A stretch of 64,000 bases of DNA from Macrostomum lignano. Its lineage: Eukaryota. The stretch covers positions 434,001-498,000 of the forward strand of contig NIVC01000362.1 of the NCBI GenBank assembly GCA_002269645.1, in the 5' to 3' direction. The notes under the pieces were generated by a model. It was not told the origin of the DNA, did no database searches, and was given only the letters and a program-made list of their open reading frames with translations. Shown one piece after another: positions 1 to 64,000 of this stretch; position 1 is the first letter of the stretch, and the number at the start of each line of letters is the position of its first letter. Position numbers and translations under genes: made by a program.

Positions 1-69
1 ATTAATCAAAAATACAACAAAAAAAACAAATTGCAAACAATTAATAGTTCATATATATTGCAGTTTTAC

Positions 70-1305
70 CCATTGATTGAGTAGCTGGTATCGCCAAATT
101 TGGTTCGCCACTTTCACTATCCACTTCATAAAGCTCGTCAAGTAGTCCATGCTGATGACAACTAGAACTTGAAGCAACCTGCTTTGAACTAGATGACCTT
201 ATTGTCCTTACATTTGCAATGCCAGCTTGGGGATCTTTCATTGCAAAAAGCTCAATAGCTTGGCTAATCAATGAATCAGTATTTTCAGCCTCACTAACCA
301 AGTTGGAAAGTTGGTTCATAGTTGAAGCCATTTGCCTTTCACTACCTTTTGCCACAAGTGTAGCAGAAAATAGTTTGCCATACATGCGTAAAAAGACTTT
401 AGTCCCCTAAAATATAATTTAATAAAGTAATATTACATTTGTAGTTGGAATAATTTGTTTTAGAAACCATGTACTCAATAACAAAATATTATGCATATAA
501 ATCCAACTTAAAATCTTACTTGTGCAAGTTCCAACTTTTCATCATTAGTTATTGTACTTGGCCAATAGGGAGACCCAAATGCAATGGTCACATATTGCTC
601 ATCATGGCCAACATTGTGAAGAATAAAGCAGAAAAACAATGCTGAATTGTCATTTCCAAATTTAGAAGTACTTTTTGTCTGCTTTCGAAGAGGCCTAGAA
701 TTAGATGCACTTAATCCAATATCATCCATAACAATTTGTTCTGAAAAAGTTTCACAAGGAGATAAGGTTTGAAGAATCAATCAAGAGGCCAATGACAAAC
801 CAATTAGAATTGTATATAAAAAAAATTTAATGTAGGGACCCTAGGCCCCTATGATTTTAAATAAAAATTATAATATAAGGCCTAGGCCCTATATATAGGC
901 CTATAATTATAAAGTTGTGCCATTGTGGATTTTCTGATACAAAGTAGACAATATTAGGCCTAATTGGGCCTAGTCTAGTCTAGTTTTGATTATAGACTGT
1001 ATATTAGATACAAAGGACATGAAAGGTCTCGAAATTAAGTACCAATTACCATAATATACTATTATTTTTTATTATTTTGAAACTGTCAGCCTACCATGTG
1101 ATTTTTATCATTAGGCTATGGCCTAGGTCTAGGATGCCACTTTAGACTAGGCCTTTGGCTTTGGTTAGGCCAACCTATCATTATAAAAATGCAGCAAAAT
1201 ATCATTCAAAAATATACATCTAACCCCTATAGGTTATCTTTGCATCCCAAATATAATATATAATAGGGTTTCTATTTTCTAATATATCTACAAATACAAT
1301 TTTCA
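70..1305 (-). CDS. Partial multi-exon gene of unknown function. Candidate exons 1305(or 1287)-1225, 740-520 and 406-~70; 5' and 3' ends unresolved
   Basis: Three ORF segments join in frame through canonical sites: donors G|GTTAGA (1225/1224) and CAA|GTAAGA (520/519); acceptors TTTTTCAG| (741/740) and TTTTAG| (407/406). Spliced peptide: ...IWDAKITYREQIVMDD...GSPYWPSTITNDEKLELAQGTKVFLRMYGKLFSATLV... No family recognised. Confidence 0.45.
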
Positions 1306-3487
1306 CTGAAGGAGTGAAGATCAAAATTAGCATGTCAAAAAACCTTACAAGCCACCGAATTTTAAAACTAGCTACCAAAAGTGGAACTGGAAGTATATAG
1401 CTAAGAAAAAACATAAACATAAACATAGCACATAGTGACACATAATGAAATGATGACAACATGCAAGAGTGACAGAGTCCTCTTAGAAAGGAAAAATAGG
1501 CCTAGTAATTTATGTTTATGGGAAGTTAAGTCCGTAATTAACTAAACCGAAACAAAATGGCCAACAAAATTGCTGGTAATATATTCAAAGCAATTTGTAG
1601 GTGAAGATTTTAACAAATTTATTAAACTATTTTTTGTATTTACAATTTCGCTTTTATTAAATATATTTAAAACTTTATTAGATATACATAAAATAGCCTG
1701 AAATTTTTTATAAGCTTAGTTATTTATTTTCCCGTATGAACTCCCTGACATGGATGATTTTACCATGGAAAGTTTTAAAAATCCATGCATGAAAATACCA
1801 TGAACATGCATGATTTATCAATGGATCATGGATCATAGATGATTTATCCATGATAAGAGAGTAGGGTATATATAGCTAAAAAAATTTAGCGGTACTTTCA
1901 ACCATGTGTGTGAATTTTTTTCGAGCGCAAAAAAGTGAAATGTACGAGTTTATGATGCTTTTAAGATTGCGATTACTTTAGCTATAGCGATTCCTTCTAA
2001 TCTATTTTTTACTGAAATTATACTGGAAACTATAGGAAGTAAGAAATAAGTTCTGTAAAAACATCAGTTTTTTCTACATGTTCGAGCCTACATGTATATC
2101 TTCCGATAGTTTATTATTTCTAGACGATTTTTCAGCTCCGCAGCTGGATATTTTCCTCAAAAATTGTTCATGGTGAATTACATGTACCTATGCGTACCTC
2201 ATGCATTAGCGCTTTGCAAAAAAAGAAAATCCTACACGGAACGCAGTTAAAAAAACAGTTGTACGCTCGTATTTTTTGTTCCCGCTGGTGAACAATGTTT
2301 GATTTTATTTTCTTCCAAGCAATGCTGCATATGGATCGAGTATCTGCAGTTACATGTAATTGCTTTTATAAATTCGAATTCAAAGTTTAAAGGAGCGATA
2401 TATTGTGAAATTTAAACAAGGACCACTACTAGTAGTGCAGTACTATACCCAGTGGTCCTTGAATTTAAATCGCTAAAAGCCAACAAAAAATTCCTACTTC
2501 GCTCTGCTCTGCAGCCGTTCTTTTATAGTTTAGTTTAGTTTAGTTTATTGTAGTTTTTCATGATAAATACATATGCATCATTCCTACGCGAATATTAAAT
2601 AATGGATCGAAGTAACTTTTGGGTCCGGATCGCGTGGGAAAACTCGGGTCTGTCGTACGAACACGTACGGATCTATAATGAACAATATGCTACTAGCTAT
2701 ACGCAAAGGACCACTGTATATACAATGGTCCAGCTTGGCTATACGGTACATGTATGAGTATATGCAAACTGTCAACTGAATTGCGAATTTGAGGAAAATG
2801 AAACGGTGTAACCACAGTTATAATGGCAAAGTACTTTTATTTCAGTACAGATTCAGCGCAAGCTTCACGTGATCGAGTTACAGTTTGTAATTTTTTCAAA
2901 TTCATACGTGTACTGCATTTCTAGCTGTTTAAACAAGCAGGCCGGCTAAAATATACAAATTTACATGTGACTGCATCAATTTTTGAACGAGAGTCTAGTT
3001 GAGGAACATAAATTCGTACATGTAACTGTTTATGCTACTTGAATAAAATCTTATAGCACGTACCGCATATCATCACTTCAGGCAATCAAAATCATTCCGC
3101 AATTTGATGCTGCAATTATTGATAGGCCGCTTTTATTCAGCTTGGTTGATCAGATAAATTCAAGCTATTGTGGATACAATTGCAGCTGCATTATGGCTTC
3201 ATTGTATATATTACAGTGTATATTGGCAACAAATCAATCAAAAATTTAGTGGCACATCCGGTTTTCGGTAACAGCTGTAGCTATTATATAAGGACGTCGA
3301 AATTAAAGCAATTGGATTCGGTCACAAAAAAAACACAGAAAATTCCAATCATCAGGCCGGTCAGTGGAGTGAAAAAAATTCGAAACATTTTCGGACGATC
3401 AAATCGACAAATGAGAAATTGGTCCGTCTGCTCGCAAAATTATTGCCAATTGTACGTAGAACCATGCACGTAGAATATAGGCAAGGA

Positions 3488-4725
3488 AATTTCTGAGCGA
3501 TGATTCTTTGAATCTGAGTCATGGATATGAGCAATTCCTGAACGATGATTCTTTGAATCTGAGTCATGAATATGAGCAATTCCTGAACGATGATTCTTTG
3601 AATCTGAGTCATGAATATGAGCAATTCCTGAACGATGATTCTTTGAATCTGAGTCATAGATATGAGCAATTCCTGAACGATGATTCTTTGAATCTGAGTC
3701 ATAGATATGAGCAATTCTTGAATGATGATGCTTTGAATCTGAGTCATAGATATGAGCAATTCCTGAACGATGATTTTTAGAATCTGAGTCATGAATATGA
3801 GAAATTCCTGAACGATGATTTTTAGAATCTGAGTCATAGATATGAGCAATTCCTGAACGATGATTTTTAGAATCTGAGTCATGAATATGAGCAATTCCTG
3901 ACTAAGATGATTCTTTGAATCTGAGTCATAGATATGAGCAATTCCTGAACGATGATTCTTTGAATCTGAGTCATAGATATGAGCAATTCTTGAATGATGA
4001 TGCTTTGAATCTGAGTCATGAATATGAGCAATTCCTGACTAAGATGATTCTTTGAATCTGAGTCATAGATATGAGCAATTCCTGAACGATGATTCTTTGA
4101 ATCTGAGTCATAGATATGAGCAATTCCTGAACGATGATTCTTTGAATCTGAGTCATAGATATGAGCAATTCTTGAATGATGATGCTTTGAATCTGAGTCA
4201 TGAATATGAGCAATTCCTGAACGATGATTCTTTGAATCTGAGTCATGAATATGAGCAATTCCTGAACGATGATTCTTTGAATCTGAGTCATAGATATGAG
4301 CAATTCTTGAATGATGATGCTTTGAATCTGAGTCATGAATATGAGCAATTCCTGACTAAGATGATTCTTTGAATCTGAGTCATGGATATGAGCAATTCCT
4401 GACTAAGATGATTCTTTGAATCTGAGTCATGGATATGAGCAATTCCTGAACGATGATTCTTTGAATCTGAGTCATAGATATGAGCAATTCCTGACTAAGA
4501 TGATTCTTTGAATCTGAGTCATGAATATGAGCAATTCCTGACTAAGATGATTCTTTGAATCTGAGTCATGGATATGAGCAATTCCTGAACGATGATTCTT
4601 TGAATCTGAGTCATAGATATGAGCAATTCCTGAACGATGATTTTTAGAATCTGAATCATAGATATGAGCAATTCCTGAACGATGATTTTTAGAATCTGAA
4701 TCATAGATATGAGCAATTCCTGGAT
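3488..4725. repeat. 45-bp tandem minisatellite (~27 copies); each unit carries TGAGTCA
   Basis: Unit GATGATTCTTTGAATCTGAGTCATAGATATGAGCAATTCCTGAAC read directly. The overlapping ORFs show a 15-aa period. Confidence 0.97.
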
Positions 4726-5231
4726 GACAATTCTTAGAAAAGAATCTATTCTATTCATGGAATTCGAATAAAAGAATTCGGAGCTTCGTAAATGACGGTT
4801 CCTAGAAAGTGAGTTATAAAATTGTGTCATTCCTTAATTGTTAAAAGCTTTTCAAAAGAAAATGTATGGTAGAAACTGCGATGTCTAGACAGCTTTTTAT
4901 CAACACCTCATTTGAGACGGGATTGCTCTTCCATCCCCCGCGCATCACCCAGATTGTACTCCCTGACATGCCTCCCTCCCTCCTTCCTGACTGATATAAA
5001 GACCCTAGCCCAGGCCCGTGAGCACGTGACTGTATCCAAAAAAGCTGTTTTCAATTAACAAAATGCCTTGCACGCGATGGAATAAAAATAGCCTATTTAC
5101 TCGTATACATGTAGCTACAGCTGTTTAAAAAATAGTTAAAACAAAAACACGACTCCGGAATTGGGTTGAATTTGAGAAGCCCACATCCTACTGCAGTGGT
5201 TTGCAGTGCAGTCGAAGCTTAGCCCGCGGAT

Positions 5232-6056
5232 TAAATGTCAGACATGCCGATTCGGGTGTCAGACATGCCGATTCGGGTGTCAGACATGCCGATTCGGGTG
5301 TCAGACATGCCGATTCGGGTGTCAGACATGCTGATTCGGGTGTCAGACATGCCGATTCGGGTGTCAGACATGCCGATTCGGGTGTCAGACATTCTGATTC
5401 GGATGTCAGACATGCCGATTCGGGTGTCAGATATGCCAATTCGGGTGTCAGACATGCTGATTCGGGTGTCAGATATGCCAATTCGGGTGTCAGACATGCT
5501 GATTCGGGTGTCAGACATTTCAATTCGGGTGTCAGGCATGCTGATTCGGGTGTCAGACATTTCAATTCGGGTGTCAGACATGCCGATTCGGGTGTCAGAA
5601 ATGCCGATTCGGGTGTCAGACATGCCGATTCGGGTGTCAGACATGCCGATTCGGGTGTCAGACATTTCAATTCGGGTGTCAGACATGCCGATTCGGGTGT
5701 CAGACATGCTGATTCGGGTGTCAGATATGCCAATTCGGGTGTCAGACATGCCGATTCGGATGTCAGATATGCCGATTCGGGTGTCAGACATGCCGATTCG
5801 GATGTCAGATATGCCGATTCGGGTGTCAGACATGCCGATTCGGGTGTCAGACATGCCGATTCGGGTGTCAGATATGCCGATTCGGGTGTCAGACATTCTG
5901 ATTCGGATGTCAGACATGCCGATTCGGGTGTCAGACATTTCAATTCGGGTGTCAGGCATGCCGATTCGGGTGTCAGATATGCCAATTCGGGTGTCAGACA
6001 TGCCGATTCGGGTGTCAGACATGCCGATTCGGGTGTCAGACATGCCGATTCGGATT
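5232..6056. repeat. 21-bp tandem minisatellite (~39 copies)
   Basis: Unit GATTCGGGTGTCAGACATGCC. It explains the 7-aa-periodic ORFs in several frames. Confidence 0.97.
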
Positions 6057-6676
6057 TACAGCGGCATCGGGCATTACCTGCATGTGAGTTCATGAACAAT
6101 AAAAAGATCTTTGAAGAAGATTTGAATTGAAGATTTTTATTCTTCATCACTAATTGGACAGACGGAATGAATGAGTCGGAGGTTCGCGTCCGGACCAGAA
6201 AGCTGTATCTAAGCGGATAAAGGAGTAAATTCCCTTCCTGTATGAATGCTGCAAGCGAACAAAATTGAAAATTTTAACACTTACTTGAGCCTCTAATTTG
6301 CATTTTTCTTCCGATTAACGCACCAAATATGGAAGTTTGCCAAGTTAAAATTGGAACAGTTAAAACGCAATGCGCTGCAGTCTTTGCGCAGCTTTGAGAG
6401 TGCAGCAGCTCATTACGCTGATTGCAGTGGAAAATCTATATGTACCGGTATGAGCAATGTATTTCCGACTTTGAGGTTGGGTCTGAAATCTCAGAAGATT
6501 CTCATAGCCCCAGTTCATTGATTAAGGTAAAATAGCAATAAAGTCTTATCTATGAATGCACTCTGATGTTCGAAGAGAAAAAGAACTTGTTGGGCTTGTT
6601 CTCTGTCAGACAAGAGTCAGTCAGTCACTCACTTAGACAGCAAAGTCATGTAATTGATAGGCTAGATAGTTACTAA

Positions 6677-6853
6677 GGGTGGGGTTTCACAAACGCGAAA
6701 TTTCACAACCACTAAAAGCACTTGCTTTCACAACCGCGAAACTTCACAACCGCTAAAATTTTTGCACTTACTTTCATATACGACAGTCTTTTTAGCGGTT
6801 GTGAAGTTTCGCGTTTATGAAAGTAGGTGATTTCGCGTTTGTGAAAGCAACCC
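6677..6853. mobile_element. 177-bp MITE with 8-bp target-site duplication
   Basis: GTTACTAA is duplicated at 6669-6676 and 6854-6861. Imperfect TIRs read GGGTGGGGTTTCACAAACGCGAAAT and GGGTTGCTTTCACAAACGCGAAAT (rc). A second internal inverted pair is CGCGAAACTTCACAACCGCTAAAA. Confidence 0.85.
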
Positions 6854-7152
6854 GTTACTAACGCAGGGCTTTACTGATTTAAATTCTCGCCAGTCTACAA
6901 AAACAAAAAATATCATTGATTTAATTTGCAAATGTTTTATAATGCAAATCCATTGTTTTGATTTTTATTCCCGGAAAAGTAATGTTTTTAACCATCGAAA
7001 TTTTTTTAGGCAAAACTTCTGCAATTTCCTGATTAAAAAATCTAACATTTTACTCGTACCCGGCCTCCTGCCTCATTGAAGACTTTCCAGTCTGCAGATT
7101 TTAATCGTCTGATTAAACTGAAGGTCAGGAGGCTCTAAAATTGGGGTTTGGA

Positions 7153-7226
7153 CGGAGTGCGGTGGGTGCAGGAGTGGGGTCTGAGCGGAGTGAGGTGGGT
7201 GCAGGAGTGGAGTCTGTGCGGAGTGA
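7153..7226. repeat. Left part of a 33-bp G-rich minisatellite split by the LTR element
   Basis: Same unit (GTGAGGTGGGTGCAGGAGTGGAGTCTGTGCGGA) as at 24089-24325. Confidence 0.9.
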
Positions 7227-7879
7227 TGAAGTGATACATTTTGGCTCTAGAAAGCTCCCATCCAGATTGAATGTATTTTAACCAATGAATGCGCTCCAAA
7301 TAGCAAAAGCTGAGGACACGACCCCAACCTCAACCAATGAAAAGCAGTTATGTACCATCCAATGCGATCAAGACTGAAAAGTACTATAAAAGCTCATGTT
7401 AACCAAGCAAGAAGCTCGCCTTTTGCTCGCTCCGCCTCTCCTCGCCCTTGCCTCTCCTTCGCCATTCTCCTAGCTTACCTCGTTTGACTATTTTGATTGA
7501 CACAGTTAGGGTCTCAACCCAAACACCAAAACTTATAAGTCGACTTACTAAAGCCAAACCAACACCCAATCCACGTTTCACAATAGACTGAACCTTCGGT
7601 TCACCCGAACAACTAGAAACACCTTGTGACTTAAATCGAACGAGCTTCTTATTTGGAATTCCACCTTAGACATTATATTTTGTAAGATAACATCTCGAGA
7701 TTGTGACCATCAAATACAACGGTCTGTAAGTTAACATCAAGTGTTTGCATCATCAGGAAAAGTCAGTTGAATCCGCCGCCTCAGTTATTTGGCTCTCACA
7801 TTGATATTTGAAGTAGAACAAGAGCCATAGAAGTGAGAGACCAGAAGAAGAACAAGAAAATATATTTTAAAATATTTCA
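7227..7879 (+). repeat. 5' LTR (653 bp)
   Basis: Starts TGAAGTGATA and ends AATATTTCA. No differences from 23436-24088 seen by eye. Confidence 0.97.
7282..7391 (+). promoter_or_regulatory. LTR U3 promoter: three CCAAT boxes and a TATA box
   Basis: CCAAT at 7282, 7334 and 7359; TATAAAA at 7385-7391. The same motifs are in the 3' LTR. Confidence 0.65.
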
Positions 7880-7880
7880 C

Positions 7881-7894
7881 TGGTTCCCTGACCG
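7881..7894 (+). promoter_or_regulatory. Primer-binding site complementary to the tRNA-Glu 3' end
   Basis: TGGTTCCCTGACCG lies 1 nt after the LTR. It is the reverse complement of the metazoan tRNA-Glu(CTC) 3' end ...CGGUCAGGGAACCA. Confidence 0.85.
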
Positions 7895-9661
7895 TACTTT
7901 TCCTCCGATGCTTTTCACCACAATAGCCGCTATGCCCTGCATGGGGTAGACAGCTATAGGCGTGGCTGATGGGTGTGAACGGTTGGACTGGCTCCCCCCC
8001 TCCCCTTTGAGCATTCGAGACTGTCAATAATACATATTCGACGAATGAATCGTAAATCACGAGCTCTCAAATTCAAATTCAGAATTCAAATCGGTTCTAA
8101 GTTTTGTCCAGTGCACTGAGACCTGATTCAAGTTGTTTCAAATTCAAAGGATCCATGAAAGTCAATACATTATCGTTCCGGAACAATTTCAATTTCAACT
8201 TCAATTCAATTCAAGAAACGTCGACGAACGTCTGATATCGAGTTCTTATTCTCAAGCCTCAGAGCTTCAATGCAGAAATTCAATTCAGTTATTCGGATCC
8301 TCAATTGTTCAAGCTTCAAAGCTTCGATTTTTCAAAGACCGCGGCATCATCAATTGTTCAAGTTTATTTAATGTTGGACGCCTCTTCCTTCACTGCTTTT
8401 CCACAGAATAGCAAAGTCTGCTCTGGATTTCTTCATATATATTTGAAACTCTCCAAAGCGACTGAGCCATTCGTTTTCCTTCTCGGTTTTTCCCAGTGTG
8501 TGGCCACATCTAGAAAACTGGCTTATCTCAGATTCTCTGCGCCGTTAAGCGCCCGAAAGAAAGAACGAAAACGCAAAAAACCTGACGAGCTATTCAAACA
8601 AAGTCACTTCAGCAAATATTAATCAAACTCTGGAGCCACCAATTTCTTGCTGTCAACAAAAAAAAAATTTTTTTCGCTTATCCGACAGGCTGCTTGCCTG
8701 ACCATTCATCATTTTCCTTGATTAAAGTCCCAACCAATTGTTTGCCGAACCTGCGTGCTTCATCCGGAAAACTTTTCTGATTTTCGTAGACCGCTTGCCT
8801 AGCCTTTCATTATTTTTCTTGATTAAACACTCCAAACTCACTGTTTGCAAACCCCACGAGCCCCATCCATCAAATCCTTATCGACCCAAGTTTTTTTTCG
8901 GATTGCTGATTCTGGCAGTTGCCTTCTATGGATCATTCGGGATGCTGGGAATTTCTTGCGTGTTTAATCAACTCCAGTTCCCTCCAATAAATATTAATCT
9001 TAAACAAACTGCCCAAATCAGACTTTGTGTGCCTACTTGACCTCCCAGAGAGACCTCTTTTCTTGATTAAAACCATCACTCAACTTTATCTCCCACAAAA
9101 AATCTTTTCCTTAATCAAACTGTCCAGGCCAGCTCCATCCTGCCACTCACCCTCCGGTTCAGCGACCTTTTCACGATCTCTGATAAACAATTTCCCCAGG
9201 AATTTTTTCTTCTCCTAGCCATTTCTCGTTTTTGTATGATGGATTAAGATCCAAACAACTTCTACTTTTCTCTCATCTCCCTATTGCCAAAGGCAATAGA
9301 TGCTTAGTGCCCCATACAGCTTTTGCCCTACTTATTTTGTTAACCATCTTGTTCCCGTTTTTACGAAAACTACTTTTTACGCTATCCATCCTTTGCTTTG
9401 TCAAGATTGAGCCCTACCCATAGCCCCCCTCTAACCTGAGCAGCCTTTATCAATTCAAATAGTTAAACAGGTTAGTTATGTATTTTTTTACAAAAACATT
9501 CACACGTACAAAAGGGTAATCGCAACAATAACAATATAAATATATGTACACTAATAAGCAATTCAATTGTCGTTAGCATATCTACAAAAACTATACAAAA
9601 TTACAAAAAAATTAAATTCAAGATTACCCCTACCTTCAGTCGGTTAGCCCCTTCAATTACA

Positions 9662-9943
9662 TTAAACTAAGATAAAATTACCCCAACGGCGTCCTGCGAC
9701 AATCTCTTCTTCCACATGCTGGAGCTCCTGCCACCATTCGAGGCGGCGCTCACACCACTTACGGACGGGTGTGACTAGCCGCCTGAACGCTGACAGGAGT
9801 CGCAAACCCCGCCGAGCACCCCGCTTCGTGTCGCGGGGCCAACCGTCCTCCAGCAGCAATTCGAGTTCCCACAACCGCCGACAGAGCCACCACCATTGAT
9901 CCGCCGTCTTCCTCGTCCTTTCGAGTTGAGCTTGCATAGCCAT
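9662..9943 (-). CDS. Possible antisense accessory ORF of the element (93 aa from ATG 9943; Trp/Arg/Glu-rich)
   Basis: MAMQAQLERTRKTADQWWWLCRRLWELELLLEDGWPR... lies in a GC-richer island of the leader. No homology recognised. Confidence 0.3.
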   Translation of the reverse strand: MAMQAQLERTRKTADQWWWLCRRLWELELLLEDGWPRDTKRGARRGLRLLSAFRRLVTPVRKWCERRLEWWQELQHVEEEIVAGRRWGNFILV

Positions 9944-10335
9944 AATGAATAAGTCGAGCAATCGTCGTCCGGGAGTGTTTGAAGTAGCGGAGTCGCGAAG
10001 GAGTAGCAAGCCTTACCCGTCCCCCTTCAGTTTCACCAATATAACCGCCCCGTCTCCCAGGCATGGCTTGGAATCCCCCTAACCAACCAATGAGGACGCC
10101 GCAAACTCTGTTCCCAACTCCCTTCAGAATTCGCCATCAACAGCACTATTATACTAGCACTTTTGCAGCACTATAGATTGACAGAATCCTGCACTCTTGA
10201 GTTAATCTCCTCTCCAGTACTACCGAAGCCAACTGCAAGAACGACACTCTTCACATCCAGTCTCTACCGTTCCAGCAACTTGGTAACACTGTAAATTAAA
10301 TTAAAGTGCTTTAATTCACTCATTATAATTTCAAC

Positions 10336-11145
10336 ATGACTACTTTCGCACGTATCTACGCTGAAGCCGCATCCCTTACTGCCCCTGATGATGTCCCACT
10401 ATTTGATTGCCAGTGTCAGACGTATTATTGCCAACATCGCCGCAGTTTCATTTACTATTGCCCCTCCTATCTCTCGCCCTTTCCGCTTCCTCAAACCGTC
10501 AAGCCCGCAATCCCGGATTCCCTGTTTCACGATCTCTTCAGTTGTAATGGACGCCCTGGTCCCGTAACCAAGTTTGTCCTCGCCATTACTGATTCCTACC
10601 TGACCCACATTTATGACTGCCTCCAATGCCACATCCCGGGGCAGATAGACAATATGCTATTCCATCTCGAAGGCTTCCATCTGCCGCCCCTGCAAGGAGC
10701 TTTTAAGTCCGCAATCGTCGATATAGCCCTCCGATGCCAGAACTTCGAGCTACTCTTCCGCGCTCTGCGTTGCGTTGATTTTCATACCGGCGTTCCTCTT
10801 CGCTACAAAGATCTCCGCCGAATATACTGTCGCAAAATTGATGACGAGGAGTGTGAACGCCACGAACTATTGCTCCAGAGCTTTGTTCCCCCCGTTTCCG
10901 ACTCACCCTTAAGCCTGTTCCACCTTGCCTCTTACCAACTTCGCTACCACTTCTGGTCGACCTGGACGCGCCATCGCGGCAGTTCTAGAGGTCAGGCCAT
11001 TGAAGCTCATTTCCTCACCCTCCCTCGGTTCCACCGGGAACATATAGTTGGCCACCCCGACTTCACCGACGACCCCTGTTTCGACGTTAGCGACTCTCCT
11101 TGCCCCAAACTCCTCGCCTCCGCATGCGGTGGTCGTCCTGATTGA
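10336..11145 (+). CDS. Accessory ORF upstream of gag (269 aa, Cys/His-rich, unknown function)
   Basis: ATG-initiated, uninterrupted and non-repetitive. A possible acceptor TTAATCTCCTCTCCAG ends at 10217. Confidence 0.7.
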   Translation: MTTFARIYAEAASLTAPDDVPLFDCQCQTYYCQHRRSFIYYCPSYLSPFPLPQTVKPAIPDSLFHDLFSCNGRPGPVTKFVLAITDSYLTHIYDCLQCHIPGQIDNMLFHLEGFHLPPLQGAFKSAIVDIALRCQNFELLFRALRCVDFHTGVPLRYKDLRRIYCRKIDDEECERHELLLQSFVPPVSDSPLSLFHLASYQLRYHFWSTWTRHRGSSRGQAIEAHFLTLPRFHREHIVGHPDFTDDPCFDVSDSPCPKLLASACGGRPD

Positions 11146-11298
11146 TTCCCCCCCATAAGCCGCAATTTCTATCGCCTCAGCATCAGCCCCCCTTGGGCCC
11201 TGTAAATATACTATACTCTCTCATTGTCTTTTGATCATAGTCTCATTTCCAATTCACTTTCTGTTACTTTAAACTGCATGGTGTACACCCTACTTTGA

Positions 11299-11600
11299 AA
11301 ATGATCATTTGATCGACAAAAAAATACAAAAAATTTAAAACCTCAAAAAACGCACGTCTCCATTTACTCTTCTTCGCTTCATCTATGCTAGACTATTCAC
11401 ATAGTATTTTCGTAGCCTGCGACAAACTCAAAATGATCATTAGATCGCAAAAAATAATAAAACTTGAAAACACAAAAAACAATACCATTGCTTATAGTTC
11501 ATTTCGTACAACCCGTACTGCTCTTATCATGTTAAAGTTACAAAATGATCAGTCCGATCAATAAAAATTATAAAATTTTCAAAAATTAAAAAATAGCAAA
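11299..11600 (+). repeat. Three dispersed copies of AAAATGATCA-N3-GATC followed by an A-rich tract
   Basis: Copies start near 11299, 11430 and 11543. Each GATC...GATC can form a small hairpin. Confidence 0.6.
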
Positions 11601-11873
11601 TTTACAAAACTACAAAAACATTACTCTACGTTTGCTTAAAATTATGAAATCAACCCCCCTAGCTGAAACTCGTCAGATAGTTCAAAATTCAAATTCGAAA
11701 TTCAAAAAGCCAGAACAAATTCTCAGAAGAAAACTGCCGACTTCAAAAGAATAAACTGCCGACTTCAAGAAAAAGAAAACTGCCGATTTCAATGATACAA
11801 ATTCGATTTTTATTGGCCACCACTGATGTCCGTCTAGTCCAACATTCAGGAGCTCCTTTATCAAATTCAGTTT

Positions 11874-12110
11874 CAAAGTTTCAGAACCGATCAAACGGCA
11901 GTTCAATTCAAAATTTCCGAGTTCAAAATTTCAAAATTCAAAGTTTCAGAACCGATCAAACGGCAGTTCAATTCAAAATTTCCGAGTTCAAAATTTCAAA
12001 ATTCAAAGTTTCAGAACCGATCAAACGGCAGTTCAATTCAAGATTTCCGAGTTCAAAATTTCAAAATTCAAAGTTTCAGAACCAATCAAAAGGCAGTTCA
12101 ATTCAAAATT
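11874..12110 (+). repeat. 65-bp tandem repeat (~3.7 copies) in the gag leader
   Basis: CAAAGTTTCAGAACC starts at 11874, 11939, 12004 and 12069. Confidence 0.92.
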
Positions 12111-12162
12111 ACTTCGATTTTCAAAGCTCGTCGCAGATTACAGTTAAAAAAAAATTACACAG

Positions 12163-12186
12163 TCTCTCTTTTTCTCCCTTCTCCAG
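12163..12186 (+). promoter_or_regulatory. Putative 3' splice acceptor upstream of gag
   Basis: Polypyrimidine tract TCTCTCTTTTTCTCCCTTCTCC followed by AG (12185-12186). The gag-frame ATG is at 12313. Confidence 0.55.
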
Positions 12187-12312
12187 CCAGTCCGCCAACC
12201 GCAACCCTGAAAGCCATTGCCGTTTGCTCACTTTGAATTTGACACTCTACTTTGCTATTAGTTACACTTTTGTGCTATTGTTGCCTTGAAATTATTGATT
12301 GAATTCTTGTTA

Positions 12313-14340
12313 ATGACCACACCTGTCCGAGATTTACGTTCCGGACCAGTTTTTCAAAGCTCAAATATTAACAGACCCCCTGAACAAAATTTAGAAACTT
12401 CTGACCGCCAAATAGGTGAACAGCTCCCACGAAATAGTTCACCAGTACCTAACCTGTTTATACCAGATAACGTTGAGTTTAATAACCCTCTCGCGGATCA
12501 TTTTGAACACAACCGTGCACACTCACCAGCACCCAGTTCCATCCTAACAGACGCGGACGAAACAGTTCAACAAGCCCCAAACGATATTGCTGAAGAATCT
12601 ACTCTAGATATGGCTGATCAGGACGGCGCTCCCCATGTTGATGCTGCTGCGACAAATGCTGTCCGTGAACTTACTGATGTTATGAACCGCAGTCTGCAAT
12701 TGCAATCAAACCATCCCGTCTCAGCTACTGCTCTTGCTGAAATTCGTCAATCCCTGAAAGGAATCGACCAAATGCATGACTTCCGTTCCTTCACTGAAGA
12801 GTTCGACTTGATCACACGCTCCTTTGGACTATCGGAGAACGCAAAGATTCGGCTCTTCCCGCGACTACTGAATGACCTTCTTAAACTCGAATATAGTCGC
12901 CTCTCTGCCGCAGTCCAAGCCTCTTATCCAGCCACCATTGAGGCACTGTCTCAACGCCTTCGGGAAGTAACCATTGGCTCGGCTCTAACGCTGCATAATG
13001 CAACAACCCGGAAACAACAGTACGGCGAACCGTTCCTGTCTTATTTCACCGACATTCGTCGAAAGCTCAGGTCAGCTATGCCGGAAATACCGGAAGAATT
13101 TCCGGAAGGTGCCGGTCCGGAAACACCACCCGCGAACCAAGCTGTCATCGACCAGCGCAACCGAGACTTCCTTGCTACCCTGATGGCTACGACTATCAAC
13201 AATGCTCTACCCTACATCAAACGAGAACTCTTGAAGCAAAATATCACCACGGAAAGTACGCTAATCAACAAGGCCATCCGCGCCGAACAAATCCGCGACT
13301 CCACCATGGACTCTGATGGCACTGACTTGAAAGCTCTCACAGAGCGTCTAACTACCTTAGAAAAAACGACGAAGGAAGCCAATCAGCAGGTGGTTGCCTC
13401 CCTGCAAACACAAACCAAGCCACCTATCGCTAATATGCAACAGAAGCCCACTTGTTATCATTGCGGTCGACCTGGACACTATGCCGCCGACTGTCGTCGA
13501 AGGAATGACCAACAACCTCGTCCCTTCCGACCTAACTCAAGTGATCGAAGGAACACAGCCCAATACGGCTCTGATGCCCCGCGAAATCGTTACCAGCAGG
13601 GACCGCCACGATTGACCTGTAACTATTGCCGAAAACCAGGACACTCTATTAACCAGTGCCGACTACGAGCCCAACGTACACAAGGCTACGGTCCACCGGC
13701 GACACAACAATCACGATTTCCACCCCGTCAAGACTATGGAAACCGGCCTCAGCAACGCTATCCGCCTCGATACAACGGCGCCAACAATCAACGACAACCT
13801 CCGAGATTTGCGCAACAACAATATCCACCGATACGCGCCATCACTGCTCAGGACCCTGAAACGTCCCACCCAGGATGGAATCAACAGCCGCAGATTGGAT
13901 GGACGACTCACGACGCTCCCGAGTCTGCCCAACTGATGCACATTGCTACAGTTGATGAACGCCCACCGACTTTTGGAAACGAAATTCGCTACTCTGGAGA
14001 CGCTAAGCAGCTGAAATCCTTACTCAAAAAACCGACTACTGCTTCTGCGACTATCAACTCTATCCGCCTTTGTACGGTTGAAAGAATGACTGACACCTAC
14101 ACTCCACCGACCAGCAACAACAACCGCGAGAAAACCGTGAAAGCTTCCGTCGGAATTCGCCGATCACTACTGACACTTTTTCTCCTGTGCCTAGCAACTT
14201 CACTCTTCGCACTAGCCAACGCTACGCCGGTAACGACGTCAACCCACCATCGATTGAGAGACAATCTCACGAGGGCTTCATTGACACACCAATGGTCTGT
14301 CCGTACAACCAGATCCACGAATTTTCACGATACCACATGA
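12313..14340 (+). CDS. gag: Gag (capsid-like region and two CCHC zinc knuckles) running in frame into a signal peptide
   Basis: CYHCGRPGHYAADC (13453-13494) and CNYCRKPGHSINQC (13618-13659); MHR-like KQQYGEPFLSYF; C-terminal RR-SLLTLFLLCLATSLFALANA signal sequence. Confidence 0.92.
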   Translation: MTTPVRDLRSGPVFQSSNINRPPEQNLETSDRQIGEQLPRNSSPVPNLFIPDNVEFNNPLADHFEHNRAHSPAPSSILTDADETVQQAPNDIAEESTLDMADQDGAPHVDAAATNAVRELTDVMNRSLQLQSNHPVSATALAEIRQSLKGIDQMHDFRSFTEEFDLITRSFGLSENAKIRLFPRLLNDLLKLEYSRLSAAVQASYPATIEALSQRLREVTIGSALTLHNATTRKQQYGEPFLSYFTDIRRKLRSAMPEIPEEFPEGAGPETPPANQAVIDQRNRDFLATLMATTINNALPYIKRELLKQNITTESTLINKAIRAEQIRDSTMDSDGTDLKALTERLTTLEKTTKEANQQVVASLQTQTKPPIANMQQKPTCYHCGRPGHYAADCRRRNDQQPRPFRPNSSDRRNTAQYGSDAPRNRYQQGPPRLTCNYCRKPGHSINQCRLRAQRTQGYGPPATQQSRFPPRQDYGNRPQQRYPPRYNGANNQRQPPRFAQQQYPPIRAITAQDPETSHPGWNQQPQIGWTTHDAPESAQLMHIATVDERPPTFGNEIRYSGDAKQLKSLLKKPTTASATINSIRLCTVERMTDTYTPPTSNNNREKTVKASVGIRRSLLTLFLLCLATSLFALANATPVTTSTHHRLRDNLTRASLTHQWSVRTTRSTNFHDTT

Positions 14341-17020
14341 GATCCGTTGCGAACAGCTCAAACACCAAACAACGCCGACACTCCCGTTGAAACTGGAACT
14401 TTACACAACGAACGTAGAAACCAGTTCCCTGGTTATGACTGTCTGTTTCCGCGAAAAAATCACTATTAGATGTGATAAGGCGGTGATAAGAACCTGGACA
14501 TCCGCCCTGGTAGAGTTGGAACCGCAACCAGTCACTCAAGCTGATTGTGAAAACTGGGCACGAACAAAGCTATCGCCTGATGGACCATTAGTGTTAAAGA
14601 CTGCGTCAACTCAGTCTATCCAACGCCTGCAATCGACATTCAACACGCAAAATGCCGTGCGTTGCACTCCTGGTTCACATTCAGAACAAATAGTAACAAC
14701 AGTGATCACCGGAATCCCAGCCTACTCAACAGCAGATCAAAAAATGGAATCTTTGTCCTTCCCAATGGACAACTGCAAACTCGCCGACAAATTTTGTACA
14801 ATTAAAAAAACTGCACAAGAAATGCGAGCTTTCAACCTACCTTTGCCGATACTAACATCCCCCTGGGATCCTTTGGAAACTGAAGCAATCTACCAAATTG
14901 ACGTGAAAGGACCAAGACATCTAAATCTTATTTGGACACCTCCACCACTCGCTGATTGTCCTTTAAAACAATTTCGTACTCTTGAAGGCAACTTAAACTC
15001 CGGCTTGTTCTTAACTAATGATCAAACATTGGGACTAACCTTCAACCCAGTGCCGTCGACTCACACTCTCACCTGCACTGGCGTCCGTAAGACGTTGTAC
15101 CTTTCAACGCAAGGTCTATACGTAGACATCCTCGACAACAAAGAAGCAGAATTTCTCGCCACCTTACGAAGCCCATTAGAAGAAGCTACTCCAAAACCTC
15201 AAACTAGCGAAGAAACCACTTCTTCGAGACAAAAACGTCGTTCACCACCAGCGATACTACCAACGCCACCAACAATATTACCCGTTCAGCAATCGACGAC
15301 TCAACATCCTTTCACTACGACAACTCAGTCACGACAATTCCTACCGCCGCAACCTTTACGACAAGAGCGACCTGATCATCCACCGACGTCAAGCACTTCT
15401 ACAACAATGACGCCAACTACTACGATACTAACTACTACAAAATCAACACCAACAACTACAATTTTGACAACGACAACACCACCGACTACAATGACAACAC
15501 CACCAGCTACGACGACAATCCACCGACTACAACGACAACAATACCTACCACAACCGTAACACCGACAACTTCAACAACCACAACTGCTACAACCTCAGCA
15601 GCAACAACAACAGCAGGTCCAACTACGACGACAACAAAAGTGACGACACAACCTCGTACCACCACCACTTTACCGCCAACAACCTCAACCTCTAGCAGCA
15701 CAACCAGTGCACCAGCAAAGTCTGCAACCTCAACCTTCACGACAAACTCACCAGCGACAACAACAGATCCACAACTGGCTTCTATTCATACGAATCTAGC
15801 AGTTCCATATCACGAACCACAAGGTGGTCAACCGGATCTCCTACTACTACACGCAACAAGCGAAGCACAGATGACAAAACCATCGCAGCCCCTTCAGGCA
15901 ACTCTACTGCGCAACTTTCATCAACGTTCACATCCGCTGAACTTCTTGCTGGACAACTACAAGGAGCTGCTAGTAAAGCTCGAAAAGACCTTCTCCAAGT
16001 ACAGAGGCAGCTTGCAACACACTCAATGCATGATGTACGCAACTAGTCTCAAGTACAACCGACAGTTATACTACACACAACCAACGCTCGCTGCTCGACT
16101 CTTATTAAATGATCCTTTCTTGCGAGCTAGATCCATTGCTGGATATCTCTTCGTCTACCAGTGCAAACCTCTACATCAATTTCGCTTTGTCCAACCAAAG
16201 TATAAGACGAACCAATGCTTCACGCGTCCCCACTGGAATTCCGTCTACAAAATTATACTGTTCTTGGATTTTTGGACACAACGACTCGTATTGTCTCCAC
16301 AGCTACTCCAGCTCTAATCTCATGCGACGCCTTCCCGTACTACTACCTGCCTAAACAATCGATGCTATTCAAGACCACACTAAATTTTTCGAGGTTTGAA
16401 CCCACAACTGCTAATGTCAGATCCGATGAAAACTATCGGTTGTCCGATTTGCAAACTTCAGTCTCCGAAAGCATCTTCAAACCTATGGGAGATATCAATT
16501 ATACTTCACTTCGTAGTCCGATAACGGTGACCGACCTAATGCACCAGTTCATGCAAACTCGTGATTTCTGATTACGGTTTTCAAACTTCCGAATCGAACA
16601 CGACATAGAACAGCACATGCTGACAGTGCATTCCTGGACTCAAACTAGCTCTCCTCAACTATGGTCTTCGTCGATATTCAACTGGGATCGACTAGTCGCA
16701 AACTATCAAGAAAAGTTCGTATTAACAGCAGCTGTTATTGTCTACATTGCCGTTATTATCTTCGTGTGCAATCTTGGCCGACTCTGCGTGCCAGCACCAT
16801 CCGTTACGGCAGAACGCACACTATACAAGTGCTGCGGCAACAACGAACTCCAACTCGAGTGGAATCACGAAACGACTACTCCCAACAACAGCAACTGATA
16901 CCACCGAGACAAGCGCCAACACCCTCGGCACCCATCGAAACGATTGAACTTCGTGCCACCCTTCCGCCACCACGGAGACCACCGCCAGAACCTAAAGTTC
17001 CAAAATGGCCAGCAAACTAC
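14086..17020 (+). CDS. env: Envelope glycoprotein, class III fusogen-like (gB / rhabdovirus G-like). As sequenced it is split by five -1 frame slips and an in-frame TGA (16569-16571)
   Basis: Signal peptide with an A-N-A site ending at 14223. CFREKITIRCD...PVTQADC resembles the VSV-G CHASKWVTTCD...PSVEQC pattern. QPTLAARLLLNDPFLRARSIAGYLFVYQCKPL resembles herpes gB NPNAIAS...VSARMLGDVMAVSTCVPV. Furin site RQKRR at 15227-15241; TM FVLTAAVIVYIAVIIFVC at 16716-16769. Confidence 0.78.
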
Positions 17021-17418
17021 TCATACGCCTTTGTTTTGAAGCATCTAACAACAGCAACTATGATCAACCTGTGGTGCCGCAACGCACCGCATACTCGACA
17101 CAGATGCACCGCCCTCATTGACAGCGGCGCCTCGATCTCCTGCATCTCACCGGCATTCGCCAAGAAGCTTCGAGTACCACTACAAGACACCAACATGAAC
17201 GCCATTTGTGCGGGAGGACAACAACTAAACCTCAACAAAAAGGCCACTTTTGATCTCGAAATCGATGGACGCAACCACAAGATATCGGCCTTTGTGCTCG
17301 ACACCCCGACGCTGACTATGATTTACTCTTAGGAGTAGAAACCTTTAAGTCACTGGGAATACCACTACAATTCGACTACTCGAAAGCGACAGCTAAGCTT
17401 GGCAATGAGCAATTTGCG
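17021..17418 (+). CDS. pro: Retropepsin-type aspartic protease, split by a -1 slip near 17305
   Basis: ALIDSGAS (Asp at 17120) is in frame 2. The C-terminal DLLLG motif is in frame 1; restoring one C in ACCCC gives FVLDTPDADYDLLLGVETF. Confidence 0.88.
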
Positions 17419-20400
17419 ATGCTCAACTCCATCCAACAGTTGCAAGAAACCTCTGCGGTGATGCAAAACAAGCTAGAGTTACCACCACAGACAACGCACC
17501 AAGTCACGCTGAAACTCTCTTCTCGACATGAGCCAACGATTCCTGTCCTGTTCGTCCCTAAGGACCACACGATCCAGAAACACCAGTTGATGATACCAAC
17601 TTGCCTTGTTTCTGTCAACCCGGACGGACAAACTATCACTGTGGAAATTGCCAACCCGTCGCTGACAACGCAAACCTTGCATCCTCAACAAGTCATTGGA
17701 AATCTGGCTAACATGTCTGACTACAACATCGTACGACCAGCAGCTCAAATCAACAATCTACGCACGCTGCAGCAAGAAACACCAACGACTGACATGATCC
17801 GTACTCAACTCAAGCAAGCCAACCAGCACCTCTCAACCGAGCAGAGTGAACAATTAGTCACTCTAATGAACAAGTACCGCGACGTCTTGGCACTACTGCC
17901 AACCGACATGGGTTGCTCTACCCAATACACGGCTCACCTGCATCTACACCCACACTCTGAGCCAGTCACGTCCAGACCCTATCCAATCGCTCATGGACTA
18001 CAAGAACGGTTTGACGAACTTATCGAAAACTTCCGTCAAAAGGGAATCATCAGTCCGAGTGAATCTGAATACTCGAGTCCATGTCTTCTCGTGGAAAAGA
18101 AGACGCTCGACGCTCAAGGTCGCCGACAACTAAGACTCGTGACGGATTACCGAAAACTGAACAAGCTAATTCGTGCTCCTAGCATCCGACCTCCGAAGAT
18201 TCCGGATTTGCTACATCGATTGAAGAACGCTAAACTGTACACACTCTGTGACCTAGCAGATGCTTTCTACCAAGTTCGGATCGATCCAGAAAGCACAAAA
18301 TACACTGCGTTCATTGCACCCAACGGCCTACTTTGGGAATTCAATCGACTACCTCAAGGACTCAAGTCCAGTCCTAGCTTAATGTGCCGTCTTGTAGCAT
18401 TGTTAACAGCTGACTCTCCAAATCAGATTGCCTACTTGGATGACGTCATGCTCATCGCCGAAGACTTCACCGGCATGCTCAAAGAAATCGAACGCTTCTT
18501 CCAAAAGTTACGACATCATGGATTGCGAATTTCACTACGAAAATGCATCTTTGCTAAAACAGAGGTACAATATCTTGGATTTGTGGTTTCTGCTCAAGGC
18601 ATTAGACCCGCACCCAGCCTCATCGAGAAAATCAAGACCTTCCCTGTGCCTCAAACGGTAAAACAACTACAATCTTTCCTTGGACTTGCAAATTTCTACC
18701 GAACGCACATTGCTGGCTACTCACGAGTAGTACAACCACTTCTGAGTATTATCAAAAACACTTCAAAACCCAACAAATTCGTCTGGACAAACGCTGCGCA
18801 AACAGCCTTTGAAAAGCTGAAACAACTTCTCTCTACGGATATACTACTGGTTCATCCAAATCCGCGAAAACCGTACTTCCTTCACACTAATGCCTCGGAT
18901 ACCGCCATTGGAGCAGTACTCTCACAGCTAGACGACAGCAACCACCAACGCCCGGTTGCCTACATCTCTAAGACGTTAAGCTCAATTGAACAACGCTATC
19001 CACCGATCGAACGCGAAGCATACGCCATCTATTGGGCAATAAAGAAGCTACACGTGTTCCTCTACGCTTCTTATCAACAGTTCCACGTCTTCACTGATCA
19101 CCAGCCACTCAAGAGTCTATTCAGTGACAAGCAGCCAATTTCAAAACGACTTCAGAAGTGGATTCTAGCGCTACAAGATTACAACTTCACTCTCAACTAT
19201 GTGAAAGGCAAATCAAATGTAGTAGCGGACTGCCTTTCACGCATCCCCAAAGTCTGTCAGATACAATCGCTGTCAACATTCAAAGGACTGCAGGATGCCA
19301 TTGATCAAGACCCATTACTGTCAACAATCAAAGCACTTCTATCGGAAAAATCACCCACTCACGAGCTGTCCAAGAAAGACCAACAATATGTTCGCCGACA
19401 CCTGGCACGTTATTTCCTGGACGGAAACACTCTATACTTTGAAGATGACGAAGGACGAAGCCGCCTCGTGATACCAACACGCTACCGTGAAGCTCTTTTG
19501 ACAAGTAACCACTCGACAGCCCTTGGTGGTCATCTAGGTCACCAAAAGACAGCAGACAAAATCAGTCATTTCTACTACTGGCCTACACTACGGCAAGACG
19601 TCTTCAATTTCATTAACAACTGCGAAATCTGCCACAAAGCGAAAACAGCACCTCGACTGCGACCGCTGCACAAAGCCGTCAAATTCAACGAGGTTTTCTC
19701 TCATTTGGCTATCGACCTTGTAGGTCCACTGCCACCAGCTTCACACGGCCGCGACGTCTACAAGTACATACTCACAGCCCAATGCGGCGTTAGCAAATTC
19801 CTGTTCACAATCCCGCTAACTGAGACAACTTCTGCAACCATCTGCAACAGTCTCTTCAACCGCGTGTTCGCCTTCGCAGGACTACCAGCACACATCATCT
19901 CAGATAACGGACCCCAATTCATCTCGCAAGAATTTCGAGAGTTTATGGGTGCCCTTGGAATACACCTGATCTACACCTCGGTGTACCAACCATCCAGCAA
20001 CTTCGTCGAACGCGCACACAAGACACTGAAGCAAACTCTTACGGCCTTTGTCCATGACAAACCAGATCTCTGGATTGACTTCCTACCCGCGGTGACACTA
20101 GCAATCAATACCGCCACTCACTCAACGATGAACGAATCACCATTCTACTTGTTCTTCGCTCGAGACTTTCTGCCACCCAACGCACGGATCATGGAACACC
20201 AGACAACTGCATACATGGACGTTATTAAACCAGTCAATTTGACCTGTTCAGCTATTCTGCTTGCCAGAGAAGTCGCCAAGGAACTTCTGCACAACTCAGC
20301 TGAACAGCGCGCTGAAAACTCTGATAAGAAGACCAACAGCCGCTACATACGCCCGGGTGCACGATGCTATTTGGATGTCTCAGCAACGAAGGAGACAAAA

Positions 20401-20718
20401 TTCTCCAATCCTTATCGTGGCCCAATGCGTCTACTAGCATGGCTCTCCGATCAGAACGCACTGATTTCTGATGTCAACCGGCCAAGCGAACGACCAATCG
20501 TGGTACATGCCTCCAAGCTGAAACCATGGCCTGGAGATGGACTCAGCGCTGGACCTAGTCACCTACCTGAGTTCACAACTGATGACATTCAGGTCCACCA
20601 CAACCATCGGCCGCAATTGAGCAAGTCCATCGCGCTGCAAACCACGTCCACTGATGAGCCACCAGGTCAGCCACAGACGCACGGCTACAACCTAAGATCG
20701 AAGAACAAGAAGTCGTGA
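17419..20718 (+). CDS. pol: Pol: degenerate dUTPase-like spacer, reverse transcriptase, RNase H, integrase
   Basis: RT motifs YSSPCLLVEKK, RLVTDYRKLN, LPQGLK and YLDD (18433-18444). RNase H reads TNAS (normally TDAS) and FTDHQPL. Integrase has HHCC, D(LVGP), D(NGPQF), E(RAH) and a GPY/F-like NPYRGP. Confidence 0.97.
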   Translation: MLNSIQQLQETSAVMQNKLELPPQTTHQVTLKLSSRHEPTIPVLFVPKDHTIQKHQLMIPTCLVSVNPDGQTITVEIANPSLTTQTLHPQQVIGNLANMSDYNIVRPAAQINNLRTLQQETPTTDMIRTQLKQANQHLSTEQSEQLVTLMNKYRDVLALLPTDMGCSTQYTAHLHLHPHSEPVTSRPYPIAHGLQERFDELIENFRQKGIISPSESEYSSPCLLVEKKTLDAQGRRQLRLVTDYRKLNKLIRAPSIRPPKIPDLLHRLKNAKLYTLCDLADAFYQVRIDPESTKYTAFIAPNGLLWEFNRLPQGLKSSPSLMCRLVALLTADSPNQIAYLDDVMLIAEDFTGMLKEIERFFQKLRHHGLRISLRKCIFAKTEVQYLGFVVSAQGIRPAPSLIEKIKTFPVPQTVKQLQSFLGLANFYRTHIAGYSRVVQPLLSIIKNTSKPNKFVWTNAAQTAFEKLKQLLSTDILLVHPNPRKPYFLHTNASDTAIGAVLSQLDDSNHQRPVAYISKTLSSIEQRYPPIEREAYAIYWAIKKLHVFLYASYQQFHVFTDHQPLKSLFSDKQPISKRLQKWILALQDYNFTLNYVKGKSNVVADCLSRIPKVCQIQSLSTFKGLQDAIDQDPLLSTIKALLSEKSPTHELSKKDQQYVRRHLARYFLDGNTLYFEDDEGRSRLVIPTRYREALLTSNHSTALGGHLGHQKTADKISHFYYWPTLRQDVFNFINNCEICHKAKTAPRLRPLHKAVKFNEVFSHLAIDLVGPLPPASHGRDVYKYILTAQCGVSKFLFTIPLTETTSATICNSLFNRVFAFAGLPAHIISDNGPQFISQEFREFMGALGIHLIYTSVYQPSSNFVERAHKTLKQTLTAFVHDKPDLWIDFLPAVTLAINTATHSTMNESPFYLFFARDFLPPNARIMEHQTTAYMDVIKPVNLTCSAILLAREVAKELLHNSAEQRAENSDKKTNSRYIRPGARCYLDVSATKETKFSNPYRGPMRLLAWLSDQNALISDVNRPSERPIVVHASKLKPWPGDGLSAGPSHLPEFTTDDIQVHHNHRPQLSKSIALQTTSTDEPPGQPQTHGYNLRSKNKKS

Positions 20719-20761
20719 ATGATAAAAATCTTCTAAATTTCTTTTCTCCTTTCTTTTCCTT

Positions 20762-20823
20762 GACTGACAATATTGCTTTCTCTTCCTTTCTTTCTCTTCC
20801 TTTTTTCTTTCCTTCTTTTCTAG
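20762..20823 (+). promoter_or_regulatory. Strong 3' splice acceptor after pol (branch point, polypyrimidine tract, TAG)
   Basis: CTGAC at 20764-20768, a ~45-nt pyrimidine tract, then TAG at 20821-20823. A second acceptor, TTTACATTGCAG, ends at 20958. Confidence 0.6.
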
Positions 20824-20887
20824 CTTTTGCTCTCTCTCCCTGCATTGCGACTCTTTACGTGACTACGAGTATTGACGAACTGACACA

Positions 20888-21976
20888 ATGAACTTTTATT
20901 TTCCGTTTTATCAACAAAAGCTACAAAAAATTTTCTCTTTTCCCTCTTTACATTGCAGAGCTCACACGCTAAAACAATATTTTGTGTATCTATTGCTTTT
21001 CTCCTTTTTCCTTTCTCTTATGGATCCATTTCCGCAACCGATGGATATTCGACCACAGTTAAATCATGATCTTATTTGCCTCGCAACCGTTGTTGCTTGG
21101 TTCACTGAAGCAATATTTTATTCTGAAACTATTGGTGAACCCCAACGGCTACGCATGGCCTCCGCTTTCTTCTCTCGTTTTTATGTTATCCGCTGCCATC
21201 GCTTTTATCCTAAGATGCTCCGCGTTCTACGAATTAGTCTATTTGGTGTGCTGCGTCGTACTCACTCACGACCACGTATACAGAACTTTTCTCCCACTAT
21301 GACTGACGTTCTCAACCGCAGCTTTGTACCAATCATACATTTTCTTTTCTCTCCTAATATGTCTATCGACGATTTCTTTCAACTCTCTGCTTCTACTCTC
21401 CCTCAACCATGCATGCGCTTTAACCAAGACACTTGGCCTCTGTTGCTTTCCTCTCTACGCTACCCATGGCAACAATTCCGCCATGATGCTGCTAATCTTT
21501 CGGCGCAACAGTTAACTTCTACGCTCCAAAATTATTTAACCTCCTTCGATTCTCTCGCCCCTTATGTTTATCAAATTTTTCCTCCATTTTCTCCTCGTGC
21601 TACTAAGAAAGCTATGATACGCACGCTCAATCGTTTGTATCCGCACAATTTTTTCTTTACCCACGCTGTTTTCATTCTCTCAACGCGTTCAAGAAGCTTT
21701 GCTTTTATAATTATCGATTTTTATTCTCGCTCGGTAGTTGCCCATACTATTTTTCCTTTCTCTTGTCCTCCCCTTCGTCGATATTTATACGATATTCACC
21801 GTATACGAAATGCTCTTGTTGGCTATCCTAACACCTTGCCAGAGTACGCCACTCTTCATACCTTCTCCATCAAGCGTATTCAACATTCTCCGCCTTCTGA
21901 TCCTAATATTAATTTTGCTCGACTGGCATACGCTCTTTTTTATGACTTGATTCACCATCATCGCTCACTATTTTAA
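20888..21976 (+). CDS. Accessory ORF downstream of pol (362 aa, or 318 aa from ATG 21020), unknown function
   Basis: Long, uninterrupted, non-repetitive ORF with T-rich codon use. No comparable ORF on the minus strand. Directly preceded by acceptors. Confidence 0.75.
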   Translation: MNFYFPFYQQKLQKIFSFPSLHCRAHTLKQYFVYLLLFSFFLSLMDPFPQPMDIRPQLNHDLICLATVVAWFTEAIFYSETIGEPQRLRMASAFFSRFYVIRCHRFYPKMLRVLRISLFGVLRRTHSRPRIQNFSPTMTDVLNRSFVPIIHFLFSPNMSIDDFFQLSASTLPQPCMRFNQDTWPLLLSSLRYPWQQFRHDAANLSAQQLTSTLQNYLTSFDSLAPYVYQIFPPFSPRATKKAMIRTLNRLYPHNFFFTHAVFILSTRSRSFAFIIIDFYSRSVVAHTIFPFSCPPLRRYLYDIHRIRNALVGYPNTLPEYATLHTFSIKRIQHSPPSDPNINFARLAYALFYDLIHHHRSLF

Positions 21977-22420
21977 TCCGCTTTTTCTTCAATATTGAGC
22001 GCTGAAACACTACAAAAATTGTTCAAAAATACTAAAAAAAAATATTTTCCGTTCTTCTGCCTATTACTCCTCCGCTCTTTTGCGCTCACTTGTGTAAAGC
22101 TTACGCTATTTTTCTCTGTTATTCTGTCAACTGCTTTTTCAAAAGTCATCACGCGCTAGCCTGCTCAACCCTGCTCAACCCTGCTCAACCCTGCTCAACC
22201 CTGCCCAACCCTGACCTACACGACTGCTGCTCTGTGCCTGGTCACTGCCAATTGCTGTCTCTGGCGCTGCTTCAACCGGATTCAAGCCACAACCTTGATC
22301 TACGCAGCCATCGCCCTACACTATGCCTGGTCTCTGCAAATCGCTCTGTCCCTGGCGCTGCTTTCACCTAAGTCAACCAACTAGCACTAAAGCATACGGC
22401 TCAACAACGTTTGTTCCTTC

Positions 22421-22843
22421 ATGACTGCACAGTCTGCTTATCTGACAACTTCGGCATCACATCAAGTGGTGGCCCTGAAAAGGGCCGTTGTTGCGTTCAG
22501 AAGGCCGGACGAACCAGCAAAGCAGCTCGGCTCTTACACCACCGACTCCGCTGGCGGCGCCTCCACATCTGCTACCGCAGTCGACGCTCCAGGCGCGCCC
22601 GACCTGCAGCAGTTGCGCCGACAACAACGACAGCAACGGCAACATTGGCACAGCAGCAGCAGCAGCACCAGCACTCCCAGCACAGCGAGAAGGACGAGCG
22701 TGATCGCCCACCGCCTGTCGCCAAGGTCCCAATCATCTTGGGACCGCTTTGCTAAGTCGCCTAGCAAAAACCGCAAGTTCTTCCTTGTGCTCATGATGAA
22801 TCGAATTTACTTGATTATTAACCGTCAGTCAAAAATCGCTTAA
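22421..22843. CDS. GC-rich island with overlapping candidate ORFs: plus 22421-22843 (140 aa) and minus 22794-22534 (86 aa, single TM plus Cys cluster)
   Basis: Both are ATG-initiated. The minus ORF has WAITLVLLAVLGVLVLLLLL-CQCCRCCRCCRRNCC. The coding strand cannot be decided from sequence. Confidence 0.35.
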
Positions 22844-23420
22844 CTCGCCTTGCTCCATTTTAAAGCTTTGTGTTATATACCCCCTTTGGACTGTACACTT
22901 TTTCCTAGAATTTTTATCTTTTTCGTTTCCCCAGTTAAAATTTTAACCTCTACTTTGTACATGATTTATTAGCTGAGCGGTTCCTCGCTAACCCCCCCCC
23001 CAACTTTCGCTGTACAATGATTTTTATTACCCTCCTTTTAACTCACCGCGTTTTCACTTTAAGCTTGCGTCGCTAAACCTCCATTTTGCTCTGTACACCC
23101 ATTTTATCGATTTTTTGGTTACCCTCGCTGCGTTTTATTCCATCCTTGCTTAGCTAGTTTAGCTTCGCCTAACTAAAGGCCCTCTGCGCTATCCCTTCTT
23201 TCGCTATTTAAACTGATGTTGTACTTTAACCTATGTTACCTTGCTTAAATTGGTTCCCTTTTACTCAAACATTTTTGCTAACATTATTCACTGCGCACTA
23301 TTTTTTCTGCGACAACTTTTCTCGTTCACTACAATGCGTTATCTTTTTCTGCAATTTTATCAATTTTAACCCCTACTATACTTTTTCTGTTTTTATGCGC
23401 TCGGAGGGCCTCGCTTCCCC

Positions 23421-23435
23421 GAAAAATAGAGCGAA
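23421..23435 (+). promoter_or_regulatory. Polypurine tract
   Basis: GAAAAATAGAGCGAA directly abuts the TG of the 3' LTR. Confidence 0.8.
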
Positions 23436-24088
23436 TGAAGTGATACATTTTGGCTCTAGAAAGCTCCCATCCAGATTGAATGTATTTTAACCAATGAATG
23501 CGCTCCAAATAGCAAAAGCTGAGGACACGACCCCAACCTCAACCAATGAAAAGCAGTTATGTACCATCCAATGCGATCAAGACTGAAAAGTACTATAAAA
23601 GCTCATGTTAACCAAGCAAGAAGCTCGCCTTTTGCTCGCTCCGCCTCTCCTCGCCCTTGCCTCTCCTTCGCCATTCTCCTAGCTTACCTCGTTTGACTAT
23701 TTTGATTGACACAGTTAGGGTCTCAACCCAAACACCAAAACTTATAAGTCGACTTACTAAAGCCAAACCAACACCCAATCCACGTTTCACAATAGACTGA
23801 ACCTTCGGTTCACCCGAACAACTAGAAACACCTTGTGACTTAAATCGAACGAGCTTCTTATTTGGAATTCCACCTTAGACATTATATTTTGTAAGATAAC
23901 ATCTCGAGATTGTGACCATCAAATACAACGGTCTGTAAGTTAACATCAAGTGTTTGCATCATCAGGAAAAGTCAGTTGAATCCGCCGCCTCAGTTATTTG
24001 GCTCTCACATTGATATTTGAAGTAGAACAAGAGCCATAGAAGTGAGAGACCAGAAGAAGAACAAGAAAATATATTTTAAAATATTTCA
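23436..24088 (+). repeat. 3' LTR (653 bp)
   Basis: Same length and apparently the same sequence as 7227-7879; followed by the TSD GTGA. Confidence 0.97.
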
Positions 24089-24325
24089 GTGAGGTGGGTG
24101 CAGGAGTGGAGTCTGTGCGGAGTGAGGTGGGTGCAGGAGTGGAGTCTGTGCGGAGTGAGGTGGGTGCAGGAGTGGAGTCTTTGCGGAGTGAGGTGGGTGC
24201 AAGAGTGGAGTCTGTGCGGAGTGAGGTGGGTGCAAGAGTGGAGTCTGTGCGGAGTGAGGTGGGTGCAGGAGTGGGGTCTGAGCGGAGTGAGGTGGGTGCA
24301 GGAGTGGGGTCTAGCTGGAGTGAGG
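24089..24325. repeat. 33-bp G-rich minisatellite (~7 copies), right part of the array hit by the element
   Basis: Unit GTGAGGTGGGTGCAGGAGTGGAGTCTGTGCGGA; 11-aa-periodic ORFs. Confidence 0.95.
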
Positions 24326-25077
24326 CTCAGCTTTATGGCTTTGAATCATAAAATGTTTGTAGTGCAAATATTTTTCTCCAAACAAACAAAAAACTTACTG
24401 TAAATAAAATTGAGTTTGTAAAGAAAAGATTAGCACTTTGATTTTTATGATTTCAAGCTAATCCCAAAGCGAAGAAGAGGTCAAAATCATAGACAGCGAG
24501 GAAAAATAGCACATGGCAATAAATCAAACTGTTTCAAGGTGCCACGAGTGTAATTAAAGAAGGCGACAATTTCTCAATGCAGCCATCCCGCTGATGAAGT
24601 GTCACTAGCTATCGGACGCGCGTACAACTAACTATGAGGCAGCCCGCTCTCTGTTTATGCCGGCGTGTTTCTCATATGTCTCTTCCTTCTATTTTCTCCA
24701 CTTCAGTGACAAGTGCACGAAATTTAGGCAACTGCGCACAGTGAGAAAAAGCCCCAATACCCAGCTGAGATGGCGTGGCTATGGGTAGAGCGCCATCTGT
24801 TGCCGGTAGAAACAAGCCAATTCCTATCCCATCTTTCGCTGCCTCTGTTAATTTTCTGCTTTTATGTCTGTGCACTTTTGTCCAGCTTTTACTTCTCCTC
24901 TGAAGCTGCTGACAGATTGACAAGTTTGGGGGGGGGGCACTGCAGGATGTGGCGGGAGATTCTTAATGGAGCAGAAAGATTTAGAATCTTTCTCTCAAGT
25001 TTTTGGTGGTTTGGGGGCATTTCTCAGGGGCTTTTGTTTGATTTTACTGATGGCCTTACCATCTCTAGGGGCATAGG

Positions 25078-25685
25078 AGAGGGGAGGCAGAGAGGGTGGC
25101 AGAGGAGAGGGGAGGGCAGAGGAGAGGGGAGGGCAGAGGAGAGGGGAGGGCAGAGGAGAGGGGAGGGCAGAGGAGAGGGGAGGGCAGAGGAGAGGGGAGG
25201 GCAGAGGAGAGGGGAGGGCAGAGGAGAGGGGAGGGCAGAGGAGAGGGGAGGGCAGAGGAGAGGGAGGGCAGAGGAGAGGGCAGAGGGGAGGGGAGGACAG
25301 AGGGGAGGGGAGGGCAGAGTGGAGGGCAGAGGAGAGGGGAGGGCAGAGGGGAGGGGAGGGCAGAGAGGAGGGGAGGGCAGAGGGAGAGCAGAGAGGAGGG
25401 AGGGCAGAGGGGAGGGGAGGGCAGAGGGGAGAGGGGAGGGAGGGCAGAGGGGAGGGGAGGGCAGAGGGGAGAGCAGAGAGGAGGGGAGGGCAGAGGGGAG
25501 GGGAGGGCAGAGGGGAGAGGGGAGGGGAGGGCAGAGAGGAGGGGAGGGCAGAGGGGAGAGCAGAGAGGAGGGGAGGGCAGAGGGGAGGGGAGGGCAGAGG
25601 GGAGAGGGGAGGGGAGGGCAGAGGGAGGGGAGCGCAGAGGGGAGGGGAGGGCAGAGAGGAGGGGAGGGCAGAGGGGAGGGCACAG
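25078..25685. repeat. Purine-rich (G/A) low-complexity satellite
   Basis: Variants of GGAGGGCAGAGGAGAGG, almost no T. Confidence 0.95.
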
Positions 25686-26235
25686 AAATGAGAAGGCGCT
25701 GAACTGTTGCGGACGAAAGCAGAGACAGCAAGGTCAGCTTCAGAATAATTCGAGTTTCCAGCGCTGTTGCCACGGACACAGCCAGCCAGAAATAAGCATC
25801 AACCCCCGCCCTTAGGCTAAGCTGATCGCCCAGTAGCCTGTCAGGAAGCCTGTCATGAGCGCATCCGGTTCATTCATCCTTGACCTGTCTGTCTGGTCCA
25901 TCTTTTAATATTTGCAGAGTGGTATAAAAGTTATACACAGCGAATACGGTTGACTATATAATGCTCAAGTCTCTCGTGCACTCTTGAAGATATTTTGAAG
26001 CAATGTTGTAAGTGGTAGCGCTTTCATTGCGCATTCAAAATTTTTATCAGTTAAGCAATTTTCCCATTTATAAAGTAGCAGTTTATTATTGAAAAGGCAT
26101 CTATAGTCATTCTATTGAGTTGATAATGAGTATACTCTCCATTGAATGCATGCAAATTAACAATATAGCCCTGACAATAGTGAGTAATAATGAAAAAAAA
26201 TCTTCTTCTTAGCTTTAAACTTGCAAGGTCAAATT

Positions 26236-26452
26236 GGGAATCACGTGACTGCAATTTAATCGACACTGCGAATCACGTGACTGCAATTCAATCGACAAAT
26301 GGGAATCACGTGACTAGTTATTCAAGTAACAAATGCGAATCACGTGACTGCAATTCAATCGACAACCAGGAATCACGTGACTGGTAATTTAATCAACAAC
26401 CGTAAATCACGTGACTACTAAATCAACCGACAACCGGGAGTCACGTGACTGG
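26236..26452. repeat. Array of seven TCACGTGAC E-box motifs at 32-34 bp spacing
   Basis: The motif starts at 26241, 26273, 26306, 26340, 26373, 26407 and 26441, with diverged spacers. Confidence 0.9.
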
Positions 26453-27018
26453 AATTGAAGCCACTTAGCAAAAAATTATCAATCCTCGTATTTATGATTT
26501 ATTATTTCAGAGTTGTTTAACAAACATAATCAGTCACGAAAGCTGCAAAGCACACAGAAAAATCTTTCGTTCCTTAATGAGCAAAGCTTTCTGAATCAGC
26601 GCCAGCCCATCGAGAAAATGCAAAACTACTATAACTAAAATGACAAGATAATGAGTTTTTATGATTTCAAATTCACGATGCATAAAGTTGAAATACAGTC
26701 TGTTTAAGTCTAAGCAATACAGGGTTTATAATTAAGTACTAAAAGGAGGACTCATTGTTTCACAAGACAAAAATTAATTTTAATTTTTTACGTTTAAAAT
26801 TTGACTAATTAGCTAGACAATTGATCGACATGAGATTTGCTATGGATTCCTCTTTTCAGAGCGGAAATTCAAAGGATAAGGATAAACTTGAATGCAATGA
26901 CGGGCGCTGCACCTCTTTCTACTGATGAACATGTACAGCGCGTTTGAAGCGTTCACACCTTTCTAGCTGTAGTTCGACATCCAATTAGCAATATTTTTAA
27001 GAATGGCACACACTGATG

Positions 27019-27212
27019 ACCGACACACCCACAGCTTCCTGTGACTGACACACCCTACAGCTTCCTGTGACTGACACACCCACAGCTGCCTGACCGACAC
27101 ACCCCACAGCTTCCTGACCGACACACCCACAGCTTCCTGACCGACACACCCACAGCTTCCTGACCGACACACCCCACAGCTTCCTGACCGACACACCCCA
27201 CAGCTTCCTGAC
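27019..27212. repeat. ~23-24-bp tandem repeat (CTGACCGACACACCCCACAGCTTC)
   Basis: About 7 copies read directly. Confidence 0.9.
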
Positions 27213-27234
27213 CACCACCACCACTGCCACCACC

Positions 27235-27277
<43 letters not shown>

Positions 27278-27286
27278 GCAACAACG

Positions 27287-27338
<52 letters not shown>

Positions 27339-27830
27339 AGTACGCAGCCCCGCATACAGCGTCACACTTAGAGCAGGGTGCATCAGAAGGCGCGCCACAG
27401 AGCCTGAGAGCGGACGTAGTCCGCCCCGCTGTTGGCAGTGTCGGGCGCCCTGCAGCGTTGCATACATTTTAGGAGGCAGTCCACGTATCGACGGGTTCGG
27501 GCCTGACCCCGCCTGAACGGGCCCTGCAAGGTGAGCAGCAGGACGTTCTAAACAGGTTGCGGGCAAGGGCACGTGGCCCGCCAGTTGAAGTCGCCGCCGG
27601 TGCAGGCTGATGGACGGGTGCTGCAGCTTAGACCGGTCGTACAGGGCCTCGGTCCCGACGCTCTCGTCAGCTCGAAAGGCCGCACGGAGCAGCCCTGAGT
27701 GTGAGTCGGCCGGCACAGTCAGCACCTCGGTCATCAGCGTGTTGACAACCAGACCGACGCTCGATGCCACCTCGACCAGCCTGTCGACACATCCCAGATT
27801 CCTGACGGACACACTTCAAATCTACCTGAT
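27213..27830 (-). mobile_element. 5'-truncated, degenerate non-LTR retrotransposon 3' end (RTE-like) with a (TTG)n tail
   Basis: The minus-strand peptide LLRAAF...TEALYDRSKL...SLHRRRLQLAGHV resembles the post-RT C-terminus of RTE-type ORFs. It ends in ~110 bp of (TTG)n, seen as (CAA)n at ~27225-27338. Confidence 0.6.
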
Positions 27831-28015
27831 ATACACAAGGTCCTGACCAACACACCTTGGAATTCCTGACCAACGCATCCTAAAGCTTCTTGAGCAACAA
27901 ACACCTTTAGCTTTTAAAAGAAAATCAGAATGAATTTCACACAACTACTCAACTAAATCTGCCAGACAAATCGATTCAAATTACTCTTTGATCATTGAGT
28001 AAATTCATCGCAACA

Positions 28016-28131
28016 TTAAAGAGTCGCTTCATCTCCGCTGCCACCGAGAATGGACACAGTCTCGCTTTGACAAAACTCTTCATTAAATTCGGCGGCTAAT
28101 GGACTCAGAAATTCTCGTTGTTGTTGCACAG

Positions 28132-28174
<43 letters not shown>

Positions 28175-29320
28175 AAGCAGGCGGCGTCGACGTCTGCGCC
28201 TCGGCGAGCTGTTAGCAACCTGAGCAGGCGACACCCTCGACACCAACGGCAAGGTGTTGCCATCCAGGTAGCCAGTGAGGGAGTAACTGCCCGAGTTCTG
28301 TTGCCGCTCCGACCGGAGGTAGCCTGCGGCCGAGGCCCCGCCCGTCCGGATGCCGAGCAGCTGCTGGAACGCGCACCGGAACTCTCTCTGATTGAAGCAG
28401 TACAGTATGGGATTCAGGCCAGAGTTTAGGTAGCCAATCCAGGTGATCAGGTCCACGTGCCAGCTGGCCAGGCCGCTGCACTGGCTAGCCGTGAACGGGC
28501 AGGCAACGTACATGACAAAGAAGGGCAACCAGCAGACGTAGAAACAGCCAAGGATCAGGCCGAGCGTCTTCGTGGCTTTGGTCTCGTGCCGGATCTGCCG
28601 GCAGGCCAGGCCGCCCTGCTGCGCCCTGATGAGCTCGCACTGGTCGGTGGCGATCCGGTGCACCCTGGCGTAGGCCAGCGTCATCACCAGCAGCGGCAGG
28701 AAGAAAGACGTGCTTGCTGACACCACGGCGTAGGAGCGGTTCACCTCCATGCGGCACTGCGGCACCCCGGTGTCTGACGGTTCGGCCGACGCAGCTTCAA
28801 CTGGTCGCACCAGGCCGGAGAACACCGGGCCGAAGCTCAGACCGATGCTGACCGTCCAGACCACGCCGACCGAAGCGACAATTCGTCTGGGCTGTACAAT
28901 CTGGCGATAGCGCAGCGGCTTGTTGACTGCGATGTACCTGTCCAGACTGATGAGGCACAGGTGCAGGATGCTGGCCGTGCAGCACATGATGTCGCAGGAT
29001 TGAAAGAATTTGCAGAACAGATCGCCAAACGGCCAGCACTTCAGGAACACGTAGGCTGTAGACGAGGTCATCACGGTCAGAGCGATAGCAATATCCGCAG
29101 TTGCTAAGGACGCCAAGAGATGGAAGCATTTCTGCGAACGCAATCGACGAAATCTGGCCACGGAGCAGATGACCAGCGAGTTGCCAACCAGGGTCTCAAC
29201 AATGAGCAGCGTCATGAGCAGCAGGGTCAGCAAGCGAAGCGGCAAGTCCTGGGAAGTCCATAGGAAAGAGAGGGCGGACTCAGTTGAGGACCCGTTTGAG
29301 CAGATCGATAGCGGCGGCAT
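28016..29320 (-). CDS. Intronless class A biogenic-amine GPCR (octopamine-beta / D1-like / beta-adrenergic group), 434 aa
   Basis: Seven TM segments: GNSLV (TM1), LATAD (TM2), CDIMCCTASI and SLDRY (TM3, with the amine-binding Asp), SASTSF (TM5 serines), KATKTL...CWLPFF (TM6), WIGYLNSGLNPILY (TM7). First ATG at 29320; N-terminal NGS sequon; polyQ tail. Confidence 0.95.
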
Positions 29321-30146
29321 CGGCTGTAGCAATTGCTGTGTTGCAGGCTCGATTTGCAGTCAATCGAAAGCAGAAACCAGCCAGGAGAGGGGATTATTTT
29401 CCAGTCTCTCGGATAGGGGATTTGGGAAGCGGACCTCAGTGTCGCTAAGCTGCGAGCCAAGAAATAGCCGCGGGGGGTTCAATGCTTTCTCTCTGTCCCA
29501 CTAAACACGACGAGGGAAGGCGGCTCAAGAAGGCTTGCCTCAGTGCACTGATCGCACTGTGCTTTAGGGATCTTCTTAGGCGATTTCCCATTGGTTTGTA
29601 CAGAGAGCTGTTCAAATAGCCGCAGCCAATGATGCTGGTCAAGCTTCATCGCGCTTGCACAGTTGCTAAGCTAAAATACTCAACACAGTGTACGATACTC
29701 TGTGGAATGCAACTGATATTTCTCTGTCGTTAACAATTTTCATCTAGTTTAAAAAAAATCGAACCACAAGTAATTAATCCATAGACTTTGGCGAAAATAC
29801 TGGTATATTATCTCATAATCAAGCTGATCCAACAACGTAAATTTGTCAATGTCAGACAGTCTACCCGAATTGTCAGACAAACTACAGAATTTAAAAACAG
29901 TTTTACGGAATTGTCAGACTACAAATAATTTTAAAAAATGCCAGGTGTAATTTATCGTGCACGAGCTGTCATTATTTATAAAGATCTGAAGTACCACTGA
30001 AGAAAATTGCGCTTAGACAAAATGTAGGGATGACAAGATAGGTCAGAAAAGGAGCCACTTCAGAATAAGACTGTCACCTGATTCAAAAACCTGTAGGACC
30101 TGGAGCTAGTTCATAAGAGTGCATCTGCTCAGTTGCACTGTATCTG

Positions 30147-30147
30147 T

Positions 30148-30197
<50 letters not shown>

Positions 30198-30202
30198 AAT
30201 CA

Positions 30203-30241
<39 letters not shown>

Positions 30242-30242
30242 A

Positions 30243-30273
<31 letters not shown>

Positions 30274-30274
30274 A

Positions 30275-30305
<31 letters not shown>

Positions 30306-30400
30306 AATCTATCTATCTATCTATCTATCTAATTATCTATCTACGAGTATCTTGTATCTATCTATCTGTCTTATCAGTCTGTCTGTCTGTCTATCTAGCT
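30147..30400. repeat. (TCTA)n microsatellite
   Basis: Read directly. Confidence 0.97.
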
Positions 30401-30937
30401 ATGTGCATATTTGCACTTTTATAAATAGCTCCACAAGGATTAGCCAAGCATTGATGGTAAGAAACTCTAAGGCCGAAAAACAGTTTTATGAGGCTCCAAT
30501 CTTATCGCTCAGATCTCTGAACTTCCGTCCCGCATTCAGCGCCGCAGACTGTCGTAAAAAAAGAAAATAAATTAGTAAATTGGAAGATAAAACTTCATAG
30601 AATCGGATTTTGCAACGTAAGATAGAAGGCAAAACTAGGCTGAGGGGCCATTTTCTTAGAAAAGAATTATCCGCAAATCAGCGCACCGTCTCTAAGAAAA
30701 TCCATTAAAGCCCAACTGTTTTTTAGATACGAGTACATTCAGCTAAATTGCCTGGGCAAAAAGCAATTTGCTGAAAGTTCCTGCTTCCAACTTCGTAGCA
30801 ACTTCAGCCCCGGGCAATAAATTTTTGAAATGAGAATTTTAGTTTGTTCAGTTCCGGGAAGGAGTCAAAATATTTTTCTTTAACTTTTTCGACGTTAAAT
30901 TTTTGAGGAAGTTAATGTGGCTCATTTTTGCTCATAA

Positions 30938-31408
<471 letters not shown>

Positions 31409-32227
31409 ACAGCCTCGCTTATTAATTGGAAAAAATCTTGTCGACGACTGAACGAACCGTGCGACCTATGCTTCAGTGGAGATGACACAGGAGATGCGGG
31501 TGAAGCATGGTAAGCATAATATGTCAACATTGTAAGTAAATTAGTGGCTATACTAATGGCTATATAATAGAAACTGATTTTTTTACAATGTTCCATTAAT
31601 CTGCAGGTCGGATGGATTCGGAACGCGCAGTTCGCTTCTTCGAGAACTGCGACTTCAAGAATTGCACGTTTCAGTTTCAGTCTTGACTATCCTTTTTTCA
31701 GTGTATTCCAGAATGTCATGTAGACTGTTTACGATATTCCCTTATGTCAGTTAATAAATGCATAGTTAAACTAACTATGGTTCAAACGCCTGCTAAAGCT
31801 GAACTAATGGCCAGTTGAGTTTGTCATTACGCCAGGCTGTGGCTTATGGACAATGTCTCACTATGACACCCTGTGACCCCACTGCCTCTCTATGACAATT
31901 CACACTGTCTCTATATGACATCCCTGCTGTTTCTTTTACAAAATGGTCATGAAAATAAATAAGATAACTATATTGTACCATGACCTTAATTGTGCCCGCT
32001 GGGCACTTATTCTTGCCTTTTAATGCCATACGAGCGTAGACTACATTTAAGCCCGCTTGCAGGAAAGAAATATCGAAATTAGCGGGCAGTTAATGACATT
32101 TAACGCCCAATTATTCTGTCCCACTCTGTCAAGGACACATTAAACGTCTATGGCACAATAATAGTAATACTAATGCTTTAAGGGCGTTAATGGGAAATCA
32201 GAGGGTGCCTATTATGTGCCCTTATGT

Positions 32228-32272
32228 GTCTATGGTCAATAGCCTATTACTATTAGGCTATTGACCATAGAC
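32228..32272. other. Perfect 19-bp inverted repeat with a 7-nt spacer
   Basis: GTCTATGGTCAATAGCCTA-TTACTAT-TAGGCTATTGACCATAGAC. Confidence 0.9.
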
Positions 32273-32835
32273 TACAGGATTCCTAGTAGACTAAAGGCTT
32301 ACAGTGACATGTATGATAGCAAAGTAGTATGTAGCCGCAGTCAATTTTCATTTTCATTATATTTATAAATAACACACTGTAGACAAAAGCAACACGCTTA
32401 CGCATATATTGGCGCTTCAAATGTACTTTTAGAAGAAAATCGGCCACTTGAACATGTTGAGCTGTAGATTTTACAATCAACAGAAGCAATTACGATTGCG
32501 AGGCCAATATCTTAAGGAACGAGTGTACGACATCTATCCCTACTAATTCGTTAGTCCACAAGTATCCAATTCTGGCCAAAACTGCCGTATCTAGAGCAAG
32601 TCATTTCCTAATTTCCTCATTTGCTTCCCCAAAAAGTGCAACATCTCGCTGGCGTCGAAGGATGCAAATTTTGATAAGTTTCTGCTTCGGCAGCCAAGAA
32701 GATTTATGACTTATGTAGAGTAGCTGCTGTAAACATATACGAGCGCAGTTAACGGCGCTTCTGCCATTAGCAATATTTTGTTACAGCTTGGTTTTAGTTT
32801 CTCTCCATTAAAATTACAATTAGAATTTATTAGAT

Positions 32836-33197
32836 TCTGCTTCCACTGAATATCGGGAAATAGGGTGACAGCTTCCACTAAATATCAGGAAATAGGGTGA
32901 CAGCTTCCACTGAATATTGGGGAATGGGGTGACAGCTTCCACTGAATATTGGGGAATGGGGTGACAGCTTCCACTGAATATTGGGGAATGGGGTGGCAGC
33001 TTTCACTGAATATTGGGAAATGGGGTGACAGCTTCCACTGAATATTGGGAAATGGGGTGACAGCTTCCACTGAATATTGGGGAATGGGGTGACAGCTTCC
33101 ATTGAATATTGGGGAATGGGGTGGCAGCTTTCACTGAATATTGGGAAATGGGGTGACAGCTTCCACTGAATATTGGGGAATGGGGTGGCAGCTTCCA
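32836..33197. repeat. 32-bp tandem minisatellite (~11 copies)
   Basis: Unit CAGCTTCCACTGAATATTGGGGAATGGGGTGA. Confidence 0.95.
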
Positions 33198-33650
33198 TTA
33201 AAGATTTTCAATGCAAAAAATAAAGAAAAAGACAAAGCCCCTGGCCGATAAACTTTATCACACATTGCAACAAATATTAAGAGTCAAAATAATTTGTACC
33301 AGTAAATGTATATAGTGTCTTAGGAAATGATTAACTTTGCATAAGCAGAATTAATTTAGGTGTCGTTTTAGTCAGGAAACAAAAAAGCAGTCAAATTAAT
33401 AAGAAAATACTATATTTAATAATACGGTGATATTATTGAAAGGTGGATTACGAAACAGAGGGGGAAATGCGAGTTTTTAATATAACCACGACTAAATTAA
33501 CTTGTATGAATTACCTGATGACACGCTGGTATACAAATGATTTTACATTAAATATTAGTATACAATATTATACAAGTATGTATGTAGGCATTTTTATATC
33601 TAACGAATTTTCGAAAAACGTCATAGGTAACAGTGTTACTGTTGATCCAT

Positions 33651-36314
33651 TGTCTATGGCTTCTGAGGAGTGACTTTCTATTGTCTATGGCTTCTGAGGA
33701 GTGACTTTCTATTGTCTATGGCTTCTGAGGAGTGACTTTCTATTGTCTATGGCTTCTGAGGAGTGACTTTCTATTGTCTATGGATTCTAATTGGAGAGTG
33801 ACTTTCTATTATCTATGGTTTTTAATTGGAGAGTGACTTTCTATAGTCTATGGCTTTTAAGTGGAGTGACTTTCTATTGTCTATGGCTTCTGATTGGAGA
33901 GTGACTTTCTATTGTCTATGGCTTCTAATTGGAGAGTGACTTTCTATTGTCTATGGATTCTAATTGGAGAGTGACTTTCTATTGTCTATGGATTCTAATT
34001 GGAGAGTGACTTTCTATTATCTATGGTTTTTAATTGGAGAGTGACTTTCTATAGTCTATGGATTCTAATTGGAGAGTGACTTTCTATTGTCTATGGGTTA
34101 TAATTGGAGAGTGACTTTCTATTGTCTATGGGTTCTAATTGGAGAGTGACTTTCTATTATCTATGGTTTTTGATTGGAGATTGACTTTCTATAGTCTATG
34201 GCTTTTAAGTGGAGTGACTTTCTATTGTCTATGGCTTTTAAGTGGAGTGACTTTCTATTGTCTATGGCTTTTAAGTGGAGTGACTTTCTATTGTCTATGG
34301 CTTCTAATTGGAGAGTGACTTTCTATTATCTATGGTTTTTAATTGGAGAGTGACTTTCTATAGTCTATGGATTCTAATTGGAGAGTGACTTTCTATTGTC
34401 TATGGATTCTAATTGGAGAGTGACTTTCTATTATCTATGGTTTTTAATTGGAGAGTGACTTTCTATAGTCTATGGCTTTTAAGTGGAGTGACTTTCTATT
34501 GTCTATGGCTTTTAAGTGGAGTGACTTTCTATTGTCTATGGCTTCTAATTGGAGAGTGACTTTCTATTATCCATGGTTTTTAATTGGAGAGTGACTTTCT
34601 ATAGTCTATGGATTCTAATTGGAGAGTGACTTTCTATTGCCTATGGGTTCTAATTGGAGAGTGATTTTCTATTGTCTATGGGTTCTAATTGGAGAGTGAT
34701 TTTCTATTGTCTATGGGTTCTAATTGGAGAGTGACTTTCTATTGTCTATGGCTTCTAAGTGGAGAGTGACTTTCTATTGTCTATGACTTCTAATTGGAAA
34801 GTGACTTTCTATAGTCTATGGGTTCTAATTGGAGAGTGACTTTCTATTGTCTATGGCTTCTAATTGGAGAGTAACTTTCTATAGTCTATGGGTTCTAATT
34901 GGAGAGTGACTTTCTATAGTCTACGGCTTCTAATTGGAGAGTGACTTTCTATTGTCTATGGATTCTAATTGGAGAGTGACTTTCTATTGTCTATGGATTC
35001 TAATTGGAGAGTGACTTTCTATTGTCTATTGATTCTAATTGGAGAGTGACTTTCTGTTGTATATGGCTTCTAATTGGAGAGTGACTTTCTATTGTCTATG
35101 GATTCTAATTGGAGAGTGACTTTCTATTGTCTATGGATTCTAATTGGAGAGTGACTTTCTATTGTCTATGGATTCTAATTGGAGAGTGACTTTCTATTGT
35201 CTATGGATTCTAATTGGAGAGTGACTTTCTATAGTCTATGGGTTCTAATTGGAGAGTGACTTTCTATTGTCTATGGCTTCTAAGTGGAGAGTGACTTTCT
35301 ATTGTCTATGACTTCTAATTGGAGAGTGACTTTCTATTGTCTATGGATTCTAATTGGAGAGTGACTTTCTATTGTCTATGACTTCTAATTGGAGAGTGAC
35401 TTTCTATTGTCTATGGGTTCTAATTGGAGAGTGACTTTCTATTGTCTATGGGTTCTAATTGGAGAGTGACTTTCTAGTGTCTATGGCTTCTAAGTGGAGA
35501 GTGACTTTCTATTGTCTATGACTTCTAATTGGAGAGTGACTTTCTATTGTCTATGGGTTCTAATTGGAGAGTGACTTTCTATTTTCTATGGGTTCTAATT
35601 AGAGAGTGACTTTCTATTGTCTATGGCTTCTAATTGGAGAGTGACTTTCTATTGTCTATGGGTTCTAATTGGAGAGTGACTATCTATTGTCTATGGCTTC
35701 TAAGTGGAGAGTGACTTTCTATTGTCTATGACTTTTAATTGGAGAGTGACTTTCTATTGTCTATGGGTTCTAATTGGAGAGTGACTTTCTATTTTCTATG
35801 GGTTCTAATTAGAGAATGACTTTCTATTGTCTATGACTTCTAATTGGAGAGTGACTTTCTATTGTCTATGGGTTCTAATTGGAGAGTGACTTTCTATTGT
35901 CTATGGATTCTAATTGGAGAGTGACTTTCTATTGTCTATGGCTTCTAAGTAGAGAGCGACTTTCTATTGTCTATGGATTCTAATTGGAGAGTGACTTTCT
36001 ATTGTCTATGGATTCTAATTGGAGAGTGACTTTCTATTGTCTATGGATTCTAATTGGAGAGTGACTTTCTATTGTCTATGGATTCTAATTGGAGAGTGAC
36101 TTTCTATTGTCTATGGGTTCTAATTGGAGAGTGACTTTCTATTGTCTATGGCTTCTAAGTGGAGAGTGACTTTCTATTGTCTATGGCTTCTAAGTAGAGA
36201 GCGACTTTCTATTGTCTATGACTTCTAATTGGAGAGTGACTTTCTATAGTCTACGGCTTCAATTCTAATTGGATAGTGACTTTCTGTTGTCTATGGCTTC
36301 TAATTGGAGTGACT
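33651..36314. repeat. 2.7-kb satellite of 35-bp units (31- and 33-bp variants), directly downstream of the ZW10 stop codon
   Basis: Unit GAGAGTGACTTTCTATTGTCTATGGATTCTAATTG. Confidence 0.97.
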
Positions 36315-36403
36315 TAGGAGTGATCGAAATGGGGTGACAGGTTGCAATGAAGTTCAACCGTTGCTAATAACCATATCTAAGCATCGGCATGACTTTACAC
36401 ACC

Positions 36404-37052
36404 TCAGTTAATCTTAGCTAGCACAGCGGCCCTATCGTCAGTATTAGTAAACAGAGCTTTCACAATGCCCCTAACCTCAGCGTCGCTAAACGCATCGGCT
36501 AGCGGACTTTTACCGTCACACCACAGGTCGGGAAAAGCGGCTAGCGGAGCAGACAGCATTCGGCCCAATAGGCAGAATCTCGGCCAGCCGGGGGCGCAGC
36601 GCTCTAACGAAGCTGAACCAGCAGCGGCCTCGTTGAACACCTTCGCTAGGCGCTCCTGAACCCACTGAAAGATTCTAGCTAGATCGTCGGCATCGCGACA
36701 ATCGAAATCTTCTTGTGCAAGGGTGAACGATGTCAGCTGGGCTAGCAGACAATGGGCCAGTGCGCCTAAAGCTTTGCAACAGATTTTCGTAGGCAGTACA
36801 GACCAGACTCTTGCCAGGCATTCCAACTGGTACAGCGACTGGCGGCACAGTCGATTGTTGGCTTCGTAGCTGCCGCCAGCTGATTGCTGACCGACTGTCA
36901 GCTGACTGGCCGGCTCCAGGATGAGATCGCGCTGCCGGGCCAGCTGGGCCAAGAAAATTCTGGCGCCGTCTGTGCGCAGAGCGGCTGCCGCGTCTACTAA
37001 ACATTTTGGCGGCGGGTTCGAACCCCGGCCTGACACTAGCGGGCCGACGAAT
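36404..37052 (-). CDS. ZW10: ZW10 exon 7 (last coding exon)
   Basis: Acceptor CCCTCAG| in phase 2. C-terminus LWCDGKSPLADAFSDAEVRGIVKALFTNTDDRAAVLAKIN* is typical of ZW10. The seven exons total 2433 nt (810 aa). Confidence 0.93.
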
Positions 37053-37094
37053 CTGAGGGCAAAGCGATTTTGGGGCTGTTGTCTTTGTCTGGTT

Positions 37095-37760
37095 CTTTAG
37101 GATTCTTTGATAGGATTATGAGCGATTATTTGCAAAGGATTTTGAGCGCGATTCTTTTAGGAGACAATGAGCGATTCTTTTAAGGGATTATGAACGATTC
37201 TTTTAGCATTATGAGCGATTTTTGTAAGGGATTATGAGCGATTCTTTCAGAGGATTATGAACGATTCTTGTAGGGGATTATGAGCGATTCTTCTAGGAGA
37301 TTATGAGCGATTCTTGTAGGGGATTATGAGCGATTCTTCTAGGAGATTATGAGCGATTCTTTTAGAGGATTATGAGCAATTCTTTCACAGGATTATGAGC
37401 GATTCTCTCAGAGGATTATGAACAATTCTTGTAGGGGATTATGAGCGATTATATCCGGGGATTATGAGCGATTCTTTTAGGGGATTATGAGCGATTATTT
37501 CTGGGATTATGAGCATTTCTTTCAGGGGATTATGAGCGATTTTTGTAGGGGATTATGATTATGAACGATTCTTTCAGGGATTTTGAGCGATTTTATCCGG
37601 GGATTATGAGCCTTTTTGTAGAGGATTATAGTGTAGAGAAAATCTTGCAGAGGATTATGAGCAATTTTTTAGAGGATTATGAGTAATTTTATAGGATTAT
37701 GAGTAATTTTTAGAGGATTATGAGCAATTTTTTAGAGGATTATGAGCAATTATCTCTAGA
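37095..37760. repeat. Degenerate ~23-bp repeat (GGATTATGAGCGATTCTTTTAG-like) in ZW10 intron 6
   Basis: Read directly. Confidence 0.9.
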
Positions 37761-37806
37761 AGATTCCTGTTAAAGACGTAAAGCTAATATAAGATAAGCA
37801 ACTAAC

Positions 37807-38145
37807 CTATGCTCAATATCCACAGCGCAGTGAGCCAAATAGTGACAATTATTATAATACAGAGCGGCCAGTTGCGGCACAGACGCCAGCTGCTCAGCGT
37901 GAATCAGACTGGCCGTGTCCCGATAGAGCAGCAGAAGCTTCCGGCAGCACTGGCCAATGCGGCAACGAAGCTCGGCGCTGAACTTGCCGTCAACTCCGCC
38001 TCCTCCTGCTGCTGCTACTCCGTCGCTTGAGTCGCCACCTCCGTCTCCGGCGGTTGAGGACGCTTCCCGGCAAATCTGGCCAATATATTCCACTAAGTCA
38101 ATGGCCGACTGGCTGACCCGACAGGTTGGGAATGCAAATGCACGC
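37807..38145 (-). CDS. ZW10: ZW10 exon 6
   Basis: Acceptor CGCAG|, donor AG|GTTAGT. Encodes FAFPTCRVS and ALYYNNCHYLAH. Confidence 0.9.
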
Positions 38146-38324
38146 CTGCGTTTTTTAGGTCAGTGAAGAGATTATGGAAATTTCTATTTACAATAAAAAT
38201 TACACAGTCTACATTTGCTACTGATTTAGTAGTGCAAATAGTGTCTAGTTGTAGTGCCTAATTGTTATCCTGGCTGCAGAGTGAGATGTTTCTTTGATAA
38301 AACAATAATTCATTAAACATACTA

Positions 38325-38980
38325 ATTAAGCAATCACAGAATCTACGACTCACTCAGCACACTCGCTGACCAATCACAGAATCGACGACTCACTCAGCAC
38401 ACTCGCTGACCAATCAGAGAATCAATGACTCACCCAGCACACTCGCTGACCAATCAGAGAATCAATGACTCACCCAGCACACTCGCTGACCAATCAGAGA
38501 ATCAATGACTCACCCAGCACACTCGCTAACCAATCAGAGAATCAATGACTCACTCAGCACACTCGCTAACCAATCAGAGAATCAATGACTCACCCAGCAC
38601 ACTCGCTGACCAATCAGAGAATCAATGACTCACCCAGCACACTCGCTGACCAATCAGAGAATCAATGACTCACCCAGCACACTCGCTGACCAATCACAGA
38701 ATCGACGACTCACTCAGCACACTCGCTGACCAATCAGAGAACCAATGACTCACTCAGCACACTCGCTGACCAATCAGAGAACCAATGACTCACTCAGCAC
38801 ACTCGCTGACCAATCAGAGAATCGATGACTCACTCTGCACACTCGCTGACCAATCCGAGAATCAATGACTCACCCAGCACACTCGCTGACCAATCAGAGA
38901 ATCGATGACTCACTCTGCACACTCGCTGACCAATCCGAGAATCAATGACTCACCCAGCACACTCGCTGACCAATCAGAGA
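38325..38980. repeat. 40-bp minisatellite in ZW10 intron 5, carrying CCAATCAG and TGACTCA
   Basis: Unit ACTCGCTGACCAATCAGAGAATCAATGACTCACCCAGCAC. Confidence 0.95.
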
Positions 38981-39027
38981 ATTCTGTACCCCTTCGAACA
39001 ACCAGAACAAACCATAGCTAGTCTTAC

Positions 39028-39335
39028 CTATCAATGTACTTTTCAATCAATTCAACCGCCTCTTTTCCACCGCCGATGCAGTCGCCAAAATCGATCGCAT
39101 CCATTCCTGTCTCCGATTGGGCGGCAGCTTCATCAACTAAAGCGCTGTCGGCTAGAGAGCGAGCGGCAATTTCGCGGCCAGCTTCCAAAATAGCGGCAAT
39201 GCGTTTCTCGGCGAATACTATGCCAATTTCGCGTACGAATTCGCCTAAACGACTGACGTTGGGCGACACTAAACGGCATTCAACAACAAGCTGGTGCTCG
39301 AGGCGCTCCACTGCCGCGGCCGTTTCTCCGTAGGC
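39028..39335 (-). CDS. ZW10: ZW10 exon 5
   Basis: Acceptor CTCCCAAG|GCC, donor AG|GTAAGA in phase 2, in frame with its neighbours. Confidence 0.85.
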
Positions 39336-39414
39336 CTTGGGAGATTGGAGAAAGAGAAAAACTAAATATCGGTTTTATGGGATCAATAAAGTTGGGATTA
39401 AGTGAGAATGAAGT

Positions 39415-40085
39415 TGGGATGGGATCAGTGAAGTTGGATGGGGATCACTAAAGGTAGGATGGGGATCCCTAAAGGTGGGATGGGGATCCCTGAAGGTGGG
39501 GGCCCCGAATGTGGGATGGGGATCCTTGAAGGTGGGATGGGGATCCTTGAAGGTGGGATGGGGATCCCTGAAGGTGGGGGCCCCCGAATGTGGGATGGGG
39601 ATCCTTGAAGGTGGGATGGGGATCCTTGAAGGTGGGATGGGGATCCCTGAAGGTGGGATGGGGATCCCTGAAGGTGGGATGGGGATCCTTGAAGGTGGGA
39701 TGGGGATCCCTAAAGGTGGGATGGGGATCACTGAAGGTGGGATGGGGATCCCTGAAGGTGGGATGGGGATCCCTGAAGGTGGGATGGGGATCACTGAAGG
39801 TGGGATGGGGATCCCTGAAGGTGGGATGGGGATCCCTGAAGGTGGGATGGGGATCCCTGAAGGTGGGATGGGGATCCCTGAAGGTGGGATGGGGATCCTT
39901 GAAGGTGGGATGGGGATCCCTGAAGGTGGGATGGGGATCCCTGAAGGTGGGATGGGGATGGATCCGTGAAGGTGAGATGGGATCGAAAAATTTGAGTTGG
40001 GGATCCCTGAAGGTGGGGTGGGATCATGGAATTTGAGATGGGGATCGCTGAAGGTGGGATGGGATCATGGAATTTAGGAATTTGG
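39415..40085. repeat. 21-bp minisatellite in ZW10 intron 4
   Basis: Unit GGGATCCCTGAAGGTGGGATG. Confidence 0.95.
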
Positions 40086-40196
40086 ATCCCTAAAGTTTGG
40101 ATGGGGAGTGGGGAGATCGATTTATAAAGTGAAGTTTATTGTCCAGAGTACAAAGAATTTCAAAAGTAATATTTCATATCATAAAAAGACATTTAC

Positions 40197-40676
40197 CTGC
40201 AGTCCAGCCCAGTCTGTAGGCACAGTCTTAGCTAAACAGTCTGTAATCAGACGCTCAGCCAGTTGATTCTCCATCAAAGGTCTCAGTCGATCAGCCAATG
40301 TAGTCATTGCTGCTGGCTGTTTGTCAGACTCGCTCTGCTGCTGCTCTTCAGAAGTGTCGGACAGCGGCAGGCTCAGCAGGAACTCGCGCAGCGTGTCCAG
40401 AGTTGGCGACAGACAGGCGCACAGAGCCAACGGTAGCGGCGGCCTACGAGAGCACCGACGCTGACTGTCGCTATCATCGACATCGTTTTCGACGTCAGCC
40501 TCGCCGTCGGCGGCCTGCTGCTCTTGGCCAGCATCCAGCAGCACCAACTCTAATTGATTTTCAACTGCATTGCATTCCAATACGAGAGATCCGTCAGATA
40601 TTACTGGCAGTAGGAAGCGGGACAGCAGGGTGTCGGCTAATTGGGCGTCCACTTTGGAGTGGAACAGCTTGAGAGC
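40197..40676 (-). CDS. ZW10: ZW10 exon 4
   Basis: Acceptor CTCTTCAG|GCT, donor CAG|GTAAAT; 160 codons. Confidence 0.85.
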
Positions 40677-40759
40677 CTGAAGAGTGAGGCAAAGTTTGAT
40701 CATGATAATGAGATGCACAATGCTAAGATTAATGGAAACATTTCAACCCACCCGTACAA

Positions 40760-40950
40760 AACAGACAGGAAGGCAGACAGAAAAGCAGACAGACAAATAG
40801 ACAGACACACAAACAGACAGACAGACAAGCAGCGGGTCAGATAGACCGGCAGACAAACAAACAGACAGACAGAAAGACAGACAGACAGACAGACAGACAG
40901 GCAGACAGACGGGCAGACAAACAAATCGACAGATCCACAGACAGACAGAC
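40760..40950. repeat. (GACA)n microsatellite in ZW10 intron 3
   Basis: Read directly. Confidence 0.9.
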
Positions 40951-41109
40951 ACACTAATACAAATAGGTAAGGCAAATACTGTTCTGTAGATAGACAGATA
41001 CTGACACTAAGATAGATAGACACACAGGCAAACCAATCAAGCAGTTAACCCAGACACAGGCACAGATGGAGAATAGAAGTAAAAAAACGCTACGTAAGGC
41101 TTGACAAAC

Positions 41110-41283
41110 CTGAAACGCCCGCACAAGTTTTGGCGCATTGGCGAGATTTCGGACAGTCAAACTGCAGATCAGCGGTCGCTCCAGCGGCTCTTTGAACACA
41201 AAATTATTGGACCACATCGTCAAGAAGGCGTCGTGCAGATTGTGCTTGCACGTTATAAATAGATTGCGTAGCAGGGTGAGGAC
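41110..41283 (-). CDS. ZW10: ZW10 exon 3
   Basis: Acceptor TTTTCAG|GTC, donor CAG|GTTTGT; 58 codons. Confidence 0.82.
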
Positions 41284-41344
41284 CTGAAAAGATTCGGTTG
41301 ATGCGTGCTTTTGATTTAGACTCAAGCCCTCACATCTACTCAAT

Positions 41345-43490
41345 ACCGACTCAGATCTATTTTATCTCGATTCAGATCTATCCTATCCACATATATATTC
41401 AGATCTATCCCATGTATATTCAGATCTATCCCATCTAGATTCAGTTCTATCCTACCTAGATGCAGATCTATCCCATTTAGATGCGGATCTATCCCATTTA
41501 GATGCAGATCTATCCTATCTAGATTCAGATCTATCCTGTCTATATTCACATCTATCCCCTCTAGATTCACATCTATCCCCTCTAGATTCACATCTATCCT
41601 ACTCGTATCTAGATTTACACATCCATCCCAGCTAGATTTACACATCTATCTCATCTAGATTTACACATCTATCCCATCTAGATTTAGATCCATCCCATCT
41701 AGATTCACACCTATCCCATCTAGATTCACACATCTATCTCATCTAGATTTACACATCTATCCCATCTAGATTTAGATCCATCCCATCTAGATTCACATCT
41801 ATTCCATCTAGATTCACATATATTCCATCTAGATACACATCTATTCCATCTAGCTCGTAGATTCACATCTTTTCCATCTAGATACACATCTATTCCATCT
41901 GGATTCACATCTATTCCATCTAGATTCACTTCTATTCCATCTGGATTCACATCTATTCCATCTAGATTCACATCTATTCCATCTAGATTCACTTCTATTC
42001 CATCTAGATACACATCTATTCCATCTAGCTCGTAGATTCACATCTATTCCATCTAGATACACATCTATTCCATCTGGATTCACATCTATTCCATCTAGAT
42101 TCACTTCTATTCAATCTAGATTCACATCTATTCCATCTAGATATACATCTATTCCATCTAGATTCACATCTATTCCATTTAGATTCACATCTATTCCATC
42201 TAGCTCGTAGATTCACATCTATTCCATCTAGATACACATCTATTCCATCTAGATTCACATCTATTCCATCTAGATTCACATCTATTCCATCTAGATTCAC
42301 ATCTATTCCATTTAGATTCACATCTATTCCATCTAGATTCACTTCTATTCAATCTAGATTCACATCTATTCCATCTAGATACACATCTATTCCATCTAGA
42401 TTCACATCTATTCCATCTGGATTCACATCTATTCCATCTAGATTCACATCTATTCCATCTAGATTCACATCTATTCCATCTGGATTCACATCTATTCCAT
42501 CTAAATTCACATATATCCCATGTAGATTCAGATCTATCCCATCTAGATTCACATCCATTCCATCTAGATTCACATCTATTCCATTTAGATTCACATCTAT
42601 TCCATCTAGCTCGTAGATTCACATCTATTCCATCTATATACACATCTATTCCATCTAGATTCACATCTATTCCATCTAGATTCACATCTATTCCATTTAG
42701 ATTCACATCTATTTCATCTAGCTCGTAGATTCACATCTATTCCATCCAGATACACATCTATTCCATCTGGATTCACATCTATTCCATCTAGATTCACATC
42801 TATTCCATTTAGATTCACATCTACTCCATCTAGCTCGTAGATTCACGTCTATTCCATCTAGATACACATCTATTCCATCTAGATTCACATCTATTCCATC
42901 TAGCTCGTAGATTCACATCTATTCCATCTAGCTCGTAGATTCACATCTATTCCATCTAGATACACATCTATTCCATCTAGATTCACATATATTCCATCTG
43001 GATTCACATCTATTCCATCTAAATTCACATATATCCCATGTAGATTCAGATCTATCCCATCTAGATTCACATCCATTCCATCTAGATTCACATCCATTCC
43101 ATCTAGATTCACATCTATTCCATCTAGATTCACATCTATTCCATCTAGATTCACATCTATTCCATCTAGATTCACTTCTATTCCATCTAGATACACATCT
43201 ATTCCATCTAGATTCACATCTATTCCATCTAGATTCACATCTATTCCATCTAGATTCACATCTATTCCATCTAGCTCGTAGATTCACATCTATTCCATCT
43301 AGCTCGTAGATTCACATCTATTCCATCTAGATACACATCTATTCCGTCTAGATTCACATATATTCCATCTGGATTCACATCTATTCCATCTAAATTCACA
43401 TATTTCCCATGTAGATTCAGATCTATCCCATCTAGATGCGCATATATTCTATCTAGAATCAGACTTAAACAATTTAGATCAGATCTGTTA
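41345..43490. repeat. 21-bp minisatellite (with 26-bp variants) filling ZW10 intron 2
   Basis: Unit CTAGATTCACATCTATTCCAT. Confidence 0.96.
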
Positions 43491-43553
43491 CATCTACATT
43501 CAAATATAACGAATCGAGATTCAGACCTATCCAATTAACAATTCTGAACCCAC

Positions 43554-43778
43554 CTGAATATCCTCTTTAACAAGTTGTAAATCGCGACGAAACAGCGCGT
43601 CGAGAGCGACAACTTCGTCGATGCAGTCCAGATATCGGCCCTCTTTAGTGCTCTGCTGCAGGCTGGCCATGCGGCACTGAATGTCGCTAATGACTGACAT
43701 GGCCTGGTGGACCAGCTCGGCACTGCGCAGCTGCTCCAGCACCTTTGTGGAAGGTGGGACAAACATTTCGGTTATTAA
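43554..43778 (-). CDS. ZW10: ZW10 exon 2
   Basis: Acceptor CTTCAG|TTA, donor CAG|GTGGGT; 75 codons. Confidence 0.85.
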
Positions 43779-43859
43779 CTGAAGACGGGAACTCTGTGAT
43801 AATACTGAGAATGAGGATCTGTGATAGTTTCGGTTTAGAAGGGAGGATTTGATTTTACA

Positions 43860-44670
43860 GTTGGCCCAGCCACTGAGAATCTGGGAGGCTGGCCTAGCAA
43901 CTGACACTCTGGGAGGCTGGCCGAGCAACTGAGGATCCAGGAGGCTGGCCCAGAAACTGACACTCTGTGAGGCTGGCCCAGAAACTGAGGATCTGATAGG
44001 CTGGCCCAGCAACTGAGGATCTGCGAGGCTGGCCAAACCACTGAAAATCTGGGAGGCTGGCCCAGCAACTGATACTCGGGGAGGCTGGCCCAGCAACTGA
44101 CACTCGGGGAGGCTGGCCCAGAAACTGACACTCGGGGAGGCTGGCCCAGCAACTGAGGATCTGCGAGGCTGTCCAAACCACTGAGGATCTGGGAGGCTGG
44201 CCCAGCAACTGGGGATCTGGGAGGCTGACCCAGAAACAGATGATCTGGGAGGCTGACCCAGAAACAGATGATCGGGGAGGCTGGCCAAGCAACTGACACT
44301 CGGGGAGGCTGGCCAAGCAACTGACACTCGGGGAGGCTGGCCCAGCAACTGGGGATCTGGGAGGCTGACCCAGAAACAGATGATCTGGGAGTCTGACCCA
44401 GAAACAGATGATCTGGGAGGCTGGCTTAGCAACTGGGGATCAGGGAGGCTGGCCCAGCAACTGGGGATCTGGGAGGCTGGCCCAGCAACTGACACTCGGG
44501 GAGGCTGGCCAAGCAACTGACACTCGGGGAGGCTGGCCAAGCAACTGACACTCGGGGAGGCTGGCCCAGCAACTGGGGATCTGGGAGGCTGACCCAGAAA
44601 CAGATGATCTGGGAGGCTGACCCAGAAACAGATGATCTGGGAGGGCGGCGGTGACCCAGCTTCTGCGGAT
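43860..44670. repeat. Degenerate ~28-bp minisatellite in ZW10 intron 1
   Basis: Variants of GGGAGGCTGGCCCAGCAACTGACACTCG. Confidence 0.92.
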
Positions 44671-44884
44671 CTGGGAGCAAAAAAATTTAAATCTAGCAAT
44701 CCAATATTTTTTATCACAGGTGTCTCACAAACTGAGAATCTTCCATGGTTATGGGAAGACACTATAAGAATCCCAAGCGTGTTTCAGGCCCTGGCTAAAG
44801 TTACTGATTTATCCAATACAGACCAAATAGAGAATCAGTGCCAATGATGTAGCTAGCAGCTCATAAGTCAGCTATCTTAGTCAC

Positions 44885-45142
44885 CTTAGGATATTCCGCC
44901 AATCTCGCGTCCACCTCGGGCAGCACCTCGGACCTGGCCCGCTCGATAGCCTGGCCTAATCGGGTCTCAAGCTCGGCCACAGCCTGGGCCAGACTGGCCG
45001 ACTCGCTGCGCGTGGCTTTAAAACAGTCAACAAGGCCAGCATCGTTTTCCAGCATGTGCAACATGTCGGCCTTCAAATCGCCAATAGTCACCATCAACGA
45101 TTTCATGTTGGCAATAATGGCCTCGTCTGATTGTTCGGACAT
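44885..45142 (-). CDS. ZW10: ZW10 exon 1 (start codon)
   Basis: ATG at 45142, donor AAG|GTGACT; 86 codons, predicted helical N-terminus. Confidence 0.8.
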
Positions 45143-47191
45143 TGTGCCAATTTGACAGCGGTCAAATAGGAAGTTCTTGACAGAAGTTTAAAGGAAAATT
45201 TGATTTCCAAGGGTTTTTAAGCATACAAATATCAGAGCGATTTTGACCTCCAGGGTCCAAATTCAGGATGCCGAATTGATTGATAACTAGGATGCCAACT
45301 GACATCATTTAGAACAGGGTTTGGCAAAAATTTTACCTCAAGGGAGGAGAGGAGAAAGAGCTGAGAAGAGTCACAAACCTTGAGCAGGCCAGATTGCTTT
45401 TGTGAAGTTTAAAAGGACCCTGAGGGCCAGATAGAAAAGTTTTGCAGGCCACATGTGACCTGTAGGCTAAAGTTTGCCAACCCTTGGAGCAGGAGTTTAA
45501 AATCAAACAAAAAAACAAAACCTCTACGCTACTCTTTACACCCATGAGCCTCTGACCACATAGGTTGCAAAAGTATACAGATCCCATCTTCAAATGTTTC
45601 TTTCATATTATATTATTTATTGAAGTCTTGCAATCCTAAAAAATCTATTAATCATAAAATGATTGTTACCTTGTTATCTAATAATAGCAATGAAGACATA
45701 AGACAAAAATTCAATGGTGTCTAATTAAGGTACAAGTAGACTAACTAATTAGGGTTGTTTTTTAATGAAATATATATACTACAACTTTAAAAGAATAGCT
45801 TCATAGACAAAGAAGTTGAAGTTTGATATTTGATTGGCATATTTTAAAGCATTCTTTGGGTCTAAAGTTACAAATTACAATATTTATATTATCTAATATA
45901 GCTTTGGATAGCAGATAGCTTAAACTAATGCTCTCTAGTTCTAATGTTAAAGTTCCTTTTAATTTTCTTTATACAGGAGATATTATACTAGACCTTAGTT
46001 ACTAAAGTAGTTAATTGGTAAAGGACATTAGACCCTAATATATAAAAGGATAAATTATTACAACTATTTAAAGAAGCATACTAAGTTAATATTTTTACAG
46101 GGGAAAGCCTTTTGTCTATTAGTATAGGGACTTCAATGAAGGCTTTATAACTTTCCAATTTTAACAATTTTAACTTTACTCAACTAAGAATTGAAAGACA
46201 AGTGAAGCTATTGCTTTGATAGAGTTGTAGTAAAAAAATGAGTGTTGCCAGTTTTAAAAGGAGGGAACTCTTAATTTAAGTCCCTGGAATTTAGGATTCA
46301 AGCATCAACATAGATTGTTAATGCCAATCACCCCTGTAGATCTTGTAAAATTGGTTCCAATTTTGTAGTTTAGTTACTTAAACAATAAACAATTTGAACC
46401 AAACAAGTCATAGAAAGTTTACTAGTTATAGATAGGCTCATATATATGGATATATATAGAGCCTAGGCTATTATTAAATAGGCTATGAAAAAAATTGAGA
46501 TATGGCTTGATGTCTACGGATATAGATATAGGAAAAAATTAGTTACAGTAGAACTATTAAAACAAAAAAAGAACTTTGACATTGGTTATAATGAATAATG
46601 ATGATAATAATTCTTCCAAGGTTCTTTTGTAAGGCCAACATTTTAGGCCTAGACAGATTTTTTTAAAATAATATTAAAAGTTTGGCTATTTTAGTTTTAT
46701 TAGATCTATTTCTTAAATATATTAGGGTGAGCCACAAGTTTCTAGAATTTGAACAAGTGAAAACTATAACAAATAGTCTCAAGAATAAACAGTTTATAGT
46801 GATATAATATAGTTACCATTTAAGGCCTTGACCCTCTCCTAACTTCCTTGCAATGCCTTGATCCTCTCTTTCTAGAAGCTTGCTTGCAGGCCTTGAATCT
46901 ATCTATTTCTGCATTGCCCAGGGTTTTTTTTTGTGCGCAGAGTGTGCGTATGCACCCTAAATTTTAAAATCGCACCCTGAAATTAAAAAAGTAGGTGCGG
47001 TTTAGGTGCGGTCTAATAACCATTTTTCTTTAAAGGCTTAACCATGCTTAAGCTATTTTTTATGCACTGCCTTAAAATATGAAACAAAATAACTCTTTAA
47101 ATCCTATTAAGTCATATAGGCGATATAGCCTATAGCTATAGCCTTATGTAAGATATTAAAATATACATTCCCAGTTGTCTGAAATGTGAGC

Positions 47192-49675
47192 AATGTGAGG
47201 GTTTCACGAGAGATATTCAGACAAAGGCTCCCTAAAAAACGCCCCACACCGGGCCCCAAACTGCTACACATTATAACATTTTTTGTCAGTGCAGTATTTG
47301 ATTGCAAGGAAAAGTTAAAATAGTAATGGAATAAATATCTTTATTTATTTTTTTAAATATTATTATTTTTTATTTTCTCGTTTTCATTATTAAATTATAA
47401 TATTATTATTTTATTAATATTATTATTAATATCACTTATTGTTCACCGAATTTTATATTTCAAAGTAAAAAAACTAAATTTAATAAAAACTTGAAGCTAA
47501 ACAGAAAATGCATTCTGAAGTGCCTTTAGTTATAGTCCAATTTGTTTTAATGTGTAGCGCTGCAGGGCGGTGCGGGCGTGTTTTAGGGAGACCCATTCAG
47601 ACAGACATTCAAAATGATTGTCTGTAACTTCAAACAAAATTGACCCGCTTCAACCATCTTTTTGGCAAATACTTACGCAAGTGTTGGGCGTCGAATAAGC
47701 TTTAATTTATTAACTGAAGTAAAAATCCTTCTGACCTACATTGATTTAAAAATTGCTTAGCAACACTAGCTCTGATTAGAAATCGCTTTACTGTTGACTA
47801 AAATTGTTTTGATCGTAGCAGCCTAAAAGCAGATACTGGATTTAAAAATGCTTCGATTTACTCTATACGCATGTCTCAGCTTTAAAATGACACCTCAGGC
47901 ATCGCAAAAGACAGCTTTGATGCTGAGATATTCGACACTAAACATGCATTGCTTTGCGCAATCTCACATTCAGAAATTTCACTGATTTTTTGTTGATATT
48001 TGTGCAGTTGCCATGTCCTTGTTTTTCATCAGAATCTTGTCAAATTCTAGTCATGTCTATACGCATGTCTCAGCTTTAAAATGACACCTCAGGCATTGCA
48101 AAAGACAGCTTTGATGCTGAGATATTCGACACTAAACATTGCTTTGCTCAAACTCACATTCGGAAACTTCACTGATTTTTATTCAATATTTGTTCAGATG
48201 CTTGTCTACTTCTCCATTTATTAACCATCGCATGGAGCCTTGCTAACGTACAAGTGTATGTAGTTACAGTAAATGGGGTTTTTGTGACTCACTTAAACTT
48301 GTTTACGCATTCTGCAGCTATTCGCCGCCTTTCATTGGAGTGATTCATGGAGTCCAGTTGATAAATTTCCACAAATTGGACTGCTTCTACGTCAGATCTC
48401 AACATTTGGAACCGTCCTTGAACTATTTCAGAGTTAAGTGAGCTAATGGCATCAAATGGAAGGCTAGTGCTCGTACTTGTAAGCGAAGCAGGTTCACAAT
48501 TGAAATGGTTATATTCATGGCCATGGGATCTAAACTGATCTGTTTTACTTTCACGATCGCTTTGGTCTCAGAAGGAGCAGCAGTTGATGGACTGAGGTGA
48601 GAAGATGTGTCACGACTTGAGCTGTTTATAGAAAATATCTTTATCCAATTAAATATTTTCATGCGGCTCCTTAGGTTGTTCCGAATTCCGAGTCTAGAAG
48701 TCAAGACAGAAAAAAAGTTAAGAACTGCTACTGTAGTCCGTAGGGATTGGAAAGCTTAGCAGTACATTAGAAATCGCCAGTTCAATCTAAAAAGTTTGAA
48801 GTACATATAGCTATTGGGTTGCAACAACAGTAGAAAAAATTCTTCCTTTTTATTTTATTCCCACCTCTTACCTCATTCCGATTTGGATAGCAGAATTGCC
48901 ACGCAAAAAAAGTAAAAACATAACAATAAACTATTTGCTTCATATTAATTGCCACTGACTGTTAATAAACGCGACGTCAATTTCTCTCAATAACAGTTGG
49001 AACATGTTTCTCGTACACTCGTATATTTATTTGAACCGCAAAGCGGTGAAAAAGTCATGATTGGTTGCCATATGTACAAATGTACACTCACAGACTCACT
49101 GACTCAGGTACAATCTATGCAATATAAAGGCAGGAATCATTAAAAATCAAATACTTAAGACAGTTTAAGAGAAATCCAGGTTTAAACTGGACATGACTAG
49201 AATTTGACAAGTTTCTGATGAAAAACAAGGACACGGCAACTGCACAAATATCGACAAAAAATCAGTGAAATTTCTGAATGTGAGATTGCGCAAAGCAATG
49301 CATGTTTAGTGTCGAATATCTCAGCATCAAAGCTGTCTTTTGCGATGCCTGAGGTGTCATTTTAAAGCTGAGACATGCGTATAGAGTAAATCGAAGCATT
49401 TTTAAATCCAGTATCTGCTTTTAGGCTGCTATAATCAAAACAATTTTAGTCAACAGTAAAGCAATTTCTAATCAGAGCTAGTGTTGCTAAGCAATTTTTA
49501 AATCAATGTATGTCAGAAGGATTTTTACTTCAGTTAATAAATTAAAGCTTATTCGACGCCCAACACTTGCGTAAGTATTTGCCAAAAAGATGGTTGAAGC
49601 GGGTCAATTTTGTTTAAAGTTACAGACGATCGTTTCGAATGTCTGTCTAAATATCTCTCGTGAAACCCTCACATT
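47192..49675. mobile_element. Foldback-type element with ~490-bp inverted arms
   Basis: 47192-47223 plus 47595-48058 is the reverse complement of ~49190-49675 at high identity. Part of the left arm is duplicated in tandem at ~48059-48185. Confidence 0.85.
47224..47594. mobile_element. 371-bp MITE (9-bp TSD, Mutator-like) nested in the left arm of the foldback element
   Basis: ATTCAGACA is duplicated at 47215-47223 and 47595-47603. Termini AAGGCTCCCTAAAA and GGGTCTCCCTAAAA (rc) extend into ~50-bp imperfect TIRs. The right arm lacks the insert. Confidence 0.8.
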
Positions 49676-51442
49676 CTAAACAAGACTCAAGAGAAATTGC
49701 ACTCTGAGCCTTAAAATCGCACCTTGAAATTTGGCACAAGGTGCGATTTCGCACCTTATCTCTGGCGAAAAAAAAAACCCAGGCATTGCCTGTTCTAAAT
49801 ATTGCTTGTTGGCAGATTGCTGTCCATTGCAAAAGCTCTAAAAGGACCTAAACACGTGGTAGTTGCATGGCAAGAGGTTTGGCAAGTATGGTAGGTGGGG
49901 CAAAACACTGAAGCCTAGACTTGTAAGCTTGGCCTAGGTGAGTCTTGCTTTGTAAAGCCACACATTGTCAAAGAAGAGCTCCTTGTCACAGTACCTTAGG
50001 TAGGCTTAGAGTCTAACCAAGATTAGATTTTTGTTTTTAAGTGAGATTGAACAAGAATAAAAAATGAGATTATAAATAAGTTGATTGAGAATTGGAGATC
50101 TGACTACAATTGTGAATTTGTAGGCCCCCTATTGGAAGAATAGGCTTAGTACTTATATTTAGTATATTTAGAAGATATATATAAAATTTAGCCAATATTA
50201 TAAGTAAGTAGATAATAATACAAAAGAAAAGACCCAATGTGCCATCACAATAATATATATATATATCTAATATACAGCAAATATATAGCCTAGGTCTAAA
50301 AATGTAAGGCCTAAAGTTGCAAGCATTTTTTATTATTTAAATAATTTTAATTTTTAGCCAGCCACTAGGGCAGGGCCTAGTCATAATAAATAGACCTAGG
50401 GCCTATGGACTAAAAGCCTATCTATACAGGCCCAGGAGCTATTGATTCAATTGTCATATAATCTTAAAAAACGAGTAGGCCTAGATAAAAATTCCAAAAA
50501 TGTGTGCATTGGCGAAAAATCAAGCTTAGGCCTTAGGAACTTAGGGCTATTATGGGCGCAAAAAAGTGTTTGGGGGCGAAAAATCAAGTTTAGGCCATTA
50601 GGGGCACAAACTTGAGGTTTTTGGGGGCGCAATATGTACTGTCACGCTATTTTGTAGGGGGAGGGGCGGCCCTGCGTGTCCGCCCCTGCGTATGGTAGGG
50701 CCTAGGCTAGGCTTATTTAAACACCTGAAACCTTGAAAACGTGAAAGGGCCTTTTTATATTACCAATTCCAGAACCAGAATCGGTTCGGAATTCCAAGAA
50801 AAACAGCAGTATAACTATTAAACTCTGTTAATATTTGACTGCCTTAACAACCTAACTTAGCACAATTTTTCACTTTCTTCTTGGCGATTGTCATTCAATA
50901 ATAAAAACTTTATAGCACGTATCTCCCTCTAGTTATGGAGACAAAAAGTTATACTTTTTGGTATAACTGGAATATATAACTGGAGTAAATATAACTGGAG
51001 TATAACTGGAATATAAATTGGTTCTGGTTCTGGAACCAGAGCAAGCAATATGAAAAGGCCCAAAGTGATAAATTAGCCCTATTGAATGTAAAACAGCTGG
51101 TGTGGCGAAACAAACACGCACCACCTTTTGCATTCAAAACTTTCTAGAATCTTTACAGATAATAACAGCTTCTAAAGAAGCTCAGCTGTATGCGCACAGT
51201 AATTAAAGCTTGTCACATGCTAATTCTTTCTATTTTGCTTTAATGTTGTTTTGTTTTATTAGCACTGTATTTTGATTATTTTTAAAAAACATTTTTATAC
51301 GGTCGCATTAGCAAGTACTGATTGTACGATTTTTGTGTCGAAGTTGTAACCAAATACATTTCCTATTTAATAGTGAAATAGGCCTTAATTTAAGCCTATT
51401 CTTGTAAACAAAAAGTCAAGTTTTACTGGCAGTGGCAGAACG

Positions 51443-51498
51443 ATGTCATATGCAAAGGGTCGCGTTTTGCACATCAGAAATTTGTCCAATCGAGCTGT
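51443..51498 (+). CDS. SRSF10: SRSF10/12-like exon 1
   Basis: ATG...MSYAKGRVLHIRNLSNRA (RNP2-like LHIRNL). Donor GT|GTAAGT in phase 2 matches exon 2. Confidence 0.75.
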
Positions 51499-51968
51499 GT
51501 AAGTTTTTGTCATGTCATTAAATTAATTGTTGTGCTATGGTAGGCCCTAGGGCCTATGGGTTATTATTTAGTTAGGCCTATAATAAACCTATAAGTAAGA
51601 CATTCATTCTCTCTTATGTTGCTTTTTGCTAGGGCAATTGGGCCATTGGCATAAAATGTCATTTCACCTCGTTCACCCCCAGGATAGAATTCTTGCACAA
51701 AAGTTGTTACATGTTTGTGCGCGCTTGTCAAATTTGTGCACTCTTGTGCGCTGAAAAGGAGCCTACTTGTGCGCTCCTAAAGAAGGTATGTGCGTGCTCC
51801 ATTGTATGCATTTACAAAGAAGCTGTTTGCCACAGAATCATAAACAAGATTTGAATTTTACATGCATTCAACATGGTTAATTGCCATGTAGTATATGCAC
51901 ACTCAAGTTCTACTTTTCATAGTCCGGAAGGTTGTTTAATGCCAGAAAATTTTAAACAAAAGTACACA

Positions 51969-54479
51969 GAAAATTCTGGCACAAAAAGGGGTTTGACATG
52001 CGCCATGCTGGTTCTGGTACAACAGCAGGCAAGGGAGAAAAATCTGGTGCAGTACGACGCAAGACAAAAAAATTGGCATATTTTGGAACAAGACAAAAAC
52101 TTCCAACAAGAAAATATTTTCTTTGACAATAAATTAGCATGTGGCAAAATCCAAAAATTAAGGGCAAGTTTATGAAAATTTGTTTTTTTGGTAATTTAAA
52201 AGCAATAAAGCTATAAAATAAATTTACTAAAGTTTCTAAAAGGTAAAAAGTCTATAAAAGCACAAATTATTTACATATAGCTTTATTTTTAATAAAATGA
52301 TTTGTTAAAACAGTACGTTTAATTATGACCTAAAATGACTATAATGAAAATGATAGAAAAGCTATAATAATGTATTTTATTAACTTTAACTATCTTATAA
52401 TGTTACACTCTATAATTCTACAACATATTTAACATTATTTTTAAGGGTTTATTTGTTTATCACTTTCGTTACTCTTGACAATGTGTATTTTGTAGAGTTC
52501 GTTTGCAATAAATTGTATTCAACGTAAGTTTATTATTTAAACATACAAATTCACATGACATATGGATCGGAAAATTGAATTTTACTCAGCTTCTACCAAA
52601 GCGATATGGAAAATTCTTTTTTTCCTGCATACACGCCACGATAATACATGTTTTAGTGTAATTTCATTGTTCTTCATTGCTTAATAAGCATATAGGAAGC
52701 ATTTGATTTAGATGCCGGGTTTACATTTTGTGATACCATTTTTTACCCAAAATTTATAAGTCTAAATATAGGCATATTACAAATCATACATATGCAACAG
52801 TTGGCCGAGTTGGCCGATCTGGCCGACTGATTTGGCAGCCAACCAAGGAAGTTGCAAAAATGCCCACCCAAAAAAAATATCCATGTAGTAGTACTAAGTA
52901 GCTGACGAGGCATTTTGGCCTAATAAGACAGTCATATTTACTCCTGCCGTTTACCCAAAGTTGCATTAATTTTGCTTTAAGGTTTTTTTACATGTAGGTC
53001 GCATTTTTGGCAAAAAACTACACCGCATTTTAAAAGTTGTTAAAACTAAGTTGCATGGCCAACCGAATTTTGGAGGTTGCGCATGTGTGTTACAAATACG
53101 AATACCATGCAAGTTGATATTTAAATGAAAGAAAACAACTTAAAGATTATTTTGCAACAAGGAATTAGCAATATATTTACTTTTAGAAAAAGATGTTTGT
53201 TGGCAAACTTTGCACTTTAAATTAGTATGATTTTTTTGCAATTTTATGTGGTTTTAGAAAAACTTTGAAATCCTTAGAAATACTTCATCTTTTTGAATCA
53301 AAGAAAAAGTAAAACACATTACTTTCTGTTTTGTAAATAGTAAAAAATTGTGAATCGGTCAATTCGGACTTTTAAAATGCTTTTTTGTGGTTTTTTCTTA
53401 TTTATTCAATAATATAAAGCATGAAAACAATAGTTTTTATCCAGAACTATTTTTAAAGACCTATCTATCTTTCAAAAACCTTTTTCAGATACATGTCTGA
53501 ATGTCCGCAGATTTGTTTTACCATTTTATCCCACGTTTTTGGATTTCGCCATGTGATTTCTTTTTATTAGCACTTTTTTGTTTGCCAGTGTATTGATGGC
53601 TTTGTAATAATTTTTGTTAACATTGCATTTTCTATGAAACAGATTCTAATACAAGTTGTACCAATATTCTTCAAACAGAAAATTACTGGTTTTTGCATTT
53701 TTTTCAAAAGGTGCGGTACACAACAAGAGCAAATTTTGATAGGATTTATTTTGGCACATGCCACACAGTGCAAGTGCAAGCAAGCTTTTTTGATAGGATT
53801 TGTTCCAGCGAATAGCACAATCAAACTTTTTTGATAGGATTCATTCTGGTGCAGATGTGCCATGATCCTAACAATAGTATGCACTCAATTTTTTTGTGTG
53901 CATTTGCAAGTATTCCATTTTTGTTTAGGCATGTATCCAGCATGATCTGGACTTTAGGTTCACCTTCTATAACCCCTACACTCAAGATTATGTAATATAC
54001 ACCCAAAAATGGGCATGCATTGGCCTTGCCATAGTCAACATCATGGCATGCCTGTCCCAAAATTATTCCTATCAAAAAAGTTTGATTGCACTATGCACCA
54101 AAATAAATTCTATTTAAAAAGTTTGCTTGTACTGTGTATTGCATCTGTCTAAAAAAACTGCAAAAATCAGTAGTTTTCCATTTAAAAAACTTAGTAAAAT
54201 TGTATTGTATTTGAATCAGTTTCATAGAAAATGTAATGTTAATGTAAAATAATTAAAAAGCAGTCAATACACTAGCAAATAAAAAGTGCTAAAAAAAAGA
54301 AATTATAAGCTAATTTTCTGTCAGAGAAAATATTGTCTAGTTGGAAGTTTTTGTCTTGTACCAAATTATGCCAATTTTTTGTCTTGTGCCATACTGTGCC
54401 AGATTTTTTTCCTTTGCTTGCTGTTGCACAATTGTGCCTGTGTGGCGCATGTCCAACCCCATTTTGCGCTGGAATTTTC
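51969..54479. repeat. Two diverged inverted-repeat pairs in SRSF10-like intron 1
   Basis: 51969-52138 pairs with 54309-54479 (roughly 80% by eye). 53567-53797 pairs with 54068-54292 (more diverged). Confidence 0.7.
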
Positions 54480-56701
54480 CATGAAAAAGGCCATCTTTTT
54501 GACAGTGACCAAAAGTAGGTATGCGCAATTGGCGTGCATCACTCTTAAGAGAATAGTGTTCATGCACACCTTGTGTGCACCTTATAGAACCATGTGGAAA
54601 AGTTTTTGTTAAGTGGAAAAAAACAATAAAAAAGTTAATTTTCAAGCATAAATTTCAATCTTTCAGGGTTTTTAAAGCCTATAATAAGGCATTTGAACAA
54701 ATCTTTGCATGCATAATTTTTAGACTTATAAGTAATATAAGTAGTATAGGTGAAAAGGCAAAAAATTAACCAAATTATTAGCCTTAAAGGGTCTTTTATG
54801 CAGTGTAGTGTTGGGCACCAATAATAAAAATCTTAATTTCTATTAATGGCAAAAGTGTTTGCATTAAAACAAAAAATCTTAACTTATAGTTTAGATGGGA
54901 CCTAACAAAACTTTTAATTTTGTTAAGTTAACTAAAAATTAACTGATAATCATTAATAAGCAATAATCTGTTAAAGTTAACATAGAAAATATAGAAATCT
55001 TTCAATTTTTTTCTAAAAACAGACTTTATAATGCACTATCTTTTATTTCTATCTTTTTAGCAAAACATAAAGGTCATCTAAGCAATTTACAAGGTTAAAA
55101 AGCAATAAATAACAGTTTTAAAAACTTGTAGGCATATTACTACTAAAAGTAAGCATATTGTAGAAGAAGTAACTTATTTATTTAAAACTTGAAAGCTAAT
55201 TAGTTACAAATAAAATACAAATATGAAGGTTGTTTCAGTAGGATTAGCAGGCACAGCAGAAAATAACATAATATTAGGAAAGAAGTGAATCAAAACAATA
55301 GATGCTCCCATGCAAGCAATAAAGTTCATAGTTTTAATTCATTATTAAATTTATTATATTTGCATGATAATTGTCATAAACAAAGAGATTTATTAGGCAT
55401 TTAGTTAAATTTGAATAGATTTGTAATGTTGCAACTTTTTGTTGTACTTATATTTTTGTTTTTTTTGTGTCTTTAGTCATTCTTTGCCATTAGTATTAAT
55501 GATAAATTTGTTGTTAACTAAAAATTATTAATGCAAATTTGTTAATCCATTAGTGCAAAAAATCTTAATGGCAGTATATTAATGCTTGTTAATGGATTAA
55601 TGCTAATTAACAGACTGGTACCTAACACTGCCCTTATGCAATCCAAAAAAGTCATTTATTGTTGCAACACTGGCATAGATTTGAAAGTGTGAGCATGCTT
55701 TCACCAAAATAGACTCAAACTGTTTGAAATAATGATGGACCAAATACAAATTTTCACAAGTTTCTGAAGCCAAATCCAAATGCGAATATAATTATTTTAA
55801 GTTTTTAACTTCATTTAATTGGAATTAAATATAAAACTCATTAGTCTATTATATCTCAAGATTGGCAATATGAAGCTTTGAATAAGATAATGTATTTGGC
55901 ATACATAGGCATATACTAACAATGAATAGAATACATTTTTTAATAAACTATATGTAGCTTCTCCTTGCAATAACCTCAGCAATTCCCCTTATAAGAATTG
56001 ACATCTTAGCCAATTCCCATATAAGCCTTGACATCTCAATGAATCCCCCATGATGTCAAAATATGTCCTAGTGTTATAGAATCCAACTAATATAGAGCAT
56101 TCTTAAAGTTGATAAATGCATTATGAGAGCTTTTCTCTCATTTTTATAATCGTAATTTCAGTCCTAATTTAATTCAACATTTAACAACTCATTTTAATGA
56201 AGATAAGGCTATACCCAGATAATTTGTGCTTTCATAGATTTTAAAAATGGTTTAACTAAATCAGTTTATTTTATAACCTTATTCCTTTCAAATGTCAAAT
56301 AACAGTTTCCAAAAAAATCCCCTTAATTTTTTGGATTTTGTCATATTTATATTATATATATTGCTACATTTCATACATAATATGAGCCATAAGCCCATAA
56401 TCTCTAACACTCTTGACTCTACAGACTCAAACTTCTCAGTTCTCCATTCCTTCTAAAGCTTTCTCAAATCTTAATACACCCCTTTATCTATGATATATGA
56501 ACACCAATACTCAACTCTTGACTTAGAGCAAATGATCAGTTAGGTGCATCAAATGGAGTGTTAGAATTTGGGTTATAAAATGCTTTATACTAGATACCAC
56601 AAGTTCTGTTACTTTGTGTTTAAATTTGAAACTTTTCTTATTGTAATTTACATATTTAAAATGATATTTGGCTCAATTTATTTGATATCATTAATCCGCA
56701 G

Positions 56702-56806
56702 GCAAGATGATCTCCGTCGTGCCTTCTCCAAGTTTGGCTACATCACGGATATAACCATTCCATTGGACTACTACACCGGCCGAATGAAAGGGTATGCATT
56801 TGTAGA
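56702..56806 (+). CDS. SRSF10: SRSF10/12-like exon 2 (RRM)
   Basis: Acceptor CCGCAG|. QDDLRRAFSKFGYITDITIPLDYYTGRMKGYAFVE includes RNP1 KGYAFVE. Confidence 0.92.
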
Positions 56807-57611
56807 ATATCCTTTTTCTATAATTTTAATTCGTTTTTTTTAGTAATGTACTCGTTTCAGTTCAATAATTTTGCCTGGCTGGTTTACAATATACGCATTT
56901 TTATATCTTGTAGGCTCTGCATTGCAGTTGTCTGTTTTGTTGTAAATTAATAACCAAATCAACTTTAAATATCTGCAGGAAACTATTCTGAAAACCAACC
57001 AACCAATCAGTCAATCAGTCCTATCACTAAGACCTATTCAATCCTGTCTCCGGACTAAAGCCAATGCACACTAACCAGCAACCGGTGTTTCAACACTGAG
57101 TTCGACTGACAGCCAGACTGTCAACTGTCAGCTTGCTTGAAGTTGCAGACACGGCCCTAGCCAAAGCCCTAGTCCTAAAAGCAACTGCTGTCATCCAAGG
57201 CCAACAACAGCCAAGCAATTGTGTCTAATCAGTCAGTCAGTCAGCCAATTTAAATTTCTAAGCGAGGCACTCGTTACCTGTTTTTTGTAAAAGATTTCAC
57301 TAGCTGGATTTCTAATCTGAGTAGCAAACTGATAATTTCCCCAGATCGATACATAAAATATCTGTTGGGAAATCAATTGGTTGCTACAGCTGTCTTTGAA
57401 ATTTAAGCTAGTGAAATTATTTTTTTCTTATCTTATTTATACTTCGACGCCCAATCTGCACTACTTACTGATCGGCAGTAGGTAAGCTAGGAAGTTTTTC
57501 GTTTTATTTTCTGTGCCAACCTAAAAAAACCTGAAAAAATTCCTTAACTCGATAAATCTTCTCGTCGTGGGCTTAACCGCGATTTGATTGAATTTAAAAA
57601 CAATCGTTTAC
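56807..57611 (+). other. U12-type AT-AC intron (805 nt)
   Basis: 5' end |ATATCCTTT. Branch motifs TTCCTTAAC (57540-57548) and GGCTTAAC (57570-57577). 3' end TTTAC|. Splicing restores FVE-YDRTSDAREA of the RRM. Confidence 0.88.
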
Positions 57612-57848
57612 GTACGACCGCACGAGCGACGCCCGCGAAGCTATCCGCCGGATGGATCGAACCCAGCTGCTGGGCCGGACTATTGAAATTGAGATTGCCC
57701 GCGGCTACAGGCGCACCCCTGCAGAGATGATGCGCATACAGAAGGAACGCGACCATATGGATCATCGGCGCGAACAGGACGACCGGGACAGGGACCGTGG
57801 TCGCGACCGGGACAGGGACCGAGACCGTAGGGATCGTAGGGACAGGAG
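57612..57848 (+). CDS. SRSF10: SRSF10/12-like exon 3 (RRM end and RD dipeptides)
   Basis: MDRTQLLGRTIEIEIARGYRRTPAEM matches the SRSF10 [26 protein letters not shown] pattern. Donor AG|GTGAGA. Confidence 0.9.
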
Positions 57849-58054
57849 GTGAGAGTTGAGAGTCTTGTCGATTGGAACAGAGGTCGAGAGAGAAATTAAA
57901 AGCTAATGCGAAACTTGGGAATGGAGTGGTTCAGAAGCATAAATCTGGAAAGTGGTATAATTACAGGTCGAAATTAGTAGAAATACAGGCAGTAATTCGT
58001 AAAATTGTAGGTAGAAATTACTAAAATTACAGGTAAAAGTGCTAAAATTACAGA

Positions 58055-58240
58055 TAGAAAATGGTAGACTAACATGTAGAAAATGGTAGACTAACAGGTA
58101 GCAAATGGTAGACTAACAGGTAGCAAATGGTAGACTAACAGGTAGCAAATGGTAGACTAACATGTAGAAAATGGTAGACTAACATGTAGAAAATGGTAGA
58201 CTAACAGGTAGCAAATGGTAGAATTACAGGGAAATGTGGT
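58055..58240. repeat. 22-bp tandem repeat in SRSF10-like intron 3
   Basis: Unit AAATGGTAGACTAACAGGTAGC. Confidence 0.9.
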
Positions 58241-58350
58241 AGAATTACAGGTGGGAGAGGTAGAACTACGGGTAGGAAGTGGTAGAAGGGATGTAATTCC
58301 CCTTCCAGCACAGCCGCCAACTCACCCCACCCCCCCCCCTACCTGCGCAG

Positions 58351-58786
58351 CCGCTCGCCGCGTTCCCCGCGTCGCAGCTCCGGGCGCGGCCGTCGATCGT
58401 CTCGCTCGCCAGCTGGCAGCGGCAGCCGAGGCGGCGGAGGCGATGACCGCGAATCTCGGCATCATCGCGGCAGCGACCGCGGCGACAGCGGCGACCGTGA
58501 CCGCAGCGACCGCGGCGACCGTGACCGCGGCAGACGACGTGACGCCACCGACGAGAACGGAGGCGGCGAAGATAATAGGCGTCGCCGAGCTTCGTCGGGC
58601 TCTCCGCCGCCTCAGCATCGCTCGCCATCGCCGATGGCACCGCTGCCGCCAGCTTCAGGCCGCGACAACTACGACGACGAGGACAATGATCGCCGTGGCG
58701 CCGCCTCGATGTCGCGCTCGCCGTCGCGCTCTCGTTCGCCGTCTCATTCTCGTTCGCGCTCGCGTTCTCGCTCCGGTTCGCGCTGA
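58351..58786 (+). CDS. SRSF10: SRSF10/12-like exon 4 (RS domain); alternative in-frame acceptor 42 nt upstream (58308/58309)
   Basis: Acceptor CTCAC...CCCCTACCTGCGCAG|. The frame reads RSPRSPRRSS...SRSRSRSRSGSR*, with TGA at 58784-58786. Total CDS 834 nt (277 aa). Confidence 0.88.
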
Positions 58787-58914
58787 GTGCCTGAATTCTT
58801 CGAACTTTTGTCGTTTAGTTTGTAACTGACCTGCGGGGCTTGTGGCTGCTTTTACAGGAATTTAAACTGAATTTTTTAATGTTTGCTGTTCATTTCTCAA
58901 AGTTTTATAGTAGG

Positions 58915-59572
58915 CTGTCAGACTGTCAGAGCGAGATTTTAGACTGTCAGGGTCAGATTCCGAACCGTCAGGGGGAGATTCCAGACTGTCAGTGTGAGAT
59001 TCCAGACTGCGGGGTGAGATTCCAAACCGTCAGAGTGAGATTCCAAACTGTCAGGGTGAGATTCCAGACTGTTAGTGTGAGATTCCAGACTGTCAGGGTG
59101 AGATTCCAAACCGTCAGGGTGAGATTCCAGACTGTCAAAGTGAGATTCCAAACTGTCAGAGTGAGATTCCAAACTGTCAGAGTGAGATTCCAAACTGTCA
59201 GGGTGAGATTCCAGACTGTCAGGGTGAGATTCCAAACTGTCAGAGTGAGATTCCAAACTGTCAGGGTGAGATTCCAGACTGTCAGAGTGAGATTCCAAAC
59301 TGTCAGGGTGAGATTTCAGACTGTCAAAGTGAGATTCCAAACTGTCAGAGTGAGATTCCAAACTGTCAGGGTGAGATTCCAGACTGTCAAAGTGAGATTC
59401 CAGACTGTCAGGGTGAGATTCCAAACTGACAGGGTGAGATTCCAGACTGTCTGGGTGAGATTCCAGCCTGTCAAAGTGAGATTCCAGTCTGTTAGAGTGA
59501 GATTCCAAACTGTCAGGGTGAGATTCCAAACTGTCAAGGTGAGATTCCAGACTGTCAGGGTGAGATTCCAAA
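58915..59572. repeat. 21-bp minisatellite (~30 copies)
   Basis: Unit GTGAGATTCCAGACTGTCAGG. Confidence 0.96.
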
Positions 59573-60454
59573 TTGAAAGTTTCTCTAGTACTGATATAAT
59601 TTAAATATTGCTTTGTTAAGCCAGGCCCTGCCTGAGCAGTGTCTAATATTGACTCATCGACTCATTACCTGCGTACATTCTGCACTAACTAATTCAACTA
59701 GGGTGGACATTCTTTGTTGTTGTAAAAAATTAATTAAAAGACCGGCGGTTATCGCCTTTATGTACGAGTTTTATAATAAGGGTAATTCACTAGTTGTTTC
59801 CATAAATAGTAACCAAAATATCAGCCTCATCTGTTCTGTTTCTTTATAACTATTTTTGTAAACAAACAAATAAAGTATTTCAATATATATGTGTGTATTT
59901 GTGTGTGTGTTAGTGTTTTTCAGTTATTTATTTAGTTGTCTTTGTAACAATGAACAACGAGGTCTTTTGTTGCATAGTTTCACTGGTTTTAAATCATATA
60001 ATAATAATTCGTATAATAGTAATATTATAGCAAGTTCAGCCTAGCAGCTAATCATAATGTATTGCACTTCTCTTTCTTGCTCTAGTTTCCTAATCTGATA
60101 ATTAATAATCTACTCTAATAAATAAACCATCTGTTTAAAAGAAGAAACAAAAATCTGTAATATTTCAAGCACAGTTGAAATTTATTATCAGTTGGAAATC
60201 TGTTTTGTAATATTTGTTTATTTTTGTTACTTTATTCTACTTAAGTATGCGCATTGATATAATATATAATTCAAGGTAAAGTGGTTAGGGAGAGATATAA
60301 TAAAATTAGCGACTTTTACTACTAAATAGTAATATAACTTAACTTTGTCCCTAATTAAGTGAGTTGATGCTAACTTAAACTAACTGATTATTAACACGTA
60401 AGGGGTGAGGGGTGCTATCTTAGAGAGGGCAGAGGGAACGGTGCTAGGGGGAGA

Positions 60455-60727
60455 CGGGGTACAGATGGATAGAGGAGGGACAAAGGGCTAGAGGGGAGCA
60501 GGGGACAGAGGGCTAGAGGGGAGCAGGGGGACAGAGGGCTAGAGAGGAGCAGGGGGACAGAGGGCTAGAGAGGAGCAGGGGGACAGAGGGCTAGAGGGGA
60601 GCAGGGGGACAGGGCTAGAGGGGAGCAGGGGTGCTAGAGGGGGACAGAGGGCTAGAGGGGAGCAGGGGTGCTAGAGGGGACAGAGGGCTAGAGGGGGAGC
60701 AGGGGTGCTAGAGGAGGACAGAGGGCT
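60455..60727. repeat. G/A-rich ~26-bp degenerate repeat
   Basis: Variants of GGGCTAGAGGGGAGCAGGGGGACAGA. Confidence 0.9.
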
Positions 60728-63569
60728 CAAGCGTGTTAGATGGGTTGAGACGACACATGGGCTAGGATACTCGTATGATGGAATGTCCTCGTATGGTTTA
60801 GACGAGAATGACTGTCTATGGCAGTCACGAGCCAATAGGAAGGAACAGGGGGGAAGGGGTGCTAAAAGTGAAGATTGAGCGAAGCAAAAATAACTTGCTC
60901 AGATTAGCACTCCATTCTATTCTTTCCTCCATGGCCGAGGCCTGGAACAAGTCCGAAGGTTATGCTTTAGACCATAGACTAATATAAATGAAAATAATTT
61001 ATTTATACCCCAGTTTTTGCCATGTTAACATAGGAAATTTTAATAATGTCGATTTGATGCAGTTCTCGAAAATACTGGATTGGGTATTTATGATCGAATG
61101 AGTAATTGTCTGTAGGTCTACTTGATCTCTTTAATTTTTATCTGCAACATTTTTGAGTTATTTGCAACACGAGCGACGTAGTATATAGAAGACAGCATCG
61201 GTTTTGAGTCACTAAGTCTTGCTGAAATCGTAGCTGTCTTGAGTGACTTATTACCCTTTGGCTCCCCCAACCGACTACAGCGAAGATGAGTAGAGACTCA
61301 ACGAGATGATTGTGTCTGTTGTGGAATGTGTGTTTGTGGATAGTAGAAATCCTTTGATCGCAGCTTTTCCAGATAGCTCCAGGATTTCTAGCCTTTTCGC
61401 ACCGGAGCTAGAAATACAAAAGCTCCGTTCCTGCCGGCATGGTCAGCTGGGCTGTCCATAGACCATAGCTAGAATCTTAATGCGCCGCTGTATTCTAGCC
61501 GAGAAGGGAGCATTCTATACTTGGCTTGGACAAATCTAGGGTCGAAAAAAAGCAGTTTCAAAGTGCATTTCACTTGATGCACTCTATATAGATTATGCAG
61601 TGTGTACACTCGATACCTGGCTATAGACATTACAGTTCACTTTAAAATCTGCAAACAGGCCTTTTTGAAAGAAAAAGCACTGCACCTCCTTAATACGAGT
61701 AGTGCATCATTTTTTAAAAGTAAATCAGCTACAGCCATGGAAATTTTGCATACATCGGATTCTGCAGGACTGATGATATTACAGAGAATGCTGAAACCGA
61801 GTCACTGGATTCCATTGCAGATAAGTAGGACTTTTTTCACCCATTTTTCGTATGATCAGCGCTGCTGACCATGCTCGGCAGAAACGGCTACTGTGGGTGC
61901 AGCACATAACTTTTCTTTTACCATAGACTCAAAAAAATCAGCAGTGAAGGCTGTTGGTCCAAGGGTCCATGGTCAGCTCTGCTGACCATCCGGCAGCTTA
62001 AAGCTAGATCAGTGTTTTGCGGGCTCTTGAGCACATTCATGCAACTTTGGTTTGCTTCTAGGACTTGTAATAACCGTATGTACAATTAATGAGGCGGTTT
62101 ATTACAGAATAGGCCAGTAAGTTTTCCCGATTAGTCGCTACCCCCCCCCCCCGGCCTAGAGCCGCTTAATGGTGACGTCACTACATATCGTGCAGATAAG
62201 TGTTGATTTTTAGGCAGATTTGACGCAAAAAACGCAAATTATACTACTATCTGAAAATGAAGTAAGTAGTATACAAAAACGCTATCCTAAGCGTGATATG
62301 GCAATATGTAGTTGTAATAATCCATGTGCTCATATATGTACATTAATTCCATGTACATTATTCCCTATCTATCTCAAATTGTACATTAATCCCATGTACA
62401 TTAATCCCTATCCCAAATTGTCTATCCCCAATTCTATATGTACACTTACATTAATCTACAGTGTCATCCCCAACGCGCGCACACCAAAATTACATCTCGA
62501 AAACCTACTACAAGTACAGTTGTACAATCCCATCTAAATGAGTCAACTAATTGTATAGCTCACATCGTAATGTATATTTCCAATGTACATTCTCAGAGAC
62601 AGATTTGAATAATACGGGTCGGAGTCTATATGTACATCGATAGCCTCTATACTCATATCCGCTACATACCCCAAAAATTAGGTATGTACATTTCACCCTC
62701 GGAGAATGTAGGTTTGAATATGCTGATAATTTATTCGAAATCACTTATAAAATACACATACTTTCATATAGAGGAGGGCCTGTACAAACTCTCACCAAGC
62801 GAGGGGGTGGAGGTTGCGTCATCCAAGCCTCTCCCCAAGTCAGACCCCAAATGCAGGACTGTGTTGAAGCAGTGCTTTATATTTCTATTGATAGTGGGTA
62901 TGATACAAGACGCTTCGTCGCGCTTTAATTACAGTAAACCATCCCCTCGAAGCTCCTATACTGAATGCTGAATCACCCTTTAACTCGGACCATAGTCAAA
63001 TTCAACCCTGTTCGAAAACAGCCACCCCTCCGATGTTCACCAGACTCGTCTTCACAGCGCAGACTCCATAGCAAAATCGAGCTAAATTTTAACACTCGCC
63101 CCTGTTTTCTCTGTCCCCCTTCTAAATGCCAAGGAATTTCGACCCTCTCTCCATTTTCAGTGTACAGACAGATCTTTCCACAGCACAGACCCTATATTAA
63201 ACTTCATTCAGCAAAACCCCTCTCTTCTCCGATTACGTCATCCATGCCACCCCAGATAGCAAGAAACCAACTTTTAATGCACATATCAACCCCGCGAATC
63301 TGAGCAAATCCGAGTCCGCCAACCTCTACCTGCATTGACAAACCCCAGCTGCATTTGTAAATGTACACAGCCTATGAATCAGTGTCTCCACCGCATGCAA
63401 TTCTGATTTACTTGATCTAAACTTTGTAAATAGTATAAGTCACCCTTGCGTTTACTAGAAGTAGTGAAGTCCACAAATTTAAATACGTGAGGCTATTCAA
63501 TTCTGCCTCTCCGCCTCCCCTGCCTCTCACTTCAAGCTTTCAGACTTGGTCTTTGAGACGGTTTAATCT

Positions 63570-64000
63570 GTTAGAAGCAGGAATGAATCATGCACTGACC
63601 TCTCCACACAAAGTAAAGTTGGAATTTCAAACAAGAAATTTGGTTATTTTGAAAGCTAAATGACTAGAAATGCACATTTTTTCATAAGAAAATACAATTT
63701 TTCACAGTTTTTATGCATTTTTTACGTTAAAATGCAGACTTTATTGATCAAAATCAGTAGTTTCATCACTAGAAACCATACTTTCAACAGCTAATTTGTC
63801 CAAATGTTGCTTTCAACTTGACCTTAGACAGCTTTTAAGCAGGAATGAACCCCACACAAACATCCACAAGCCAGCCCAAAATCATCCAAAGACATGGCTA
63901 TTGAAGCCTAAATTGCTAGAAATGCGCATTTTTTTTCATAAGAAAATACATTTTTCACAGTTTTTATGCATTTTTTACATTAAAATGCAGACTTTATTGA
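63570..64000. repeat. ~255-bp direct repeat, second copy cut by the window end
   Basis: CTAGAAATGC...TTTTTCATAAGAAAATAC...AAAATGCAGACTTTATTGA at ~63664-63748 and ~63917-64000; AGCAGGAATGAA at ~63577 and ~63838. Confidence 0.8.

Follow-up and report, generated by a model that had tools for sequence, protein, structure and literature searches.

The question raised by this locus is whether an envelope gene lying between gag and pol in an LTR retroelement is an integral part of that element, read in one frame with its neighbours, and what such an arrangement would mean for expression and assembly. Based on its ends, its copies, its relatives and a predicted envelope fold, the element is taken to be a young, multi-copy, Metaviridae-type endogenous element of a flatworm, which carries Gag, a gB-like class III Env and Pol in one frame of about 2,800 codons. 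The probability of this reading is put at roughly 0.85.

The element, its ends and its copies

The window (the whole 64,000-nt stretch of Macrostomum lignano DNA that was analyzed) contains an element of the Ty3/gypsy type with a length of 16,862 bp (7227-24088, plus strand), about half of which was omitted by the first-pass annotation, where the limits had been given as 12313..20718. Several Metaviridae hallmarks were identified, namely LTRs with TG...CA ends, a target-site duplication, a primer-binding site, which we take to be of the tRNA-Glu type, and a polypurine tract (Table 1). The insertion site lies within a 33-bp tandem repeat. A canonical heat-shock element was not found in the 5' LTR using the pattern from PMC12801592, the consulted portion of which mentions neither envelope nor glycoprotein.

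Table 1. Features of the element (positions are those of the window)
Feature	Position	Strand	Remarks
Target-site duplication, left	7223..7226	+	4 bp
5' LTR	7227..7879	+	653 bp; terminal TG...CA; 7385, TATA-like box
Primer-binding site	7881..7894	+	begins TGG, one base past LTR
Accessory ORF-A	10336..11145	+	269 aa, no known family
Tandem repeat in leader	11872..12110	+	65-bp unit, 3.7 copies
Gag region	12313..14157	+	capsid-like part by homology to N-termini of P0001-P0004
Internal signal sequence, continuing the Gag frame	14158..14220	+	hydrophobic; putative cleavage site
Env N-half, predicted class III fusogen domains I/II	14221..15226	+	window copy broken near 14244, 14317
Thr/Ser/Pro-rich mucin-like spacer	15227..15863	+	flanked by two RX[KR]R furin-type sites
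Env C-half, predicted long central helix and beta domain	15864..16718	+	window copy broken at several places, ~15851-16659
Transmembrane helix (stop-transfer)	about 16719..16775	+	hydrophobic segment
Cytoplasmic tail into aspartic protease, in frame	16776..17400	+	DSG 17120-17128; window copy broken near 16790, 17308
Reverse transcriptase (YLDD) and RNase H	17926..19182	+	Ty3/gypsy type
Integrase with H2C2 finger, core and tail; stop codon ending the long ORF	19471..20718	+	stop 20716-20718
Accessory ORF-B	20888..21976	+	362 aa at most, without a known family
Polypurine tract	23421..23435	+	purines 13/15
3' LTR	23436..24088	+	identical to 5' LTR
Target-site duplication, right	24089..24092	+	4 bp

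At least 19 copies with identities of 93-100% were found in genome G000. The left flank of the closest sister copy (99.4%) differs from that of the window copy, and this copy is therefore a separate insertion. Two CX2CX4HX4C knuckles are present in Gag at about 13453 and 13618 (Pfam zf-CCHC, E 2e-8). The domain order of pol is PR-RT-RH-IN, with Pfam matches to PF17917, PF17919 and PF17921 and none to the BEL/Pao families. In a comparison by similarity only, which included retroviruses, caulimoviruses and BEL/Pao elements, Pol was nearest to the Ty3 Gag-Pol (E 2.5e-100), the next family giving 2.5e-43.

The envelope and the accessory reading frames

The fold of Env was investigated by structure prediction, and the class III fusogen proposed in the first-pass annotation was borne out at this level, with Foldseek matches to herpesvirus gB and a nyavirus G. 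All 31 of the PDB matches listed were herpesvirus gB (best E 9e-11), and the best viral match among those listed was the G protein of Midway nyavirus (E 8e-16). The model, at moderate confidence and at the level of domains, consists of a beta fusion domain within PH-like domains, followed first by a long central helix and then by a beta crown domain. It is a monomer predicted from an alignment of eight sequences with a mean pLDDT of 49.7, residues 318-615 and 741-868 falling below 50. Domain I of HCMV gB could be superimposed over 110 residues at 2.8 A, and VIA Z scores reached 8.9, values of 8-9 being close to the warning level of the tool; TM-scores for the whole model were 0.11-0.25. From the sequence alone the support for gB was not significant (E 0.1-0.3, atlas scores of at most 0.81), the Env alignment profile gave no gB match in the PDB, and Pfam gave no direct match for the Env of this element. 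Only relatives gave matches, Monjiviricetes_fusion being matched by one of eight members (E 8e-6) and Glycoprotein_B by two of eight (E 0.02). On the strength of the model, Env is predicted to fold like the class III fusogens.

The ectodomain has 14 Cys, and 10 in the N-terminal half are kept in families that are 40% identical. The spacer differs in length among copies. The topology suggested earlier is self-consistent in that only two hydrophobic segments were found, both in P0001, a database relative from Macrostomum lignano, and in a stretch from env to RT that is open in a natural copy, where five of seven sequons lie within the ectodomain. The env gene is under purifying selection, with pN/pS values of about 0.1 (0.11 and 0.10 for its two halves) compared with 0.09 for the tail and protease and 0.12 for integrase.

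Chances are about even that Env functions only within the animal or the cell, through budding into the ER or passage from one cell to its neighbour (soma to germ line), with no transmission from animal to animal, and this is compatible with all of the sequence data here. Anchoring of Gag by the signal would suggest assembly on internal membranes, Chary and Hayashi (eLife 2026, PMC13524379) take host-associated clades as long-term vertical inheritance, and scans for close relatives among contigs from viruses and metagenomes, which are a weak test, gave none. The mucin-like shield and the furin sites, on the other hand, would fit a secretory route and outside fluids.

The two accessory reading frames show no similarity to each other. 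ORF-A is kept in the sister copies and in a subfamily of 63-76% identity, and its fold predicted from the single sequence was uninformative (pLDDT 41.9). ORF-B is under purifying selection and had no match in the atlas.

One frame across gag, env and pol

In the window, gag, signal, Cys-rich ectodomain, transmembrane helix, protease DSG, RT, RNase H and integrase follow one another in this order without gaps between them, as first annotated. The lesions of the window copy had been counted as six 1-nt slips and one TGA. Comparison with a sister copy in which the stretch from env to protease is naturally open instead revealed 10 frame-changing indels between ~14244 and ~17308 (11 bins by a second method), all of them confined to env and protease, with gag and RT-IN unaffected. 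The TGA (16896-16898) lies out of frame, being met after the slip near 16790, and the window copy is free of in-frame nonsense codons.

Openness was scored for the intervals between 12 landmarks in the loci of this family in G000, and every interval was open in several loci, including the junctions where real stops might have isolated env from gag and from the protease. The interval from the CCHC knuckles to the signal, which spans the gag/env junction, was open in 8/11 loci, signal to ectodomain in 14/18, TM to protease in 9/19 and protease to RT in 5/19. Intervals within pol were broken about as often (RT-RH 10/17 loci, RH-IN 8/16 loci). Most breaks were specific to a copy, no single one being common to more than 5 of the 19 loci compared, and 18% of the 149 breaks fell at runs of four or more as against a background of 6%. 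The breaks of the window copy are best explained as assembly errors or private lesions outside the design of the element.

None of the 20 family loci was open from end to end, so for this exact family the single frame rests on overlapping copies and on relatives; both back the continuous Gag-Env-PR-RT-RH-IN polyprotein of ~2,800 aa put forward earlier. In P0001 (2,852 aa) the parts Gag-Env-PR-RT-RH-IN form a single protein without a break. P0005 and P0006 are likewise unbroken, and all three (2,852-2,859 aa) are collinear with the window; the frame of P0004 is also continuous. Protein word searches, which were weak and crowded with long or low-complexity candidates, yielded nothing besides P0001. 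The more distant families of G000 were characterized by coordinates and frame lengths. In 62 of 62 env-RT matches paired by hand env was located 5' of RT, and 29 of these pairs shared one open frame, which reached at least 2,300 aa in 17; continuous frames of 2,458-2,866 aa were found among these families.

On balance, the following scheme of processing and assembly is probable. Gag would be synthesized on the cytosolic side. The internal signal would then bring the ribosome to the ER, where signal peptidase would release Env while Gag stayed tethered to the membrane through the signal. The ectodomain would be glycosylated in the lumen and the TM would halt transfer, so that the protease, RT, RNase H and integrase would form a cytosolic tail on Env. 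Two furin cuts would excise the mucin-like spacer. Env trimers and assembly would then crowd the protease, which would cut the Pol enzymes off the Env tail and release the anchored Gag; its cuts between the Pol domains would be expected at sites resembling [VIL]N[ST][IL]. With Gag anchored by the signal and Pol on the tail of Env, capsid, enzymes and fusogen would meet on one membrane, from which particles would bud with an envelope. A Gag:Env:Pol ratio of 1:1:1 is odd for a capsid and counts against the single-polyprotein scheme.

A joint reading of these features goes further and must be regarded as tentative, the odds being against it as a whole. Pol would be packaged via the envelope and not as Gag-Pol, with Gag anchored by the Env signal and Pol forming the cytoplasmic tail of the fusogen, and fusogen assembly would activate the protease, so that no replication could occur without Env biogenesis. 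The family would behave like a complex enveloped flatworm virus whose mucin shield is excised by furin and whose two accessory proteins are under selection; one of the two might be a cullin-recruiting counter-defence factor, for which a putative BC-box is the lead.

It is rather unlikely that the one DNA frame serves several messages, with a spliced or truncated RNA as the main source of Gag, an RNA starting at a Met just before the signal as the source of Env-Pol, and the full polyprotein as a minor product. Such a second start would be suited by an in-frame Met ~23 codons 5' of the signal, seen in the window (14086) and in P0001, and the problem of stoichiometry would disappear. The 4,432-nt leader before gag has 38 ATGs, and a crude scan placed acceptor-like sites just 5' of gag and of ORF-A, so the element probably splices in any case. 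The same kind of scan, however, detected no such site within 13900-14170 or 5' of the protease, the gag/env frame is kept open in several distinct families, and the window, P0001 and P0002 share a conserved basic/amphipathic block between NC and the signal (13990-14025).

A programmed frameshift or read-through that tunes the ratio at the env/protease or gag/env junction is very improbable. TM-protease is the interval most often broken per kb (10/19 loci, ~390 nt), and two break positions recur in it, in five loci each; yet the remaining loci are open there, the proteins P0001 and P0004 and the long frames of the other families are continuous, and neither env junction has a canonical slippery heptamer. 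That an ordinary gag-pol element received env (14086-17020) as a nested insertion, or carries it as a decayed passenger, as the confinement of all 10 window slips to env and protease might suggest, is all but excluded: env is integral and at the same position in all full-length sister copies and in G000 families only 27-43% identical in env, its constraint equals that of integrase, and pol is broken as often in other copies.

Relation to described elements

The first-pass annotation knew of no Metaviridae lineage with this layout, but gB-type GAG-ENV-POL Ty3/gypsy elements, named 'ancient errantiviruses', are already in print from Nematoda, Bryozoa and Platyhelminthes, nine of them from platyhelminths and one of these from Macrostomum lignano (PMC13524379). 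The present element resembles them in its Ty3/gypsy pol, its LTRs, its young, near-identical insertions in multiple copies, its flatworm host and its HSV/gB-type ectodomain with signal and TM, encoded between gag and pol and 5' of the protease. The published Macrostomum element (PMC13524379) has LTRs of 863 bp (653 bp here), a length of ~10.6 kb from LTR to LTR (16.9 kb here) and a different PBS, and is therefore a different family. The element described here is a new family in an already published gene-order class; the figures, supplements or ORF files of that paper may already contain it. Its main text treats GAG, ENV and POL as three ORFs, does not discuss processing and mentions no polyprotein, fused or single ORF, frameshift or splicing; its figures or ORF files may show a single frame. 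The same text offers no counterpart to the Thr-rich spacer between furin-type sites, the two accessory ORFs or the implied topology with Gag and Pol on Env. In a literature search that lay mostly outside subscription journals, 'gag-env-pro-pol' gave no match and 'gag-env-pol' was found only in Chary and Hayashi and the preprint. Since the gene order is in print, the surprise is modest.

Nematode endogenous retroviruses (NERVs) reportedly have one continuous gag-env-pro-pol ORF, an env resembling the glycoproteins of Nyamiviridae, and extra ORFs. The continuous ORF is present here as well, and the best viral fold match is likewise a nyavirus G. Env before pol in these metaviruses is cited from Sacco et al. 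2022 in PMC13524379, which sets nematode and flatworm elements in separate RT clades. The host phylum also differs, and with its flatworm host the present element was not filed as a NERV.

Atlas virus (Belpaoviridae) similarly has one polyprotein with Gag, Pol and Env (2,828 residues) and identical LTRs but differs in its Gag-Pol-Env order, class II phlebovirus-like fusogen and BEL/Pao RT, and its Pol is not 3' of the TM (PMC9094657). Membership in Belpaoviridae was rejected, as BEL/Pao pol, Gag-Pol-Env order and class II env are all absent here. Capsid is joined to an envelope signal in the capsid anchors of flaviviruses and hepaciviruses and in the Env leader peptide of foamy viruses, and host signalase, furin and a viral protease split one precursor. 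The likeness is one of analogy only, the replication enzymes and fusogen class being unrelated to those of the present element.

Within one genome, several families were shown to have the single frame, with young copies, and the host flatworm appears to be a transgenesis-capable model (PMC5730564). Together these bring two questions within reach of experiment: by what means Pol is packaged by a retroelement in which it follows a transmembrane helix, and whether retroelements are ferried between cells by gB-type envelopes outside insects. The mucin-like spacer and the accessory ORFs are leads on the host defence of flatworms.

Boundaries and surroundings of the element

The coding core, annotated in the first pass at 12313-20718, belongs to a complete LTR element. 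Searches against Pfam gave the order CCHC knuckle, unmatched gap, aspartic protease, RT, RNase H and integrase, and, of the solved structures, Ty3 was the nearest to the Pol (E 2.5e-100). The primer binding site is presumably of the tRNA-Glu type. LTR identity is a measure of insertion recency and, since both LTRs are identical, the insertion is judged to be very recent.

Features of the LTR element (window positions)
Feature	Position	Description
Complete element	7227-24088	16,862 bp
LTRs		653 bp each, mutually identical, TG...CA ends
Target-site duplication		4-bp, both sides of element, within 33-bp tandem repeat
PBS	begins 7881	from sequence
ORF-A	10336-11145	coding strand of element, inside element, kept across copies
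Signal-like hydrophobic stretch	14158-14220	between knuckles and protease
Cys-rich ectodomain		between signal-like stretch and TM
TM	about 16719-16775	between ectodomain and protease
ORF-B	20888-21976	coding strand of element, inside element, kept across copies
Polypurine tract		directly upstream of 3' LTR

A DNA search of the genome assembly (G000) gave at least 26 matches with 93-100% identity from 19 scored candidates, and an LTR-only query at least 40 (40 of 286 candidates scored), both copy numbers being lower bounds. The 20 fetched loci represent 19 copies, L015 and L020 being parts of one. On contig C2295 the LTRs lie 22.6 kb apart versus 16.2 kb in the window element, which suggests that about 6 kb was inserted within that copy.

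The left flank (6060-7120) has two 94%-identical counterparts, on C268 and C3688, and includes a dispersed repeat of palindromic form (about 6680-6850). Many minisatellite arrays (periods of 17-45 nt, up to 77 copies) were found between 3488 and 60727, e.g. at 33649-36309 and 41390-43461, and they overlap several of the long open frames that lie outside the element. An inverted repeat of 470 nt (47588-48057 and 49190-49659; 97% complementary, 1,132 nt apart) is possibly a non-autonomous DNA transposon.

Continuity of the reading frame

The first-pass annotation repaired six single-nucleotide slips and one TGA in the window copy; in substance this stood, while the detail did not, as there are 10 frame-changing indels from about 14244 to 17308 and no in-frame nonsense codon was found in this copy. 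Natural copies alone were used to assess the frame, each interval being scored on loci, window included, which span both landmarks. The frame was open from the Gag N-terminus to the knuckle in 12/12 loci, knuckle to signal in 8/11, signal to ectodomain in 14/18, ectodomain to first furin site in 10/19, across the spacer, spacer to TM and TM to protease in 9/19 each, protease to RT in 5/19, RT to RH in 10/17, RH to IN in 8/16, and IN to the end in 11/15. None of the G000 copies compared had the whole frame intact. The env-protease stretch carried 1-30 breaks in each locus, the most widely common being found in no more than 5/19. With the Thr-rich repeat omitted, 18% of 149 breaks fell at homopolymer runs of four or more against a 6% background, a threefold enrichment. 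Because the breaks are mostly copy-specific and enriched at such runs, their pattern is taken as long-read assembly error or private decay and not a programmed shift. No slippery heptamer was identified at the junctions in a crude scan of the window.

Four matches to the N-terminal half of env were obtained among 1.84 billion representatives. P0001, named from Macrostomum lignano, is collinear with the window and extends over 2,852 aa without breaks (identity 39% in Gag, 37-38% in env and 61% in pol). P0002 and P0003 are fragments with Gag running into env, and P0004 contains Gag-env-TM-protease within a larger record. In G000 the same query gave at least 130 matches belonging to several families. 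Env was upstream of RT in all 62 non-family matches paired by hand with a nearby RT match on the same contig (unpaired matches omitted), and in 29 pairs one open frame was common to both, 17 of these being 2,300-2,866 aa. The unbroken P0001 and these pairs indicate that the single frame is a property of the whole radiation. The continuous Gag-Env-PR-RT-RH-IN frame initially proposed is upheld, each interval being open in several loci.

P0004 (3,074 aa) joins a non-LTR RNase H and a glycosyl hydrolase piece to Gag-env-protease and looks like a chimeric gene model. The Gag-env fragment P0002/P0009 is labelled as coming from a Kangiellaceae bacterium MAG (9-kb contig). It is probably animal DNA caught in the bin of a marine metagenome and points to relatives in a further host. 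Five contigs (C301, C352, C525, C1192 and C2869) carry env N-half matches of 31% identity, each inside an open frame that measures exactly 1,031 aa, and neither env C-half nor RT was among the matches listed for them; these are possibly a multiplied, truncated Gag-env derivative. In a family with 42% env identity (L047, L048 and L050), two loci have an in-frame stop at one common position, giving a 612-aa frame, and the third has it elsewhere.

Envelope fold and selection on the coding regions

The ectodomain of one natural copy (868 aa) was modelled from an 8-row alignment with a mean pLDDT of 49.7 (residues 51-317 mostly 60-90; 616-740 mostly 50-75), with a beta-rich N-half, then a disordered spacer, and beyond it a helix of 56 residues and a beta domain. 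Herpesvirus gB occupied all 31 PDB rows listed by Foldseek (best E 9e-11), and the matches listed from a viral library included nyamivirus, rhabdovirus-like, gB and entomopoxvirus proteins, the best being Midway nyavirus G (E 8e-16). VIA, a second look not independent of Foldseek, gave Z 8.9 over 210 residues at 6.7 A, and matched 110 residues to HCMV gB domain I at 2.8 A. Whole-model TM-scores were low (0.11-0.25). A weak sequence match placed env residues 584-716 on HCMV gB 453-589 (E 0.1-0.3), which we take to begin at the gB furin loop and run into the central helix. The earlier assignment to class III fusogens is borne out by the Foldseek matches, at the model confidence stated.

The spacer, flanked by two furin-type sites, spans about 650 to 960 nt across copies; it is 244 aa (50% Thr+Ser) in the modelled copy and 170 aa (40%) in P0001. 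The gap between env halves is about 90 nt in distant families versus 680-860 nt here, which marks the spacer as a clade-specific addition. In the copies L012 and L019 about 265 nt are duplicated where the env N-half meets the spacer (window 13742-15236 region; overlapping alignments, spacer interval about 960 nt).

Values of pN/pS were taken from distinct variants among related copies and are hence descriptive. The two env halves gave 0.11 (62 synonymous and 21 non-synonymous) and 0.10 (59 and 19), gag 0.23, the spacer 0.41, tail and protease 0.09, RT-RH 0.04 and integrase 0.12. The low values of the env halves argue that env is maintained and is no passenger. In its own frame ORF-B is under selection, with 45 synonymous and 57 non-synonymous changes (pN/pS 0.38, p 2e-6; alternative frames 0.75 and 1.41). 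ORF-A showed few changes (5 and 7, p 0.13), and a non-coding control reached p 0.02 in one frame with 12 changes, so that small counts mislead. Neither ORF had a match in Pfam or atlas searches. A BC-box-like motif, its pattern picked after the sequence was seen, lies at ORF-A residue 193, and 63 of 5,000 shuffles also match it. Diverged ORF-A/ORF-B homologues (57-80% identity, some tandem pieces) occur on C2121, C87, C1130 and C1861, which also carry other env families. Short open frames of 115-150 aa at 22391-22843 and 9662-10136 (- strand), in the long untranslated regions, gave no Pfam match above cut-off.

Proposed processing and relation to described elements

Two hydrophobic segments only, the signal and the TM, were found in P0001 and likewise in the natural env-RT stretch, where 5/7 sequons lie between them. 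By established ER topology rules one internal signal and one stop-transfer fix which side each segment faces, from which a cytosolic Gag and protease-Pol and a luminal ectodomain are predicted. Signal peptidase would release Env, with Gag staying on a membrane anchor; furin would cut out the spacer, and the element's own protease would release Pol from the Env tail. Pol would thus enter the particle as a fusogen tail rather than as Gag-Pol. Motifs resembling [VIL]N[ST][IL], a loose pattern with other matches too, lie before the signal and RT in the window and, in P0001, downstream of NC and ahead of both RT and IN; as candidate cleavage sites they are a lead only. The block [YFW]xGxxxQ[LF]KxL[LI], which lies between NC and signal, is common to the window, P0001 and P0002 and absent from P0003 and P0004. 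Against this processing scheme stand an in-frame Met about 23 codons upstream of the signal, in the window and P0001 alike, and a leader of 4.4 kb with 38 ATGs, which suggests that the element RNA is spliced. A crude scan of the window identified acceptor-like sites upstream of gag and of ORF-A, and none before env or protease.

The nematode elements of Sacco et al. reportedly have a continuous gag-env-pro-pol ORF, further ORFs and an env resembling that of Nyamiviridae. Errantiviruses of Nematoda, Bryozoa and Platyhelminthes are described in several clades with a gB-type ENV and the order GAG-ENV-POL (Chary and Hayashi, eLife 2026, PMC13524379), the nematode case being credited there to Sacco et al. 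2022, so the layout can no longer be regarded as undescribed, as first supposed. The window element works like this group and shares its tested features. One of the nine flatworm elements tabulated there is from M. lignano; its 863-bp LTRs, size of about 10.6 kb and other PBS, set against 653 bp and 16,862 bp here, place it in another family. The main text of that paper makes no mention of a polyprotein or single ORF; the belpaovirus Atlas has a published polyprotein that unites Gag, Pol and Env in that order (PMC9094657).

The element is real and well supported and forms a new family within a type already described. Its interest lies in how the polyprotein is proposed to be processed, and in its spacer and accessory genes, in a host that is tractable.
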